Origin: a virus
Taxonomy: Duplodnaviria; Caudoviricetes
IMG/VR virus record: IMGVR_UViG_3300043775_000410
Span: 9,161 to 73,160 of that record
Reading direction: 5' to 3' (one strand)
DNA: 64,000 nt
Part shown: positions 1-64,000 of the stretch, piece by piece
Position numbering within the stretch: position 1 is the first letter of the stretch
Layout: each line of letters opens with the position of its first letter
Made by a program: the position numbers and the translations under genes
Notes under the pieces: generated by a model
Database searches by the model: none
Told to the model about the DNA's origin: nothing
Seen by the model: only the letters and a program-made list of their open reading frames with translations

Positions 1-19
1 TGGGCAGAGTGCTGGTACT

Positions 20-268
20 GTGCGCTACAACACCATGACACAACAAATGGAGGTGTTTGATGGTGTTAGTTGGATTAACATTAGTCAAAATGCTAGTATT
101 GGTCTAAGCCGGACTGCTGACGAAGCTATACGTTGGGCTCAGGAAAGAATGCACGAAGATCGCGATCTTAAGGCTAAGATGGAGAAATATCCAACACTTA
201 AATCAGCTTACGAACAATTTAAGATGATAGAAGTGTTGGTCTACGAGGAAGAAAAAAGTGGCACATGA
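20..268 (+). CDS. Hypothetical phage protein, probably 5'-truncated by the window edge
   Basis: Frame is open from position 2; overlaps the next gene's start. Confidence 0.6.
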   Translation: MRYNTMTQQMEVFDGVSWINISQNASIGLSRTADEAIRWAQERMHEDRDLKAKMEKYPTLKSAYEQFKMIEVLVYEEEKSGT

Positions 269-1895
269 AATAGATAACTTAACAGCAAAACAACTAGACT
301 ACGCAGTGTTCTTACCAGCACTTAGTGGTTTTTATGCTACTTATGTAGGCAAGCAACGTTTTCCAGACCCTGTAAAAGGTTTGTATGTCGATGCTGCAAG
401 GATTCCAGTAGACTTCGAAAACGGCATTGAAGGATTAAACTGGCTTAATCCGAGTGCGGCATACTTTCCCTACCATTGGAGTTTATATTCAGCAGGGCAT
501 GCTGAGTTAGATGTAAACAAGCATAGCCCAAAAGAAGATATGGTGCGTAATAGAGATCGTAGTAAATCTTTTATCTTAGGTGACTCGGGTGGTTTCCAGA
601 TTGGTAAAGGTGTTTGGGAAGGTGATTGGAAAAATCCTAACTGTCCAAAAGCACAAAAGAAACGTGAACTAGTATTAACTTGGATGGACGCATACATGGA
701 CTATGGTATGTGTTTGGATATTCCAGCATGGGTAGCTCGTAGCCCAGCAGGTGCTAAGGCCACAGGCATTAGTACATACGACGAAGCTGTAGAAGGTACC
801 TACATTAACAATGATTGGTTTATTAACAATCGTACAGGTGCTTGTAAGTTCTTAAACGTACTACAGGGTGAGAATCACGCAGATGCAGACGATTGGTATG
901 ATCGTATGAAGAAGTACTGTGATCCTCAACAATATCCAGGCAAGCATTTTAATGGTTGGGCTATGGGTGGACAGAACATGTGTGATGTTCACTTAGTCCT
1001 AAAACGCTTAGTAGCCATGCGCTACGACAATCTATTACAAGAAGGTATACATGATTGGATGCACTTCTTAGGTACTAGTAAATTAGAGTGGGCTTGTTTG
1101 TTAACCGATATCCAACGTGCTATTCGTAAACACATTAACCCTAATTTTACTATATCGTTTGATTGTGCAAGTCCATTCCTAGCGTCAGCTAACGGACAGA
1201 TATACATTCAAACTGAAATTGAAGATCGTAAGAAATGGGTATATCGTATGGTTCCTAGTGTTGATAATAAGAAGTACGCATTGGATACACGTAAGTTTAG
1301 TGATGCTGTATTACAAGATGGTATTTTTAAGAACTTTACAGATAGTCCTATTAGCAATCGTATTAAGATCAATGACATTTGTGTCTATCACGATGGCGTG
1401 CGTAAAACTGCTGCAGAATTAAACGGTGAGCCATTTGATGTGACTAACCAAGATCATTATACTACACCGCCTGCTCTTAATAAGATTAACAAAGTTGGTA
1501 AAACTTCGTGGGATAGCTTTGCTTATGCTATTCAAATGGGTCATAATGTATGGAGTCACTTGACCAGTGTACAAGAAGCTAATCGTCAATATGACCAAGG
1601 TGTAGTACCAAAAATGCTTGTACAAGAGTCGTTTGATCGTGTATACTTTAAAGATGTAGTAGATAGTATTTTTGCCGCCGGCACACGTGCAGAAGCAGAG
1701 CAGATCATCGAAGATCACAGTAAGTTTTGGATGCAGATTATCGGCACTCGTGGCGCCACTGGCAAGAAAACTGTTAATGCTAGCACTATGTTTAATGACT
1801 TGTTTGAAACAGAAGAAGTTGAAGAACATCATATAGATGACAGCGGATTAGATGAAGGCAACTTAGATAACTTAGAAGCAGGATTGGAGGACTAG
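258..1895 (+). CDS. dpdA: TGT-fold DNA guanine transglycosylase (DpdA-like, 7-deazaguanine insertion into DNA)
   Basis: TGT motifs in order: DSGGFQ, LDIP, VLQG, AMGG, HFLG, FDCAS, HN; clustered with folE/queE/queD-like genes in a phage. Confidence 0.8.
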   Translation: MAHEIDNLTAKQLDYAVFLPALSGFYATYVGKQRFPDPVKGLYVDAARIPVDFENGIEGLNWLNPSAAYFPYHWSLYSAGHAELDVNKHSPKEDMVRNRDRSKSFILGDSGGFQIGKGVWEGDWKNPNCPKAQKKRELVLTWMDAYMDYGMCLDIPAWVARSPAGAKATGISTYDEAVEGTYINNDWFINNRTGACKFLNVLQGENHADADDWYDRMKKYCDPQQYPGKHFNGWAMGGQNMCDVHLVLKRLVAMRYDNLLQEGIHDWMHFLGTSKLEWACLLTDIQRAIRKHINPNFTISFDCASPFLASANGQIYIQTEIEDRKKWVYRMVPSVDNKKYALDTRKFSDAVLQDGIFKNFTDSPISNRIKINDICVYHDGVRKTAAELNGEPFDVTNQDHYTTPPALNKINKVGKTSWDSFAYAIQMGHNVWSHLTSVQEANRQYDQGVVPKMLVQESFDRVYFKDVVDSIFAAGTRAEAEQIIEDHSKFWMQIIGTRGATGKKTVNASTMFNDLFETEEVEEHHIDDSGLDEGNLDNLEAGLED

Positions 1896-1896
1896 C

Positions 1897-2082
1897 ATGG
1901 ACGCAGATAAATTACCTCATCATATTGCACAGTTAGAAGAAAAACACCGTGTAATCAAACAACAAATTGCCGAAGGGTACACGTATTATTTAGATGATGC
2001 ACTGCTAGGCAAAATGAAGTTAGAAAAATTAATAATTAAACGTCAACTCGAAGAAGCAAAAACAAAACTCAAGGCACAATAA
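1897..2082 (+). CDS. Small coiled-coil protein, DUF465/YdcH-like
   Basis: LEEKH...I...LKLEKL.IK.QL pattern; GGAGG RBS. Confidence 0.6.
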   Translation: MDADKLPHHIAQLEEKHRVIKQQIAEGYTYYLDDALLGKMKLEKLIIKRQLEEAKTKLKAQ

Positions 2083-2624
2083 TGAAACGCGAATACACAT
2101 CAGGTACAGCAGAAGCAGTAACTTTCTTTGTAGGTGACGAGATCGAACGTACACCTGCTTATGGAATGAAAACATTATTTGTCGTTGGTGTGCATGAACC
2201 ACAAGATATTTTAGATCTATTGCGGACTAAATTAGCCTATAGTGTTGTTACCCATATCTACTTTGGTGCTAATCAAAGTTTTAATCCTGCAGGTACTAAC
2301 GATACAGCAACATGGAGGAAACCTTGGGAAGATATGATCTATGTCTTACTAGAGAATGACTATTGGTGCACTTTAGATTTAGATGTGCGTGATGTAGAAG
2401 GATTGCTCGAAAGTGGCTTAACTGAAAAGCGTAGATTCATTCCACAGATTTCGGTAAAATTGCCCTATTTACAACAGCTAGGATATAATGCTACAATTAA
2501 GTTAGACGATGTAGATTTTAACGCAACCAATCCAGGTGTGTGGTGTCATAAACTTAACACCCTGTTAGATGAAAACAAATTCACTAACTGGGATCAATAT
2601 GGTAAAGATGAGATTATTAAATGA
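2082..2624 (+). CDS. Hypothetical protein inside the dpd operon
   Basis: 180 aa ORF translationally coupled on both sides (TAATG, ATGA overlaps). Confidence 0.75.
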   Translation: MKREYTSGTAEAVTFFVGDEIERTPAYGMKTLFVVGVHEPQDILDLLRTKLAYSVVTHIYFGANQSFNPAGTNDTATWRKPWEDMIYVLLENDYWCTLDLDVRDVEGLLESGLTEKRRFIPQISVKLPYLQQLGYNATIKLDDVDFNATNPGVWCHKLNTLLDENKFTNWDQYGKDEIIK

Positions 2625-3064
2625 TACAAGCAGAACGTGAACAAATAGAACGTATTAAACTACAGGCAAAAAAGAAAATATGGGTTACTTTTACTAAAGA
2701 AGGTATCCATTGTTATCCCGATGCCGCTGTAAACCCATTACTTAAAACTGGAGATCAATATGATGTTTCGTTTCTTGCTAGTCCTCATCGTCACATTTTT
2801 CATTTCCGGGTGTCAATCGACGTGTTTCATACCGACAGAGACATCGAATTCATCCAGTTCAAACGCTGGCTTGAAGCCCTGTATGTGGGCGGTACGTTAG
2901 AATTAAATTATAAGAGTTGCGAAATGATCGCAGATGATTTGTATTTGCAAATCGCTACAAAGTATCCCAATCGCGATGTTTGGATAGAAGTATCCGAAGA
3001 TGGCGAGAACGGGTGTTCCGTTGAGTACAATTGTACTCGTCCTATGCAGTCTGTCACTATTTAA
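2621..3064 (+). CDS. dpdL: QueD-paralog T-fold protein, DpdL type (putative CDG decarboxylase)
   Basis: LASPHRHIF = LxxxHRHxF in place of the QueD CxxxHGH motif; SCEMIA and VSEDGENG T-fold motifs. Confidence 0.65.
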   Translation: MIQAEREQIERIKLQAKKKIWVTFTKEGIHCYPDAAVNPLLKTGDQYDVSFLASPHRHIFHFRVSIDVFHTDRDIEFIQFKRWLEALYVGGTLELNYKSCEMIADDLYLQIATKYPNRDVWIEVSEDGENGCSVEYNCTRPMQSVTI

Positions 3065-3076
3065 GGAGAATTTTCC

Positions 3077-3307
3077 GTGGCAAATCCAGTTTGGCTTAAA
3101 AAGTATCTTACTATGAAGCCTGAAGTAAGACAAATCTACAACGATTTAGATGCATGGTGCAACTACTGTCGTTTCCACATGATCAAGTATGATGAGGCTG
3201 ATTTATATGTTAGCCCAGCTTACAAAGAATGGCAGGAAAAACGCAAACGTCGCGAACAATGGCGTCAACAGCAAGGACATGCCCAAGGTTATCAAGGACG
3301 TAGATAG
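3077..3307 (+). CDS. Hypothetical protein
   Basis: AAGGAG RBS, GTG start, 76 aa. Confidence 0.7.
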   Translation: MANPVWLKKYLTMKPEVRQIYNDLDAWCNYCRFHMIKYDEADLYVSPAYKEWQEKRKRREQWRQQQGHAQGYQGRR

Positions 3308-3308
3308 T

Positions 3309-4400
3309 ATGACTGTCTACATCGTTGATTTAGAAGCGGTGGATACAAGGTACACGGGTCAATGGAAGACTCATGTACCCACGTTGCTTGAAGATCATGG
3401 GTACGAAGTATTTGTAATTAGCGGCCCTCATGATATTCCTAGTGCTACTACTCCTGGCGCTTTCCTTAACTTCGGTGGTACTAACATTTACAAAGCCGCA
3501 CAGGTTGAGCAAATGGCTAGACTATTCACTGAAGGTCAAATTCATAAAGGTGATCACTTCATCTTTACTGATGCTTGGCATCCTGGTATTATTAACTTAA
3601 AGTACATGAGCGAGCTGTTACAGATTCCTGTAACTATACACGCATTATGGCATGCTGGCAGTTATGATCCACAGGACTTCTTAGGTCGTCTAATTGGTAA
3701 TGCTCCGTGGGTTAGACATGCAGAGAAAAGTTTCTTTGCGGCGATTGATCATAACTACTTTGCCACAGACTTTCATATTAATATGTTTTGTGCTAACTTA
3801 CTTAACGATGGATTATTTGAAAATCCATGGGCAGAAGAAGATAAAACAGATATGATTGCTGGTGGCAAGATTGTACGCACAGGTTGGCCTATGGAATATA
3901 TGCCGAATACTATTAGTCCGTTTAAGACTGAGAAGCGTGACTTAATCTTATTCCCGCATCGTATAGCACCAGAGAAGCAGGTAGAAATCTTTAAGGATCT
4001 AGCGGCTGCATTACCACAATACGAATGGATTGTCTGTCAAGAGCAAAACCTAACTAAAGAAGCATATCATACCTTACTAGGTGAAGCTAAAATGGTGTTC
4101 AGTGCCAACCTACAAGAAACACTTGGTATTAGTATGTATGAAGGTGCGTTAGTAGGTGCTATACCTATGGTACCAAACAGACTAAGCTACGGTGAAATGT
4201 ACACTGGGGATCCGTGGGCGTATCCAAGCGAATGGACTGAATCGTTTGATAGTTACTTAGCACATAAACACGAATTATGTGATAGGATCGTTCATCTGAT
4301 GGATAATTATGATAATTTCAACTTCCGTCTAAATATCTTAGCACGTACCTTATCTAAGAACTTCTTCTCAGCAACTGAATTACTTAAGAACATTAGATAA
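3309..4400 (+). CDS. GT-B fold (GT4-like) glycosyltransferase
   Basis: FPHRIAPEKQ and QETLGISMYEG (E-x7-E) donor-binding motifs; ATG 3309 follows the previous stop. Confidence 0.8.
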   Translation: MTVYIVDLEAVDTRYTGQWKTHVPTLLEDHGYEVFVISGPHDIPSATTPGAFLNFGGTNIYKAAQVEQMARLFTEGQIHKGDHFIFTDAWHPGIINLKYMSELLQIPVTIHALWHAGSYDPQDFLGRLIGNAPWVRHAEKSFFAAIDHNYFATDFHINMFCANLLNDGLFENPWAEEDKTDMIAGGKIVRTGWPMEYMPNTISPFKTEKRDLILFPHRIAPEKQVEIFKDLAAALPQYEWIVCQEQNLTKEAYHTLLGEAKMVFSANLQETLGISMYEGALVGAIPMVPNRLSYGEMYTGDPWAYPSEWTESFDSYLAHKHELCDRIVHLMDNYDNFNFRLNILARTLSKNFFSATELLKNIR

Positions 4401-4987
4401 TGTCAGCATTTGATCCAATATACCAGTTTGAACGAGCATTAGGTCTGCTTACGGGCGCACCTTTTGTTGTTATGACAGATTCATGTACACATGCACTAGA
4501 ACTGTGTCTACGTTACGACAAGGTAAAACGGTGTCGTTTTACGGCATTTACCTACCTTAGTGTGCCAATGACCATGCATAAATTAGGCATTTCGTATGGT
4601 TTAGTGCCCGATAATGAATGGGTCGGAGAATATCCTATACTTGGTACACGGATATGGGATAGTGCAAGATTACTACGTACAGGTATGTATCGTTCAGGAC
4701 AGATGCAGTGTTTGAGCTTTGGCTACAGCAAGCCGCTAGAGATTGGGCGTGGTGGCGCTATCCTATTAGATGATCAACGGGTATATGAGTCCTTAATACG
4801 TCAACGTAGCGATGGTAGAGACCTAAGTATAAGTCCTTGGGAATCACAAAAAGTATTTGAAGTTGGGTATCACTATCGCCCAACTATAGAAGAAGCACAA
4901 CGAGCATTAGAATTATTACCCAGTGTAGACCAAGAACCTAAATACCACGAGTATCCAGACCTACGTGAAATTATTATAAAGTCTTGA
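4400..4987 (+). CDS. Shortened DegT/DnrJ/EryC1/StrS-family PLP protein
   Basis: SCTHALEL, WDSA, LSFGYSKPL (PLP Lys), GRGGAIL; only 195 aa. Confidence 0.7.
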   Translation: MSAFDPIYQFERALGLLTGAPFVVMTDSCTHALELCLRYDKVKRCRFTAFTYLSVPMTMHKLGISYGLVPDNEWVGEYPILGTRIWDSARLLRTGMYRSGQMQCLSFGYSKPLEIGRGGAILLDDQRVYESLIRQRSDGRDLSISPWESQKVFEVGYHYRPTIEEAQRALELLPSVDQEPKYHEYPDLREIIIKS

Positions 4988-5013
4988 CACTGCCTAAATA
5001 ATCATGTTATACT
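4984..5013 (+). promoter_or_regulatory. sigma70-like promoter with a nested TAAATA late-type box
   Basis: TTGACA-18nt-TATACT with extended TG; TAAATA at 4995-5000. Confidence 0.65.
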
Positions 5014-5056
5014 AACTTATCAATTGCCAATCCACTGGCTTAACATCGGAGACACT

Positions 5057-5752
5057 ATGTCGAAATATAAAGTAAGCGAACAACTTCGCAATAATCTAAA
5101 AGCATCAAACAAACGGTTCTGGGCAGGCGACAACATCTCAGAATACATCACAGAAGAAAACAAACAACAGTTGATTGACGAAGCAACTGAAGCATTTGAA
5201 AGTGTTTTAGATACGTTGCTTATTGATCGTGAAAACGATCCTAACAGTCACGGCACAGCAAGACGTCTTGCTAAAATGTACTTCAATGAGATCATGGCAG
5301 GTCGTTATGAACCTGCTCCCGATGCCACTGCTTTCCCAAATGATTCTGCAGATCGTTATGAAGGTATGCTAGTAGTTCGTAGTGAACTACGTAGTATGTG
5401 CAGTCATCATCACCAACCCGTTAGTGGTGTTGCTTATATTGGTATTATTGCTGCAAATAAACTTATTGGCTTATCTAAATATACACGTATTGCTCAGTGG
5501 TGCGCTCGTCGAGGCACACTTCAAGAAGAACTTGCTAATGACATTGCCAGAGAGATTATGAAGGCAACTGATGCTAATGATGTAGCAGTTTATATACAGG
5601 CTGTGCATGGTTGTTGCGAAAATAGAGGTATTATGGCACACTCTAGTTTAACACAGACTACTGTGCTAAAGGGCGCATTTAATAGAGATGCTGGTACTAA
5701 GCAAGAATTCTTTGATAATGTAAAACTCCAACAGCAGTTTGCGCCACGATAG
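5057..5752 (+). CDS. folE: GTP cyclohydrolase I
   Basis: SMCSHHHQP, IGLSKYTR, RGTLQE, HGCCENRG motifs; GGAG RBS before ATG 5057. Confidence 0.95.
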   Translation: MSKYKVSEQLRNNLKASNKRFWAGDNISEYITEENKQQLIDEATEAFESVLDTLLIDRENDPNSHGTARRLAKMYFNEIMAGRYEPAPDATAFPNDSADRYEGMLVVRSELRSMCSHHHQPVSGVAYIGIIAANKLIGLSKYTRIAQWCARRGTLQEELANDIAREIMKATDANDVAVYIQAVHGCCENRGIMAHSSLTQTTVLKGAFNRDAGTKQEFFDNVKLQQQFAPR

Positions 5753-5761
5753 GGAATAGTT

Positions 5762-6103
5762 ATGAAATGGTTTGATAATTGGATTCAGCGTTGCTACAAC
5801 CGTGCTCGTGAGCGTGATGAACTTATTGAAGTTGATGATTGGGATGAACCAAAACGTAGTCGTCGTGGGCGCCTTGATAAAGGAGGTCCTATTAGTTCCG
5901 GCACACGCAGAGTAGAGCATAACTATGATGATGACAGTGTTATTACTTTTAAAATCTATGGTGCCAATGGTGGTAAGATTGTAGAAACATCACGTTGGGA
6001 TGAAAAGAAAGATAACGAAAGTATCAGACGTTATGTCATTGACGAGAACGCAGATATGGCAGAAAGTTTAAGTAAGATTGTTACTATGGAATATATGCGC
6101 TAA
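5762..6103 (+). CDS. Hypothetical protein
   Basis: 113 aa ORF in operon position. Confidence 0.7.
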   Translation: MKWFDNWIQRCYNRARERDELIEVDDWDEPKRSRRGRLDKGGPISSGTRRVEHNYDDDSVITFKIYGANGGKIVETSRWDEKKDNESIRRYVIDENADMAESLSKIVTMEYMR

Positions 6104-6111
6104 TATAGTGG

Positions 6112-6139
6112 TTGACTTTTCTGTAAATTAGTGTATAAT
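6112..6139 (+). promoter_or_regulatory. sigma70-like promoter
   Basis: TTGACT-16nt-TATAAT in the intergenic gap. Confidence 0.65.
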
Positions 6140-6169
6140 GTGTATACGCTTAACCCTCAAAGGATGTGT

Positions 6170-8209
6170 ATGAAACGTACTATATTATCGTTATTGCTAG
6201 CGGCATCGGTTGGTGCTAATGCCGAAACGTTAAACTTAACTCCCTATAACACCAGCGAATATACCGCTGACACTATTGCCAAAGGCAAAACTGGTGACGA
6301 TTTTCTCAAAGAGATCAATGCTAGCTCTGCATGGGCACGTGGATATACAGGTAAAGGCAGTTTAATTCTTATTATTGACAGTGGTATTAATGCTAGTCAC
6401 AAAGAGTTTGCAGGTAGTATATTTGCTACTCGAAACTTTATTAACAGTAAAAGTGGCATAGTCGATGTACAAGGACACGGTACAGGACTTGCAGGTATTG
6501 CCGCAGGTAATTGGGATGGTATTGGTATGGCCGGTGTAGCACCAGATGCACAGTTAGCTATTGCCAAAGTAACAGATAATACTGCGTTTAACTTTACCCA
6601 GGCACGTAATGCAGTAAAATGGGGCGGTGAGCTTGGTGCAATTGTAGCTAACATCTCAGCAAACTATACCTATGATGCGGCATATCTTAAAAATATGTAT
6701 AGGTTAAGTGACGGCGTAACCTGGGCCAACAAAGATCCGAGATACGTTGGTAGATTTTTTATGAATGAAAATCCTAACACCTGGGCCGCAGCATTAAGTC
6801 CTAACATGGTATTAGTCAACAGTGCCGGTAATAGCGGACGAGCTTATGCAGAGCAACCGGGTACGTTGGCCACAGCCACAGATGCTAATGGTAAGTTAAT
6901 TCTAGGCGGTCGCGTTATTATTGCAGGTGCATGGGACGTTGATAAGGATGCTGTTGCTGGTTATAGTAACCGAGCAGGCAGTATATGTCGGAGTGTAGTT
7001 AACGGACAGTGTAAAGACCTGTATCGTGTAAGTGATTTCTACATCTTAGCGCCAGGTAATGCGTTTACAGCAAGTAAGACCGGAGATGCATATAATATAC
7101 AAACAGGCACTAGCCAAGCGGCGGCTGTAGTATCTGGCAGTGTTGCAGTTATCAATCAAATGTGGCCGACTATGAAGGCTGAAAATATTGTTAAACTGTT
7201 AATGGTAACGGCTAATAAGAATATTGCAGGTTATAATAAAGAAATACACGGTCAAGGCCTACTTGACTTAGAACGTGCCACTCGACCTGTGGGTGCATTA
7301 GGCATTCCCACTACTGGCAGGGTCAATAAGATTGCATTGTCGGGCGGTTTCAGTACCAATACATCCGGCGGGTTAACAGCAATTAGCAGTAAATTAAGCA
7401 GTGTTATGGTTACTGATGATTTTGAACGTGATTACTATGTTGACATGAGCAAGGCCGCAAATGCTAAACGTGCTAGAGCTGACTTTAACCCAAATACCAA
7501 AGCTAACTTCTACGAGGAGTTTAATCCGTATAATAAGTTAAACTTTTACACAGCCAATGCTAAACTACAGTCCGGCGAATATGACTTTAAGTTCAGCGCC
7601 AACGATGTTGCGGCTTTAGGCCTAGCTGAAATTGGTAAGACTACTAAGTTAAATGACAGGGCCAAAGTGCGTGTTGGTTTTGGTATGTTAAATGAACAAA
7701 ACACTTGGGTAGGCAATAGTATTAGTGGTGCATTAGGACAAGTACAGAGTAGTTTTACTACATTTTCTAACTTCACTGGACATTATGACCTAAATAAACA
7801 TATGAGTGCATTTGGTAGTATTTGGCTAGGACAAACCGAAACTAATATGCAGTCTACTGGATTGATTACTAATGTAGGTGCAACTCAAAGTTATAGTTGG
7901 AACGTTGGATTAGATTGGTCGCAAGATGCACACAGCTACGGTGCTACTGTAAGTCAACCAGTTACAGTCTATCAAGGCACGGTTAATGTGGATATCCCAA
8001 CTGGCTATACTGCCAACGGTACTGTTAATTACTCTAAGGAAAAAGTTAGCATTACTCCAACGGTAAATGAATACGATTTTGGTGCATACTACAAATATCG
8101 CACTGCATCATTGAACGTAATTGCCTACGGTGAACACCAAATGAATTACCTAAACCAAAGTGGTGTATCGAACAACGTAGTTGGGCTAAGTTTAGTTAAG
8201 GCATTTTAA
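6170..8209 (+). CDS. Exported S8 subtilisin-like protease with a beta-strand-rich C-terminal domain
   Basis: Signal peptide MKRTILSLLLAASVGANA; triad IIDSG / GHGT / GTSQAA; amphipathic C-terminal strands ending in Phe. Confidence 0.85.
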   Translation: MKRTILSLLLAASVGANAETLNLTPYNTSEYTADTIAKGKTGDDFLKEINASSAWARGYTGKGSLILIIDSGINASHKEFAGSIFATRNFINSKSGIVDVQGHGTGLAGIAAGNWDGIGMAGVAPDAQLAIAKVTDNTAFNFTQARNAVKWGGELGAIVANISANYTYDAAYLKNMYRLSDGVTWANKDPRYVGRFFMNENPNTWAAALSPNMVLVNSAGNSGRAYAEQPGTLATATDANGKLILGGRVIIAGAWDVDKDAVAGYSNRAGSICRSVVNGQCKDLYRVSDFYILAPGNAFTASKTGDAYNIQTGTSQAAAVVSGSVAVINQMWPTMKAENIVKLLMVTANKNIAGYNKEIHGQGLLDLERATRPVGALGIPTTGRVNKIALSGGFSTNTSGGLTAISSKLSSVMVTDDFERDYYVDMSKAANAKRARADFNPNTKANFYEEFNPYNKLNFYTANAKLQSGEYDFKFSANDVAALGLAEIGKTTKLNDRAKVRVGFGMLNEQNTWVGNSISGALGQVQSSFTTFSNFTGHYDLNKHMSAFGSIWLGQTETNMQSTGLITNVGATQSYSWNVGLDWSQDAHSYGATVSQPVTVYQGTVNVDIPTGYTANGTVNYSKEKVSITPTVNEYDFGAYYKYRTASLNVIAYGEHQMNYLNQSGVSNNVVGLSLVKAF

Positions 8210-8226
8210 TAAGGAAATAAAGAACT

Positions 8227-8721
8227 ATGGATATTAATAAAAAGTATTATGATTATGTACACGTTCATGAGATGGTTAATGATATCTCATTTAAAATGTA
8301 TAAAGATAATTGGCGTCCAGACTACATTGTTGGTCTTACTCGTGGAGGGCTAATACCTGCTGTTATCATGAGTAATACATTAGGTATTCCTATGGAAACA
8401 CTTAAGGTTAGTCTACGCGACAGTGATAACGGTCCAGAAAGTAATTTATGGATGGCAGAAGATGCATACAATGGTAAAAACATTCTTATTGTAGATGACA
8501 TTAACGATACTGGTGCTACGTTAGATTGGATTACTAACGATTGGCAAAATAGCTGCCATCCATCCGATGCACACTGGTTGCAAGTTTGGGGGAATAATGT
8601 TAAAATAGCTGTATTAGTTGATAATTTGTCTAGTAAATTTAGTCGCTGTGTTGATTACTGTGCAGTATCTATCAATAAAGCAGAAAAAGATGTTTGGATT
8701 GTTTACCCTTGGGAAAGATAA
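8227..8721 (+). CDS. Type I phosphoribosyltransferase (xanthine-guanine PRT-like)
   Basis: GLTRGGL, ILIVDDINDTGATL (PRPP loop), WIVYPWE. Confidence 0.85.
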   Translation: MDINKKYYDYVHVHEMVNDISFKMYKDNWRPDYIVGLTRGGLIPAVIMSNTLGIPMETLKVSLRDSDNGPESNLWMAEDAYNGKNILIVDDINDTGATLDWITNDWQNSCHPSDAHWLQVWGNNVKIAVLVDNLSSKFSRCVDYCAVSINKAEKDVWIVYPWER

Positions 8722-9593
8722 TGAAATTAAAAGTCAGTGAGATATTTTATAGTGCGCAAGGTGAAGGACGCTTCGTAGGTGTACCTTCAGTTTTCTTACG
8801 TACATACGGATGTAATTTTAAATGTGCAGGTTTTGGTATGACTCGTGGCACAGCTAGTACAGAAGCAGATGAAGTTGCTAAAACTGTAGAACTGTATAGT
8901 CGGTATGAAGACTTACCATTAGTGAATACAGGTTGCGATAGCTATGCGTCATGGCATCCTAAGTTTAAACACCTTAGTCCAACATTAGATACTAGTGAAG
9001 TAGTTGATAAACTATTAGAACTAGTACCAGGTGGCGATTGGCTATTACCCAATGGCAACGATGTACATTTAGTAATCACAGGCGGTGAGCCGTTATTAGG
9101 ATGGCAACGTGCTTATGAAGAACTATTAGACAATCCTAAGATGCAGAGTTTGCAAAACATTACATTTGAAACCAATGGTACTCAAGAGTTACATGAAGAG
9201 TTTGCTGATTACCTAACGTTTTGGGCATTCAATCGAGTAGATGGCGGTCGTAGACCAGACATTACATTTAGTGTTAGTGCTAAACTAAGTGCTAGTGGCG
9301 AAAGTTGGGCTGATGCTATTAAACCAGAGATTGTAGCTAGTTATGAACAGTTCGGCACAACCTATTTGAAATTTGTAGTTGAAAATCCTAAAGATTTCGA
9401 TGAAGTAGATCGTGCTGTGCAAGCCTACAGAGATGCAGGTTTTACAGGGGTAGTTTACATTATGCCCGTTGGTGGTGTCGTTAGTGTGTACAACGGCAAT
9501 AAGTTTAACGTAGCAGACGAAGCAATGCTACGTGGTTATTATTATAGCCCAAGATTACATGTTGATCTTTGGGGTAACAGTTGGGGGAAATAG
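8721..9593 (+). CDS. queE: 7-carboxy-7-deazaguanine synthase (radical SAM)
   Basis: EIFYSAQGEG..G.PSVFLRT.GCN, GCDS, ITGGEP, FETNG, SPRLH. Confidence 0.92.
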   Translation: MKLKVSEIFYSAQGEGRFVGVPSVFLRTYGCNFKCAGFGMTRGTASTEADEVAKTVELYSRYEDLPLVNTGCDSYASWHPKFKHLSPTLDTSEVVDKLLELVPGGDWLLPNGNDVHLVITGGEPLLGWQRAYEELLDNPKMQSLQNITFETNGTQELHEEFADYLTFWAFNRVDGGRRPDITFSVSAKLSASGESWADAIKPEIVASYEQFGTTYLKFVVENPKDFDEVDRAVQAYRDAGFTGVVYIMPVGGVVSVYNGNKFNVADEAMLRGYYYSPRLHVDLWGNSWGK

Positions 9594-9594
9594 T

Positions 9595-10071
9595 ATGTGG
9601 AATAAAATTAAAAATGTATTAACAAATATAGCACAGCCCGAAACAGGCAAAGTTGCTCCTATAACCGAAGGCAAGAAGCGCACACAGGTTAAAACACCTA
9701 AGGTTGCTAGTACAGATCCGGCAGCTGTTAAACCTAAAAAGCCACGTGCTAGTAAAAAGAAAGTAGTAGAAGACCCTGATAAGAAACTTGCTACTAAAAA
9801 TGGTGAACCTTGGGTAAAGATATTAAGTATGGATTTAGATCCCGATGATCCAGGTAATGGTGCATTTGAATTAGATTGGAATGATAAATTTGTAGCCAAC
9901 TTAATACGTGCAGGCTATCAAGGTCGAACAGATGCTGATATTGTAGACAATTGGTTCAAAGCAATATGTCGCAATGTAATCACAGAATCATATGAACAAG
10001 ATCAAGCCGATCCATCAAAACGTAATGAACGTAGACGTGATCTAGGTAATGGTAGAACGGAAGTAAGTTGA
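9595..10071 (+). CDS. Hypothetical phage protein
   Basis: ATG 9595 after the queE stop; Lys-rich linker followed by a globular domain. Confidence 0.7.
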   Translation: MWNKIKNVLTNIAQPETGKVAPITEGKKRTQVKTPKVASTDPAAVKPKKPRASKKKVVEDPDKKLATKNGEPWVKILSMDLDPDDPGNGAFELDWNDKFVANLIRAGYQGRTDADIVDNWFKAICRNVITESYEQDQADPSKRNERRRDLGNGRTEVS

Positions 10072-10796
10072 TAGTATATGTAAACGGCGATAGCCACAGT
10101 GCAGGTGCAGAAGCAGCAAATGCATTCTGTTTTTTATCCGACGATCCGGCTATGGCCTGGGATCATTATGATCGCACACAGACTGCGGCTGGCAGGGTTC
10201 CTCACCCCGATAATGTCAAAGTTAGTTATGGGCAAAGAATAGCAGATTATTACAATTCTACACTGGACTGCAATGCAGAAAGTGGCAGTAGTAACCAACG
10301 TATCCTACGAACTACCTATGATTATTTAAATAACAACACCCCTGAGTTAGTAATAATTGGATGGGCTACTTGGGAAAGAGAAGAATTTTTTATCGATGGC
10401 TACTGGCACCAATTTAGTGCAAACATGAATACTGACGATTTATCCGACGATGCAGTGAAATTCTATAAAAATTGGGTATTAGATAGACACAGCGTACAGC
10501 AGTACTGCGATAAAGCTCAGAAAGCTATATGGGATTTACATCAACTGTTGATGAGTAAACATATACCACATTTATTCTTTAATACCTTTAGTGGCCTAAC
10601 TACTTCTACTTTATTAGATTGGGATAATTGTTATTACCGACCATATGAACATTCTGGTTCATTTTTTAATTTATTAAAAGCTCGAGGTTATAACACAGTT
10701 ACTCCGACTAGCTACCATTACGGCGCAGATGCACACCAAGAATGGGCCAATTTTCTCTTGACAAAACTACCGAATGAAAGTATAATAACTAAATGA
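10068..10796 (+). CDS. SGNH/GDSL-like hydrolase or acyltransferase
   Basis: NGDSHS, GSSN, C-terminal HY.ADAH. Confidence 0.7.
   Translation: MIVYVNGDSHSAGAEAANAFCFLSDDPAMAWDHYDRTQTAAGRVPHPDNVKVSYGQRIADYYNSTLDCNAESGSSNQRILRTTYDYLNNNTPELVIIGWATWEREEFFIDGYWHQFSANMNTDDLSDDAVKFYKNWVLDRHSVQQYCDKAQKAIWDLHQLLMSKHIPHLFFNTFSGLTTSTLLDWDNCYYRPYEHSGSFFNLLKARGYNTVTPTSYHYGADAHQEWANFLLTKLPNESIITK
10758..10786 (+). promoter_or_regulatory. sigma70 consensus promoter, likely giving leaderless rnh mRNA
   Basis: TTGACA-17nt-TATAAT; ATG starts 7 nt after the -10 box. Confidence 0.7.
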
Positions 10797-11812
10797 GATA
10801 TCTATTAGTAGACGCTGCAAATACATTTTTCCGTGCCCGACACAGTGCCCATCGTCAAAGTGACACATGGGATAAGTTAGGCTTTGCTATCCACGTTACT
10901 TTAGCGTCAGTGAATAAAGCGTGGCGAGATCAACGAGCAGATCATGTAGTATTCTGTTTTGAAGGCCGTAGTTGGCGCAAGGACTTTTATACTCCATATA
11001 AAGCTAATCGTGCAGTAGCACGTGCGGCTAAGACTGAATTGGAGCAAGAAGAAGAACAAATGTTCTGGGATGCCTTTGACACACTTAAAGTGTTTATTAC
11101 TGAAAGAACTAATTGCACTGTTCTACGCCATGAGAACTTAGAAGCAGATGATCTTATTGCCGGTTGGATACAAACACACCCAACTGATCATCACACTATT
11201 GTATCAAGCGACACAGACTTCTATCAACTGTTAAGTAATAATGTTAATCAATATAACGGTATTGCAGATGAATTACACACGCTTACTGGTATTTACGATA
11301 AGAAAGGTAAACTTGTTATAGACAAGAAAACTAAAGAGCCTAAGAAGATTCCGGATCCCAAGTTCATCTTGTTTGAAAAGTGTATGCGTGGTGATCCTAC
11401 AGATAATATCTTTAGTGCTTATCCAGGTGTGCGCACTAAAGGCACTAAGAACAAAGTTGGCTTAGAAGAAGCCTACAGCGACAAAGACAAGCAGGGGTAT
11501 GCTTGGAATAACCTAATGCTACAACGCTGGACTGATCATAACGGTGATGAACATCGTGTGTTAGATGACTATAATCGTAATGTTACTTTAGTAGACCTAG
11601 CGGCACAGCCTAAAGAGTATAAACTTATGATAGAAGAAACTATCAAAGCTAATGCAACTGCACTTAATCGTCCTATGGTAGGTGCGCAGTTCTTAAAGTT
11701 CTGCGGCAAGTATGACCTAGTTAAACTAAGCGACAATGCCAGCAACATGGCAGAATGGATGTGTGCTAGTTATCCTGCGCAAGCAGTAACATTGTATCAT
11801 TTAATTAATTAG
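10793..11812 (+). CDS. rnh: T4 RNase H-like 5'-3' exonuclease (FEN family)
   Basis: YLLVD, EADDLI, SSDTDFYQL, RGDPTDNI. Confidence 0.88.
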   Translation: MRYLLVDAANTFFRARHSAHRQSDTWDKLGFAIHVTLASVNKAWRDQRADHVVFCFEGRSWRKDFYTPYKANRAVARAAKTELEQEEEQMFWDAFDTLKVFITERTNCTVLRHENLEADDLIAGWIQTHPTDHHTIVSSDTDFYQLLSNNVNQYNGIADELHTLTGIYDKKGKLVIDKKTKEPKKIPDPKFILFEKCMRGDPTDNIFSAYPGVRTKGTKNKVGLEEAYSDKDKQGYAWNNLMLQRWTDHNGDEHRVLDDYNRNVTLVDLAAQPKEYKLMIEETIKANATALNRPMVGAQFLKFCGKYDLVKLSDNASNMAEWMCASYPAQAVTLYHLIN

Positions 11813-11822
11813 AAAGTAAATT

Positions 11823-12407
11823 TTGATAGATAAATCACAGAAGTTTTTAGCGTTAGACTTAGAATTAAACCAACCCAGTGGTAAGATCATTCAGGTTGGT
11901 ATTGCCATTGGCAGTGCCAATGATAAGTTTGAAAATTACATAACTAAGAAATGGTATATCGATCCAAACGAGCCGATTGATCAATTTATTATCGATTTGA
12001 CTGGTATTACTGATCACGATATTAGATTAAACTGTGTAAGTCATGCTACAGTTGCACGTGAACTCAGTGACTTAATCAAACAACATAACACTTGGATCAA
12101 CCCAATCACTTGGGGTGGCGGTGACAGTAGAGAACTGTTAGATGAGTTCTGTAAAAACTATGCAGACTTTCCACACTTCGGTCGTCGTTGGATTGATTGT
12201 AAAACGTTCTATACGTTTATGATGTTTGCACGTGGCAAGAATCCTAGTGGCGGGCTTGCTAGTGCTATGGGCACGTTTAAACTACAGTTCAAAGGCACAG
12301 CGCACAGAGCAGACATTGATGCAGTTAATACTCTCGCACTATTCTTTAAGTTCTTAGAGCGACAACGTGGGCTTGAAAACTTATTACATGATGCAAAAAG
12401 TATTTGA
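11823..12407 (+). CDS. DEDDh 3'-5' exonuclease
   Basis: LDLE, LTGIT, WGGGD, AHRADIDA. Confidence 0.85.
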   Translation: MIDKSQKFLALDLELNQPSGKIIQVGIAIGSANDKFENYITKKWYIDPNEPIDQFIIDLTGITDHDIRLNCVSHATVARELSDLIKQHNTWINPITWGGGDSRELLDEFCKNYADFPHFGRRWIDCKTFYTFMMFARGKNPSGGLASAMGTFKLQFKGTAHRADIDAVNTLALFFKFLERQRGLENLLHDAKSI

Positions 12408-12432
12408 CTTTTTGGCTAATCAATGGTATAAT
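12404..12432 (+). promoter_or_regulatory. sigma70-like promoter
   Basis: TTGACT-17nt-TATAAT with extended TG. Confidence 0.75.
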
Positions 12433-12504
12433 ATATTATGAAGAAAGGACAGAGGAAACAAAACAAAAAATGAGGATTAGTCAATTAAAAAGGTGGGAAA
12501 GAAA

Positions 12505-13362
12505 ATGATAAAAAGTTCAATGTTTTTAGGTGATACTACTAATGTAGATCACGCATATATTAATAACTTAGGTGATATAGTCGGCGGGTCATACCGACCA
12601 AAGTTTACCGTAACTGGTAAAGTAGATCCTGTAGAAAAGGTAGTAGTTGATTTTTCTACCGTTAAAAAGTCTCTTAAAGCAGCAATTGATGATACCGAAG
12701 ATGGATTCGATCATAAGCTATGGTGGATTGAAGGAGAATCTCTAGGAAATATTACATTTACCGGTGCCACTGTATCGATTGTGACTCCAAAAGTTAAAAT
12801 TTACGGACCAAAGAATATTGTTAAAGTAGTTACCAGTTCAACTAGTTTCAATGACTATTGTTTATCGGCGCTACAGAAAAAGCATCCAACTGTTGATATT
12901 GAGTTAGAAACCGTTCTAACTACTAATTTTGATATAATGCCACAACTGAACTCTATGCCACACATGTTTAGATATGTACATGGATTAAAAGAATCTACAT
13001 CGTGGGGGTGTCAAAATATTGGTCACGGACATTTAAGTTATATCGCAGCCAATACTACAAACACGTTAGCAACTGATTTATTATTAGCAGAAATTGCTCG
13101 AGACTTAGATGGCGTAATCTTTGCGTGGGCAGATAACATGCCTACTGAAAATTTAATCGAATATCATTGTGGGCGCGGTCCGATGAGTATGGAATTTGTA
13201 GGAGATGTAAAACTAGTCAAACTTACTACAGAAACTACTGTCGAATTCTTAGTAGATTATGTTATAGATAGATACGAACATCAACTAAAACAAGCAGGGG
13301 TTACTATCCTGTTCGTTTCAGAGGGATTAAGTAAAGGCGCCTGCAGAGGTATAAATGTCTAA
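12505..13362 (+). CDS. queD: Two-domain QueD-like 6-carboxytetrahydropterin synthase
   Basis: VDFSTVKK..FDHKLW in domain 1; HGL...GCQNIGHGH and TTVE...SEG in domain 2. Confidence 0.7.
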   Translation: MIKSSMFLGDTTNVDHAYINNLGDIVGGSYRPKFTVTGKVDPVEKVVVDFSTVKKSLKAAIDDTEDGFDHKLWWIEGESLGNITFTGATVSIVTPKVKIYGPKNIVKVVTSSTSFNDYCLSALQKKHPTVDIELETVLTTNFDIMPQLNSMPHMFRYVHGLKESTSWGCQNIGHGHLSYIAANTTNTLATDLLLAEIARDLDGVIFAWADNMPTENLIEYHCGRGPMSMEFVGDVKLVKLTTETTVEFLVDYVIDRYEHQLKQAGVTILFVSEGLSKGACRGINV

Positions 13363-13437
13363 ACTAAACGTAACAGTAGACCGCATTGACTGGTGGGAAA
13401 CTCCTAAGTCACGCAGTACTTTTATTAGAGGCTAATT

Positions 13438-13803
13438 ATGACTACTACTGTCTTTATCTTACTAGCATTATTTGGCATTAAGCACTTTATCGCTGACTTC
13501 CTAATGCAATATGACTACATGCTCAGAGAGAAAGGTATATATGGTGCAGAAGGTGGATTGCATCACGCGGCAGTACATGCGGCACTTACTTTATTCATTC
13601 TTGTGTTCTTTGCGCACAGTGCTAATGCTATTATTCTTCTTGCTCTAGCAGATGGAGTTATTCATTATCACATTGATTGGGCTAAACAACAACTAAATCG
13701 AGGCTTAACCACAGCAGATCACATGTTTTGGGTTTGGATGGGTGCCGATCAAGGCCTGCATTACTTAACATATATAGGAATTATCTATGTCGGAACAGTA
13801 TAA
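13438..13803 (+). CDS. DUF3307-like membrane protein
   Basis: KHFIADFLMQ, HYHIDW.K, GADQ.LH; hydrophobic helices. Confidence 0.75.
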   Translation: MTTTVFILLALFGIKHFIADFLMQYDYMLREKGIYGAEGGLHHAAVHAALTLFILVFFAHSANAIILLALADGVIHYHIDWAKQQLNRGLTTADHMFWVWMGADQGLHYLTYIGIIYVGTV

Positions 13804-14353
13804 ACGTTTCTGTGAATTTGAAAAAACCTGCGCCAGCGCGGCTAATTGTGATGGACCAACTCTTACATTGTTAGCACGAACTATTGTAAAAAACAAGTGT
13901 TGGGTTGTTGAAAGTGATGGTACTAAAGTAGCTACTATACTTGCTAACGATGGTAATAGTGGTGTTACCTTAGTACACGACGGACAAAGAGAACGGTTTG
14001 GTAGTTTAAAACTCCTAAGCGACCGTTACAATATTGTCATTGACAAAACTAAGGTAGCCAAGTTAGTTAAAGAATCACATGAGGTATATGGATATCCCTG
14101 TGAAAATAAACCACAGAATGCTTTATGGGACGTACAACATAAGTTGCCAGTGTTTACTAAAGGTAGCAAAAGTAAGAGTTTCTTCTGTGCCGGTTATTAT
14201 ATTATACAATTTAATAACGGGTGGGTTAAGAGTTACTGTCCTAAGTTAATTACACTTAATAGATATCCATATCAAGGCCCATTTAACACACAAGAAGAAA
14301 TGCAAATACAGTTAAGATTAGCAAATGGGGGTCACGATGGAGAATCAACTTAG
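13787..14353 (+). CDS. Hypothetical phage protein
   Basis: 188 aa ORF overlapping both neighbours. Confidence 0.7.
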   Translation: MSEQYKRFCEFEKTCASAANCDGPTLTLLARTIVKNKCWVVESDGTKVATILANDGNSGVTLVHDGQRERFGSLKLLSDRYNIVIDKTKVAKLVKESHEVYGYPCENKPQNALWDVQHKLPVFTKGSKSKSFFCAGYYIIQFNNGWVKSYCPKLITLNRYPYQGPFNTQEEMQIQLRLANGGHDGEST

Positions 14354-14558
14354 TCTACACTTAAAGGCGTTTAATAATCGCGTTAAAGTAATGAATCAAA
14401 CTAACAGCAAAGATCTAACATTATCTGCTGCAGATGTTAGAAATCTACATAACGATATATTCGAACTACTAGCGCAGATTGCGGCCCTAACTGCAATTAA
14501 AGAAGCCGAAGAAGCAGAAGCTGTACTTAAAGTTGAAATGGATGGTGGCGGATTCTAG
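14337..14558 (+). CDS. Hypothetical protein
   Basis: GGGGG RBS-like run before ATG 14337. Confidence 0.65.
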   Translation: MENQLSLHLKAFNNRVKVMNQTNSKDLTLSAADVRNLHNDIFELLAQIAALTAIKEAEEAEAVLKVEMDGGGF

Positions 14559-14583
14559 CAATTATATATGTAGTTAATTGGCA

Positions 14584-14589
14584 TAAATA
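14584..14589 (+). promoter_or_regulatory. Putative late promoter TAAATA
   Basis: Intergenic ATAAATA about 20 nt before the ATG; resembles the T4 late box TATAAATA. Confidence 0.5.
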
Positions 14590-14608
14590 AACATAGTAAG
14601 GATACTTT

Positions 14609-14896
14609 ATGTCAAGACCAAAGCCAACAGTACTGTTAGAGCACGTCAACAAAACAAATTACAAGAGTGATCAGATTCTGGATTCAGAAGGCATCTGGGC
14701 AGTTTTCTTTGATAACCAACCAATCAATCTAAAAACACAAAATATACTTGTAGCCTACCCTGGTCCAAAGTATAAGAAAGTAAGTTTTAGTAATCCTGGT
14801 CACGCAATTAATCTCGCTAAAAAACTCAATGTGCTGTTTAAGTCAGACAAGTTTTCAGTTGTGCTACTTAAAGCAGGCGATACCATCTACCCATAA
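14609..14896 (+). CDS. Hypothetical phage protein
   Basis: AAGGA RBS; 95 aa. Confidence 0.75.
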   Translation: MSRPKPTVLLEHVNKTNYKSDQILDSEGIWAVFFDNQPINLKTQNILVAYPGPKYKKVSFSNPGHAINLAKKLNVLFKSDKFSVVLLKAGDTIYP

Positions 14897-14898
14897 TC

Positions 14899-15243
14899 AT
14901 GTCACGTGCCGAATCTTTGCAGTCAATTTGGCAAACAAAGTTCTACGAGTTAACTCCGTACTCAGTAAGTCCTAGTAGTTGGTGGTATAACCCAACTAAT
15001 CATAACAGTTTGCGTTTGGTCCAAAAGGCCTATTTAGAAGTGCGTAAACACATTAAATTCTACAAGTTTGAACTAAGTCACGATATACGTCCTAAAACGT
15101 TTGTACAGCTAGAGCGTTGGTTTAAGGAGCCTTATTACGTGCAGAATCGCAAGACTATACACATTGTCAGTGATCGTGACGCAATGATGCTAAGTCTACA
15201 CGCAAACAATCTACAACAATATTTAGATAACCAATCACTTTGA
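14899..15243 (+). CDS. Hypothetical protein
   Basis: 114 aa ORF in operon. Confidence 0.7.
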   Translation: MSRAESLQSIWQTKFYELTPYSVSPSSWWYNPTNHNSLRLVQKAYLEVRKHIKFYKFELSHDIRPKTFVQLERWFKEPYYVQNRKTIHIVSDRDAMMLSLHANNLQQYLDNQSL

Positions 15244-15272
15244 TTGACTTTTAGCTATATTTGTGTTATACT
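15244..15272 (+). promoter_or_regulatory. sigma70-like promoter
   Basis: TTGACT-17nt-TATACT with extended TG; TAAATA at 15283-15288. Confidence 0.7.
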
Positions 15273-15306
15273 TGCTGTGTAATAAATAAAATTTAAGGAG
15301 TAACAC

Positions 15307-15594
15307 ATGAAGAAGCTATTACTAGCAACACTGTTATTATCACTTAGCACTACTGCAGCCGCAGATGGCTATTACAACCGACACTATCGGGGCAACGGTA
15401 ATGACGTATTACTTCCATTAATTGTTGGCGGCACCTTGGGTTATATTATTGCACAACCGCGTACCATAGTACAACCACAGTATGTACCGCTACCAAGTTA
15501 TGTTCCAGCTAACAACGAACCAATCTACCAATATCAGAACATTTATGATGGTAATTGTGCTTGTTATCATCGAGTTTTAGTTCAAATCAACTAA
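15307..15594 (+). CDS. Small secreted/membrane protein
   Basis: Signal peptide MKKLLLATLLLSLSTTAAA; Gly-rich hydrophobic segment; Pro/Tyr-rich tail with CAC. Confidence 0.75.
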   Translation: MKKLLLATLLLSLSTTAAADGYYNRHYRGNGNDVLLPLIVGGTLGYIIAQPRTIVQPQYVPLPSYVPANNEPIYQYQNIYDGNCACYHRVLVQIN

Positions 15595-15606
15595 GAAAGG
15601 ACCTAT

Positions 15607-15681
15607 ATGCGGTATCTTATTGCAATGGCAGTAGTAGTTGCAGTTCTCAGTGGTTGTGCAAAATTTAATACGTGTTTTTAA
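15607..15681 (+). CDS. 24-aa lipoprotein-like micro-ORF (possibly frameshifted)
   Basis: GAAAGGA RBS; MRYLIAMAVVVAVLSG-C lipobox. Confidence 0.5.
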   Translation: MRYLIAMAVVVAVLSGCAKFNTCF

Positions 15682-15721
15682 CTGTCGACACGCCTCCTCA
15701 TATAATAATTCAAATTAACGA

Positions 15722-15750
15722 TTGACTTTTACCTATTAAGAGTGTATAAT
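15722..15750 (+). promoter_or_regulatory. sigma70-like promoter
   Basis: TTGACT-17nt-TATAAT then AGGAG RBS. Confidence 0.8.
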
Positions 15751-15768
15751 GGCACTTAGGAGTCAACC

Positions 15769-16299
15769 ATGTCATCATTAGTAAGCAGAGCAAGGGCATT
15801 TGCTGCACATGCGCATCGCGCAATCGATCATAAAAGAAAATACACAGGTGAAGACTACATTGTTCACCCTGCCGAAGTTGCGGCTATTGTTGCCACTGTT
15901 CCTCACACAGACGAAATGCTCGCGGCCGCTTGGTTGCATGACACAGTAGAAGATACTGGTGTTACTATCGAAACGATCCGTGCAGAGTTTGGCCCAATTG
16001 TGGCAATGTACGTAGCAGACTTGACCGATGTTAGTGCCGCTGCCGACGGCAACAGAGCAGTGCGCAAGGCAATTGATTTAGCACATACTGCCAAGGCCTG
16101 TGCCGATGCTAAAACAATTAAACTTGCCGACTTGCTATCAAACACTGCTAGTATTGTTGAGCATGATCCAGGCTTTGCCCGTGTGTACCTTAAAGAAAAA
16201 TCAGCTATGCTTGCTGTGATGACAGATGGTGATGCAACATTGTTGGCCCGTGCTAAAGCCACACTATCAGCAGGACTTGCTAGATTAGATGGCAAATAA
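15769..16299 (+). CDS. HD-domain small alarmone hydrolase-like protein (SpoT/Mesh1 HD family)
   Basis: AH..Q/H.RK...YIVHP, AAWLHDTVEDT, LTD, IKLAD..SN. Confidence 0.85.
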   Translation: MSSLVSRARAFAAHAHRAIDHKRKYTGEDYIVHPAEVAAIVATVPHTDEMLAAAWLHDTVEDTGVTIETIRAEFGPIVAMYVADLTDVSAAADGNRAVRKAIDLAHTAKACADAKTIKLADLLSNTASIVEHDPGFARVYLKEKSAMLAVMTDGDATLLARAKATLSAGLARLDGK

Positions 16300-16302
16300 C
16301 GG

Positions 16303-16331
16303 TTGACATTTTGGTAAAATGACTGTATAAT
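16303..16331 (+). promoter_or_regulatory. sigma70 consensus promoter
   Basis: TTGACA-17nt-TATAAT. Confidence 0.85.
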
Positions 16332-16364
16332 GTTACACATACACTAACAACACAGGAGCAATAA

Positions 16365-16775
16365 ATGGCTTATATTAGCGCACAAGATGTTAAGGCAATA
16401 CGTGATGAACTTAAAGCAACTTTTCCTAAATTCAAGTTTGGTGTACGTAAAGGTTATGCGGGTAGTTCAGTTGACGTAACTATTAAACAAGGCCCAGTTG
16501 ACTTTGCTGAAGTGTTTGACGATGGTCATTTGCCTACTAAACGTAAATATGTTCAAATCAACGAATACCATTTAGACTTCTACGGCAAGTACGAAGCGTT
16601 CTTTGAACAAGTATTAGAAATTATCAAGTGTGCTCCGGCTCGTGCTGGTGGTCGTGCTTGGTTTGATAAAAGTGATTCGCAAATAGATTATTTCCATATT
16701 GCCTATTACATTCATTTAAACGTAGGTGAGTGGGATGAGCCATATACCTGCACAAAAGAAAAGGAGTTTGCATAA
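16365..16775 (+). CDS. LPD29-like (large polyvalent protein-associated) domain protein
   Basis: IRDELKATFP.FKF.VR start; DSQIDYFH..YY..L.VG.W..PY end. Confidence 0.6.
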   Translation: MAYISAQDVKAIRDELKATFPKFKFGVRKGYAGSSVDVTIKQGPVDFAEVFDDGHLPTKRKYVQINEYHLDFYGKYEAFFEQVLEIIKCAPARAGGRAWFDKSDSQIDYFHIAYYIHLNVGEWDEPYTCTKEKEFA

Positions 16776-16939
16776 TGAGTAAAAATTTACAACGTATTTT
16801 AATTTCAATAATGTTAATCATCGGTTATGTAACATTAGGATTACTTGGTGAGAATGGTTCGATGCTACATGAACTATTGGGTAACTTTGCTGTCGGTTGG
16901 GTAGTTTGGGAAATTGCCACAGGTATTGTTGGTGATTAA
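16775..16939 (+). CDS. 54-aa two-helix membrane protein (not in ORF track)
   Basis: AAGGAG RBS, TAATG overlap; MSKNLQRILISIMLIIGYVTLGLLG...FAVGWVVWEIATGIVGD. Confidence 0.65.
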   Translation: MSKNLQRILISIMLIIGYVTLGLLGENGSMLHELLGNFAVGWVVWEIATGIVGD

Positions 16940-16946
16940 TCAGCAC

Positions 16947-16975
16947 TTGACAAAACAAGAATTTGGTAGTATAAT
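16947..16975 (+). promoter_or_regulatory. sigma70 consensus promoter
   Basis: TTGACA-17nt-TATAAT. Confidence 0.85.
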
Positions 16976-17013
16976 CTGTTTTGTTACATTTAATAATTAA
17001 TTAGGAGCTACAC

Positions 17014-18111
17014 ATGGCGGCAATGACTGAAAATAGAACTGTTACAGCAACAGAAGCAAAGGCGGCAATTTTACGTTGCTTTACAAAACAACGCCCATTA
17101 TTTTTATGGGGTCCTCCAGGTATTGGTAAAAGTGAATTAGTAGAAGGTATTACTAAAGACATGGGCGGGTTGATGATTGACTTGCGCTTGGCACAGATGG
17201 ATCCGACAGACATACGTGGTATTCCTTACTTTAACAAAGACTTGGGCGTGATGGATTGGGCTCCGCCAATTGATTTGCCCACAGAAGAAATGGCTGCACA
17301 ATATCCGATTGTGGTGTTGTTTTTAGATGAGATGAACAGTGCAGCGCCAAGTGTGCAGGCAGTTGCTTATCAACTTGTATTGAACAGACGTGTGGGCAAG
17401 TATAAACTACCTGATAACGTTGTGTTGGTAGCGGCAGGTAACAGGGACGGTGACAAAGGTGTTAGCTACAGAATGCCAAGTCCACTTGCTAACAGGTTTG
17501 TGCATTTGGAAATGCGTGTAGACTTTGATAGCTGGTTACAATGGGCTACTGAAAATCGCATTAACAAAGACGTTATTGGTTACATTAGTTTTGCTAAACA
17601 AGATTTGTATGACTTTGATCCAAAAAGTTCAAGTCGTAGTTTTGCAACACCTCGTAGCTGGACGTTTGTTAGTGAGTTGTTAGACGACGGCATGGCAGAC
17701 GGCACTACTACAGATATTGTAGCAGGTACTATTGGTGAAGGTACTGCTGTTAAGTTTATGGCACATAGAAAAATTTCTGCTAAAATGCCTAACCCAACAG
17801 ACATTTTAAACGGTAAGGTTACAGAACTTGCTGTTAAAGAAATTAGTGCTATGTACAGTTTGACAATGAGTATGTGTTACGAATTGAAAGATGCGTACAC
17901 TAAGATTGGCAAGGAAGACAATGCTAAATGGCATACTATGGCAGATTACTTCTTTAAGTTTATGATGGAAAACTTTACAACAGAAGTTACTGTTATGGGC
18001 GCACGTGTAGCGTTAACAACTTTTAACTTGCCGTTTGTGCCTAACAAGTTGAAAAACTTTGATGAGTTCCACAAACGCTTTGGCAAGTACGTAGTAGCGG
18101 CAGTAGCATAA
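17014..18111 (+). CDS. MoxR/dynein-related AAA+ ATPase
   Basis: Walker A GPPGIGKS, Walker B LFLDE, AAGN, NRF, TPRSW. Confidence 0.9.
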   Translation: MAAMTENRTVTATEAKAAILRCFTKQRPLFLWGPPGIGKSELVEGITKDMGGLMIDLRLAQMDPTDIRGIPYFNKDLGVMDWAPPIDLPTEEMAAQYPIVVLFLDEMNSAAPSVQAVAYQLVLNRRVGKYKLPDNVVLVAAGNRDGDKGVSYRMPSPLANRFVHLEMRVDFDSWLQWATENRINKDVIGYISFAKQDLYDFDPKSSSRSFATPRSWTFVSELLDDGMADGTTTDIVAGTIGEGTAVKFMAHRKISAKMPNPTDILNGKVTELAVKEISAMYSLTMSMCYELKDAYTKIGKEDNAKWHTMADYFFKFMMENFTTEVTVMGARVALTTFNLPFVPNKLKNFDEFHKRFGKYVVAAVA

Positions 18112-18117
18112 TAGAGG

Positions 18118-18140
18118 AAAAGCCCCGCAAGGGGCTTTTT
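18118..18140 (+). terminator. Rho-independent terminator
   Basis: AAAAGCCCC-GCAA-GGGGCTTTTT hairpin with GNRA loop and U-tract. Confidence 0.9.
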
Positions 18141-18147
18141 ATATTCG

Positions 18148-18459
18148 ATGAGTGATTTCAAAATAACTAAGATGGATCGTAGACATACTGGTCACGAACT
18201 GTTTAATCATTATATAAATTATAATGTTTATGTTCGACGTGGGTTTAGTAATATATCATCCAACGAATTAAATTTTCTCAAACACCGTGTTTGGTTTTGG
18301 GAGAAGTTTGGTCCAAGTGCCGAACTTGGTAAGTGTCATCGAATAAACAGTCTTACCCACCAAACCCCAAAGTGGGCCTGGCAAACTGAACACAATCTAT
18401 TAAGAATCTATGTAACAGAAGAAGCATTGGCATTCTTTACCTTGGCACACAGCACTTGA
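18148..18459 (+). CDS. Hypothetical protein
   Basis: 103 aa ORF between the AAA and vWA genes. Confidence 0.65.
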   Translation: MSDFKITKMDRRHTGHELFNHYINYNVYVRRGFSNISSNELNFLKHRVWFWEKFGPSAELGKCHRINSLTHQTPKWAWQTEHNLLRIYVTEEALAFFTLAHST

Positions 18460-18484
18460 CAAACACTACATTTGAATGTATAAT
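18456..18484 (+). promoter_or_regulatory. sigma70 consensus promoter
   Basis: TTGACA-17nt-TATAAT. Confidence 0.85.
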
Positions 18485-18515
18485 AGCTGTTATAGTAAAC
18501 AATTAGGAGCAGATA

Positions 18516-19781
18516 ATGGCAACAGCAACAACTAGCGCAGAAAAGAAAAAAGTTGTAACAGTAACAGACGCACGTATTGATGCGGCTGTACGTGAAAAAC
18601 TTATTACGGCACGTATTGCGCTATTGCTTAAAGCGCCGTTTTTTGGTAACTTAGCAACACGCTTAAAATTAGTTAACGCTGATGAGTGGTGTAGTACTGC
18701 GGCTACAGACGGACGTAATTTTTACTATAACAGTGAATTTGTAAACAAACTGCCACAGAAACAAGTGGAGTTTTTAGTTGGGCATGAAGTGTTGCATGTA
18801 GTTTACGATCACATGGGACGTAGACAAGATAGAGATGCGCAATTGTATAACGTTGCGGCAGACTATTGTGTTAATGCTGATTTAATTAACAGCAAGATCG
18901 GTGAGAAAATTACAAGTGTGCCGATTTTGTATGATAAAAAATACGCAGGTTTGAGCTCGGAAGAAGTGTATGACTTACTGTATGAAAATGCTGAAAAAAT
19001 TAACGTTAATGATTTGCTTAAACAATTGTTAGACGAGCATTTAGATGACGGCGATGACGACAGCGAAGAAGGTGAAGGCGAGGGTGAAGGCGGACGTCCG
19101 GGTAAGATGACTGCTGAAGAAAAGAAAGCATTGCGTGACGAAATACGTGAAGCTGTACTACAAGCGGCAGAAGCTGCAGGTGCAGGTAATTTGCCAATGG
19201 GTGTTAAACGTTTGATTAACAAGCTAACAAACCCACAACTAAACTGGCGTGAACTAATTAGACAACAGGTACAGAGTTTAGTACGTGCTGACTTTACTTG
19301 GGCACGTATGAATAGAAAAGGACAACATTTAGATGCAATTTTGCCAGGTAGCAACTTTGCAGAAACAATTGACGTTAGTGTTAGTATTGATGCGTCGGGC
19401 AGTATGAGTGAAGGTATGTTGCGTGATATCTTAAGTGAAGTTAAAGGTATTATGGAGGCGTTTGACGACTTTAAACTTGATGTATGGTCATTTGATACAG
19501 ATGTTTATGGTTACGAAAAATTCACGCCAGACAACATTGACGACATTGACACTTACGAATTACAAGGTGGCGGCGGCACAGACTTTGAATGTAACTGGGA
19601 ATTTATGCGTGAAAATGAAATTGCGCCAAAATTGTTTATTATGTTTACAGATGGTTACCCAGGTGGTGGTTGGGGTGACGAGAGTTACGCAGACACATTA
19701 TTTGTAATACACGGTACTACTAGTATTGAAGCACCATTTGGTATTACAGCTTATTATGATTTATCAAAAGGATCCAATTAA
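18516..19781 (+). CDS. DUF2201-type metallopeptidase plus vWA domain protein
   Basis: TAATDG, HEVLH (HExxH), acidic linker, MIDAS DASGS...GGGT...FTDG. Confidence 0.88.
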   Translation: MATATTSAEKKKVVTVTDARIDAAVREKLITARIALLLKAPFFGNLATRLKLVNADEWCSTAATDGRNFYYNSEFVNKLPQKQVEFLVGHEVLHVVYDHMGRRQDRDAQLYNVAADYCVNADLINSKIGEKITSVPILYDKKYAGLSSEEVYDLLYENAEKINVNDLLKQLLDEHLDDGDDDSEEGEGEGEGGRPGKMTAEEKKALRDEIREAVLQAAEAAGAGNLPMGVKRLINKLTNPQLNWRELIRQQVQSLVRADFTWARMNRKGQHLDAILPGSNFAETIDVSVSIDASGSMSEGMLRDILSEVKGIMEAFDDFKLDVWSFDTDVYGYEKFTPDNIDDIDTYELQGGGGTDFECNWEFMRENEIAPKLFIMFTDGYPGGGWGDESYADTLFVIHGTTSIEAPFGITAYYDLSKGSN

Positions 19782-20116
19782 TGTCAGTATATCAAAGTTT
19801 TAGTTATAGTCCTACAGAGTTAGCAGAGCAAATGTCTAGTGCTACACACGACACACTTGCTTATCTATGGAAGTACAAATACATCACCACCGAACAGTAT
19901 AATGAATTGTCAGGTAAAATAATGGTTATGGCTGTGCCAAACCGTAAAGGGTTTGGTAAGAAATTGTTAGAATACTTCTTTGGTGATAATAAAGAAGAGA
20001 ATTCTTGGGTTTTTCCTATTGTGGAAGTAGCAACCCACTATAGACCTGCTACTCCAGAAAAGCCAAAGAATGTAACTCGACTTAAAACCAAACCTAAGTT
20101 AGAGGTGGTTGAGTAA
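19781..20116 (+). CDS. Hypothetical protein
   Basis: TAATG-coupled 111 aa ORF. Confidence 0.7.
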   Translation: MSVYQSFSYSPTELAEQMSSATHDTLAYLWKYKYITTEQYNELSGKIMVMAVPNRKGFGKKLLEYFFGDNKEENSWVFPIVEVATHYRPATPEKPKNVTRLKTKPKLEVVE

Positions 20117-20562
20117 TGGCCTTAGGTTGGGATGATGTACAGCGTATGAAACGTGTAGAAGCTCGAGCAGAAGAGCTTGGGTTTAAGTTTTCTTCTTCAG
20201 CTAATTATAACTATGGTGCTAACAACATTATAAGTTATATCTGTTTAAAACCTAAGGAAGATTGTTTACCACACTACAGTCGTGATGCCGATATCTTTAT
20301 AGGTACACTTGAGGAGATCAATACCTGGTTAACTGGCGTTGAATGGGCTCGCGGCTACGAAGAGATGCTTAAACTTGGCAATGATAAGAAACGTAAGGAA
20401 AAAGAACAAGTCGAACGTAATCGGCAATTACTACGCACCATTAAAACTGGTCGTGAAGTTAAAGGCACTGTCGGATGTACCAGTGTTGACGAATGGCGCT
20501 TGCATCTTGAAGAAGAGTACGATATTGACGACGAAGTTGATTACAGTGCAATACCATTTTAG
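20116..20562 (+). CDS. Hypothetical protein
   Basis: GAGGT RBS, TAATG-coupled 148 aa ORF. Confidence 0.7.
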   Translation: MALGWDDVQRMKRVEARAEELGFKFSSSANYNYGANNIISYICLKPKEDCLPHYSRDADIFIGTLEEINTWLTGVEWARGYEEMLKLGNDKKRKEKEQVERNRQLLRTIKTGREVKGTVGCTSVDEWRLHLEEEYDIDDEVDYSAIPF

Positions 20563-20572
20563 GAAAAATACA

Positions 20573-21046
20573 ATGACAAAAGTAATGACTATGACAAAAA
20601 TAATTGAATCATTGCCCTATGAATTAAGCGAATGTACACCCGAACAAGCACCGTGGACTACATTAGTAGAAGAAGACTTTCACATTGCTATTTTTAAAGA
20701 TGGCTTTCCTGTCAGCTACGGGCACCTGCTGTTTGTGCCTAAGTATAATACCGTAGATGTGTTAGCCGACGCAGTAGCTGATGCCATTGCGCAAGGACAA
20801 CGTATGGTTGCCGAAGGTAACTGTGATGGATATAACATTGGCATTAATGTTGGTGAAGCGGCCGGACAAACAGTTGCTTGGCCACATGTACATATGATTC
20901 CTCGACGCACAGGCGATGTCACTGATCCGCGCGGCGGTGTGCGTAATGTTATTCCTCATTTGGGTAATTACAAGAGTAAAGGATACGGTGATGCCTACGA
21001 CGAAGTAAATAAATGGTATGGTGGGTTTGATGATGCTAGAGACTAG
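20573..21046 (+). CDS. HIT-family nucleotide hydrolase
   Basis: DGFPVSYGHLLFVPK, GYNIGINVGEAAGQTV..PHVHMIPR. Confidence 0.88.
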   Translation: MTKVMTMTKIIESLPYELSECTPEQAPWTTLVEEDFHIAIFKDGFPVSYGHLLFVPKYNTVDVLADAVADAIAQGQRMVAEGNCDGYNIGINVGEAAGQTVAWPHVHMIPRRTGDVTDPRGGVRNVIPHLGNYKSKGYGDAYDEVNKWYGGFDDARD

Positions 21047-21050
21047 ATAA

Positions 21051-21341
21051 ATGCTCAAACATAATGAACCCAATCCCTTAAACGTACACGGGCTAAGACA
21101 GCTTAGTCATTGCCCGCCTCACTTTACTCCTGTGATATTCGATCTTGCTGTACAAGATAAAGACCTAGTTGATTGGCTGTATGAAAACTTAGAAGGACGT
21201 TTTTATTCTGGACAAATTGACGTTAGACAAGAGTCTGGTGTTATCGCACGTCAGCAATGTATTGCATTTGAACAATCCTCTGAAGCGAGCTATTTCGCAA
21301 TTATGCTACCCACAATTAATGAATCAACTATTATGTGGTAA
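21051..21341 (+). CDS. Hypothetical phage protein
   Basis: 96 aa ORF. Confidence 0.7.
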   Translation: MLKHNEPNPLNVHGLRQLSHCPPHFTPVIFDLAVQDKDLVDWLYENLEGRFYSGQIDVRQESGVIARQQCIAFEQSSEASYFAIMLPTINESTIMW

Positions 21342-21370
21342 TAAAATATTTCCACCTGTTTAGACCATGG

Positions 21371-21376
21371 TAAATA
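21371..21376 (+). promoter_or_regulatory. Putative late promoter TAAATA
   Basis: Intergenic, upstream of the AAGGAG RBS. Confidence 0.5.
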
Positions 21377-21402
21377 AAGTTATCCCAAGGAGAACTTTTT
21401 TA

Positions 21403-21654
21403 ATGGCCAAAGCAGAAACAACCGCAACAGAAAATTCAACGCCTGTTGAATCTAACGAAACACAACAACCACAAGCCCCAAATTTAACACTACAAGACTT
21501 AGTTCTTGTGGCACAAATCATCCAACTTACCTCACAACGCGGCGCATACAAAGCCGAAGAGTTAGCCAACGTTGGTACGTTATACAATAAATTAATTGCA
21601 TTTTTAGACAGCGTTGGTGCAATTTCTAAATCAGAAACTGCTGCACAGGAGTAA
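21403..21654 (+). CDS. Hypothetical phage protein
   Basis: AAGGAG RBS; ATG 21403. Confidence 0.75.
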   Translation: MAKAETTATENSTPVESNETQQPQAPNLTLQDLVLVAQIIQLTSQRGAYKAEELANVGTLYNKLIAFLDSVGAISKSETAAQE

Positions 21655-21658
21655 TACT

Positions 21659-22333
21659 ATGATTAAGCACGTAGGCAGACATAATAACAAGCGAGTTGTT
21701 ATTGCATATAGACAAGTACCAGATGAAGATCACATGTGTTTAGTGATCTACAGTGAAACATTACCCATGCGTATACATGATGAAGTAATGAAAGTATTAG
21801 AAAGCGACATCGGTCAGCAAGCAAACGATTTTGCTGATGCACTATTCCGTCATACTATGGCAGATGGTGTTAATTGCTTAAACGCAATTCACCGTGGCGG
21901 ACTATTATCCAAAGTACCAACTAACCAAGTTATTGTAACTCCAACTTCAGCTAGTTCAGTACGCTTAGATGAATTAAACACACTATTAAATGAAATTGCC
22001 AAAGGCGCAGAAGCTACTGAAAAACTAGCTAAAACAGACGCAGGACAAAGATGGGAAGGTAGAGATCTAGGCGAACCTGCTAAAACTACAGCGGCAAGTG
22101 TTAATACGGATGGCGTGTTGTCTGATGCTGATATTGCAAATCAACGTTTAGCACAGGCTACTAAAATGGAAGCAGAAGCTAAGAGTTTGTTAGCAGAAGC
22201 AAAACGTTTAAAAGAAGAAGCAAACGCACTAGCACCTAAGGTAACTAAGGCAAAAGCAACTACAAGTACAACAACTCCTACGAAGAAAACAAATGCCAGA
22301 AAACCTACCACAACCAAAAAAGCCGCGGCGTAA
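21659..22333 (+). CDS. Hypothetical phage protein with coiled-coil and basic tail
   Basis: AGGAG RBS; ATG 21659; K/T/A-rich C-terminus. Confidence 0.75.
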   Translation: MIKHVGRHNNKRVVIAYRQVPDEDHMCLVIYSETLPMRIHDEVMKVLESDIGQQANDFADALFRHTMADGVNCLNAIHRGGLLSKVPTNQVIVTPTSASSVRLDELNTLLNEIAKGAEATEKLAKTDAGQRWEGRDLGEPAKTTAASVNTDGVLSDADIANQRLAQATKMEAEAKSLLAEAKRLKEEANALAPKVTKAKATTSTTTPTKKTNARKPTTTKKAAA

Positions 22334-22649
22334 ATCAACCCCTGGCAAGAAAGTCAACATGAATGTTAAGAAACGTTGGCAAGATATTGTCAGAGACGTT
22401 GATAAAAAGGAAGTGCCAGTTACCGTGCTACAGCGTATTATTGTTAAGCTCGTTGACGGCACTGACCTTAGTATCGATGTTAAACAATTACTTGAAGACG
22501 GGCAAGATCCTGACGACATTGAAGATTTGCTTAATGCTAAATTTCACGACCTTGACGAATATATAGAAACTGTTGACTTCTTTATCGACCTCGATAAAGT
22601 AGTTGGCGCTGTTCAACCTGAGACCGACAAGGTACTAAAGAATCTATGA
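22293..22649 (+). CDS. Hypothetical phage protein
   Basis: 118 aa ORF; ATGA overlap with the DHFR gene. Confidence 0.7.
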   Translation: MPENLPQPKKPRRKSTPGKKVNMNVKKRWQDIVRDVDKKEVPVTVLQRIIVKLVDGTDLSIDVKQLLEDGQDPDDIEDLLNAKFHDLDEYIETVDFFIDLDKVVGAVQPETDKVLKNL

Positions 22650-23149
22650 TTATATCAATTTTAGCTTCGACTAATACCGGTGGTATTGGTAATCGTGGTA
22701 CCTTGCCTTGGCCATACAACAAGGAAGATATGAGTTGGTTTGTTCGACATACTACAGGCAACATTGTAGTCATGGGTCGTAATACCTGGGATGATCCTAA
22801 GATGCCCAAACCATTGCCCAATCGTGAAAACTATGTAGTCAGTAGTCGACACGTAGCACAACAATATCAACACTTGGTTAAATGGATTCCTAGTAACCCT
22901 GTAGATAATATCTTACAGATACAGCAGGATAATCCATCCAAAGATGTGTATGTTATTGGTGGTCAAAAATTATACGAAGCAACAGAAAGTATAGTCGATA
23001 GAGTATTGCTTACACGTGTCAAAGGTGCATGGTTCACTGACACTCGTGTTCAGTTAGACAGCATGCTGGCTTGTTTTCAAATCAAATCAGTAACACCCGG
23101 TAATAATTGCACCTACGAAACGTGGGATCGTGTAATGTTTTTTAAATAA
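22646..23149 (+). CDS. frd: Dihydrofolate reductase
   Basis: GIG.RGTLPW, VVMGRNTW, PLPNREN.V.S, VIGG. Confidence 0.93.
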   Translation: MIISILASTNTGGIGNRGTLPWPYNKEDMSWFVRHTTGNIVVMGRNTWDDPKMPKPLPNRENYVVSSRHVAQQYQHLVKWIPSNPVDNILQIQQDNPSKDVYVIGGQKLYEATESIVDRVLLTRVKGAWFTDTRVQLDSMLACFQIKSVTPGNNCTYETWDRVMFFK

Positions 23150-23844
23150 TGAAAATATTAATTGCAGGTGATAGTTGGGGCTGCGGTGAATGGGGTTGGG
23201 ATTCCAACAAACGTAAATGGAAAGACGGTGATAAACATGATGAGTCGTACATTATCACCCATCGTGGACTAGAGTATTATCTAATAGAAATAGGCCACGA
23301 TGTTACTAATATTTCTTGTGGGGGTGCATCTAATAAAGAAATATTAGTAAAACTGCACCGACTAGAGTTACAATGCTACGATCATATTATATGGTTCCAA
23401 ACTGATCCTATCCGTGATCTTCGCCCGTATAGCGATAAATTAGTTGATACGTTTGACAATTTACTTACTAAACAGAATAGTCTAATAGAGAGTACCTACC
23501 AAACATTAAATTCGTTTGATAAAAAAATTATATGCTTGGGCGGATGTAGCAAATTAAATTTAAACTTAATTAAACAATATACAAATTTATCGCCTGTTAT
23601 TCCTAGCATACCCGAATTGTTAATGCCTACTTTTATTCATCCTAAAATTTGGTTTTCGGACTGGATTGATCAATCTTGGCGGCATTTTGATGTTGACAGT
23701 TTAGATAATCTAGTATATAATAAAACATTACAAGATTCAATTTTTGACAATGAAGAATTATTTTGGCCCGACGGAAGACATCCAAATCGTCATGCCCACC
23801 GAAAACTTTTTGAATATTTAATTACACATGAAAATCTATCTTAA
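23149..23844 (+). CDS. SGNH/GDSL-like protein
   Basis: AGDSW, GGASN, DGRHPN..AH. Confidence 0.7.
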   Translation: MKILIAGDSWGCGEWGWDSNKRKWKDGDKHDESYIITHRGLEYYLIEIGHDVTNISCGGASNKEILVKLHRLELQCYDHIIWFQTDPIRDLRPYSDKLVDTFDNLLTKQNSLIESTYQTLNSFDKKIICLGGCSKLNLNLIKQYTNLSPVIPSIPELLMPTFIHPKIWFSDWIDQSWRHFDVDSLDNLVYNKTLQDSIFDNEELFWPDGRHPNRHAHRKLFEYLITHENLS

Positions 23845-24661
23845 CGCATTAAAATTTGTTTTAGAAAACGGCACAATAAGACCAGATCGTACATCAACTG
23901 GCACAATTGGCATATTTGGTATGCAACAACGCTATGACTTGAGCAAGGGCTTTCCGGCCGTGACTACCAAAAAACTAGCGTTCAAAGCCTGTCTCAGTGA
24001 GTTGTTGTGGTTTATTGAAGGTTCAGGTGATGAAAATCGCCTACGAGAGTTATTACATGGTAGTAGGGACTCTGAAAAGAGTACCATCTGGACTGCCAAT
24101 GCTACAGCAACTTACTGGACACCCAAAGCTAAATTTGCCGGAGACCTAGGTCGTGTCTATGGTGTACAGTGGCGCGACTTTGGGGGAGTAGACCAACTAC
24201 TGCAATTAGTAGAAGGCATTAAGCAAGATCCATACGGTCGTAGACATATCCTGACAGCATGGAATCCAGGCGAGTTAGATCAAATGGCCTTACCTCCATG
24301 TCATTGTTTTGCACAGTTTTACGTCAGTGCAGATAATAAGTTGTCGTGTCAAATGTATCAGCGATCATGCGATATGTTCTTAGGAGTTCCTTTTAACATA
24401 GCGTCCTACAGCCTGCTAACGCATATGGTAGCCCAAGTGTGCGGACTTGGAGTAGGCGAATTCGTTCACGTTCTTGGTGATGCCCACATATATTTGAATC
24501 ATGTAGATCAGGTAAACGAACAACTGCAACGTGAACCATTACCTGCACCACAACTTTGGATTAATCCAGACGTTACTGACATAAATCACTTTACTATGAA
24601 GGACTTTGCACTCAATGGCTATGAATCACTCGCAAGCATTAAAGCACCAATGGCAGTCTAA
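23828..24661 (+). CDS. thyA: Thymidylate synthase
   Basis: DRT.TG, GFPAVTTKK, ELLWF, VYG.QWR, MALPPCH, YQRSCDMFLGVPFN, DAHIY. Confidence 0.97.
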   Translation: MKIYLNALKFVLENGTIRPDRTSTGTIGIFGMQQRYDLSKGFPAVTTKKLAFKACLSELLWFIEGSGDENRLRELLHGSRDSEKSTIWTANATATYWTPKAKFAGDLGRVYGVQWRDFGGVDQLLQLVEGIKQDPYGRRHILTAWNPGELDQMALPPCHCFAQFYVSADNKLSCQMYQRSCDMFLGVPFNIASYSLLTHMVAQVCGLGVGEFVHVLGDAHIYLNHVDQVNEQLQREPLPAPQLWINPDVTDINHFTMKDFALNGYESLASIKAPMAV

Positions 24662-24941
24662 AAAGCCCGATACTCATCGTGTCCGCTTGTATAAAGATGA
24701 AATACATTTAAATGAAGTAACTACCATGCATCCAAATCAAATATTTTGGCAAGTGGCTAACAAGTTTAAAGAAACTCCACTGGCTAAATGGGTAGATGAA
24801 AACGATATAGAAATTAAATGGGCAGAAGATGATCATTATCTGTCATGGCACAAGGTTATGATGATCTATGCTGATTTAACAGAACGACAATACGTAGATT
24901 ATAGTCTACGATTTTTTGTACATCAAGCGGAGTGGAAATAA
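24606..24941 (+). CDS. Hypothetical protein (start uncertain)
   Basis: ORF fills the gap after thyA. Confidence 0.55.
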   Translation: MHSMAMNHSQALKHQWQSKKPDTHRVRLYKDEIHLNEVTTMHPNQIFWQVANKFKETPLAKWVDENDIEIKWAEDDHYLSWHKVMMIYADLTERQYVDYSLRFFVHQAEWK

Positions 24942-25102
24942 TGGCATCACTTAAAGATTTAGTTAAAGCTGCATTAGAAAAGAAACAAGCAGAACAAAAC
25001 ATTACTCATACCGACTTAACTGTTGATACTGGCAAGGGCGCACCCAAGGGTAAAGTTACTAGTAACAAGCCTACTAAAAAATCAGCGGGCCGCGGTAGAT
25101 GA
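24941..25102 (+). CDS. 53-aa basic protein (not in ORF track)
   Basis: MASLKDLVKAALEKKQ...KKSAGRGR; TAATG and ATGA overlaps on either side. Confidence 0.65.
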   Translation: MASLKDLVKAALEKKQAEQNITHTDLTVDTGKGAPKGKVTSNKPTKKSAGRGR

Positions 25103-26061
25103 AATATCTTATCACAGGTGGTGCTGGCTTTATTGGGCACAATGTTACACGTTTCTTAGAAGCACTAGGTCATGAATGTGTTGTAGTAGACACATTTACT
25201 AACTACGGTTTTATCCCTACTGCAGAGATTATATACTTGGCTGCGCACAGACGCACTCGCTACACCAGCGAAACGTATAAAATTGATATACGTGACCAAA
25301 CACGATTAAACAGCTTGTTTGCTACTGAACAGCCAGATGTGATTATTCATATGGCCAGTTTCCCTAGACAAAAAGTAGTAGAACAAGATCCTGCACTAGC
25401 CAGTGAAGTTATGACTACTGGCTTGATCAACCTACTAGAATTAAGCAAAGAACATAATATTAAAAAGTTTGTCTACATAAGTTCTAGTATGGTATATGGT
25501 GACTTTACCTCAGATGTTACAGAATCGGCTCAATGTACTCCGCAGGGCCAATACGGTATAATGAAATACATGGGCGAGAAACTTGTAGAAGATTACAGTC
25601 GACGTGGATGCTTTGAGCATGTGATTATTCGTCCTAGTGCTGTATATGGTGAGTGGGATGTCGAAGACCGTGTGGTCAGTAAGTTTATGTTAGCGGCTAT
25701 GCGAGGCCAAACCCTTAAGGTGCATGGTCCGGATGAGGTCTTAGACTTTACCTATGTAGAGGATACTGCTCAAGGTATTGTATTAGCCGCAACACTTGAT
25801 AAGGCCAACGGTAACATCTATAATATAACACGTAGTGAGCAACGTCAATGGACACTCAAGGATGCTGCTGAACTTGCTATTAAAATTGCCGGACAAGGTC
25901 AATTAATAGTTGGGCCAAGAGATTTGAGTTTTCCTAAACGCGGTCAATTAGATATTAGCCGTGCTCAACAAGATTTGGGCTACACGCCCACAGTAGATGT
26001 AGAACAAGGGTTTTACAAATATTATAACTGGTTTATTAATTCTGAGTATTATAAAATATGA
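25099..26061 (+). CDS. NAD-dependent NDP-sugar epimerase/dehydratase
   Basis: TGGAGFIG, SSSMVYG, YGIMK (YxxxK), DFTYVED. Confidence 0.92.
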   Translation: MKYLITGGAGFIGHNVTRFLEALGHECVVVDTFTNYGFIPTAEIIYLAAHRRTRYTSETYKIDIRDQTRLNSLFATEQPDVIIHMASFPRQKVVEQDPALASEVMTTGLINLLELSKEHNIKKFVYISSSMVYGDFTSDVTESAQCTPQGQYGIMKYMGEKLVEDYSRRGCFEHVIIRPSAVYGEWDVEDRVVSKFMLAAMRGQTLKVHGPDEVLDFTYVEDTAQGIVLAATLDKANGNIYNITRSEQRQWTLKDAAELAIKIAGQGQLIVGPRDLSFPKRGQLDISRAQQDLGYTPTVDVEQGFYKYYNWFINSEYYKI

Positions 26062-27113
26062 TTAAATTAAGTGATTTTCATTACGAACGCGAACATAGTT
26101 TAGATAAATTATGTGCAGGCACATTAACTAGACAGGACTTCATTCTTGGAAAAGCAGTGCGCGATTTTGAAAGTAACTTTGCCGCTTATACACAAGCAGA
26201 ACACGCTGTTGCTGTAGGCAATTGCACAGACGCACTACGATTAAGTTTAGATGCAGTAGGTGTTAAGCCCGGCGACAATGTTATTACTGTAGGACTTACT
26301 TGGTTAAGCTCATACGAAGTTATTGCTAACTTAGGTGCAGAGATACGCTTGGTTGATGTTGACCAATATCTAACAATGAACATGGATGATGCATTAAATG
26401 CTGTTGATAGTCGTACTAAAGCTATTATCGGAGTTGATCTGTTTGGTCAACCCTGCGATTGGGATAGAGTTAAATTTCCAGTGGCTACTATCAGTGATGC
26501 AGCGCAGGCTACAGGTGCAAAATATAATGATCGCATGGTTGGTAGTGTCACTGACTTAACCTGCTTTAGTTTCTACCCTACTAAGAATTTAGGCTGTCTT
26601 GGTGATGGCGGTGCTGTTACTACTAATAATGCAGACTATGCTGCCACTATCAAAAAGCTACGCAATCACGGACAAGAAAGTAAGTTTAATGTTAGTCATG
26701 TAGGATATAACAGTCGGTTAGATAGCATACAAGCAGAATTACTTGATAACAAGTTACCACATTTAGATAAGTGGAACATTCGTCGTAGAGAAATATCTGC
26801 GTACTATGATGAACAATTTAAAGATCTATTTGATATTATTCCGCAACGTCCTAATTCCTACAATGTACGACATCAATATATTGTGTTAAGTGATCAATCA
26901 GAAAGAATTGAAGCTGCACTCAAAGCTAACGATATTGAATCACGTAGATATTACAGCAATCTTGCATACAAGCAACCTGCATATAATGTTAATGTTTCGT
27001 TGCCTAATACAGAATATTACAGTCGAATGAATTTAGCAATACCCACACATCAGTTTCTATTAGACAGCGAAGTTGAATTAATTGCTGACATTGTTAAAAG
27101 AGAACTCAAATGA
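26058..27113 (+). CDS. DegT/DnrJ/EryC1/StrS sugar aminotransferase
   Basis: NCTDAL, DAAQA.GA, FSFYPTKNLG..GDGG, GYNSRLD. Confidence 0.93.
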   Translation: MIKLSDFHYEREHSLDKLCAGTLTRQDFILGKAVRDFESNFAAYTQAEHAVAVGNCTDALRLSLDAVGVKPGDNVITVGLTWLSSYEVIANLGAEIRLVDVDQYLTMNMDDALNAVDSRTKAIIGVDLFGQPCDWDRVKFPVATISDAAQATGAKYNDRMVGSVTDLTCFSFYPTKNLGCLGDGGAVTTNNADYAATIKKLRNHGQESKFNVSHVGYNSRLDSIQAELLDNKLPHLDKWNIRRREISAYYDEQFKDLFDIIPQRPNSYNVRHQYIVLSDQSERIEAALKANDIESRRYYSNLAYKQPAYNVNVSLPNTEYYSRMNLAIPTHQFLLDSEVELIADIVKRELK

Positions 27114-27973
27114 AATTAGGCATAGCAGGTGCAGGTTATTGGGGTAGCAAAATTGTTAATAGTGCTAGTAATCAGGCTATTATTGTTATCATGGATATTA
27201 AACACGGTGACAGTTGGCAAAATAAAACATTAGATGCTGTTATTATTGCTACACCCGCTGATCAACATTATGCAATGACTAAATGGTATCTCGAACAGGG
27301 TATTCATGTGCTATGCGAAAAGCCCACCTGTATGAGTGTAGTAGAACAACAGGAATTAAATGATCTAGCTAGATCACAAAATCTAGTCTATCAAGCAGGA
27401 CATATTCTTTTATTCCAACCAAACATAGAATATGTGTTAAATCTAGTGTCATCTCTAACAGTACGTCATATAGAAAGTCGTCGGCTTAATTGGGGTAGAC
27501 TACAGACTAATATAGATCTTGCGTGGCATCTTGCTCCGCACGATATTAGTGTAATTGACAAGTTGACTAACAGCTTACCAATGGCTATCAATGGAATTGG
27601 TTCACATCTGAATAACAGTCCACAATATGATTATGCACAATTTGGATTGACATATCCCAACAATTCTGCTACAATAACGTTAGGATGGCATTGGCCCAAG
27701 AAGGTTAGAGAATTTGTTATTACCTGCGATGACTGCCAGATATGGTTAGATGACACAGAGTTACACATTACCGAAGGTAGTTATGCCAATGGTAATCTTA
27801 GTGAAACAAAAATATCAACTGTGAACTTTAGTCCTAAACAGTCTCCGTTAGAAGCGCAGATTCAAGACTTTATGCGGTGTGTAGACACTGGCAATAGACC
27901 TCGAGCAGACATGGATCATATGTTAAGAGTAACACAAACAGTAGAGTTAATGTCAAGGAAATTAAATGTATAA
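27110..27973 (+). CDS. Gfo/Idh/MocA oxidoreductase (WlbA/GnnA-like sugar dehydrogenase)
   Basis: GAGYWG, IATP...H, HVLCEKP, LAPHD. Confidence 0.88.
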   Translation: MKLGIAGAGYWGSKIVNSASNQAIIVIMDIKHGDSWQNKTLDAVIIATPADQHYAMTKWYLEQGIHVLCEKPTCMSVVEQQELNDLARSQNLVYQAGHILLFQPNIEYVLNLVSSLTVRHIESRRLNWGRLQTNIDLAWHLAPHDISVIDKLTNSLPMAINGIGSHLNNSPQYDYAQFGLTYPNNSATITLGWHWPKKVREFVITCDDCQIWLDDTELHITEGSYANGNLSETKISTVNFSPKQSPLEAQIQDFMRCVDTGNRPRADMDHMLRVTQTVELMSRKLNV

Positions 27974-28607
27974 ACGTATTTTAGCAGTAGGCGCACACCC
28001 AGATGATATTGAATTAGGTTGCTTGGGTACGCTATTAAAATTCCGTGATCAAGGTGCAGAATTTGATATTGTAGTAGCTCGCAACGATAATGTTCCACGT
28101 CCAAGTGTATGGCGAGATAAGGATATGATGATTGCTGAATATTCAGCAAGTGAACTGGTCATTGGCACTAAGTTTACTTTCCTTAATAATCGTTTAGATG
28201 CAACAGGTCGCCCTGTACTAGAATGGGACAGTGCCACAGTAGAACAACTTGATACTTATATGCAGGGTAAAGAGTACGATTTAGTTATTACACATAGTCC
28301 AGGCGATCACCATCAAGATCATGTGAATACATTCCATATTGTTAATAGTAGCCTACGTCGTTACCAAGGTGAATTGTGGTGCATGGAAGGCGGACCATAT
28401 ACCAATCGTAACAAAGAATTTGTGCCTAATATATTTGTAGACATTGCTCCGTACATTGATACAAAGATTGCTGCTATTCAATGCTATGGTAGTTACTTTA
28501 GTGATACATTATTGCATAATATCAAAGGTCAGGCCGCACTACGTGGACAGATGTTAGGCAGTACCTATGCAGAATCTTTCGAAGTTCGCTATCGTTGCAT
28601 TAAATGA
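27966..28607 (+). CDS. PIG-L/LmbE family N-acetylsugar deacetylase
   Basis: AHPDDIELG, THS..DHHQDH, AESF. Confidence 0.88.
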   Translation: MYKRILAVGAHPDDIELGCLGTLLKFRDQGAEFDIVVARNDNVPRPSVWRDKDMMIAEYSASELVIGTKFTFLNNRLDATGRPVLEWDSATVEQLDTYMQGKEYDLVITHSPGDHHQDHVNTFHIVNSSLRRYQGELWCMEGGPYTNRNKEFVPNIFVDIAPYIDTKIAAIQCYGSYFSDTLLHNIKGQAALRGQMLGSTYAESFEVRYRCIK

Positions 28608-29662
28608 TCAAGCTATTTCAATTAGATCGTATCTGGTCTGAAATCAGACATGATGCCCTTGCTAACATGGATCTAGTTGCTAGTCAAGGATGGGCTCAAA
28701 AAGGTCCTAGCACTTTAGCGTTAGAGCAGTGGTTATGCGATTATAGTGGTCGCAAGCATGCTATCACAGTTGCTAGCTGTACAGACGCCTTACGTTGCAT
28801 TTTAGAGTACCATTTCCCTGAAGAATCTCTTATAGGTGTACCTAGCTATACATTTATTGCCACAGTTAATGCCATCGAACGAGCCGGACTAGTTCCTATA
28901 TTCCTTGATGTGGATGCTAACTATCATGTAAAACTAAATGACATTGGCGGATTAAATGGTATTGTAGGTGTTGACCTGTTTGGACTAGCACAAGATTATG
29001 ATAAGATAGCCGACCTAGACATTCCGTTTGTTATGGATGCAGCACAAAGCATAGAAACGTTCGATGGGCAAGGTCGTAATAGTCTTGCCCAGGGCATAGC
29101 TAGTGCAGTTAGCTTTAGTCCAACAAAAACAATTCCGGCATTTGGCAGTGGCGGTGCAATACTAACAGATGATGATGAATTTGCTGTGTGGGCACGTAAG
29201 TGGCGCACACATGGTAAGAATGTCAACAGCGATGTTGCAATTACTGCCGGAGCTAATAGTATGATGAGCAGTCTAGAAGCAGCACAGGTGTTGTGTTGTG
29301 TCAATCATCATCAACAATGGCGTGATCGTAGACAAGCCATAGCAGAAGAGTTTATAATAAACATTACTAGTGATAGATTAATTGCTCCGACTACTAGAGG
29401 TCAACATACCTGGCATAAATTTATTATTCGATGCTCAGATCTAGAAGTTAGACAGCAACTAAGAGATCATTTAACAGCCCACGGTGTTGACAGTCAAGTA
29501 TACTATCAACCACTAGTACATGAAGAAGAATTATATCTGTGTGATGTTGTATTACATAATAGCACATGGTTAAGTGAACGTAGTCTTGGAATACCCTGTC
29601 AACACACATTAACCGATGAAGAAATTAAAACTATCACTAACGCATTAAGGACATTCAAATGA
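28604..29662 (+). CDS. DegT-family sugar aminotransferase (second full-length copy)
   Basis: SCTDAL, TFIAT, DAAQS, SFSPTK, GSGG. Confidence 0.9.
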   Translation: MIKLFQLDRIWSEIRHDALANMDLVASQGWAQKGPSTLALEQWLCDYSGRKHAITVASCTDALRCILEYHFPEESLIGVPSYTFIATVNAIERAGLVPIFLDVDANYHVKLNDIGGLNGIVGVDLFGLAQDYDKIADLDIPFVMDAAQSIETFDGQGRNSLAQGIASAVSFSPTKTIPAFGSGGAILTDDDEFAVWARKWRTHGKNVNSDVAITAGANSMMSSLEAAQVLCCVNHHQQWRDRRQAIAEEFIINITSDRLIAPTTRGQHTWHKFIIRCSDLEVRQQLRDHLTAHGVDSQVYYQPLVHEEELYLCDVVLHNSTWLSERSLGIPCQHTLTDEEIKTITNALRTFK

Positions 29663-30645
29663 AAATATTAATTTTAGGCGGACACGGCTTTATTGGTAGT
29701 CATACCAGCAGTAAACTTAAGGCACTAGGACACACAATTGGAGTAGTTGACTGCTATCATCAATACTATACATTTCCAGATTGGGAATATAACCCTGTAT
29801 TAGCACAGCGCATTGCACTAGCCAATGCTGATCAGGTATTTAAAGGACGTATTGAAGATCAGTTGTTTATTAACAGTGTGTTCAATGATTTTAAACCAGA
29901 TGTTGTTATTCATGTGGCAACATATCCTAATGCTAAGATGGTGCATCGCAATCCAGTAGATGCCGCTAACAACATGGTTAGTGCTACTGCTAACATATTA
30001 TTAAATTGTACACAACATCACGTTAAACGGCTTGTATTTGCGTCTAGCAGTATGGTCTACGGTGAATTTAAAACTGCTGCGCCAGATGAAACTGCTGACT
30101 GTGATCCATTAACCCTATACGGTAGTTACAAATTGCAAGGTGAACGTATGGTTAAGATCTGGGCACAGGATCATGACTTAGAATATGTTATTATGCGTCC
30201 AAGTGCTTTGTATGGTACACGCGATATGGTAGTACGTGTTATAAGTCAAATGGCCGCTGGGTCATTACGTAATGGCGCTATCACAGTACAGGGTCCAGAT
30301 AATCGATTAGATTTTAGTTTTGTAGAAGATGTTGCAGGGTATTTTACCGAAGCCGCATTGAATCCGGCAGCAGTTAATCAAATCTTTAACTGTACACGTG
30401 GTCGTGGTCGCACTATTTTAGAAGCCGCGGAACTTGTACAACAAAGATTAGGTGGTAAAATTATAATTAAACCACATGATGCATTTTATCCTAATCGCGA
30501 TACACTCAATAGCGATAAGATTAAACAGATGTTAGATTATCAACCTGTATGGGATATTGAACAAGGTATTCCTGCTTACCTTGATTGGTTGTTAGAACAA
30601 AAATTTATTGATCAACTTCGGGATACAATTCCGCAAACTGTTTAG
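29659..30645 (+). CDS. NAD-dependent NDP-sugar epimerase/dehydratase (second copy)
   Basis: GGHGFIG, SSSMVYG, YGSYK, DFSFVED. Confidence 0.9.
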   Translation: MKILILGGHGFIGSHTSSKLKALGHTIGVVDCYHQYYTFPDWEYNPVLAQRIALANADQVFKGRIEDQLFINSVFNDFKPDVVIHVATYPNAKMVHRNPVDAANNMVSATANILLNCTQHHVKRLVFASSSMVYGEFKTAAPDETADCDPLTLYGSYKLQGERMVKIWAQDHDLEYVIMRPSALYGTRDMVVRVISQMAAGSLRNGAITVQGPDNRLDFSFVEDVAGYFTEAALNPAAVNQIFNCTRGRGRTILEAAELVQQRLGGKIIIKPHDAFYPNRDTLNSDKIKQMLDYQPVWDIEQGIPAYLDWLLEQKFIDQLRDTIPQTV

Positions 30646-33013
30646 CTAGCCATTCCCATCTAAATGCTTGTTTAAGTGTTTGGTGGGAATTTTTATTGGC
30701 TGAATAAAAGGTAACACCATCATTGGCACCCTTTAATACCCATTCGGCATTAGGTCCACGGGCTGTAGTTGTCCATGTATGTAGTCTATGTTTGGTTTCT
30801 ATACAATTAGTTTCTTCATATATTTGTGCAAGTTTTGCACATTCTCTAAACGCACTGCGCCAGGCTTGATACGGAGTTGCGCCTATATGTGCAATAGCAC
30901 TTAGTTTAGGTATAACAGCATGTGGTGCACTCATAGTATAATCAATACCAAATTCAGTCACAGTCTTGACAAGGTTAACATTATATAATATAACTCCTGC
31001 GTAACCATACTCTAGTCCATTGGCTTCATTGTGTGCGTAGAATATATAGTGTTTAGGCAATTGAAAGTAATCGGGACTAAAATCAAATTCAAACTCAGGA
31101 TGTATTTCTGTTTTAGCGAAAACAGCATAGTACCATTCAGTTTCGCTTAATTCAGCTGCCGCACGTAGAGCATTTTCCATTCCTTCTACACCATGCAGTC
31201 TTTTGGCATTTGGATATTTACTACCTAGTTTAGCCCAGTTGGCATCAGCTTCAACTTCATCGTAACTGATAAAAATAATATCCTGTTGAGGACTGTAAAA
31301 TGTTGGCATTTTATCAATATATGGATAATCGTATACTTGTGTACTAATATAGTTTTTGGCCTCTCTTGGCGCCAAAACATAGCTATTATCAGGTGTAAAC
31401 GAGACGATTTTCTTATCTTTTGCATACCAAATGCTAGGGTTATACACTATACCACGATCTTGTTTACAAAACCAAGTATAAGGATGTTTAAACTCGTGTT
31501 CATTGACCACTGTGATTAAGTTATCTCCTTGAAAGGTATGCACAGGCATAGGTAGTCGTGGCACACGCTGTTCTTCGCAGTAGTTAATTACATTGAACCA
31601 ATCTAATAGCTCAAGTTCAACCATCTGCTGTTTAAATGATTCGACGTGTATATAGAACGTATCGCCACGAGCTTGATTGGCACTAGGGAACACGTGTATC
31701 ATTTCTTTTTGCCACGGTTCGGGTTGCCAACTAAAATCAAAGCGAGCATAGTCACAAAGACTACTGATTATCCATACATGTTCTGTTGAGGCTGTTGCCA
31801 TGATACGTTTAAAGGTATCAAGGTAGTTGTCAACATAACGAGTTGATTTGATATCAGTATGTTTCTTTTGTAGTTGTTCAAGTTGATCGTTAGCATTACC
31901 GTGATCTACAAAGTAAATGTCATGTAGGTCATCGGGAATATACACGGGTTGGTCTGTGACAAAATGCAAATTAGGAAACTCTTCTAGACTCCGGGCCCAA
32001 CTACTACAGCGAGTAAATTCACTCCGATTAATCAAATAGGTATCGCTCCACTTTTGATGTTGTGATCCAAACACATGCATCATATGTCCTTGCCAAGGTT
32101 CGGCGTGCCAACTAAAGTCGAAGTCTGTATAAATGTTTTCACTACTGACTATCCAGAACTTACTAGTCTTACTACGTGTAACACAACGAGCAATAGTATC
32201 CATCATTGAATTAGCATAGCGTATCTTTTGTGCTTGCGGATATACATCTACCAACAGTTCGTAGCGTACAGCTGCACTAGCATTACTTTTGTCAATAAAG
32301 AATATGTCTAAGACCTGTATAGCATTGCCTGTTTTACTAGGCATCATGTCTAGGAATTTAATGTCAGTGGCACCTAGCACTGTATAAGTCAGTCCACTGC
32401 TGACCTGAAACTCTGAACTAAAATGATAGATGTAAGGAGGATGGTCAGGATCGGGCCGCCAAGTAAAATCAATGTCATCGGCATTAATTTCCTCTGGTAC
32501 AGTCCATAATTCTAAATGTGGATTAAACGCTGCTGTAAAGTCGTATAGGTATTTTACTTCTGCGGCGCCCGGTACGCAGTACTGTGGACCATCTACTCGC
32601 TCACGGCCCCACTTAACTGGAAACTGATAGATGTAAGGAGGATCTAATGGATCCGGTGCCCAACGTTGATCTACACTAGCAGGGTCACAGTCACGATAAT
32701 CCCAATAATCTAAGTTAGGTAGTCGATGTGTGTAAGTATCAGTGTGGAAATTGTGTACACCTTGTTCTAGGGTGTGCTTGTTAGCAAAGTAGGTACCACC
32801 ATCAACTTGCCATTGATTTGGCCATGTGTGTATTTGATGTTGTTCCCAAGGCACCGATTGAAAGTTAAAATCAAATCCAGTGTAATCATTTTGTCCATCA
32901 ACAAACCAAAAGAACTTGGTACAACTTAAACTAGCAGCTTCTGCTAATGTATCGGCCGGTAGTTCAAATGGAAATAGATTGGGCTTTGTGCCCTTGTAAA
33001 ATACATCAAACAT
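30605..33013 (-). CDS. 802-aa protein with tandem degenerate GT-A-like repeats
   Basis: Recurrent FDF.W..EPW....H.F units; C-terminal domain FISYDE...AWRSAFRECAKL is paralogous to 47326..48222. Confidence 0.7.
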   Translation of the reverse strand: MFDVFYKGTKPNLFPFELPADTLAEAASLSCTKFFWFVDGQNDYTGFDFNFQSVPWEQHQIHTWPNQWQVDGGTYFANKHTLEQGVHNFHTDTYTHRLPNLDYWDYRDCDPASVDQRWAPDPLDPPYIYQFPVKWGRERVDGPQYCVPGAAEVKYLYDFTAAFNPHLELWTVPEEINADDIDFTWRPDPDHPPYIYHFSSEFQVSSGLTYTVLGATDIKFLDMMPSKTGNAIQVLDIFFIDKSNASAAVRYELLVDVYPQAQKIRYANSMMDTIARCVTRSKTSKFWIVSSENIYTDFDFSWHAEPWQGHMMHVFGSQHQKWSDTYLINRSEFTRCSSWARSLEEFPNLHFVTDQPVYIPDDLHDIYFVDHGNANDQLEQLQKKHTDIKSTRYVDNYLDTFKRIMATASTEHVWIISSLCDYARFDFSWQPEPWQKEMIHVFPSANQARGDTFYIHVESFKQQMVELELLDWFNVINYCEEQRVPRLPMPVHTFQGDNLITVVNEHEFKHPYTWFCKQDRGIVYNPSIWYAKDKKIVSFTPDNSYVLAPREAKNYISTQVYDYPYIDKMPTFYSPQQDIIFISYDEVEADANWAKLGSKYPNAKRLHGVEGMENALRAAAELSETEWYYAVFAKTEIHPEFEFDFSPDYFQLPKHYIFYAHNEANGLEYGYAGVILYNVNLVKTVTEFGIDYTMSAPHAVIPKLSAIAHIGATPYQAWRSAFRECAKLAQIYEETNCIETKHRLHTWTTTARGPNAEWVLKGANDGVTFYSANKNSHQTLKQAFRWEWLAKQFAELYPEVDQ

Positions 33014-33428
33014 CTAATTTAGTTACTTCCACACCCGAGTTCTTAAGGAAAACAATTCCGCTATCATCGCGATAGTTAGTGGCGTAGTAAACTCTACGTA
33101 TACCGGCTTGGTATATGAGCTTGGCACAATCAAGGCAAGGACTATGTGTAACAAACAAGTCAGCATCTAGTCCAGACTCGACACTTCTCGCCAGTTTTGC
33201 AATTGCGTTTGTTTCTGCATGTAACACCTCCGGCTTAGTTTTAATCGTGCCATCCTCTAGTTCCTGTTCGCAGTTGTTGTCCCAACCTTTGGGCATACCG
33301 TTGTAGCCAATTGAGATAATCCTGTCATCTTTAACAACAAGTGCGCCCACTTTAAGTCTACGGGCTGTGCTTAGTTCAGCGTAGATATGTGCGGCCTGCA
33401 TGTGTGCTGTTTGATGTTTAGGTTTCAT
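33006..33428 (-). CDS. dCMP deaminase
   Basis: GYNG.P, HAETNAI, SPCLDCAK. Confidence 0.93.
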   Translation of the reverse strand: MKPKHQTAHMQAAHIYAELSTARRLKVGALVVKDDRIISIGYNGMPKGWDNNCEQELEDGTIKTKPEVLHAETNAIAKLARSVESGLDADLFVTHSPCLDCAKLIYQAGIRRVYYATNYRDDSGIVFLKNSGVEVTKLDV

Positions 33429-33819
33429 TTATATCCTTGGCAATAATAGCTGCCCAACGATCTGCATCTTGTTCTGTTACACGTATATCATAATGCTCGG
33501 GTGGATTGAATACTTTGTTGGTATCTTCAAATCGTCCCATTTTAATTGTGTCTACCCATACAGTATAATCAGCATCAAAAATGTCGCGTATTTCTTTAGT
33601 TGGTGCTACAAAATCACATATAACATGACCGGTACTGTCATCGGCTAATTTTCTCATACGGTCAGCCTGACGCAATCTACCCTCAGCTGAAAAGTCCCAA
33701 TCATTATGCTTTTTTCTGACAGCATCGGCATTGAACCAAACACAGTCTAATAGATTTAATAAGGCATGCGCTAGAGTTGTTTTACCGGAGCCAGGTAAGC
33801 CACAAATTAATATTTTCAT
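33418..33819 (-). CDS. Adenylylsulfate kinase-like P-loop kinase (short)
   Basis: GLPGSGKT, NADAVR, DFS..GR.RQ. Confidence 0.75.
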   Translation of the reverse strand: MKILICGLPGSGKTTLAHALLNLLDCVWFNADAVRKKHNDWDFSAEGRLRQADRMRKLADDSTGHVICDFVAPTKEIRDIFDADYTVWVDTIKMGRFEDTNKVFNPPEHYDIRVTEQDADRWAAIIAKDINET

Positions 33820-35309
33820 GATATTACTCGAACTCCGTATAACTGCTCAAAGCGGTCAGCATCTGCACGATCATTTACCATAGGCTCACCTCTAATGTTT
33901 AAACTTGTATTAAGTAACATTGGACATCCTGTCCACGTATACCATAAACATAATAGTTCACGTATACCACTGCCATCTCTAGGCACAGTCTGTACACGAC
34001 TAGTACCATCTACATGTATTATAGCAGGAAATTCATCAGGGCGCAAGCACTTTGCAGTGGTCTGCATGTATCTGCTTGTGGCAAATCCGTTGGGCATTTC
34101 AAAATACTCATCAACAAACTCTTCAAGTATTATAGGAGCAAAGGGTCTAAACTTTTGTCTACGCTTAATTTGATTAACAGCATCCTTAATATCAGCACCT
34201 CGTGGGTCAGCTAACAAACTACGATTACCCAATGCTCTAGGACCAAACTCCGCACGACCGCTAGCAACGCCAACAATCTTGTTGGTCATTAGTTCGGAGA
34301 CAACATCGGTGCAAGGATAAGGGCCACTAATATTATGGCCAAGAAAAGCATTATTCCAATTAAGTCGACCCCCGTGTGCCAAGGCCGCCGCTCCAAGGCT
34401 GCTACCAGCATCACCAGGATTAGGCATAATCCATATTTCATCAAAGTATTCTCCTAAATCTCTATTAGCACTACAATTAAGAGCAACACCACCCGAGTAG
34501 ACTAAATTACTGTTGGGTGCTAGCTTCTTTGCCTTGTACATAATATTATGTATCAATTGTTCAGTTAATGTCTGTGCCGCACTAGCAATTTCAAAGTCAT
34601 TCCAACGAGCTCGCATGTCATTATCAGGTAGACCAACATGTAGATTGTGTTTTAATGTTAGATCAAACTCGTGATCAACTAGCCATGTTGAAAGCTCATC
34701 ACTTAAATGTTTTGTATTTTGTTTTGCCCACCCAGCCATGCCCATTAAGATGTATTCTTCATCTAAGGGTTTAAGTCCAACTTCTTTAGTAAACGCACTG
34801 TACATTAAGCCAATGCTGTGTGGGTATAGTTGTCGCCATACTCTAGTGTATTCGGCTCGACCATTAACATACTCGGCTTTCCAAATACTAATAGTATCCC
34901 ACTCGCCGATAGCATCAATTACCACAACTGTAGCACTATCGAATGGACTAGTTTGAAAACCGGCTGCCGCGTGACTTAAATGATGATTGTATGTTTTAAT
35001 TGGAATAGAACTGCTTAACCACGGAGCAGCTTTGGTTATCATGTTGCGCACACTCCAACCTTTAGTCAGCTCACTGTATTGACCTGCGTAGAGTTGGCGT
35101 GTCTTTTTAACCCAAGGTCTTTCATAGTAGGCAATTAGATCAGGTTCGCCATGATTGAATACGCAATCTTTAAGCAGTTCGCTGTTTAAGTTGGGGTCGT
35201 GTTTAATTTTGCTGTAACGTTCAGCATGCCCTGCAAAGACAATGTCATTGCCTTTGATTAATGTAATTGCTGCGTCATGAAACCCAGCCGAGATGCCTAA
35301 TATATTCAT
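33816..35309 (-). CDS. NodU/CmcH/TobZ-family O-carbamoyltransferase
   Basis: HDAA, ERYSKIKH, HHLSHAA, GGVALNC, EFGPRALGNRS, RPFAP, HVDGTSR.Q, NTSLN..GEP. Confidence 0.95.
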   Translation of the reverse strand: MNILGISAGFHDAAITLIKGNDIVFAGHAERYSKIKHDPNLNSELLKDCVFNHGEPDLIAYYERPWVKKTRQLYAGQYSELTKGWSVRNMITKAAPWLSSSIPIKTYNHHLSHAAAGFQTSPFDSATVVVIDAIGEWDTISIWKAEYVNGRAEYTRVWRQLYPHSIGLMYSAFTKEVGLKPLDEEYILMGMAGWAKQNTKHLSDELSTWLVDHEFDLTLKHNLHVGLPDNDMRARWNDFEIASAAQTLTEQLIHNIMYKAKKLAPNSNLVYSGGVALNCSANRDLGEYFDEIWIMPNPGDAGSSLGAAALAHGGRLNWNNAFLGHNISGPYPCTDVVSELMTNKIVGVASGRAEFGPRALGNRSLLADPRGADIKDAVNQIKRRQKFRPFAPIILEEFVDEYFEMPNGFATSRYMQTTAKCLRPDEFPAIIHVDGTSRVQTVPRDGSGIRELLCLWYTWTGCPMLLNTSLNIRGEPMVNDRADADRFEQLYGVRVIS

Positions 35310-35919
35310 AAATTTTATCCGCTACTATTGTATGCCCTGCTGCTAAGAAGTGTCCGTTTGGACCTTTTGGTGTGCCATAGGTCCAATCTGTCATATTATC
35401 TTTGAGCCACCCAATATAATATCTATCATCAACCCGATCAATCATTTGACTAATATGCGTATCATTTTTAAAATACGTAAAATTATTACCAAATGAATCT
35501 AACATTATATATTTTTTATTTTGTTGTTGTAGGAAATTTTGTACTAATCTAATGTTAATTAAGTATTGGCTATATAAGTAATTATCCGAGTGATATTTGT
35601 TTAGATACTGCATTAACTCTGTTCTATAGGCTATGTCACCTGTGAACATAACTCCGCGATGACCTGGCCATGTATCATATACCCCATGTTGATCAGCAAA
35701 TTCGATACGGGCAAAATGACTCCATGCAATAATGATTAAATCATACTCTGATGCATGCTCTACTACATTCCTAACCATGCTGGTATTACCTGTGGCAGGT
35801 TTTCCTAGATTAGTTAACTCACAGGATAATTTATTTTGCAATATATGCGGCCATGCCTGTGTAATATCAGGTAGTTCGTCGCCGTAGGTAAAGCTATCGC
35901 CAACAGTTAATATACGCAT
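35275..35919 (-). CDS. SGNH/GDSL-like protein
   Basis: VGDSFTYG, GN, GHF...GH. Confidence 0.75.
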   Translation of the reverse strand: MRILTVGDSFTYGDELPDITQAWPHILQNKLSCELTNLGKPATGNTSMVRNVVEHASEYDLIIIAWSHFARIEFADQHGVYDTWPGHRGVMFTGDIAYRTELMQYLNKYHSDNYLYSQYLINIRLVQNFLQQQNKKYIMLDSFGNNFTYFKNDTHISQMIDRVDDRYYIGWLKDNMTDWTYGTPKGPNGHFLAAGHTIVADKIYEYIRHLGWVS

Positions 35920-36020
35920 TATTTGTAGATAAATGGATCACGCTTGCGTAATTCTTTTAATTTTTTACGATAGTTTATTTCTAATTTAATTCTGCGGTAT
36001 AAATTCATTAACCAATTCAT
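35919..36020 (-). CDS. 33-aa basic peptide ending DPFIYK (not in ORF track)
   Basis: MNWLMNLYRRIKLEINYRKKLKELRKRDPFIYK; AAGGAG RBS; TAATG overlap with the next gene. Confidence 0.65.
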   Translation of the reverse strand: MNWLMNLYRRIKLEINYRKKLKELRKRDPFIYK

Positions 36021-36813
36021 TATAGTTCTCCTTGATGTATTTTGCAGCATCTACATGTGCTGGCTCTAGTGGATGCGTTGTAGCAAATGGATATTTAAAA
36101 TCCCTAGCCCATGTGTAAAATCCTTGATTGTTTGGGAATGTTACCCACCGATCAAAATCAATTTGATTATACAGTGTGGTTATGTTTTCGTCATTCATTA
36201 GATATGTACAGTTATTTAACAGTGCTTCGTCGACCATTGAAAATATATATGGTGTTTTCTTTAACTGTAGATATTGTTGCAACATAATAATTTCTGTTAG
36301 CGAATTATATGTTTCCCAATAGGCCGTTGACCCAACGTGTTTGTAAAAGGTTTTAGCAAAATCTGCTGTGCCTGTTTGTTTAGCTCGTAACAAATGATTG
36401 GTATGGTGTTGCAACACTGTTGTATTGTTGGCTCTAAATTCTTTTTTTATGTCTTCCACATTGTCGATAATTGACCAAGGATTTAGATTATACCAATTGC
36501 CCCAACGTTCGCCTGTATCATATTCAAATCTAAATTCGTACCTGCCAGGGAATGTCCAAGTAACAATAACTAGTCCTATATTTTGTATACGTTCACAGGC
36601 GTTCATTACTGTGCGACGAATTGCACTGTTGCTGAATCCAGGATATGCCGCACACTCGTACTGCATGCCAACGTCTCGAGCTAACAGCGCCGGAAAAGTA
36701 CTTTGACTGACAATTGGATAAGCGGGCTCGGTGCCATTAGGATCCAATGGTGATACACCATCAGCTAACTCGCTACCGTAGGTAAAACTATCGCCGCCTG
36801 CTAGTAAAATCAT
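35986..36813 (-). CDS. SGNH/GDSL-like protein
   Basis: GGDSFTYG, PGFSN, THP...AH. Confidence 0.75.
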   Translation of the reverse strand: MILLAGGDSFTYGSELADGVSPLDPNGTEPAYPIVSQSTFPALLARDVGMQYECAAYPGFSNSAIRRTVMNACERIQNIGLVIVTWTFPGRYEFRFEYDTGERWGNWYNLNPWSIIDNVEDIKKEFRANNTTVLQHHTNHLLRAKQTGTADFAKTFYKHVGSTAYWETYNSLTEIIMLQQYLQLKKTPYIFSMVDEALLNNCTYLMNDENITTLYNQIDFDRWVTFPNNQGFYTWARDFKYPFATTHPLEPAHVDAAKYIKENYNELVNEFIPQN

Positions 36814-36817
36814 TAAA

Positions 36818-37912
36818 TTATCTTGCCCTTTTAAGTTCTAATATCTGTTGATCCTGATAATCAGAATCTGACCAATCATATTCATACGTAGCAGATGCCA
36901 GACTAGTTCTTAGATTGTATACATTTAGGTGAGAACCTAGCTGTGGCCATATCACGTCGTGGTCTTCTGAGCCAAACGTTCTTTGTAAATCAACCTGTCC
37001 CACTTGTGGGTGACCTATAGTTAATGATTTATCGTTAGGATCAAATCCATTGTCTATTAACCATTGAGTAAAATCTGCTAATTCTTTTTTCATCCAATCA
37101 TACTGACCCGGACTAATTGCCCATTCAATATCAAAGTCACCTGCCGCTTCTGTTTGTGAACGCATTGCTGATGTAGTTAATTCATCAATCCTATGGCCTG
37201 CACCGCCTTCATCACGAAAGACTTCATAATGATGTTTGCCAATGGCTTTATTAACTCCTACAAATACGCCGCCTGCCGGACGATTTAAACTTTCAATTCC
37301 AAATAATTCAAAATCGTCTGCGTCTAATACAAAGCGTGGAGCATTTAACCAACACATCAATTGACTAGGTCGGCGCCATTGCGGAGCATGCACGGCTTTA
37401 CGCATGCTTAGTACCAGAGATTCATATTCATGACATAATAAATTTAACTGGCGGATATGCCATTTTGTACTGTCATCGGCCTGGTTGTAATAGCCCGACA
37501 TGTGACCGCTTACTCCCTGCAGATCTTCGAAATATCTATGTAGTTGATTTAGTTTATCGTGTACTAGTTTTCCGCCTTCGAGGAATTCGCCAATCTCCCC
37601 CGGCACTATGGTATTAGCCACTGTGAAATGATCGTTGATATGATAGCCAAGGTTGGCCTGATTAATTGCTGCAATTGATTGATTGATTTGATCAGTTATA
37701 TATTCTGCATTACGTCCGGACTCGACGAATCCATGAAAACAAAAATTCTTCTCAAGGTGATAGTTATTTGCTATTAGATTGTTTAGTGCTGTTAGCCATT
37801 TGCGGCTAAGAGAGCTGTCATATACATCAATGTATACAGTTAACAGTTCATCGGTTTTATTGTTTTTTAAATCAATTTCAAGTTGATCAAGCAATGTTTT
37901 GGTACCATTCAT
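36818..37912 (-). CDS. Hypothetical protein in the radical SAM cluster
   Basis: 364 aa ORF; LNQLHRYFE and LNLLCHEYE His motifs. Confidence 0.75.
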   Translation of the reverse strand: MNGTKTLLDQLEIDLKNNKTDELLTVYIDVYDSSLSRKWLTALNNLIANNYHLEKNFCFHGFVESGRNAEYITDQINQSIAAINQANLGYHINDHFTVANTIVPGEIGEFLEGGKLVHDKLNQLHRYFEDLQGVSGHMSGYYNQADDSTKWHIRQLNLLCHEYESLVLSMRKAVHAPQWRRPSQLMCWLNAPRFVLDADDFELFGIESLNRPAGGVFVGVNKAIGKHHYEVFRDEGGAGHRIDELTTSAMRSQTEAAGDFDIEWAISPGQYDWMKKELADFTQWLIDNGFDPNDKSLTIGHPQVGQVDLQRTFGSEDHDVIWPQLGSHLNVYNLRTSLASATYEYDWSDSDYQDQQILELKRAR

Positions 37913-39176
37913 ATACAGCCGGTCTCTCTTTTAATATGTCTGCTAGTGTAAGTGTATCATTACGTATACTTTCTAGTCGTAGCACACGAGCCTTGCCCTC
38001 TGCAAGACTTACTTTGTATATATCGGGCCATTGCTCGTCAAACGTTGGTCGTGATTTTAACTGCACAAGTATATCCTGCATTGCTCCAGAAGTTTGTGGG
38101 ATTAGCTCATCTAACCATGGATGTAATAACTCGCGTGGGAGTGCAAGTGGACTAAGGATAATATCAGGGCTAAAGCTAAAAACAACCTTAGCCAAGATAT
38201 CTACGTTTTCTTTTTCAGCAAGCTGGGTAATGTTTGTGACTTCAAACATGCCGGGCAGTGTGAGAGTGAAGTCAATTCGCATTTGGCGTCTGTGACTTGC
38301 AATTCTAACTCCTTCACGGAAGTTTGTAAGCCATGAATTATAGTCAAGTCCTGTTCTAATATATTCTCCAATTTCTTGCGTACCATCAAGACTTGCACAT
38401 ATCTGCCAATCACGTAGCCTGCTAAGAATATCACTATACAGATTGGTCCCACGGTAAGTGACACGGCTGAGGTTTGTGTTGTAACGAGCATAGACATTTT
38501 TACCATCTCCTAATTCAACAATGCGTCGCATATAACGCCAATGTTGTTCATACATTAGTGGCTCTCCGCCTACCCAATATACTTCTTCTACTTGATGGTT
38601 CTCGACTGCATCTGCGAACTCACGTTCTATCTGAGTATCTTGGAACTGTTCAATTTGTTTTTTGACTTCAGGGCGCATCCAATTATTCTTTGGATTATCC
38701 CAATTGATCATGTTGTGGTGTCTTTGTTCAGTTTCCCATGCGCTAGACAACATATCACCGCACATACGACACTTGAAGTTGCATAAGTTACTAAATCGAT
38801 AATCCCAACTCACCGGACGAAGTGTAGTAGTTCCGTCCGGTTGGGTATTCTCTACTATACTATCATATTTATGAGCAAACATCTGATCAAAATAACTACG
38901 GTAAACTGATGTGTTCAATAACTTGTCATTACACACTTCACACTCGGGCAATATTTCACCTGCCATCATACGGCGACGCACTGACTTCATGTGGTCACTG
39001 TTCCAGTGTTCTTCTAATGTAATAGGAATGTACTTGCCTGTACCGGCACTAGTATCAATATACTGCTCAAAGTTCTGCGCTGGCTCGCGTGAGGCACAGC
39101 ACATCCTGCGTTCAGTTTGTGGTGAAAGGTATGTGTGTACCCAAGGTGCCAAACAAAGCGTTTGCGGTTTATCCAT
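37887..39176 (-). CDS. Radical SAM protein with N-terminal twitch/SPASM-like Fe-S domain
   Basis: CLAPW..MCC..ECEVC; CNFKCRMC; GGEP; NTN. Confidence 0.9.
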   Translation of the reverse strand: MDKPQTLCLAPWVHTYLSPQTERRMCCASREPAQNFEQYIDTSAGTGKYIPITLEEHWNSDHMKSVRRRMMAGEILPECEVCNDKLLNTSVYRSYFDQMFAHKYDSIVENTQPDGTTTLRPVSWDYRFSNLCNFKCRMCGDMLSSAWETEQRHHNMINWDNPKNNWMRPEVKKQIEQFQDTQIEREFADAVENHQVEEVYWVGGEPLMYEQHWRYMRRIVELGDGKNVYARYNTNLSRVTYRGTNLYSDILSRLRDWQICASLDGTQEIGEYIRTGLDYNSWLTNFREGVRIASHRRQMRIDFTLTLPGMFEVTNITQLAEKENVDILAKVVFSFSPDIILSPLALPRELLHPWLDELIPQTSGAMQDILVQLKSRPTFDEQWPDIYKVSLAEGKARVLRLESIRNDTLTLADILKERPAVYEWYQNIA

Positions 39177-40254
39177 TCAAATCCCAGTCTGGAAATATTT
39201 CTGCAAATTTCAGTTTTGATGTTATGTCTTCTAGTTTAATTTTGTCAGCTAACTTAGACAGCAACGATTGATCATATTCTGTAGAATTAATAATATTAAT
39301 CATTTGTTGTTTTAAGGGATGATCAGTTGCCTGACTAATCCAAGTAGTTCGTTGTTCGTTGTTTAACACAGCAAGTGATAAACAAGGAATATTTCCAACA
39401 TGAGTTAAAATTATTGTAGGTTTTTTGTCCAATAGATGAGCTGGCAAATTAGAAAACCACGTGATAAATTCATTAAAACCCCATATACTAATTGCCGTAA
39501 CAACATAATTTATTACAATATTGTTTGATACGGTCATCCACTGTTCGGCTATATGTTTTACATTATTCCATTTAATGGGTCTTCTTTGATATTCAAAGTA
39601 CGATCCGCCACCATCAATGCTTAGGGTAATTGACACTATATCAAATAATTTTAATTTATCTAATAACAATGGATCTAACTTACTTGCATTGGTAACTAGA
39701 CTAATAGAAATATTTTTTGATATTCCTTTATTAATATAATAGTCTAAAATTTTGTAAGTAGACGGATGTATAGTTGGCTCGCCACCTATCAGAGTAAGTG
39801 TCTTAATATTTAGATACGGCAATTCGTCAATATTTTCGTTGGCACGCCGAATAGTATGAATTGTGTGTTGCTTAGTGTCATGCTTTCTCAACCAATTATT
39901 TCGCTTACTACTAGCCCAGCCACTGCATATAATACATTCAGCATTACAATAATTACCTATATTAATTGATACTTGAGTTACCTCATCTACCGATGTTACA
40001 TCCTCGCTGAATGACGATTTGTTGCCTATGGCTGCAATAAAATCAGATCTCGCGCTGTGCAATTGATTTTTTTCATTGTTCCAGCAACGATTACAACAAG
40101 GACTTTGTTGATCATTTAAAAATGCCTGTTTAAGTTTTGATATGTCTGCTTCGCTTCTAATCCGTTGTGAGTCACAGCAAGGAGAAACTTCCTCAAGCGG
40201 ATTAATATATCGATTTGTCCATGGTGCTGGACAAAAATTATTAGTTGACATCAT
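39169..40254 (-). CDS. Radical SAM protein with N-terminal twitch domain
   Basis: FCPAPW, PCC, CCNRCW; CNAECIIC; GGEP. Confidence 0.88.
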   Translation of the reverse strand: MMSTNNFCPAPWTNRYINPLEEVSPCCDSQRIRSEADISKLKQAFLNDQQSPCCNRCWNNEKNQLHSARSDFIAAIGNKSSFSEDVTSVDEVTQVSINIGNYCNAECIICSGWASSKRNNWLRKHDTKQHTIHTIRRANENIDELPYLNIKTLTLIGGEPTIHPSTYKILDYYINKGISKNISISLVTNASKLDPLLLDKLKLFDIVSITLSIDGGGSYFEYQRRPIKWNNVKHIAEQWMTVSNNIVINYVVTAISIWGFNEFITWFSNLPAHLLDKKPTIILTHVGNIPCLSLAVLNNEQRTTWISQATDHPLKQQMINIINSTEYDQSLLSKLADKIKLEDITSKLKFAEIFPDWDLNG

Positions 40255-42754
40255 TATATCCCATGGCTAGTGCAATTTCTCTATGCGTGGTTAACATACT
40301 CTGCTCACGATAAGCATCTGTCTGTTGCATCTTACGTAGGAATTCTATACCATCACTGCCTTGGCCATTTTCAATAAACTGAATTATCTTATCAATTTCA
40401 ACACGATGCTTAACAGCAAATGGATAAGCAGTTAATCGATCTATAACTAATCGTTGAGCAGCAGGTGTCATTCGATTAATACACATAACATTTGGATCAT
40501 GTAACATATTAAAATACACATAATCAAATGTTTGAGTATCAGCCCATTGACAAAATTCAGGCAAGTAATAAACATTCTGTATATTAACAGTAATGCATAC
40601 TTGAGTATCTAATTTATCACTGCGCAGACTATTAAATTTAATAATATTATCCTGCACTTCTTGCCAATCAGCGCCGTAACGTTCGTATTCAAATCGTGCT
40701 TCGGTATTATCTACACTAACTGCGATCTCAACATCCTTAAACTTACTCCACATCTCAACAACATCGTCGCCCGGATATACTGTTCCGTTAGTATTATAGT
40801 GAATATCAATACGATCACTGTAGCCTTGCTCAACTGCATATCGTAGCAATTCAAAATGCTGTTCAATTAAAAACGGCTCACCACCAGTAAACTCAAAATA
40901 TTTAATATTAGGCAACAATTCTTTAAGATTCGTCCAAAAGTCTGGGCTGTTTCTTGGCCAACTTCCTTCTTGTAAAAACATCCATGCACCGTGTTCTTTT
41001 CGATCGAAGTCCGGATCAGCATTGGCTAGATAGTCAATTTCTTCTTTGGCCCATTTGCTACTTGACCAACTGCCGCATATACGACATTTAAGATTGCAGA
41101 TGTTACCTAGTTTAAGATCAATGAACCACAGTTGGTCGGGTGTATCATTACGCCAGTCTACCAAAGGATAAAATTCTTTTAATCTAATTCTACTATTGAT
41201 ACGCTTACTTTGTCTACCAGCATCTTCTTCATCCCAGCAACGTTGACAGGTTGCAGGTTTTTCACCTTTACGAAATTGTTGTCGCAGATCCTGCATGTAT
41301 TCGCTATTGTAAATTTCTACAATAGTACTTTCAGTTAGTTTATATGGTGTGCCATCACTCTTAGTAATTTCGTCTTTGGCCAAACAACACGGACGAGCTG
41401 TACCTACCGGACTTGCTTCTATACTAACCCAAGGTAACATACAGATATTTTCGTGTGTGGTATTGATACCCACAGCAGCACGTAACTCGCTGTATTCTGG
41501 GAATACTGCTTCAAACTCTTCTTTACGATAGTCATCAAGTTGATCTGCTACCTTAAAGAATTCACCTAGTAAGTGGCTTTTATCATCCTGATACATAAAT
41601 GTTATGATAGCCTTGTATCCACTGACTGCACGATCAAGTTTATCTAACGGTTCTAGCCAAGCTATGTGTTCTTCGACTTTTTGTCGTATGCGATCTTTAT
41701 ACATAATAGGCAATGCATCCAGACGATTTCTTTCAGGACTTTGTAGGATATTAATGTTCCAATCCATTGGTCTGATTAAGCCAAGCTCAACCCACTCACG
41801 ATGAAAATCCATTACGTGCCATGCATTAAAGATACTTACAGTACTACTGATATAAAAGTCTACTTTAGGGCAAATTTCTATCATCTTCCGACGATTATCA
41901 ACAATTTCATCCCACACTGTGCCCTTACGTATATACTCGCCGCGAGCATAACTATCGTCTAAACTTGCGCCCACACTTACTACATCAAATAATTTCCAAT
42001 ACTCAAATACCATCTTATCTTTAAGACGTATGTGGCTAAAGTTTGTATTGTAGATCAGTCTAACATGAAACATTTTTCGCTTGACTAGTTCTTCTAAGAT
42101 GCGATAATGTTCTTCCATAATCAACGGTTCGCCACCAGCAAAGTAAATCTGCTCTAGGTAAGGAATATGCTCCTGCATTTGTTCCCACATGTCTTCTTTA
42201 TCACGTCCAGCAAACATAAATTGCGGATGATTGCGTTTGCCAAATATCTCAGTTTCTTCTTTATACCAACTGCTGCTAAACCAACTACCACAGGTGCGGC
42301 AACTGAAGTTACATAGATTAGTAAAACGTATATCGTAGTAGCGTAATTTAAAATCTTCAAACGTACCGTCTTCTAAAGTTTGATCTACCAGCGCAATATG
42401 CTGTCCAAAATTCTTGTTAGCACTGTTACGCATACTAAAGAAGCCATTTTCTTCTTGTTCGTAACAACGTGCGCACTCTTTACTAGGCTTATCTTCGATC
42501 ATATTAACACGCATTTGTCGATATGGTACACTGTTCCATATTTCTTTCATGGTATTTTCTCTTAGATTACCAATAGGCAAATGCATTTCGCCTAGACAGC
42601 AAGGATATGCTCGACCATCAGGAATTCCATGCATATGAATCCACGGAATCATACAAAAATTATCACTGTCAATTAGTTTATATTTTTGCGGATCTGATAA
42701 TGATTCTAACGGTATGTATTCAGGTTTTCGTGCATTGTAATTTTTATCGCTCAT
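40241..42754 (-). CDS. Tandem double twitch-radical SAM protein
   Basis: Two units: FCMIPW..PCC..CARC..CNFSCRTC..GGEP and ICMLPW..PCC..CQRC..CNLKCRIC..GGEP. Confidence 0.9.
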   Translation of the reverse strand: MSDKNYNARKPEYIPLESLSDPQKYKLIDSDNFCMIPWIHMHGIPDGRAYPCCLGEMHLPIGNLRENTMKEIWNSVPYRQMRVNMIEDKPSKECARCYEQEENGFFSMRNSANKNFGQHIALVDQTLEDGTFEDFKLRYYDIRFTNLCNFSCRTCGSWFSSSWYKEETEIFGKRNHPQFMFAGRDKEDMWEQMQEHIPYLEQIYFAGGEPLIMEEHYRILEELVKRKMFHVRLIYNTNFSHIRLKDKMVFEYWKLFDVVSVGASLDDSYARGEYIRKGTVWDEIVDNRRKMIEICPKVDFYISSTVSIFNAWHVMDFHREWVELGLIRPMDWNINILQSPERNRLDALPIMYKDRIRQKVEEHIAWLEPLDKLDRAVSGYKAIITFMYQDDKSHLLGEFFKVADQLDDYRKEEFEAVFPEYSELRAAVGINTTHENICMLPWVSIEASPVGTARPCCLAKDEITKSDGTPYKLTESTIVEIYNSEYMQDLRQQFRKGEKPATCQRCWDEEDAGRQSKRINSRIRLKEFYPLVDWRNDTPDQLWFIDLKLGNICNLKCRICGSWSSSKWAKEEIDYLANADPDFDRKEHGAWMFLQEGSWPRNSPDFWTNLKELLPNIKYFEFTGGEPFLIEQHFELLRYAVEQGYSDRIDIHYNTNGTVYPGDDVVEMWSKFKDVEIAVSVDNTEARFEYERYGADWQEVQDNIIKFNSLRSDKLDTQVCITVNIQNVYYLPEFCQWADTQTFDYVYFNMLHDPNVMCINRMTPAAQRLVIDRLTAYPFAVKHRVEIDKIIQFIENGQGSDGIEFLRKMQQTDAYREQSMLTTHREIALAMGYNDVN

Positions 42755-44127
42755 AGTGTTTCGTACCAGTCCGCTAATTGTGTAAATGTGTATTTAAAGT
42801 CTAGACCACGACGCTGGTCGTATTGCTGATAAAAGTTTTTAAAGTCACGTTGTAATACTTCACGTGATAGTGCTCCACTATGTGGACTGTTCACAGTCTG
42901 TAAGTACTCAATCAATCTAGCCAATTGATTATATTCAGATTCGTGTAGTTCACTGTGTGCTGCTTCGCCAAATTGTTGTAGGTCTTCGGCCATTTGTTCA
43001 CGTATCTCAATAGGCAAGATCAACGGACTTTGGAAACTAGGGAATCGTAAGATGTTTAGACTAAAGTTAATTGCATCCTTGCCATAAGTGCCTTTAAGTT
43101 TTACTATCATCCATAACAAATCAGTAAGGCTTAGTAAGCATAGAGCATTGATGGTACACATAACATGTAGGCCTCGCAATTTCTTGCTATCCAATAGATA
43201 CTGTACATTGCTAACCCATTGATCCCAATCCAAGCCATCACGTATATACATTGCATGACGGCCCCACGATTCATTGCTAGTGTACAAATCCAATTCGATA
43301 CCTTGTGTAGCATCTAATAACCTCTCTAATTTATCTTTCTCAAATCCTAAATTACTATTGATGGCAAGACGTGTAGTACTTTGTCCTTTATTCTTTTGAA
43401 ACCATTCTATTAGACGCCAGGTGTATCCTGACATTAAAGGTTCGCCACCTGTGATGCGCAGTTCTTTTAACGTCTTGTGTAGGTCTGTTTCCCACCATTT
43501 GAAGAACGCTTCGACATAAGGATTAACTTCATCGAGCTTAAACAATTGATTGCTATCATGAGTATGAGTAAAGTGGTTACGTCCATCCGACACCAAATCG
43601 GTGTAGGCACCGTTATTCCGAATGTCTTTAACCCAAGTAGTGCTAAATGCAGGGTTACAGTAGCTACAAGCAAACTGACAAGTGCGGTCAAAGGCGATTT
43701 CCAAAGTCCGGAGGTTAACATCTTGATCCGAAGGTAAATTGTATGCATAGTTTAAATCCTCATCGTTATAAATTACAGTTTTGTACACCCGATCACTAAT
43801 AGGAGTTGGTACATCAACCCCATCATACTTAGGATCTTTATACATGTCTTCAATCTTCCAGCAGTATTCGCATCCGCTAGGACGATCACCTACCTGCATC
43901 TGTTTACGCTCTAATTTCTTTTGCGGAGTGTTATGGATAGCACTAGGATTAGTTTTAATTGCTTCTAGGTCAATAGCATGCGGCAATGGGTGATGACAGC
44001 TAGTAGTCTGTCCCGACCCTAACCATATAGTAGCGTTATACCATTTAGCCGCGCAGAATGATTCTGACTTAATGTCAATTACTCTACGCTTATATTCTAA
44101 ATCTGTTTCGTTAGCTATTTTCGGCAT
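42751..44127 (-). CDS. Twitch-domain radical SAM protein
   Basis: FCAAKW, SCHHP, CEYCW, CQFACSYC, TGGEP. Confidence 0.9.
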   Translation of the reverse strand: MPKIANETDLEYKRRVIDIKSESFCAAKWYNATIWLGSGQTTSCHHPLPHAIDLEAIKTNPSAIHNTPQKKLERKQMQVGDRPSGCEYCWKIEDMYKDPKYDGVDVPTPISDRVYKTVIYNDEDLNYAYNLPSDQDVNLRTLEIAFDRTCQFACSYCNPAFSTTWVKDIRNNGAYTDLVSDGRNHFTHTHDSNQLFKLDEVNPYVEAFFKWWETDLHKTLKELRITGGEPLMSGYTWRLIEWFQKNKGQSTTRLAINSNLGFEKDKLERLLDATQGIELDLYTSNESWGRHAMYIRDGLDWDQWVSNVQYLLDSKKLRGLHVMCTINALCLLSLTDLLWMIVKLKGTYGKDAINFSLNILRFPSFQSPLILPIEIREQMAEDLQQFGEAAHSELHESEYNQLARLIEYLQTVNSPHSGALSREVLQRDFKNFYQQYDQRRGLDFKYTFTQLADWYETL

Positions 44128-45505
44128 GGTATTTGCACTCCTGCCAAAACTCTTTCATTTGTGGGAACGTTTCCAAAAATATTAATCCCCTGCGTTTGTC
44201 GTATTCATTGAAGAACTTATAAAAGTCTGCTCTTTGTATTGTAACATAGTCTGCGGCAAGTTCGCAACCTTGTTTCATCCATTCAACATTACGTTCCATA
44301 CGTTGTATTTCATAATCTTTAAAGCCTTCGAAGTTATCAGCTGTTTCGTCTGCTTGATTTGCTCGCATAAAGGTAACAACATCTTCCAATATGTGGACAT
44401 AGCTTGCTGGTAGTATTTGTAAACTTTGATATGTTGGACTGCGTAACAAGGGTGTATCAAACCATACACGTTGATAGGTTGAACTGTATTTTTTACGCAT
44501 CTCTAATATTGATTCAAGTAATTGCTTTAGTCCCAGTATGTTTAAATTATTCATTGTGATAATAAACGTTAGACTATTGCGATAAGGAATGTCAGTTAGA
44601 AATTGATGCGCATAAGACATGCATCTAAAATAATGTAGTCCGTCGCGAATATATTCTGCATGCTCGCTGTTACCTGTGTCTAGGCTAACATACTGCATAA
44701 AGTGTTCAATGCGTTCACCTTCACATAGTTGCTTAACTTTATCTATGTATTTCTTAAACAGGTTACTATCTACACTAAAGTTACTAGTTACATCAACATG
44801 TAAATCACTCTTAGGCAGGGCAAGTATGTAGTCAAACACACGATGTGTATTCTTATCCATTAACGGCTCGCCACCAGTCATACGGAAGTGTTTTAAACTG
44901 CCGTATAAGTCCGGCCACCAACGCCAAAATGCTTCTACATAGGGATTTTCCGCACGTACAGGAATTGGCTTACGTCTGCCTTCAAAGTGTTCAGGCGCAT
45001 TGTGCGGTACACTAGTTGGATAAGCACCCCAACGATCAATGTCTTTGCCCCATTCTGTTGAGTACTGTGGACTGCAATAGCTACAGGCTAGATTACAGCC
45101 GTGACTAAAGTTTACTTCTACGTAACTTGGTACAACGTCTTGGTCCCACGGTGCATTTACTATAGTTTCGTAGTGTTCAGCTGCCCATGGCTCACCACTA
45201 CGATAGTGTCTATCGCTTAATTGTTTGTTATCTTCTGCTGACCAACAATAACTACATTCACTAGGACGTTGCTGTTCTAACATCAGCTTACGCTGTTGTT
45301 TTTTATGTGCTGTGTTATGTAGTGCGCCAGGATTGAACAGCAACGGCGCACTATCAATTTCGTGCAATGGTGGATGATAGCAACTGTTGGTTAGCCCAGT
45401 TGGCAAGTGTAGACTTACCTGTTGCCATTTAGCCAAGCAGAGTGCAGGACCTAATTTGTCCTTCATTTCTTCTGCTGTTGACATAAAGTCGCTTTTAGTT
45501 TTCAT
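44111..45505 (-). CDS. Twitch-domain radical SAM protein
   Basis: LCLAKW, SCYHP, CSYCW, CNLACSYC, TGGEP. Confidence 0.9.
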   Translation of the reverse strand: MKTKSDFMSTAEEMKDKLGPALCLAKWQQVSLHLPTGLTNSCYHPPLHEIDSAPLLFNPGALHNTAHKKQQRKLMLEQQRPSECSYCWSAEDNKQLSDRHYRSGEPWAAEHYETIVNAPWDQDVVPSYVEVNFSHGCNLACSYCSPQYSTEWGKDIDRWGAYPTSVPHNAPEHFEGRRKPIPVRAENPYVEAFWRWWPDLYGSLKHFRMTGGEPLMDKNTHRVFDYILALPKSDLHVDVTSNFSVDSNLFKKYIDKVKQLCEGERIEHFMQYVSLDTGNSEHAEYIRDGLHYFRCMSYAHQFLTDIPYRNSLTFIITMNNLNILGLKQLLESILEMRKKYSSTYQRVWFDTPLLRSPTYQSLQILPASYVHILEDVVTFMRANQADETADNFEGFKDYEIQRMERNVEWMKQGCELAADYVTIQRADFYKFFNEYDKRRGLIFLETFPQMKEFWQECKYHAENS

Positions 45506-46460
45506 AATGCGGAATGATTCTTGTAACCTGTTTGTTATATTGTTGAGCTATTAATAACTGACGATTATATTCTATAGTGTGTTGCATTTTAATATTTAAC
45601 TCTACCAACTCTGCTGTTGATAATTTTGCTAAACGATCAATTAATTCTAAGATAGCAAGGTATCGTGCTTTACCATCTGCGTTATCATATAGCTCGGGCC
45701 AATATTCATCAAACGTTTTAAATCCTATTTGTTTTAAATAGCCAAGATAAAATTTAGATGCCATAACAATAAAAGGTTTTCTACATAATATTGCACGTGC
45801 AATCTTTTCAGTAGGATAAAATGTATTACCTAAAGTCGTAGCTTCAACTACAATATCTACAAAAATATTTTTGTATAGATTATTAAGATCACTATTGTAA
45901 TCATAACTACCAGTGGTGTACTCGTATGCAGGTATAGGTTGAAAATATTGTTCTTTATTTTGTACTAACTGATCTAATTTAGCTGCGCCAGTTGTATCCC
46001 AGGCAAATAGTTTTTGTATATCAACTAACTTGCGTGTGTCTTCACTGTCTGTGTTAAATCTTAATTGTAATAAACTTTTGTCATTATAATGTTGCGCTAA
46101 ATGGCCTGCAATGCCAACCCGAGGTGCACTAGGTCTTCCGTAAAAACATCCAAATATTTTTGTTTGATTCCACGTATAGTCATTCGATGTTTTAAATTTT
46201 CTAGATTGTTTTAACCAATATGCCCAATTAATAACAATTCTATATCTATCGTGGCATTCAACAGCATTGGCAGTTACAATAGTAACTGAAGTAAATGTAA
46301 ATAAATCGAGTATTGCATACACTCCACAAAATTGCAAGCAATGTGATTCTTGATTTACAATTAACTTAATATCTGTATGTTCGTGATCACGGCAGAATTT
46401 AATAAATGGAGTAATATTGTGCAGCTGATCATTTTCTAATTGTAGTGTATACGTATTCAT
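45495..46460 (-). CDS. Putative glycosyltransferase (GT10-like C-terminal motif)
   Basis: IVVE....F.PTEK..RAI....PFIV......L..L...GFKTF....YD. Confidence 0.55.
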   Translation of the reverse strand: MNTYTLQLENDQLHNITPFIKFCRDHEHTDIKLIVNQESHCLQFCGVYAILDLFTFTSVTIVTANAVECHDRYRIVINWAYWLKQSRKFKTSNDYTWNQTKIFGCFYGRPSAPRVGIAGHLAQHYNDKSLLQLRFNTDSEDTRKLVDIQKLFAWDTTGAAKLDQLVQNKEQYFQPIPAYEYTTGSYDYNSDLNNLYKNIFVDIVVEATTLGNTFYPTEKIARAILCRKPFIVMASKFYLGYLKQIGFKTFDEYWPELYDNADGKARYLAILELIDRLAKLSTAELVELNIKMQHTIEYNRQLLIAQQYNKQVTRIIPHYEN

Positions 46461-47329
46461 TGCAGTTGCTCTAATAGATAATCGGCCCATACTCGATGAC
46501 CTTCAGCAAGTGGATGATTAATTCCTCTAAAATAACAGGAGTCTGATACTAATTGTTTTCGTGTCATTGCCAAATCGGTTAGGCTACACATCCATTGCAA
46601 TAATAAGGTTCGATCTATATCTGGTTTAAATCCAGTAATGATTCCGGGCAGTTTTTCCAATACCCAATGCGACATAATATAACATTGACCGAGATATTCC
46701 TGATTAATTATTTGTTCGCTGTATACTTGTAACCAACTTTTAGGTAAGATTGTTATAGCTGGATTCATGCCAATAGGATCAACAAAGTTAGTACCCACTA
46801 TTACTTTAACGTGTTGATATTTTGCAGCTAATTCAACTATTGAATCCTGTTGTAGTCCATTATGATATTTTATAATAGAATCAAACTTATCAACTGAATC
46901 AAATGTTTGGTTACTGAACCACGTGACATAATCGTTGTGTTTGTCAAACGGTCCATCAAATGTTCGACATGCTTCAGTAAATGTGCATATGATTATAATA
47001 TTAGTATAATCTAATTGCGGAATAAGTGTGTCTAATTCTGTTATTTTATTAATTATATATAAATTACAAGTACCACTCTGCCCTAGGCTTAAGAAGTCAG
47101 CACCTAATTTAGTTGCAACGATGTTTCCATACATCTTGTCTAATCTTTCCTGAGACATTGCATAATCATCTAGGCAAATATCGGCACCAAATGTCCAGCT
47201 ATCACCGATGGTAACCACTAATGTATTTGAATTTCGATCAATGAAATTATATGGATAAACAGGATAAGTTCGCCAAACTTCTGGGATATAAGAAAAATAA
47301 TTATTTAAATTATCATTGCTTAACTTCAT
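46457..47329 (-). CDS. SGNH/GDSL-like protein
   Basis: IGDSWTFG, GTCN, NHP.AEGH..WA. Confidence 0.7.
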   Translation of the reverse strand: MKLSNDNLNNYFSYIPEVWRTYPVYPYNFIDRNSNTLVVTIGDSWTFGADICLDDYAMSQERLDKMYGNIVATKLGADFLSLGQSGTCNLYIINKITELDTLIPQLDYTNIIIICTFTEACRTFDGPFDKHNDYVTWFSNQTFDSVDKFDSIIKYHNGLQQDSIVELAAKYQHVKVIVGTNFVDPIGMNPAITILPKSWLQVYSEQIINQEYLGQCYIMSHWVLEKLPGIITGFKPDIDRTLLLQWMCSLTDLAMTRKQLVSDSCYFRGINHPLAEGHRVWADYLLEQLQ

Positions 47330-48222
47330 TCACGCACCATTGGCCCACGGTTTTTAAACACACTTTTGTAGTGATGTTTAAAGAATCTACTTTGGTCTGC
47401 TGTAAAATGCGGAGCAGGTAGGCCTAATTTTACGCTTAATGTATGTGACATTTCACTGCATTCTTCTACTAGGTTTAAGACTTTGTTTTGATCCCATATA
47501 CGATTTAGCGCATCAAAGTCCTGCACTTCTCTATAATCCCAACCTGTAACCATTGTCATGTATGTGCCTAGTTTAGCACCGTACATGGCCCAGTCACCAT
47601 TCTCTACATCCATGCCTACATTGTGCCATATGCTTAAATGATCATAGTTGCGATTGTGTACTCGTCGTTCAAACTCTTGCAGGCTTGGTTTAGTACCGCG
47701 GTCTAAACACATCTTAACACCTTCTCTAAAGCCGGCTCGCCATGCTTGGTATGGGCTTTGATTTGGATATGTTGTACTGTAGCAATCATTCATTGCCCAA
47801 TAGCGCGAGTCAAAGCAAAACTCAACTGCGGTATCATCTGCGCCATCGCTGGCTTCGTGTGTGCGCATATTGTTAATAAAGTCCTTGGTCCAGCAACTCA
47901 TACCGCCATTGCCATACATAAGTCCGTTGATGTGATTACGTGCTTTCCAACGAAACACTACATCTCGATTAGTGTCATCTAGTGTAAGCTGTAGGTTAAA
48001 GAACTCTGGGTCAGGTAAGTTATCACCATCTATTAACACAAAGCGTTCAGTGTCACTTGCGGCGGCCGCAGCTTTGTGTGCTGTGTCACTGCCTTTTACT
48101 CCATCTACTCGTTTAGCCCAGGGCACCATGTTTTGAATCTTGATCCAAAACTCTTCTTTTTTAGGTTCATCGTAACTTAGGTAGATGCAGTCTAAATCTG
48201 CTATATCAACGATTTGTGTCAT
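47326..48222 (-). CDS. GT-A-like glycosyltransferase
   Basis: YLSYDEP, RVDGVKG, FVLIDGDN (DxD), AWRAGFREGVK. Confidence 0.65.
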   Translation of the reverse strand: MTQIVDIADLDCIYLSYDEPKKEEFWIKIQNMVPWAKRVDGVKGSDTAHKAAAAASDTERFVLIDGDNLPDPEFFNLQLTLDDTNRDVVFRWKARNHINGLMYGNGGMSCWTKDFINNMRTHEASDGADDTAVEFCFDSRYWAMNDCYSTTYPNQSPYQAWRAGFREGVKMCLDRGTKPSLQEFERRVHNRNYDHLSIWHNVGMDVENGDWAMYGAKLGTYMTMVTGWDYREVQDFDALNRIWDQNKVLNLVEECSEMSHTLSVKLGLPAPHFTADQSRFFKHHYKSVFKNRGPMVRE

Positions 48223-48562
48223 AGTATTCTATATCCTGATAGGTGTCAGTTGATTCTATTATTAATCCTGCATGGTTCTTTACTGTAGCGTAGCCTATGG
48301 TGCTACTAGTTAATTGTACACGATAACCCGGGTTGAGGTCAATCTTTTTCAGCCGACCTTCATTGATCGTATAGCGGAAATAATTATCATATTCATCTTG
48401 ACTAACAACAACATACTGCGTATCCGCTGGATGATTTTGCATGGTACACATTGTAATGATTCCAAGTTCATCATAGTGTAATCTATATTCTTTAACTTCT
48501 TCTACAATGGGTTTGATCATTGCCAGTGCTTTTTCAAATTCACTTAAAGAGTTCATGTTCAT
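48206..48562 (-). CDS. Hypothetical protein
   Basis: 118 aa ORF overlapping both neighbours. Confidence 0.7.
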   Translation of the reverse strand: MNMNSLSEFEKALAMIKPIVEEVKEYRLHYDELGIITMCTMQNHPADTQYVVVSQDEYDNYFRYTINEGRLKKIDLNPGYRVQLTSSTIGYATVKNHAGLIIESTDTYQDIEYYDTNR

Positions 48563-49397
48563 ACTCCTTGACTAATTCATCTGTTACCCAAGACTTTTCA
48601 TGATAGTGAATAGGATGATATTGATTGGTGTTAGCAATACGTATCATTGGCAAGTCTGTTTCGCATACAACTAACTCAGGCCAGGGTGTACTAGTCCATG
48701 CGTTAATTGCTGGCTTCATGTGTACAAAATTAATAAAATCTAAGCTGGGTAGTGTGCAATCTTCTACACCAAGTAACTTTGCAGCCAGAGCATAAACAAC
48801 ATCGGTAGTAGGATTATCATCACGACAGTTGAGTAATACATTGTCACGTAAATAGGCCCAATTTTTAAATATTTGTTCTGCTAACATAAAGAATTCAGTA
48901 GCTTCACGTGTGTATCTAAAATACATTAATCCATTGTAAGTGTCAGGCAATTCGTTATCGTCAAATAACTTTCTGTACTCACGCGATGCGCTTAACTCTT
49001 GCTGATAATCTCTACAGCCTGTGCTTAGTACAACATTCTTTAATCTAAAAGCAGTCCACCAATGTGCAATACTTCTAGTGAATACAATGTCGCTTTCAAG
49101 TTTAATTGTTTCTTTGAATGGTGTGAGATAAAATGCCTGCCATTCATTGCTTAACTTCCAAGTTTCATCTTGAGCTAGGTCATTGTCAATAGTAACAACA
49201 TAATCAAACACTCGGTGGTGTTGTTCTGTAACTTGCTCTAGTGTATGTTTATCAACTGCTACTGCGTATAAACTATCGGGCATGGTCAGTTTAATACTCA
49301 TTGCTTGTACGTAAGCAAGCTGTAAGTAATCAACCTCTGTGGTATTCTGCGCAATGGTCATAAAGCCCTGCTGTGCTTGATGTGGTGTTATGCGCAT
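48540..49397 (-). CDS. Nucleotide-diphospho-sugar transferase-like protein
   Basis: GF...AQN...DY, LTPFKETIKLESD, TDVVYA, FVHMKP. Confidence 0.6.
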   Translation of the reverse strand: MRITPHQAQQGFMTIAQNTTEVDYLQLAYVQAMSIKLTMPDSLYAVAVDKHTLEQVTEQHHRVFDYVVTIDNDLAQDETWKLSNEWQAFYLTPFKETIKLESDIVFTRSIAHWWTAFRLKNVVLSTGCRDYQQELSASREYRKLFDDNELPDTYNGLMYFRYTREATEFFMLAEQIFKNWAYLRDNVLLNCRDDNPTTDVVYALAAKLLGVEDCTLPSLDFINFVHMKPAINAWTSTPWPELVVCETDLPMIRIANTNQYHPIHYHEKSWVTDELVKEYEHELFK

Positions 49398-50164
49398 ACT
49401 GTATCCACTAGCCGATCGAAGTCTGTACTTAATAAGTAATCTTTATCCATTACGTGTATGTTTTGCTTGGCAATGACATGTGCAGAATTTTCTTCGCGTA
49501 TAATCATCTTTTCGCCTGTTATTTCGATGTTTTTAATTAGTTTATCCAAGGTTAACATGGTAAAAGGTATACTTTGTGTGGTGTTAGTAGTGTACCCATT
49601 AATAATGTTGTTGGCAATAGCAAACGCATAATCATTGCGGAAATTGCGTTCTCTTAAGTGATATAGTTTTTGATAGTAAGCATAGTTACGTTCAATTCGA
49701 CCTACTAGATCAAATAACATTTGTGTTTTATCTGTACGCTTAAATGTTACAGCAGTGGCCCACACATAATCTAAACTTAACTGACCCATGTTGCCCGACA
49801 TTGACTGTTGAGGGCTTTGATTGTTATGCATTAACTTATAATCGACAGTGGTTTCGAGTATGGTTAATAAACTTGTATCTAACTGTAGATAGTCACTGTC
49901 GAGTAAGATAGTTTCATCATAGGGGCTAAGTTCATATGCACGATATCTACCACCATTCTTCCATTCTGTGCCGCCAGCATAGCCAGTGCGATAGTTACTT
50001 AAACTAGGTACGCCTGTATCTGTGATAATGGTAGTGGGTAAGTTTAACGTATGTTTAATTAGTCGTGCGGCCTGCTCAGCGATTCGAACATAATCAACTG
50101 TGGCAGTGTTAACAGCAAATAGTACAACACCTTTAGACTTTGCGGGCACGTTTAATTTCGTCAT
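49388..50164 (-). CDS. Nucleotide-diphospho-sugar transferase-like protein
   Basis: GVVLFA.N...DY, YELSPYDETILLDSDY (DxD), FRNDYAF, HVMDK. Confidence 0.65.
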   Translation of the reverse strand: MTKLNVPAKSKGVVLFAVNTATVDYVRIAEQAARLIKHTLNLPTTIITDTGVPSLSNYRTGYAGGTEWKNGGRYRAYELSPYDETILLDSDYLQLDTSLLTILETTVDYKLMHNNQSPQQSMSGNMGQLSLDYVWATAVTFKRTDKTQMLFDLVGRIERNYAYYQKLYHLRERNFRNDYAFAIANNIINGYTTNTTQSIPFTMLTLDKLIKNIEITGEKMIIREENSAHVIAKQNIHVMDKDYLLSTDFDRLVDTVCA

Positions 50165-50450
50165 ATTGAATATGCCATGCGTTCATTACTCGTTGATAGT
50201 GTTGCCGACACAATTCTAAAAATGCTAGTCGTTGTATTTCTATAGGATTTTCGTAGGTATCTTCAAGATATAGTGTATCAGCAGTCCAAGTTGATAGGAA
50301 TGCTATAAGTTCCGGTGTTACTTTAAAGAGTCCATTGTTATACGGTACATGCAAATCCGTTTGTATTTTTTCTTTAAGTATGCGTTTGTTGGTTTGATAA
50401 TCCGTTGCTTGTTTAATTTGAGCAACTAGTTGAGTAATTTCTGTTGTCAT
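50133..50450 (-). CDS. Hypothetical phage protein
   Basis: ATG 50450 follows TAATTA; first gene of the minus-strand tailoring block. Confidence 0.7.
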   Translation of the reverse strand: MTTEITQLVAQIKQATDYQTNKRILKEKIQTDLHVPYNNGLFKVTPELIAFLSTWTADTLYLEDTYENPIEIQRLAFLELCRQHYQRVMNAWHIQYDEIKRARKV

Positions 50451-50464
50451 AATAGTAATTAGCC

Positions 50465-50497
50465 ATAAAAATAGGTAAGTCAAAATAACTTACCTAT
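50465..50497 (-). terminator. Putative intrinsic terminator
   Basis: Perfect 10-bp inverted repeat ATAGGTAAGT-7nt-ACTTACCTAT followed by a T-run on the minus strand. Confidence 0.6.
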
Positions 50498-50526
50498 AGT
50501 ATAAGACATTTAGATTAGTTTGTCAA
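50498..50526 (-). promoter_or_regulatory. sigma70-like promoter
   Basis: TTGACA-17nt-TATACT on the minus strand. Confidence 0.7.
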
Positions 50527-51465
50527 CTATGAAATAGTCGGTGTGCCCCAAGCATTTGTTAAGTATGTTGATTCTGGGAATACAATATCGACTGCCATTC
50601 TGTAGGTTAAACTTAATGTATCATCCCAAGTTTTGTCAGCAACAGTGAACACAGTGCGGAAAACTACATTTAATCCGTTTGAGCCGTTAGTAGTATCACT
50701 ACTGCTTGTATACACTTGTAAATACCCAGTGCTTGCTGTGTAACTTGCTGTAGTATCAGTTACTTGCACTATAGTAGCCGGTGTGTTAAGTACGTTAGTT
50801 CTATAACCAAGTGCTGTATTGTTGGTATTTAAGGTAATGCCAGAGCCAGTTCTGCCGGTATTTGATGTATTTTTAAACCCAACTCCGCCTAAGCCAGTTA
50901 CTAATCTAGCAAAACTGTTTTCTGCTCCACTATCAGCTGAGTTAACTGTACTTAATCTTAAATTTAATTGTCCACCTGCATTAAAGAAGTAACGTGCCTG
51001 ATTAGCACTAGCAAATGTTACTGTACGGTCTACAGTATAACTACTTAAACCAGTTGTACTAGATACTGTTACATCAAAGTTAGCACCAGTAGTTGTAGCA
51101 CCTTGGGCATTATATAGTGCCGCATTTGTATTGATTGTTGTTACTGCTGTATTGACATTAGCAAAATATGTAATAGTTTGCCCAGCTGTATAATTACCGC
51201 TTAATAATGCGCCGGCTCCGCTTTGATGGCCTAATGCACCATTGAGCAATGTTAATAGTCCACTCCATTGTGTTGCTGTTACAGTTGCGGCACCTGCTAC
51301 TGTATTAATAGCAGTAATAGTTTGGCCGTATCCTACTGCACCTGATCCGACTCCCATAACATAAGCAATGTTTTTAGTAACTGCTGTATATGTTCCTTGA
51401 GTTCCGCCCCAGGCTAAGTTGTTATAGTCTGTTGCCGAAATTACTCCACCTGATGCGTATGCCAT
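50527..51465 (-). CDS. Virion structural / tail fibre-associated protein
   Basis: T/G/A/N-rich; ARYFFNAGG motif; structural gene context. Confidence 0.65.
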   Translation of the reverse strand: MAYASGGVISATDYNNLAWGGTQGTYTAVTKNIAYVMGVGSGAVGYGQTITAINTVAGAATVTATQWSGLLTLLNGALGHQSGAGALLSGNYTAGQTITYFANVNTAVTTINTNAALYNAQGATTTGANFDVTVSSTTGLSSYTVDRTVTFASANQARYFFNAGGQLNLRLSTVNSADSGAENSFARLVTGLGGVGFKNTSNTGRTGSGITLNTNNTALGYRTNVLNTPATIVQVTDTTASYTASTGYLQVYTSSSDTTNGSNGLNVVFRTVFTVADKTWDDTLSLTYRMAVDIVFPESTYLTNAWGTPTIS

Positions 51466-51475
51466 TCTTAATTCC

Positions 51476-52918
51476 TTAACTGTTTAATTTGACTATTGCT
51501 TCAACAGTGCCTTCGCATGTTGTTGTTTTATCTTCTAATGCGCGACCAATAACATTAAATGCTGTCATTTCGTCGCGTTTTGCAGCACGGGCCATACCTT
51601 GGCCTGCACTTACTAATCTATCGCCTTTGTTTACTAGGCCAATTACACGAACTGGCACACGACCATTAACTGCCACTGGTGGATGGGTAACATTATCACC
51701 GGCACTACCATTCATTAGAAAGCCTGCATTAGTACTTATCACACCAAATACTGCTTCGCTTAGTTCGTGGATGGCCGCAGTAATTTCTTTAACTCCGCCA
51801 AGTTCAACCACTGTTCCTGGCAACAATGGAGCATCTGTTTCAAATCTTTCTGCTAAGTCAGCGTATTGTGATTGAATTGATGTTCCGCGGAAACTTGTAG
51901 CCCATACGTTAGCAAATTTAGTAGTACTTGATCCAATGTCAATGGTATTATTAGCATTAGGTAATATTTTATTTGACACAATGGTAATACCCTGATTAAG
52001 TGTATAGCCCGACACACTTAAATTAGCAGCAATACTAGCAGTACTTTGTGCAATTAAACTGCCAGGTAATGTCACCGCAGCAGTTGCACCGTTAATACCG
52101 ATAGCTTTGGTATTTTTAACAAATAAATTCAAATCACCGTTATCTGTTACATTAGTTAAACTAACACTACCAGATAGTGTCCTAACTTGTAGATCACTAC
52201 CTACATTTAAGCCTGCAGATGCTGTTAATAATCCAGTGGCTGTGGCAGCGATATCACTGCGTAAATATGACGAGACTCCATTGAGTGTAGAAGCATTACT
52301 AGCATTGCCTGTAAATTGTACTCCAGCAATTGATCCTGAACTAATTAAATTTATACCAGGTTTAATTGTAGTGAACCCAGTAATCGATGTTTGCGGAGTA
52401 AACTCACTGTCTTTACTCAATACAGCAATTACATCGTTTGATATATATATTTTAACAACAACATGACTAATTAAACTACTATCTAAAATAGTTTCAACTA
52501 GTGCACCTGATGTACCCGATATGGATGTATATGCCGGGCCAATTGCTATCCACTCTACACCGCTCCATACTTTAAGTTGTGAACTTATGGTATCCCACCA
52601 TAAGTCACCAATATAATTGTTTACAGGTGCCGAGGAACTACTTGTCCCGGATGTCAATGATTTCCATACTGCATTTCTACGTAATTTAATTAATTTGTTA
52701 GTAGAATCATACCACAACTGTCCTTCTAATAGGCCACCAGTCGGCTCAGATGCGTTAGCAAAATTTTCAAGTAACTTTACGTAATTTTCATTAAGGAATA
52801 ACCCGTAGCCTGCGTAATTTTTACCGACTAAGGTTAAACTAGTAACAGTGTTGTTAACTGTACCATCAGTAATACGTGCAAGTGTTACTCCGGCTGTTGT
52901 GGTTATACTATATGACAT
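51476..52918 (-). CDS. Tail fibre-like protein with C-terminal intramolecular-chaperone/autocleavage-like domain
   Basis: GKNYAGYG..LNEN..KLLENFA N-terminus; YADLAERF..GVIST..GRVPVRV.G...KGD C-terminus. Confidence 0.7.
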   Translation of the reverse strand: MSYSITTTAGVTLARITDGTVNNTVTSLTLVGKNYAGYGLFLNENYVKLLENFANASEPTGGLLEGQLWYDSTNKLIKLRRNAVWKSLTSGTSSSSAPVNNYIGDLWWDTISSQLKVWSGVEWIAIGPAYTSISGTSGALVETILDSSLISHVVVKIYISNDVIAVLSKDSEFTPQTSITGFTTIKPGINLISSGSIAGVQFTGNASNASTLNGVSSYLRSDIAATATGLLTASAGLNVGSDLQVRTLSGSVSLTNVTDNGDLNLFVKNTKAIGINGATAAVTLPGSLIAQSTASIAANLSVSGYTLNQGITIVSNKILPNANNTIDIGSSTTKFANVWATSFRGTSIQSQYADLAERFETDAPLLPGTVVELGGVKEITAAIHELSEAVFGVISTNAGFLMNGSAGDNVTHPPVAVNGRVPVRVIGLVNKGDRLVSAGQGMARAAKRDEMTAFNVIGRALEDKTTTCEGTVEAIVKLNS

Positions 52919-52938
52919 TTTTTTTACCTATTATGTAT

Positions 52939-52944
52939 TATTTA
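52939..52944 (-). promoter_or_regulatory. Putative late promoter TAAATA
   Basis: Intergenic, between structural genes. Confidence 0.5.
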
Positions 52945-52950
52945 TCTGTG

Positions 52951-54321
52951 TTAAGGAGTGTACTGAAACCAAAAATCGCCATCATTTGATCCACTGTCAT
53001 TAGCACCAGCAAGAGGAGCATCAGTGCTGACAAATTTAGCACTGCCATCCCACCAAGTACCAGCAGTTCTCACATATTGCGTTGTTGCTACAGCAGCATT
53101 ACCTGTACTAACGTATGTTTGCGATTGCGTTGCCGCTGTTGCGCCGGCCGTCAAATTTACGCCGCTAGCACTAGCAGTCATTACAGTTGTGCCATCTATA
53201 GCTAAATTAGCACTGCCTGTGACGCTATCAATAATTTCTAGATAACTGTTACCTTGATATATTTTGTTTTTTAAGAAGCCCGAATTATTAACTACAAATT
53301 CAGTAGTAGCAATTGCAGTATTAGCAGTATTAACTGGCATAGTTATTGCAGTTGAAATTCCCGTTAAGGTTGCATCAACAAAACTATCATCCACGTAATT
53401 TTTTGTAGCAATTCCCATTGAGGTAGATGGGTCAGTGGCTACTTCTATTGTGCCCGCAGCAGCATCAACATGTAAATATACTGTGCTATTTGTAACTAGG
53501 CTAATATTACCGTCGGTAGTATTATTTGTTATCAATGCATCAGCACCCGATACTGACAAAGTTAAATCTAAGCTGGCACCCAGGGTAATACCACTGTCAT
53601 TTACAATACGTAAATTACCTGTAGCACCATTATCGATATCTGTACGTAAATAGTTACTAGCAACAACACCGCCTAAGAAACTAGCATTATTAGCAGTGCC
53701 CCATAGTGTTTGGCTACTACGTAAATTGTGTCCAGTTTTAATAGTAGTAAATCCAGTAATTGCAGTTTGCGGAGTAAATTCACTATCCTGATTGATAATT
53801 GCAGTGCGTGTGCCGTCTATGTATAATGATACGACATTATGAGTTACACTACCAGTATCAATAATTTGTTCCCATAGTGCACCACTCTTACCGTTTACCT
53901 TACTCCACACTGGTCCAACTAGTTTCCAACCAGTAGTAACATACGGGGTAGTACCATCATATACATACAGTTGTTCAGCATAGGTATCCCACCAGATATC
54001 ACCCGATACTACGGTTGTTGGTGCACCAACAGTATTACTATTTTGTGCGGTTGCGCTACTAATAATTTTAAAATACGTACCAGTGTATACTTTTAACAGG
54101 TTAGCTGATGTGTCCCACCATAATTGTCCCGGAAGCGGATCATTTGGCTCAATATCATAAGCAAAATTTTCAAGTAACGCTACTAAATTATCAGTCATTA
54201 TCTGACCGTAGTTACTGTAGTTGCGTCCAACTAATGTTAAACTAGTCTGCGCAGTATCTACAGTACCATCTAGGATAGTACCAAGTGTTTGTCCGTTTGT
54301 TTTTCTTATTATATACGCCAT
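52951..54321 (-). CDS. Tail fibre-like structural protein, paralog of 51476..52918
   Basis: GRNYSNYG...LLENFA, GQLWWD, DSEFTPQT.ITGFTTIK shared; C-terminal GDFWFQY. Confidence 0.7.
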   Translation of the reverse strand: MAYIIRKTNGQTLGTILDGTVDTAQTSLTLVGRNYSNYGQIMTDNLVALLENFAYDIEPNDPLPGQLWWDTSANLLKVYTGTYFKIISSATAQNSNTVGAPTTVVSGDIWWDTYAEQLYVYDGTTPYVTTGWKLVGPVWSKVNGKSGALWEQIIDTGSVTHNVVSLYIDGTRTAIINQDSEFTPQTAITGFTTIKTGHNLRSSQTLWGTANNASFLGGVVASNYLRTDIDNGATGNLRIVNDSGITLGASLDLTLSVSGADALITNNTTDGNISLVTNSTVYLHVDAAAGTIEVATDPSTSMGIATKNYVDDSFVDATLTGISTAITMPVNTANTAIATTEFVVNNSGFLKNKIYQGNSYLEIIDSVTGSANLAIDGTTVMTASASGVNLTAGATAATQSQTYVSTGNAAVATTQYVRTAGTWWDGSAKFVSTDAPLAGANDSGSNDGDFWFQYTP

Positions 54322-54334
54322 CGTATTTTCCTAG

Positions 54335-55009
54335 TTATGCTGTAGTACTTAAATTAGTCAGTGTTTGTATGCGCACTGTGTAATCAATTTGAATCAATCT
54401 GTTTAGTGATTTTTGCACTGGACTAAAAATCACGTGTGTTAATAATTTACCAAGGCCTTCACCAGATGTAGTAAATCCTTTTAAGCCTAGTTCGTCAAAT
54501 ACAAATTGACCATTCAAGTCTTGACTATTATCAAACACCGCTTGGCCACTAGGCTCGCCGTAGTCTAATAAACAGCTAACAATAATGTCACTGTAGATTT
54601 GGCCCGGCGTATGAGTGATTACCATTTTGTTTCTTAAAGGATCGCCGTTGGCAGCATTAGTGTCATCGACGATTTTGTAATATTGCGGACTGTATAAGTC
54701 AGCGTTTTGTACGTTGGTATTAGTTGGCAAGTATGTAATAACGCCAGTAGGGTCAACTGTAGTACCACCGTTGCCAAAATGCATTTCAGTGATAAATTGT
54801 GTGCCTTTATTACTCAAACTATTTGCAATCGCTTCACTCATGTTTTCATAATGAATAGCATTGCGTTTGTTTACAAACACTTCGTTAGTCTCAGGATCAA
54901 ATATCTTAATATGACCTTGAAGATGTATACCACCACGCTCATCAGGTTGTTTAGCTGGTGCAGCAGTTGGTTGTGTGTTAATTGTTGAATCTTGCATTTT
55001 TTTGTCCAT
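54335..55009 (-). CDS. Virion structural (tail/baseplate) protein
   Basis: Structural context; FDELGL...LLTHVIFSPVQKS. Confidence 0.6.
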   Translation of the reverse strand: MDKKMQDSTINTQPTAAPAKQPDERGGIHLQGHIKIFDPETNEVFVNKRNAIHYENMSEAIANSLSNKGTQFITEMHFGNGGTTVDPTGVITYLPTNTNVQNADLYSPQYYKIVDDTNAANGDPLRNKMVITHTPGQIYSDIIVSCLLDYGEPSGQAVFDNSQDLNGQFVFDELGLKGFTTSGEGLGKLLTHVIFSPVQKSLNRLIQIDYTVRIQTLTNLSTTA

Positions 55010-55014
55010 ATACT

Positions 55015-55020
55015 TATTTA
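55015..55020 (-). promoter_or_regulatory. Putative late promoter TAAATA
   Basis: TAAATA-AGTAT-ATG. Confidence 0.5.
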
Positions 55021-55040
55021 TTTCATTATCATTCATAGTA

Positions 55041-56855
55041 TTATACTGGGTTCTCGATATTCCAAATACGTTCCGCTAGCTGATTTATAGCAGCTGTAAA
55101 CGTAAATACATTGCTTGTCCAATGGGTTACATTACCCATTGTATATAATGTATCTCCGGTGATTAACAAGTTACCACTAACCGTTAAATTAACAGCATTT
55201 AATGTATCTATAGTACCGCTAGGAGAATATACACTATCACTAAACATACCGATGTTAGAAGTAATAGCAATACCGCTGGACACTGGAGATAGGTTTGACT
55301 GGCCAACTGGGCCAATAGCGTAATTAATTCTGTCTCCAGTTGCTGTTCTTGGGTTAGTTAGTTTAGCGTAAAAAGCCAGATCTTGTAGTATAAGTTCGCT
55401 TGTACCATTGATGTCTGCAAAGTTTGTAGTGTCATAAACATTTCCGTTATTGCTAATATAAACATACCTTCCTAATATATCGGCAGCTGTAGTGCCAGTA
55501 ACAGTAAAACCAATGACATCAATTGATATAAATTCATCATCGGAAGCAGGAGCATTATAAATCTTAGATACATTAAGTTCAATATTCACAGTACCATTGT
55601 AAATTAAACCTGTATATGTTACGTTATCTGTAAATGATGTTGCGTTCGCTCCGCCAAATGGTTTTACATCTTCGCCTAAAATATCTACAAATTCTATTTC
55701 TTCGGCACTGTCGTATGATATACTAATACCATCGTCTGTGTATAGATCAATTTGATCATATGGATATACTCCGCCATTATCAATGGTTACATTAGATATG
55801 TAGCCGGCGCCATTTGACTCTACATTATACACAGGAGCAGCTACACCTTGATAGCCCTGCTCGTATAACGTAGGTTCGGATAGCCACGGTCCTGAGCCAA
55901 TGAATCCAGATATATCCCAGAACTCAGTAACTTCATAGGCTCCGCCGGTGGTTGTTATGTTACCCGACATCACGATTCCTGCTGGAGTTGCTGAAATAGT
56001 TTGTCCACCTAAGTTAATTGTATTTCCACTAACCCACAACTCTTTCCATTGTGCAGTTTCACTACCTAAACTATATGTTACGTTAGCACTAGGGATAATA
56101 TTTCCAAATGTTGCTGTCCCGTTTGTAATATTGTTAATCGATGTTAGCTGTGTCTCAGCATTTGCTTCCCAGGCTGTTGTAACTGCATCAACATAACCCG
56201 TCATTGCTGTGTTGGATGAGGTAACATTTGATTGAACATTAGAAATTAACGATGTTAATGTTACACTTAGATTGGCATCGCTACCAAGTGCATTAGCAAT
56301 TTCGTTTAGTGTATCTAATGTTCCAGGGGCACCATTTATCAAACTAGTAATTTGTCCGTCAACATAGCCTTTAAGTGCTGTGTTAGCTGTTACTATAGCG
56401 GCATTTGCTCCTGTAACTGAATTACCGACTGTAGTAATTGCAGCATCAACATAGCCTTTAAGTGCTGTGTTAGCTGTTACAATGGCAGCATTTGCTCCTG
56501 TAACTGAATTACTGATAATAGTATCCTGTGCATCAACGTAGCCTTTAAGTGCTGTGTTAGCTGTTACAATGGCAGCATTTGCGCCTTCAATTTGACTTAA
56601 TTGTGCTGTGGCATTTGCCTGCCAAGCAGTTGTAACATCAGCAATGGCTCCACTTTGTACTGCGGCATTGGCTGTAGTCAACGCAGTTAAATTTGCTAAA
56701 TCTGTAACTACAGTACCAAGGATGTATGTTTGTAATTGAGAGACATTACTTTGTAATGTTGTTAATGTTCCGGCAACATTACCAACTACTGGTACTATTA
56801 CATTTCCCTGTACTGTAGTTAAATTTCCTAATAGGCTAATCTTAATCGTCGACAT
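55041..56855 (-). CDS. Tail fibre protein with coiled-coil repeats
   Basis: ANAAIVTANTALKGYVD x3; APGTLDTLNEIANALG fibre motif. Confidence 0.8.
   Translation of the reverse strand: MSTIKISLLGNLTTVQGNVIVPVVGNVAGTLTTLQSNVSQLQTYILGTVVTDLANLTALTTANAAVQSGAIADVTTAWQANATAQLSQIEGANAAIVTANTALKGYVDAQDTIISNSVTGANAAIVTANTALKGYVDAAITTVGNSVTGANAAIVTANTALKGYVDGQITSLINGAPGTLDTLNEIANALGSDANLSVTLTSLISNVQSNVTSSNTAMTGYVDAVTTAWEANAETQLTSINNITNGTATFGNIIPSANVTYSLGSETAQWKELWVSGNTINLGGQTISATPAGIVMSGNITTTGGAYEVTEFWDISGFIGSGPWLSEPTLYEQGYQGVAAPVYNVESNGAGYISNVTIDNGGVYPYDQIDLYTDDGISISYDSAEEIEFVDILGEDVKPFGGANATSFTDNVTYTGLIYNGTVNIELNVSKIYNAPASDDEFISIDVIGFTVTGTTAADILGRYVYISNNGNVYDTTNFADINGTSELILQDLAFYAKLTNPRTATGDRINYAIGPVGQSNLSPVSSGIAITSNIGMFSDSVYSPSGTIDTLNAVNLTVSGNLLITGDTLYTMGNVTHWTSNVFTFTAAINQLAERIWNIENPV
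56360..56582. repeat. Three 87-bp-period direct repeats (29-aa units) in the tail fibre gene
   Basis: CAAC(A/G)TAGCCTTTAAGTGCTGTGTTAGCTGTTAC at 56360, 56447 and 56534. Confidence 0.9.
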
Positions 56856-56857
56856 TC

Positions 56858-59800
56858 TTAATCCTCAATAATTGTGTTACCATCTTCAGTAGTTAGTGTA
56901 TTTACCGCATCTTCTGTCGTAATCATATCTTTAATTGCAGTAACTACAATATTTGATGCTGTGCTGGCTTTTAAGAATGTAACTGGTACAGTTGTTGCAC
57001 CATCAAATCCAGTACCATCTGTTGCTATGCCAGTGCCTAAATTATACCACACATTTGTTGTATGTAATGATATATTTGCTGCAATAGTTACATTGCCATT
57101 ACTATCAACAAACGGATTGCCAATATCGTTTCTACCAACCGGTACAATACTCAATGGATACACATTTCCAGTACTATTACCATTTATTATTATTTCTGAA
57201 TTAATTGCTGCATTACCGGTTACGGTAGTAGGATACACTGCAATGTTAGATCCATTAATAGCAATATTACCGGCTAGTTTACCCGCAGTTAATGTTGTAA
57301 TACCATAGTAATTTACAGCAACGTTACTAATATTAGCACCTGTGGTCAACACTGTTACATTGGCACCAGTTGATGCTTGCGTTATATAATCTCCGCTAGA
57401 TACTGTAACGTTACTGCTTAGTGTCACATAGTTTTCTTGGAATGCTAGGCTGGTTGTATTATTTTTTATAACCAATAATACTCGTGCTACAGAATCGATA
57501 CCAGCTACAGTCAATGATGCACCAGATACAGTTTGTGTTATTACATCACCTACGTTAGCACTTACACTGCCAGTCAATGAAAGGTAATATGAACGAGTTG
57601 ATGTTACTGTTCTTGTAATCGGTGTGTCAATATTAACATTGCTGTTTACCGGATGCAATGATGATACTGTACCATTGATAGTAATAACATTACTTAGGCC
57701 GGTATTACAACTAAATGTGCCTTCATATGAAACTATTACATTTGCAGTGCTAGATGCACTCGATACGACTCTCCAACTTGCTGTGCTCGGAGCTTGTGTT
57801 ATTACATCACCTACATTAGCTGTGATAGTGTTATTCAATTGTATACTTGCAAATCTTACTGTAGCTTGACTAACTCCAGGAACAATTTGATCAACACTAC
57901 CATCAGTAACAACTGTACCTGCGTATTGAATCGCTGGAATAGCAGTTCCCTGTGTTCCGCGACGTATTTGTCCCAGTGTATTGGTTATTAAATCACGAGT
58001 GTAATAAGTTATACGTTCACCGTTAATGAATATTACTCCCGGAATAGCTAGTTGTGCAATCCCAGTTATATCTAAAAATGGCTCAAACAATTTGCTAGCA
58101 TCTGCTACAACAATTTCAGTGTCAGTTATTCCTAACGGAGCCGCTAGTGTAGTTGAATATGCATCAGCAATACGTAGATAACTTTCTTCACGCATCATGT
58201 TACTAAACATTCTGTAGGCAATTACATCAACGTTGCCGTTAATTTTAGTATAAACCTGCATGTCTAATGTATCAAATACAATACCAGGAACCATTTCTTC
58301 CGGTGCATGACTTGAGTATGTATCAACATAAGCACCACCAACAACATTAATATCTTCGGGGCGAGTGCCTATAGCTAAATCTGTATAACTACTGCGTATA
58401 AGAGTATCTACAGCGGCATCATCTACCATAGGTGTGCCGTCTGAGTCGTATTGAACTTGATCAAATAACCCATTGTCGAATTGATCCGCTGTCCCGTTAG
58501 GTATATACTCTATAGAGGTTGGATATATCGATTGCCAGCCGCCGTTTATTCTAATATTACCTTGACGTATTGAATTATTGCCAGTAATAAAGTCAGCGGT
58601 AGATTTAATTATACCTTGAATTTTATTAGCAGAAATTATCTTAGTTACAGTAATAGCTGCATCACCAACATTAAACGTTACCTGCGGTTGTGTTGATCCA
58701 ATTGTTCTATATACCGGAGTGATTCCTACATTAGACCAACTGCTGGTTAATGTAGAATATGTATTAACAACTTGTTCAACTCCGTCTATTATAATATTTC
58801 CGGTACTGGTAAAATCATCATTGGTATTAATTATAAAATAGCCCGAGTCTGCGTTTACAATGTTTCCGGGATTGCCTGTGCTAATGTCGTTTCCGTATAC
58901 AGTAACATTTGCGTCAGTGCCGACTTGCGTAATGAATTGACCCACCGTTGCATCAATCGGGTGACTAAATGTCATTAGTATATCAGCTTCGGGCTGAGTT
59001 ACTGTACTGCCTACGTTAACCACAATCGGAGCATTGAATGTTATATTTGCCTTAGTCGCTCCACTAAACACAGCACTTTGATCAAAATTAAGACCCTGTA
59101 CTTTTACACCCGGATAGTCGATACCACGTACTAGTTGATTTAAATCACGTGCTGGCATCAATCGAGTTGGATCATAGTAGCCCACAATACGATCGTTAGC
59201 ATTGTTAAAATTTGAAGAATTATATACAGTGTAATCTTCTGTTAGTACAAAAATAGGACTAGATATTATATTTGTTTTAACTTCATAAGCAGTACGGGCG
59301 CCGCCCGCTAACATGTCCTTGTGAGTAACAATATCACCTGCAGAATATGCCGTATTTGCAGACCATTCCTGTACACTACTTGTGTAACTGATTCTGTCAA
59401 ATTTTAATGTTGTATCAAACGTTCTAACTTGATTATTTTTAAGTACAGCATAAGCAGTAGCCGGCGTGGTATTACTACCATTGATTAGTACTGTAGGAGT
59501 TTGGAAATATCCACTACCGTTAGTTAAAATTTCAATAGCAATTACTGTACCTAGATCAAAATCAATAATTGCACGTGCAGTTGCTCCGGACGCCGCAGTG
59601 CCTCCGCCAACAATAGCAACGATTGGTTCACTAGTATATCCACTACCGCCTGATTCCACAACGATACTTTCAACACGATAATTTCTATTTACATACCATT
59701 GATTGTAAGTATCAGTTTGCCATAGTGCTTCATCTTTAATTATATTCTCACCACTTGGACTACGGAATACTTTTGTTTCTGTATCGTAGTATGGCGGTAA

Positions 59801-62800
59801 GTCAAAGTCTGTTACACTACCTGCAAATTCATCATTACTATCATAGTTAATAGAATACTCACGTATTTTAGTTGAATACGGTTTGACTTCTGAAATATAA
59901 TCTTCGTAATAGGTTTGATTATCTTTAATGTAGTTTGGATATTGCAACAACGAACGCAATTTATGTGATACACTGATGAAACTAGTTTTAAATATCCAAT
60001 CAACATATTTTTGTTCATTGAATAGATAGTTAATCATTACAAAGAATAATTTGTTAAATTCTGCTTCTAACTCGCCGACAAATATATCATCTTTAAGTGC
60101 AGTAATTATATAACGAATTTCAGTGGTTGGAGTTTTATTATTAATAAAATTACCAGTTGATGTTTTTAATTGTATAGTACCATTTTCAATTCCTACTACA
60201 TCGAATTGATTATTACTGTTAAGTACAAGTAAGTTCCAGCCGCGATTAACTCCGTTGGCAACTCTAACCAACACATCGTCGCCGACTGCCACTGGCAATT
60301 TTAATGCATCAGTTAACGTATCAACTACATATTCAAGTTGTGTATCTTCGCCGTAACCAGGGGCATACCAATCAACATAATCCCAGTACAGATCAGTTTT
60401 ATAACTTTGTGTTCTAATAGCCGACCAAGTTTTATTTGCAGACAACTCGTATAATACCCACAAATTATCCTGTGTGGTATTTTGACCAACCAATACTTTA
60501 TATCCTGTGCTTAACACCGCTGTGTCAAGATATTGTAATTCTATTTCAGTTTCTATCTTTAAATCATACTCGCCCAGTTTAAAATTAGGTTCTGGTTCAG
60601 CAGTGCTGAGTGTAGTTAAATCGTAATTTCTTGAGATAGGTTTAGTTATTAAAATATTGTTAGCATATTCCACTAAGTTAGCGTAGGCAGCTAGTCTGTC
60701 AACAAAAATAGTCTGACGTGGTCTCGTACCTAGTCCAAATTTATCCGCCGGGCTAAGAGTAGGATCAGGTACTTCTGCGCCTAGTATATCAATACCGGCT
60801 AGACTATCAATTAATTTATTGATAATTTTTGAAGATATTATACTATCTGCGTTGCCTTTTTGTACTAATTCATATTCGCTGTGAATGATATTAGTATTCT
60901 TAACTGTATTATAGTCAAGATGTAATATAGTGTTTTGCGCAGAAAGATAATTGTCTACGTTATACACAACAAATGAATTGTCCTGTATAATTGCTGCGTA
61001 AGGAATACCTTGATTCTTAGGATTTTCGATTATGTCTTGAATTGCAACAATAGGTATACGTCTAGTAGTGCTAGTCGGATCAACTGTTGTTTTGTCTTTG
61101 ACCCAATAGAAATATTTGATACTAATAATATTAGTAACTGGGTCAACATATATAAGTTCAACATACGCACTATCGTCGGCATATTTCGGAATGCCTTCGC
61201 CGCCGTTAGCAACATAAGCACTCGGTAGATATGAACTTTCTACCCATTCTAACACTTCAACTGTTGAACCAGGGAATAGTTGACCCCAGTTAATGCTGCG
61301 ATATGTTAACGAATCTTGCTCATAGTCGATATAACTAAGTTGATTTAGATTCCACCATACTTGTCCTACTTGTCGGCCATTCCAGAATATACTGTCATTT
61401 AAACTAACTGCACTGTTGGTGCCGCGATTGTATACCGCAGGATCGTAGCCAGTTTTATATGATATTTCTTGTTCTGCACGACCAAGTATTTTACCTTTTG
61501 CAGGATCAATAAATTCTAAAGTAGTTAGAATAGTGTTTGTTAATTTACTGTATAGATACATTCTACTAACTGATTCTATATCTACACGAGGTTGTTGATA
61601 TCTAATTAAACTCCAACCACGTTTGTTTATTGTGTTATTAAACAAGTAGATACTGCCACCATTTTCTATAGTAGTATCATCAGTTGGCGCACTTACTACA
61701 ATATGTCCACCGATTACATCAAATGCCGCGCCAAATCCGTCGCCTGAGTTTAAATCTGTTGGATCAAGTTGTTGACAGAATGCATAACGTCCTGGATTCT
61801 CAACTTGGTCACGTGGGTCATCATATAATTCATATGTGTAAACACTACCACTTGCTTTAACTTCGTCTAATAGTGCTGTAGAATCATCATCGAGTGTTGT
61901 GTTAATATTGTTCAGTGTGCTAGTTGAATCTAATAGATATTGTTCTGGATTTACTATTAATTCGTTATAGGTTAGACTGGTTGGGTCAGTGTCAATAATA
62001 TATTCAGGTGCGTTAGGATATAATAAGTCTGTATGCGCATCAAATGTAGCATAATGTTTTGTTGTTCCACGTTCACTACTAATAACCAGCATGTATGCAT
62101 TGCGAGCCAAGATAACTTTAGTACCAAAATATTCATTGTTACTACGATATGGGTTAACAATAATCTGCATGAACGCAAATATAGCCAAGCCTGCATCTTC
62201 ATACACTGTACCACTGCCTGATAAGACACGTAAGCGATTTTTAGCTACAGTTTTATCACTGTCTAATCTTAAGTATCCATTTTCATTAACTGCGGTGATA
62301 CCTAATAGGTTAGCATCATTAATATCTTCGATTAAACTATCTAAACTTGTACCAGTCACAGTAATTTGGAAGTTATCTAGTCGAATTGTATTGCCTGGAG
62401 TAAACGTTGGATTTTGTGTATAGCCTGTGTTAGTACCGTACAAGGTTCCTCTGTTATGGAATTTCCATACTGCACCAGTATTGTAAATTGTACCGGCATT
62501 ATAATAAGGAGCACCAATATAGAATGCGCAGTTGTTTGAACAGATAGTCAGGGCTGTACCAAATCGTGCACCTTCTTGAATAGCATTTAGACTACCATCT
62601 AAACTGTCAATGCCAATCAATCTTTCTAATAGAGTAAATTCATTTGTTTCAACATTGACAACTTTACCAACACCTAATGGAACATTTAATGTAACTGTAT
62701 TAGTTCCCGGGGTTGCAGTATATTCGCTGCGAGGCAATTCAATTCCGTCAACAGTTACTTTATACACAGGTGCAATTGTTTCTACTGTGGTATACACTGT

Positions 62801-64000
62801 ACCAGTTGTACTGGTAAATGCTTCGATAACACGATCGTATGCGTATACTGCGCCGGCTTCATCAAGCAAGTCGCCACTAGAGCCAATTACACTGTCAGCT
62901 GGTGCGCCAACACCAAGTTGTGCACCGTTTAAACTAGCATCAATACAAAAACCAAATTCACTGCCCGCCGGTCCGTTAATAGTTTTAACTAATGTGTAGT
63001 ACGGACCTTGTGAAACTGTCAGCGTATCATTGACGTTTCCGGATATAAATGTTATTGTTGTTCCAGATAATGTGTAATCAATATTTGGAATGTATGTACG
63101 TGTTTCGCTAGTAACTACTAATGAATTAGCATCGTCGGTTACTTCGGGTGTAAACGGTACTGTTATAGATGATACTGAACCAGATGTAGTAACATTTCCC
63201 GTAGCTTTAGTTACAAAGCGTTGTAAGCCATATACATACACTTTTGGAGTTGCTTCGTACGGAGCGCCAACATACAACCAGTGGCCTAACTCATCAAACG
63301 CAAAGCCATAGCCAAACTGTCCATCGACAGCACTGACATTGCCTGTAATAACCTGTCCTCTATTCCATACAGTTTCGCCTTCTAGTTTGTTGTAGGTATA
63401 GATTAAACCAACATTAGCGGCGCCGCCGGCACCAGAACTTGTTGGTGCGTTAACTGCTAACGTTTCTCTTCCGGCAACTCCATCATCAATGAACGGATCA
63501 ACTGCTGTATCAATGTGCGAACCGTAAGTAAATGTATTTGCACCATCAGGTGTTATAGTTGTCGATTCAGTATAGACATTTGAAGTATTTTTATCAAATA
63601 CATTTACTGCACCTGTGTTAGTAGAAACAGATAAGTTTGCATACAAAGTGGTACCGACAAAAATAGTTTGCTCGATGTTGTCAATCATTTTTAATGCTTG
63701 ACCGTAGCCTATGTTTGCAGAATATTCGCTAGTCGATTTTACTAAGCGTTGACCTAATTCCCACGGATGTGTTTTTTCGTATACTTTCCATGTACCGCTT
63801 GGTTGCGTACCAAATGGCTGGCCTTGTACAGCATTAGTTTCCGCATCTTCATCGATCCAAATCTTTTCACCAACTTTCCATTGATGTAAAGGAGTATATA
63901 AACGTGCATCTTCCATATATTGGAATCGTATACTATCTAAAATAAACAACATACCATCACTGTCAAGTGTAGTTAATTGTGTTGTGTCACCGGAATATTT
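56858..64000 (-). CDS. Giant baseplate/tail structural protein (>2380 aa, 5'-truncated by the window)
   Basis: Frame open to the window end; FG-GAP-like repeats (FG...VGAP...GAVY); EVKPYSTKIRE; GGSGY repeats. Confidence 0.75.
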   Translation of the reverse strand, partial: KYSGDTTQLTTLDSDGMLFILDSIRFQYMEDARLYTPLHQWKVGEKIWIDEDAETNAVQGQPFGTQPSGTWKVYEKTHPWELGQRLVKSTSEYSANIGYGQALKMIDNIEQTIFVGTTLYANLSVSTNTGAVNVFDKNTSNVYTESTTITPDGANTFTYGSHIDTAVDPFIDDGVAGRETLAVNAPTSSGAGGAANVGLIYTYNKLEGETVWNRGQVITGNVSAVDGQFGYGFAFDELGHWLYVGAPYEATPKVYVYGLQRFVTKATGNVTTSGSVSSITVPFTPEVTDDANSLVVTSETRTYIPNIDYTLSGTTITFISGNVNDTLTVSQGPYYTLVKTINGPAGSEFGFCIDASLNGAQLGVGAPADSVIGSSGDLLDEAGAVYAYDRVIEAFTSTTGTVYTTVETIAPVYKVTVDGIELPRSEYTATPGTNTVTLNVPLGVGKVVNVETNEFTLLERLIGIDSLDGSLNAIQEGARFGTALTICSNNCAFYIGAPYYNAGTIYNTGAVWKFHNRGTLYGTNTGYTQNPTFTPGNTIRLDNFQITVTGTSLDSLIEDINDANLLGITAVNENGYLRLDSDKTVAKNRLRVLSGSGTVYEDAGLAIFAFMQIIVNPYRSNNEYFGTKVILARNAYMLVISSERGTTKHYATFDAHTDLLYPNAPEYIIDTDPTSLTYNELIVNPEQYLLDSTSTLNNINTTLDDDSTALLDEVKASGSVYTYELYDDPRDQVENPGRYAFCQQLDPTDLNSGDGFGAAFDVIGGHIVVSAPTDDTTIENGGSIYLFNNTINKRGWSLIRYQQPRVDIESVSRMYLYSKLTNTILTTLEFIDPAKGKILGRAEQEISYKTGYDPAVYNRGTNSAVSLNDSIFWNGRQVGQVWWNLNQLSYIDYEQDSLTYRSINWGQLFPGSTVEVLEWVESSYLPSAYVANGGEGIPKYADDSAYVELIYVDPVTNIISIKYFYWVKDKTTVDPTSTTRRIPIVAIQDIIENPKNQGIPYAAIIQDNSFVVYNVDNYLSAQNTILHLDYNTVKNTNIIHSEYELVQKGNADSIISSKIINKLIDSLAGIDILGAEVPDPTLSPADKFGLGTRPRQTIFVDRLAAYANLVEYANNILITKPISRNYDLTTLSTAEPEPNFKLGEYDLKIETEIELQYLDTAVLSTGYKVLVGQNTTQDNLWVLYELSANKTWSAIRTQSYKTDLYWDYVDWYAPGYGEDTQLEYVVDTLTDALKLPVAVGDDVLVRVANGVNRGWNLLVLNSNNQFDVVGIENGTIQLKTSTGNFINNKTPTTEIRYIITALKDDIFVGELEAEFNKLFFVMINYLFNEQKYVDWIFKTSFISVSHKLRSLLQYPNYIKDNQTYYEDYISEVKPYSTKIREYSINYDSNDEFAGSVTDFDLPPYYDTETKVFRSPSGENIIKDEALWQTDTYNQWYVNRNYRVESIVVESGGSGYTSEPIVAIVGGGTAASGATARAIIDFDLGTVIAIEILTNGSGYFQTPTVLINGSNTTPATAYAVLKNNQVRTFDTTLKFDRISYTSSVQEWSANTAYSAGDIVTHKDMLAGGARTAYEVKTNIISSPIFVLTEDYTVYNSSNFNNANDRIVGYYDPTRLMPARDLNQLVRGIDYPGVKVQGLNFDQSAVFSGATKANITFNAPIVVNVGSTVTQPEADILMTFSHPIDATVGQFITQVGTDANVTVYGNDISTGNPGNIVNADSGYFIINTNDDFTSTGNIIIDGVEQVVNTYSTLTSSWSNVGITPVYRTIGSTQPQVTFNVGDAAITVTKIISANKIQGIIKSTADFITGNNSIRQGNIRINGGWQSIYPTSIEYIPNGTADQFDNGLFDQVQYDSDGTPMVDDAAVDTLIRSSYTDLAIGTRPEDINVVGGAYVDTYSSHAPEEMVPGIVFDTLDMQVYTKINGNVDVIAYRMFSNMMREESYLRIADAYSTTLAAPLGITDTEIVVADASKLFEPFLDITGIAQLAIPGVIFINGERITYYTRDLITNTLGQIRRGTQGTAIPAIQYAGTVVTDGSVDQIVPGVSQATVRFASIQLNNTITANVGDVITQAPSTASWRVVSSASSTANVIVSYEGTFSCNTGLSNVITINGTVSSLHPVNSNVNIDTPITRTVTSTRSYYLSLTGSVSANVGDVITQTVSGASLTVAGIDSVARVLLVIKNNTTSLAFQENYVTLSSNVTVSSGDYITQASTGANVTVLTTGANISNVAVNYYGITTLTAGKLAGNIAINGSNIAVYPTTVTGNAAINSEIIINGNSTGNVYPLSIVPVGRNDIGNPFVDSNGNVTIAANISLHTTNVWYNLGTGIATDGTGFDGATTVPVTFLKASTASNIVVTAIKDMITTEDAVNTLTTEDGNTIIED

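What the first reader, a model, noticed from the sequence alone, without database searches (positions are those of the whole stretch)
17014..19781. Strand-specific purge of TC/CC (template GA/GG) confined to the AAA+ and vWA-peptidase genes
Seen (manual count): TC occurs about 10 times in the 1266-nt vWA gene and about 16 times in the 1098-nt AAA gene, many of the latter at X-Pro junctions. The 312-nt ORF between them has about 16. There is no TC at all in 18436-18808, 19099-19394 or 19524-19763. I found no ACC or GCC codon in either gene, and CC appears almost only at Pro. After pyrimidine-ending codons, Arg switches to AGA/AGG and Leu to TTA/TTG (aac aga, tac aga, gac ttg). GA and GG are used freely on the coding strand, so the bias is strand-specific. 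Other promoter-led genes (folE, S8, HD) do not show it. Inference A: the phage's G modification targets GA/GG and stalls host RNA polymerase on the template strand, so these two first-needed genes evolved modification-free templates and may encode the machine that licenses expression of the rest. Inference B: the mRNAs evade a UC/CC-specific RNase, or the ssDNA evades a TC-directed toxin or deaminase.
Basis: partly seen in the sequence, partly recalled or inferred. Interest (0 to 1): 0.9.

Follow-up and report, generated by a model that had tools for sequence, protein, structure and literature searches.

The report
Two phage genes purged of TC/CC
Two neighbouring early genes of a freshwater jumbo phage have lost, through selection on silent sites, almost every avoidable TC and CC on their coding strand, most likely so that their messages escape a host factor that reads pyrimidine-C.

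Summary
With amino acids kept and codons redrawn from the record's own usage, the AAA+ gene has 16 TC against 37.4 expected and the DUF2201 vWA-peptidase gene 10 against 38.0. No other of 75 ORFs comes near. Counting TC and CC together, 74% and 81% of all avoidable sites are gone; the next gene reaches 40%. The purge works on dinucleotides, not codons. In the vWA gene T|C codon junctions number 2 against 18 expected under within-gene synonymous shuffling. GA and GG on the same strand are untouched. Each gene has its own perfect sigma-70 promoter and AGGAG site.

Among 80 relatives the purge is confined to one nested clade and deepens step by step towards this phage. The substituted states are not mainly C-to-T products, so this is selection.

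The G-modification idea is not supported: no DpdA in this record or in 20 related records, and FolE and QueE-like genes also occur in unpurged relatives.

My best guess (0.35) is RNA-level evasion of termination factor Rho, whose primary sites bind 5'-YC. A YC-directed nuclease or deaminase remains a live rival.

The parts
16947..16975 (+). Perfect sigma-70-type promoter (TTGACA-17-TATAAT, 12 of 12) of the AAA+ gene
   Evidence: A 10-12 of 12 promoter lies upstream of the ortholog in nearly all relatives.
17003..17007 (+). AGGAG ribosome-binding site, 6 nt before the ATG
   Evidence: read from the sequence
17014..18111 (+). MoxR-like AAA+ ATPase gene (365 aa). TC 16 against 37.4 expected. YC 39, minimum possible 26, expected 75.3.
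   Evidence: Pfam AAA/AAA_5; PHROG 1297 at 2.6e-98
18117..18140 (+). G+C-rich hairpin with a U-tract directly after the AAA+ stop codon: an intrinsic-terminator-like end of a one-gene unit
   Evidence: -16.7 kcal/mol, z -3.8, 0 of 200 shuffles as stable
18148..18459 (+). 103-aa ORF of no known family, not purged (TC 16 against 14.0 expected). Its TGA stop lies inside the -35 hexamer of the next promoter.
   Evidence: No Pfam, PHROG or PADLOC match. A BLAST-detectable homologue lies in 21 of 80 loci.
18456..18484 (+). Perfect sigma-70-type promoter (12 of 12) of the vWA-peptidase gene
18505..18509 (+). AGGAG ribosome-binding site, 6 nt before the ATG
   Evidence: read from the sequence
18516..19781 (+). 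DUF2201 gene (421 aa): metallopeptidase domain with HEVLH, plus a VWA-like domain. TC 10 against 38.0 expected. YC 24, minimum possible 14, expected 66.4. It has 0-3 YC per 100 nt along its whole length.
   Evidence: Pfam DUF2201_N at 8e-38 and DUF2201 at 1e-13

Best explanation
The two genes are separate host-RNA-polymerase units built for maximal early expression: a consensus promoter, a strong ribosome-binding site, and among the fewest rare codons in the record. Over a long stretch of their lineage's history, selection on synonymous sites and on codon neighbours has removed nearly every avoidable pyrimidine-C dinucleotide from their mRNA-like strand.

I propose that this makes the transcripts invisible to a host factor that recognises 5'-YC on single-stranded RNA. 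The best-documented factor of that kind is termination factor Rho. Its six primary binding clefts each take a YC dinucleotide, and it prefers C-over-G RNA. A YC-poor, G-over-C transcript gives Rho nowhere to load, so transcription of the gene cannot be cut short even when ribosomes lag behind.

Shown here: the purge, its YC specificity, its strand and gene specificity, its origin by selection, and the promoter and terminator anatomy.
For: 1. The dinucleotide specificity matches Rho's primary site. C after T or C is removed in all three codon phases, while C after A or G rises (AC+GC 166 against 137.0 expected and 143 against 118.9). YT is unchanged (162 against 159.4; 162 against 150.2). [quoted passage not shown]
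2. Of 54 ORFs of at least 450 nt, the vWA gene has the lowest C-minus-G (-0.100) and the lowest YC density (1.9 per 100 nt; mean 6.15, sd 1.25). Its richest 78-nt window holds 4 YC, against a median of 10. The AAA gene ranks 2nd for YC density and 4th for C-minus-G.
3. There is a precedent for the principle. Dierksheide et al. 2026 (PMC13323073; abstract and sections 7 and 9 read) show that coding-strand purine bias protects genes from Rho. They also show that synonymous recoding towards pyrimidines makes a gene Rho-terminated, and they argue that this is a barrier to phages.
4. It is selection, not mutation. 81% and 74% of avoidable YC sites are gone. Context-dependent Arg and Leu choice is seen. 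Where clade relatives have TC and this phage does not, it has TT at only 19 of 70 sites in vWA, the rest being TA 13, AC 9, TG 7, GC 7, AG 5 and others. GCT and ACT are not enriched.
5. The trait is held through synonymous turnover. In 16 of 18 comparisons with relatives the YC count is below a neutral-turnover simulation, and in 11 of 18 at P<0.05.
6. The trait deepens progressively in a nested clade.
7. The AAA+ unit runs from promoter to terminator hairpin, and all of it is YC-poor.
Against: 1. Rho binds cooperatively to a stretch of RNA, so selection should fade once YC density is low. A purge almost to the theoretical minimum fits a one-hit-per-site agent better.
2. The AAA gene keeps one 78-nt window with 9 YC, in a Pro-rich stretch.
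3. Other genes behind equally perfect promoters are not purged: 10793-11812, 16365-16775 and 23828-24661. Relatives with 10-12 of 12 promoters on the same genes lack the purge. So strong early transcription alone does not call for it.
4. Both genes have good AGGAG sites, so poor coupling to translation is not evident.
5. The genes downstream of vWA, apparently in the same unit, have normal YC.
6. The host is unknown, and so is its Rho.
7. No experiment bears on this. RNA-library contigs cover both genes in two runs of one study but cannot show level, ends or termination.
Confidence: 0.35

Rival explanations
1. Evasion of a one-hit agent that attacks pyrimidine-C, which is the first reader's inference B. 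This could be a host endoribonuclease or RNA/ssDNA cytosine deaminase. It could also be an ssDNA nuclease acting on the mRNA, or on the non-template strand laid bare in these very strongly transcribed units. Each remaining YC is then a potential lethal hit, so selection continues down to the minimum.
For: The purge nearly reaches the theoretical minimum: 24 against a minimum of 14, and 39 against 26. Both TC and CC are hit in every codon phase. Every non-Pro C-starting codon class is shielded from a preceding pyrimidine: 1 of 44 in vWA and 5 of 26 in AAA. From memory, not from any call: ssDNA cytosine deaminases of the APOBEC and bacterial toxin families prefer a pyrimidine 5' of the target C, and phage T4 endonuclease IV cuts ssDNA 5' of dC in TC contexts.
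Against: I know of no bacterial RNase or anti-phage deaminase with YC specificity, and none turned up. Three literature searches gave 0, 0 and 2 irrelevant papers. A DNA-level agent should threaten all genes, yet 171 of 173 ORFs in a 219-kb crown-clade relative are not purged. The unpurged ORF 18148-18459 and the unpurged genes after vWA would leave a shared transcript vulnerable.
Confidence: 0.25
2. Translation-level selection. The two genes are the most codon-optimised early genes, and YC avoidance is a by-product of codon and codon-pair preferences of the unknown host.
For: Of 54 ORFs the AAA gene has the highest NAC fraction (0.62) and the lowest rare-codon fraction (0.06). The vWA gene ranks 3rd (0.52) and 5th (0.11). 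Across genes, TC observed/expected correlates with NAC use (Spearman -0.42, P=0.002). One ORF next to a structural-protein gene (50527-51465) also avoids T|C junctions (3 against 13.1), and structural genes of the complete relative have TC observed/expected of 0.42-0.67.
Against: NNC and NNT of one box are read by the same G34 tRNA (textbook knowledge), so tRNA supply cannot favour AAC, GAC and TAC while banning TTC, ATC, GTC, GCC and ACC. The effect is phase-independent and includes junctions that within-gene codon shuffling cannot reproduce (0 of 5000). ORF 50527-51465 keeps normal NTC and TCN use (9 against 6.7; 10 against 9.6).
Confidence: 0.12
3. The phage DNA carries a modified G in GA/GG context that hinders host RNA polymerase, and these two genes evolved a modification-free template strand.
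For: FolE, QueE-like and QueD-like genes are in the window. DpdA enzymes with GA or GA+GGC specificity exist: CAjan (passages of PMC7544227) and iggy (abstract in the listing). Template GA is the most depleted dinucleotide.
Against: PF01702 was found in 0 of 21 records, including a complete purged relative, against 14 of 14 controls. No match to a DpdA or transglycosylase family was found among the ORFs around folE in Pfam, PHROGs or NCBIfam; the 403-aa ORF there looks glycosyltransferase-like. The precursor genes are equally present in unpurged relatives. G|CCN is favoured, so template GGC is not avoided. Other early genes are unpurged.
Confidence: 0.06
4. A mutational footprint without selection, such as transcription-associated C-to-T deamination of the exposed coding strand. 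Alternatively, a compositional relic of horizontal transfer.
For: The units are very strongly promoted. TTT (92%) and ATT (88%) dominate Phe and Ile codons.
Against: Only 19 of 70 (vWA) and 20 of 65 (AAA) differing sites show TT. The shares lost by GCC and ACC went to GCG/GCA and ACA, not to GCT/ACT. Arg CGN-to-AGR switching and Ser TCN-to-AGY cannot come from C-to-T changes. The purged genes sit in a nested clade with conserved promoters and gene order, and the decline is graded, so transfer from an odd donor is not indicated.
Confidence: 0.05

Closest known systems
Rho-avoidance purine bias of bacterial coding strands (Dierksheide et al. 2026, PMC13323073)
   Same: There is a strand-specific lack of pyrimidine signals on the mRNA-like strand. 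It is carried by synonymous codon choice and proposed to stop Rho from ending transcription early. The authors discuss it as a barrier for phage and foreign genes.
   Different: There it is genome-wide and compositional (excess C, %T) in hosts with runaway transcription. Here it is confined to two genes of a phage, is specific to the YC dinucleotide (C is moved behind purines rather than simply lost), and goes nearly to the minimum the proteins allow.
APOBEC3 footprints in animal DNA viruses (TC/CC under-representation); recalled from memory, no call
   Same: TC and CC are depleted through synonymous choice as an escape from a YC-reading enzyme.
   Different: Those footprints are genome- or region-wide and tied to a known deaminase. 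Here no deaminase is known, and the replacements are not biased to C-to-T products.
Motif avoidance against sequence-specific host weapons, such as restriction-site avoidance in phages and transcripts free of MazF sites; recalled from memory, no call
   Same: Selection purges a short recognition motif from sequence that must survive.
   Different: Known cases concern 3-8-nt motifs and whole genomes or chance-free genes. A 2-nt motif purged from 1.1-1.3-kb genes demands context-dependent codon choice throughout.
DpdA-type 7-deazaguanine DNA modification with GA or GA+GGC context (CAjan, PMC7544227; iggy, PMC10484667)
   Same: The dinucleotide GA, as the complement of the purged TC; precursor genes FolE, QueD-like and QueE-like are present.
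   Different: No DpdA was found, template GGC is not avoided, CC loss is unexplained by a GA motif, and the precursor genes also occur in unpurged relatives.
MoxR-type AAA+ ATPase with a vWA partner (PHROG 1297 / PHROG 1314 pair of many large phages)
   Same: Same domains and gene order. A tblastn search with the AAA+ ATPase protein matched 857 phage records, the best at 48% identity in PA5oct-like Pseudomonas jumbo phages.
   Different: The function of the phage pair is unknown. In 60 of the 80 closest metagenomic relatives the pair has ordinary TC content.

Membership tests
Rho-evading coding sequence | Lack of 5'-YC dinucleotides on the RNA-like strand, beyond what codon usage and protein sequence give | tested here: met
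   YC is 24 (expected 66.4, minimum 14) and 39 (expected 75.3, minimum 26). These are ranks 1 and 2 of 54 ORFs.
Rho-evading coding sequence | G in excess over C on the RNA-like strand | tested here: met
   C-minus-G is -0.100 (rank 1 of 54) and -0.079 (rank 4). Many other genes of the phage also have G over C.
Rho-evading coding sequence | Expression becomes Rho-sensitive when YC is restored; the host has an active Rho | not testable with these tools
   The host is unknown and no experiment was possible. RNA contigs cannot show termination.
DpdA-type 7-deazaguanine DNA modification system | A DpdA (TGT-fold) transglycosylase gene | tested here: not met
   PF01702 was found in 0 of 1 (own record) and 0 of 20 related records including a complete genome, with 14 of 14 controls positive. 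No match to a DpdA or transglycosylase family among 20 window ORFs (540-14896 and three at 21659-23844) in Pfam, or 9-10 of those in 540-14353 in PHROGs and NCBIfam. Only 21% of this genome is in hand.
DpdA-type 7-deazaguanine DNA modification system | preQ0 precursor genes (FolE, QueD, QueE, QueC) | tested here: inconclusive
   FolE is clear (3e-39). QueE-like matches PHROG 2076 (6e-52). QueD-like is weak (1e-5). QueC was not searched for.
DpdA-type 7-deazaguanine DNA modification system | Modified G in a defined context in virion DNA | not testable with these tools
   This needs LC-MS or nanopore/SMRT analysis of virion DNA.
Deaminase (APOBEC-like) footprint | Depletion of TC/CC with matching excess of the C-to-T products | tested here: not met
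   The depletion is met. The product excess is not: TT at 19 of 70 and 20 of 65 differing sites, and GCT and ACT are not enriched.
MoxR-like AAA+ ATPase | AAA+ domain with Walker A and B motifs | tested here: met
   Pfam AAA at 1e-6 and AAA_5 at 1e-4; PHROG 1297 at 2.6e-98. GPPGIGKS and LFLDE are seen in the translation.
DUF2201 metallopeptidase-VWA protein | DUF2201_N metallopeptidase domain plus VWA-like domain | tested here: met
   PF13203 at 8e-38 and PF09967 at 1e-13. HEVLH and DASGS are seen in the translation. Catalysis was not tested.

The most novel reading that the evidence does not exclude
The AAA+ ATPase and the vWA-metallopeptidase together form the phage's countermeasure against the very host factor that reads pyrimidine-C: Rho, or an unknown YC-directed RNase or deaminase defence. 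Their two messages have been made invisible to that factor so that they can be made first, after which the rest of the genome no longer needs protection. The purge would then be a sequence-level signature that points to both a new host weapon (or a new use of Rho against phages) and its antidote.
Probability: 0.12. Interest if true: 0.85.

Novelty: new variant of a known kind. Interest (0 to 1): 0.62.

Why it matters
Motif purging is a record of what a virus has had to hide from. Here the purged motif is only two bases long, and it is removed almost to the limit the protein sequences allow. It affects just two genes out of 173 scored in a 219-kb relative, and it deepens step by step along a lineage of uncultured freshwater jumbo phages. 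That is a strong, sustained and very local selective force on silent sites.

It would also give a simple sequence test for which phage genes must run before host termination is tamed. If it is not Rho, the pattern points to an undescribed YC-specific host activity.

Either way it singles out the widespread but unexplained MoxR/vWA-peptidase pair of large phages as genes whose early expression is under exceptional pressure.

Tried and rejected
- A DNA search of the two genes against 50,697 phage records found nothing. Only a protein search did.
- Literature searches for anti-phage DNA cytosine deaminases and for UC-specific endoribonuclease toxins returned 0, 0 and 2 irrelevant papers. A search for DUF2201 in phages gave 4 papers with no functional data, judged from the listing only. 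I therefore cannot say that a gene-specific YC purge in a phage is absent from print. I can only say these searches, and the 12 papers listed of the 41 that one search matched, did not show one.
- RNA-library contigs from two studies were laid on 14000-23000. Contigs at high likeness from two runs of one study cover both genes. Contig depth cannot rank genes, DNA carry-over cannot be excluded, and no ends were resolved, so I draw nothing from it.
- PADLOC gave only two sub-threshold ATPase hits.
- The careful tree search did not finish; the quick IQ-TREE result is used.
- A promoter-strength explanation is rejected: relatives without the purge also have 10-12 of 12 promoters.
- A purely TC-specific reading is rejected in favour of YC: the fraction of avoidable sites removed is higher for TC+CC (0.81, 0.74) than for TC alone (0.73, 0.58).
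- T before Pro CCN is tolerated in the AAA gene (8 of 19, against 4 of 26 before other C-starting codons). This would fit one site per YCC, but the contrast is not significant (Fisher P=0.086), and the vWA gene avoids T there too (1 of 11).
- Supplementary files of the papers were not available.
Full report
**What the window is.**
The window is bases 9161-73160 of a 73,160-base IMG/VR virus record estimated at 21% complete. That makes it a fragment of a jumbo phage of roughly 330-350 kb. Runs that hold the stretch are freshwater and lake metagenomes. The nearest cultured relatives of the AAA+ protein are PA5oct-like Pseudomonas jumbo phages, at only 48% identity. A DNA search of phage records found nothing.

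**The genes.**
- ORF 17014-18111 is a MoxR-like AAA+ ATPase (Pfam AAA and AAA_5; PHROG 1297 at 2.6e-98).
- ORF 18516-19781 is a DUF2201 protein with a metallopeptidase domain (HEVLH) and a VWA-like domain (Pfam at 8e-38 and 1e-13).
- Between them lies a 103-aa ORF with no family match.

- TC observed over base-composition expectation is 0.31 and 0.19, against 0.45-1.16 for the other 63 ORFs of the window. GA (0.80, 0.93) and GG (0.90, 0.76) are ordinary.
- I kept each protein and redrew codons from the record's usage (75 ORFs, 300 draws). TC is then 16 against 37.4 (z -4.9) and 10 against 38.0 (z -5.9). CC is 23 against 38.9 (z -3.7) and 14 against 29.7 (z -3.6). The next lowest TC z is -2.9, and the middle ORF gives +0.7.
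- GCC, ACC, GTC and CTC codons are absent. TTC is 3 of 37, ATC 2 of 40, and TCN 7 of 38 Ser codons (37% elsewhere). AAC, GAC and TAC are raised: 0.70, 0.53 and 0.54 against 0.35, 0.28 and 0.36.

So C at the third codon position is banned after T or C, unchanged after G, and favoured after A.

**It acts on dinucleotides, not codons.**
TC is low in all three phases.
- With each gene's own codon usage kept and synonymous codons permuted, the vWA gene has 2 T|C junctions against 18.0 +/- 2.9; 0 of 5000 shuffles were as low. A|C and G|C junctions are in excess.
- In vWA, Arg is AGR in 4 of 4 cases after T-ending codons and CGN in 15 of 15 after A or G (P=0.0003). Leu is TTR in 16 of 16 cases after pyrimidine-ending codons.
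- In the AAA gene T|C junctions as a whole are not depleted (12 against 14.3). Eight of them precede Pro CCN. Before other C-starting codons T occurs in 4 of 26 cases, against 36% of codons ending in T (P=0.017). C|C junctions are 3 against 8.3.

**The unit is pyrimidine-C.**
I counted TC+CC and computed, for each protein, the smallest count any synonymous coding could reach.
- The vWA gene has 24, with a minimum of 14 and 66.4 expected. The AAA gene has 39, with a minimum of 26 and 75.3 expected.
- So 81% and 74% of avoidable sites are gone. The next of 54 ORFs reaches 40%.
- GA+GG on the same strand (156 against 165.9; 124 against 125.9) and YT (162 against 159.4; 162 against 150.2) are untouched. 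AC+GC is raised.
- YC density is 0-3 per 100 nt along the whole vWA gene and returns to 6-12 right after its stop.

**Anatomy.**
- Each gene has its own perfect TTGACA-17-TATAAT promoter (16947-16975 and 18456-18484) and an AGGAG site 6 nt before the ATG.
- A stable hairpin with a U-tract (18117-18140; -16.7 kcal/mol; 0 of 200 shuffles as stable) follows the AAA+ stop directly. The AAA+ gene therefore looks like a one-gene unit.
- The middle ORF has no promoter of its own, and its stop codon lies inside the -35 hexamer of the vWA promoter.
- Of 54 ORFs, the AAA gene has the highest NAC fraction and the lowest rare-codon fraction. The vWA gene ranks 3rd and 5th.

Both genes are thus built for strong early expression by the host polymerase.

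**Relatives.**
Eighty IMG/VR loci encode a relative of the vWA protein at 56-99% identity.
- In 20 of them the vWA gene has TC observed/expected below 0.6; in 60 it does not.
- The purged loci form a nested group in a quick maximum-likelihood tree of 58 distinct AAA+/vWA pairs. One clade of 13 has support 99. A partly purged pair (L024/L025) has a closest relative (L021) that is not purged.
- TC counts fall step by step (AAA+ gene / vWA gene):

| Group | AAA+ TC | vWA TC |
|---|---|---|
| Outside the clade | 42-75 | 41-84 |
| L024/L025 | 34-35 | 28-30 |
| Deeper branches | 22-31 | 20-33 |
| Next branches in | 22-30 | 15-18 |
| Crown group with this phage | 15-18 | 10-13 |

- In a 219-kb crown relative the two genes are the only outliers of 173 ORFs: 0.75 and 0.70 of avoidable YC removed, with the next at 0.48.
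- In a complete 329-kb relative at 82% identity the vWA gene is the top of 268 ORFs (0.70). The AAA gene there is only fifth-lowest for TC, with an observed/expected ratio of 0.57.
- Other genes of purged-clade loci also have somewhat lower TC: median 0.75 in 19 loci, against 0.86 in 54 loci.
- Strong promoters (10-12 of 12) precede both genes in nearly all relatives, purged or not.

**Selection, not mutation or transfer.**
- At vWA sites where a clade relative has TC and this phage does not, this phage has TT 19, TA 13, AC 9, TG 7, GC 7, AG 5 and others, out of 70. In the AAA gene TT is 20 of 65. The direction of change was not polarised.
- GCT and ACT are not enriched. Arg and Ser family switches cannot arise from C-to-T changes.
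- Crown relatives are about 87-91% identical in DNA over this region, while 97-100% identical in protein.
- Their YC stays below a neutral-turnover simulation in 16 of 18 comparisons, and in 11 of 18 at P<0.05. These comparisons share ancestry and are not independent.
- The graded, nested pattern with conserved promoters and gene order argues against acquisition from a donor of odd composition.

**The G-modification idea (inference A).**
- FolE, a QueE-like radical-SAM protein and a weak QueD-like protein are in the window. A purine phosphoribosyltransferase-like protein is there too, along with a glycosyltransferase-like ORF.
- No TGT/DpdA match was found in this record or in 20 related records. 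These include the complete purged relative, and the control search hit 14 of 14 genomes. A very divergent DpdA, or one in the missing 79% of this genome, cannot be excluded.
- A QueE-like gene is in 19 of 20 and FolE in 18 of 20 related records, including all three near-complete unpurged genomes. The pathway therefore does not track the purge.
- Known DpdA contexts are GA+GGC (CAjan; passages read) or GA alone (iggy; abstract in the listing). GA alone leaves the CC purge unexplained. GGC is not avoided on the template here, because G precedes Pro CCN in 14 of 30 cases.
- I rate inference A at about 0.06.

**What most likely reads YC.**
Any factor must see the coding-strand sequence as single-stranded RNA, or as displaced DNA. 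It must care about C only when a pyrimidine precedes it.

Rho fits this exactly: its primary binding clefts take 5'-YC (passages of PMC12360218), and it favours C-over-G RNA. A 2026 study shows three things (PMC13323073; abstract and sections 7 and 9 read):
- Coding-strand purine bias exists to keep Rho off.
- Synonymous recoding towards pyrimidines makes a gene Rho-terminated.
- This is a barrier for phages.

Of 54 ORFs, the vWA gene has the lowest C-minus-G and the lowest YC density, and the AAA gene ranks 4th and 2nd.

Against Rho:
- Cooperative binding should not drive a purge to the minimum.
- The AAA gene keeps one window with 9 YC.
- Equally well-promoted neighbours and relatives are not purged.
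- Both genes have good ribosome-binding sites.
- The host is unknown.

But I know of no such bacterial activity, and three searches found none. I put Rho evasion at 0.35, a YC-directed nuclease or deaminase at 0.25 and translation-level selection at 0.12. Inference A gets 0.06 and mutation or transfer 0.05. The rest is unknown.

**Why only these two genes remains unexplained.**
The most economical idea is that they encode what the phage needs before anything else can run, possibly the antidote to the YC reader itself. That is speculation (probability 0.12).

**Limits.**
- ORFs were called mechanically (ATG starts, greedy non-overlap).
- The expected values rest on this record's own codon usage.
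- The tree is the quick version.
- Relatives are metagenomic contigs of unknown hosts.
- RNA evidence is limited to contigs that cannot show level or ends.

Noticed in passing
window 3189-13362: A gene cluster holds a glycosyltransferase-like ORF (3189-4400), an aminotransferase fragment (4400-4987) and FolE (5057-5752). It also holds an S8 peptidase (6164-8209), a purine phosphoribosyltransferase-like ORF (8227-8721), a QueE-like ORF (8721-9593) and a QueD-like ORF (12505-13362). No DpdA was detected here or in 20 relatives. A deazapurine pathway without a DNA transglycosylase is unexplained.
   Followed up: partly
window 10758, 16303, 16947, 18456, 23693 (+ strand): Five perfect TTGACA-17-TATAAT promoters lie within 13 kb, and 8 more on the + strand score 11 of 12. 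The two in front of the purged genes share CAC before the -35 hexamer and ATTAGGAG before the start.
   Followed up: partly
window 18148-18459: A 103-aa ORF of no known family sits between the purged genes with normal TC. It follows the terminator hairpin without a promoter, and its TGA stop lies inside the next -35 hexamer. It is found in all purged relatives and in a few unpurged ones.
   Followed up: partly
window 50527-51465 (-): An unannotated ORF in the minus-strand block avoids T|C codon junctions (3 against 13.1 expected) while using TCN and NTC codons normally. Of the three ORFs of that block scanned, only 52951-54321 matched a virion structural protein. This hints at a weaker, junction-only form of the bias in some other genes.
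   Followed up: no
window 56858-63952 (-): A giant 7095-nt ORF has a CC deficit (165 against 216.4, z -4.7) but no TC deficit.
   Followed up: no
window 17014-19781: Both purged genes are also poor in AT dinucleotides (z -5.6 and -3.9), avoid ATA, CGA, GGA and CTA, and favour TTG (0.42 against 0.13). This second signal is not explained by YC avoidance.
   Followed up: no
window 8721-9593 versus G001/G002/G006: The QueE-like protein is only 73-74% identical to those of crown relatives whose AAA+ and vWA proteins are 97-100% identical. It is closer (76-77%) to those of more distant relatives. The genomes are mosaic.
   Followed up: no
L011 6076-6774 (-): One relative carries an extra 699-nt minus-strand ORF inserted between the AAA+ gene and the small ORF.
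   Followed up: no
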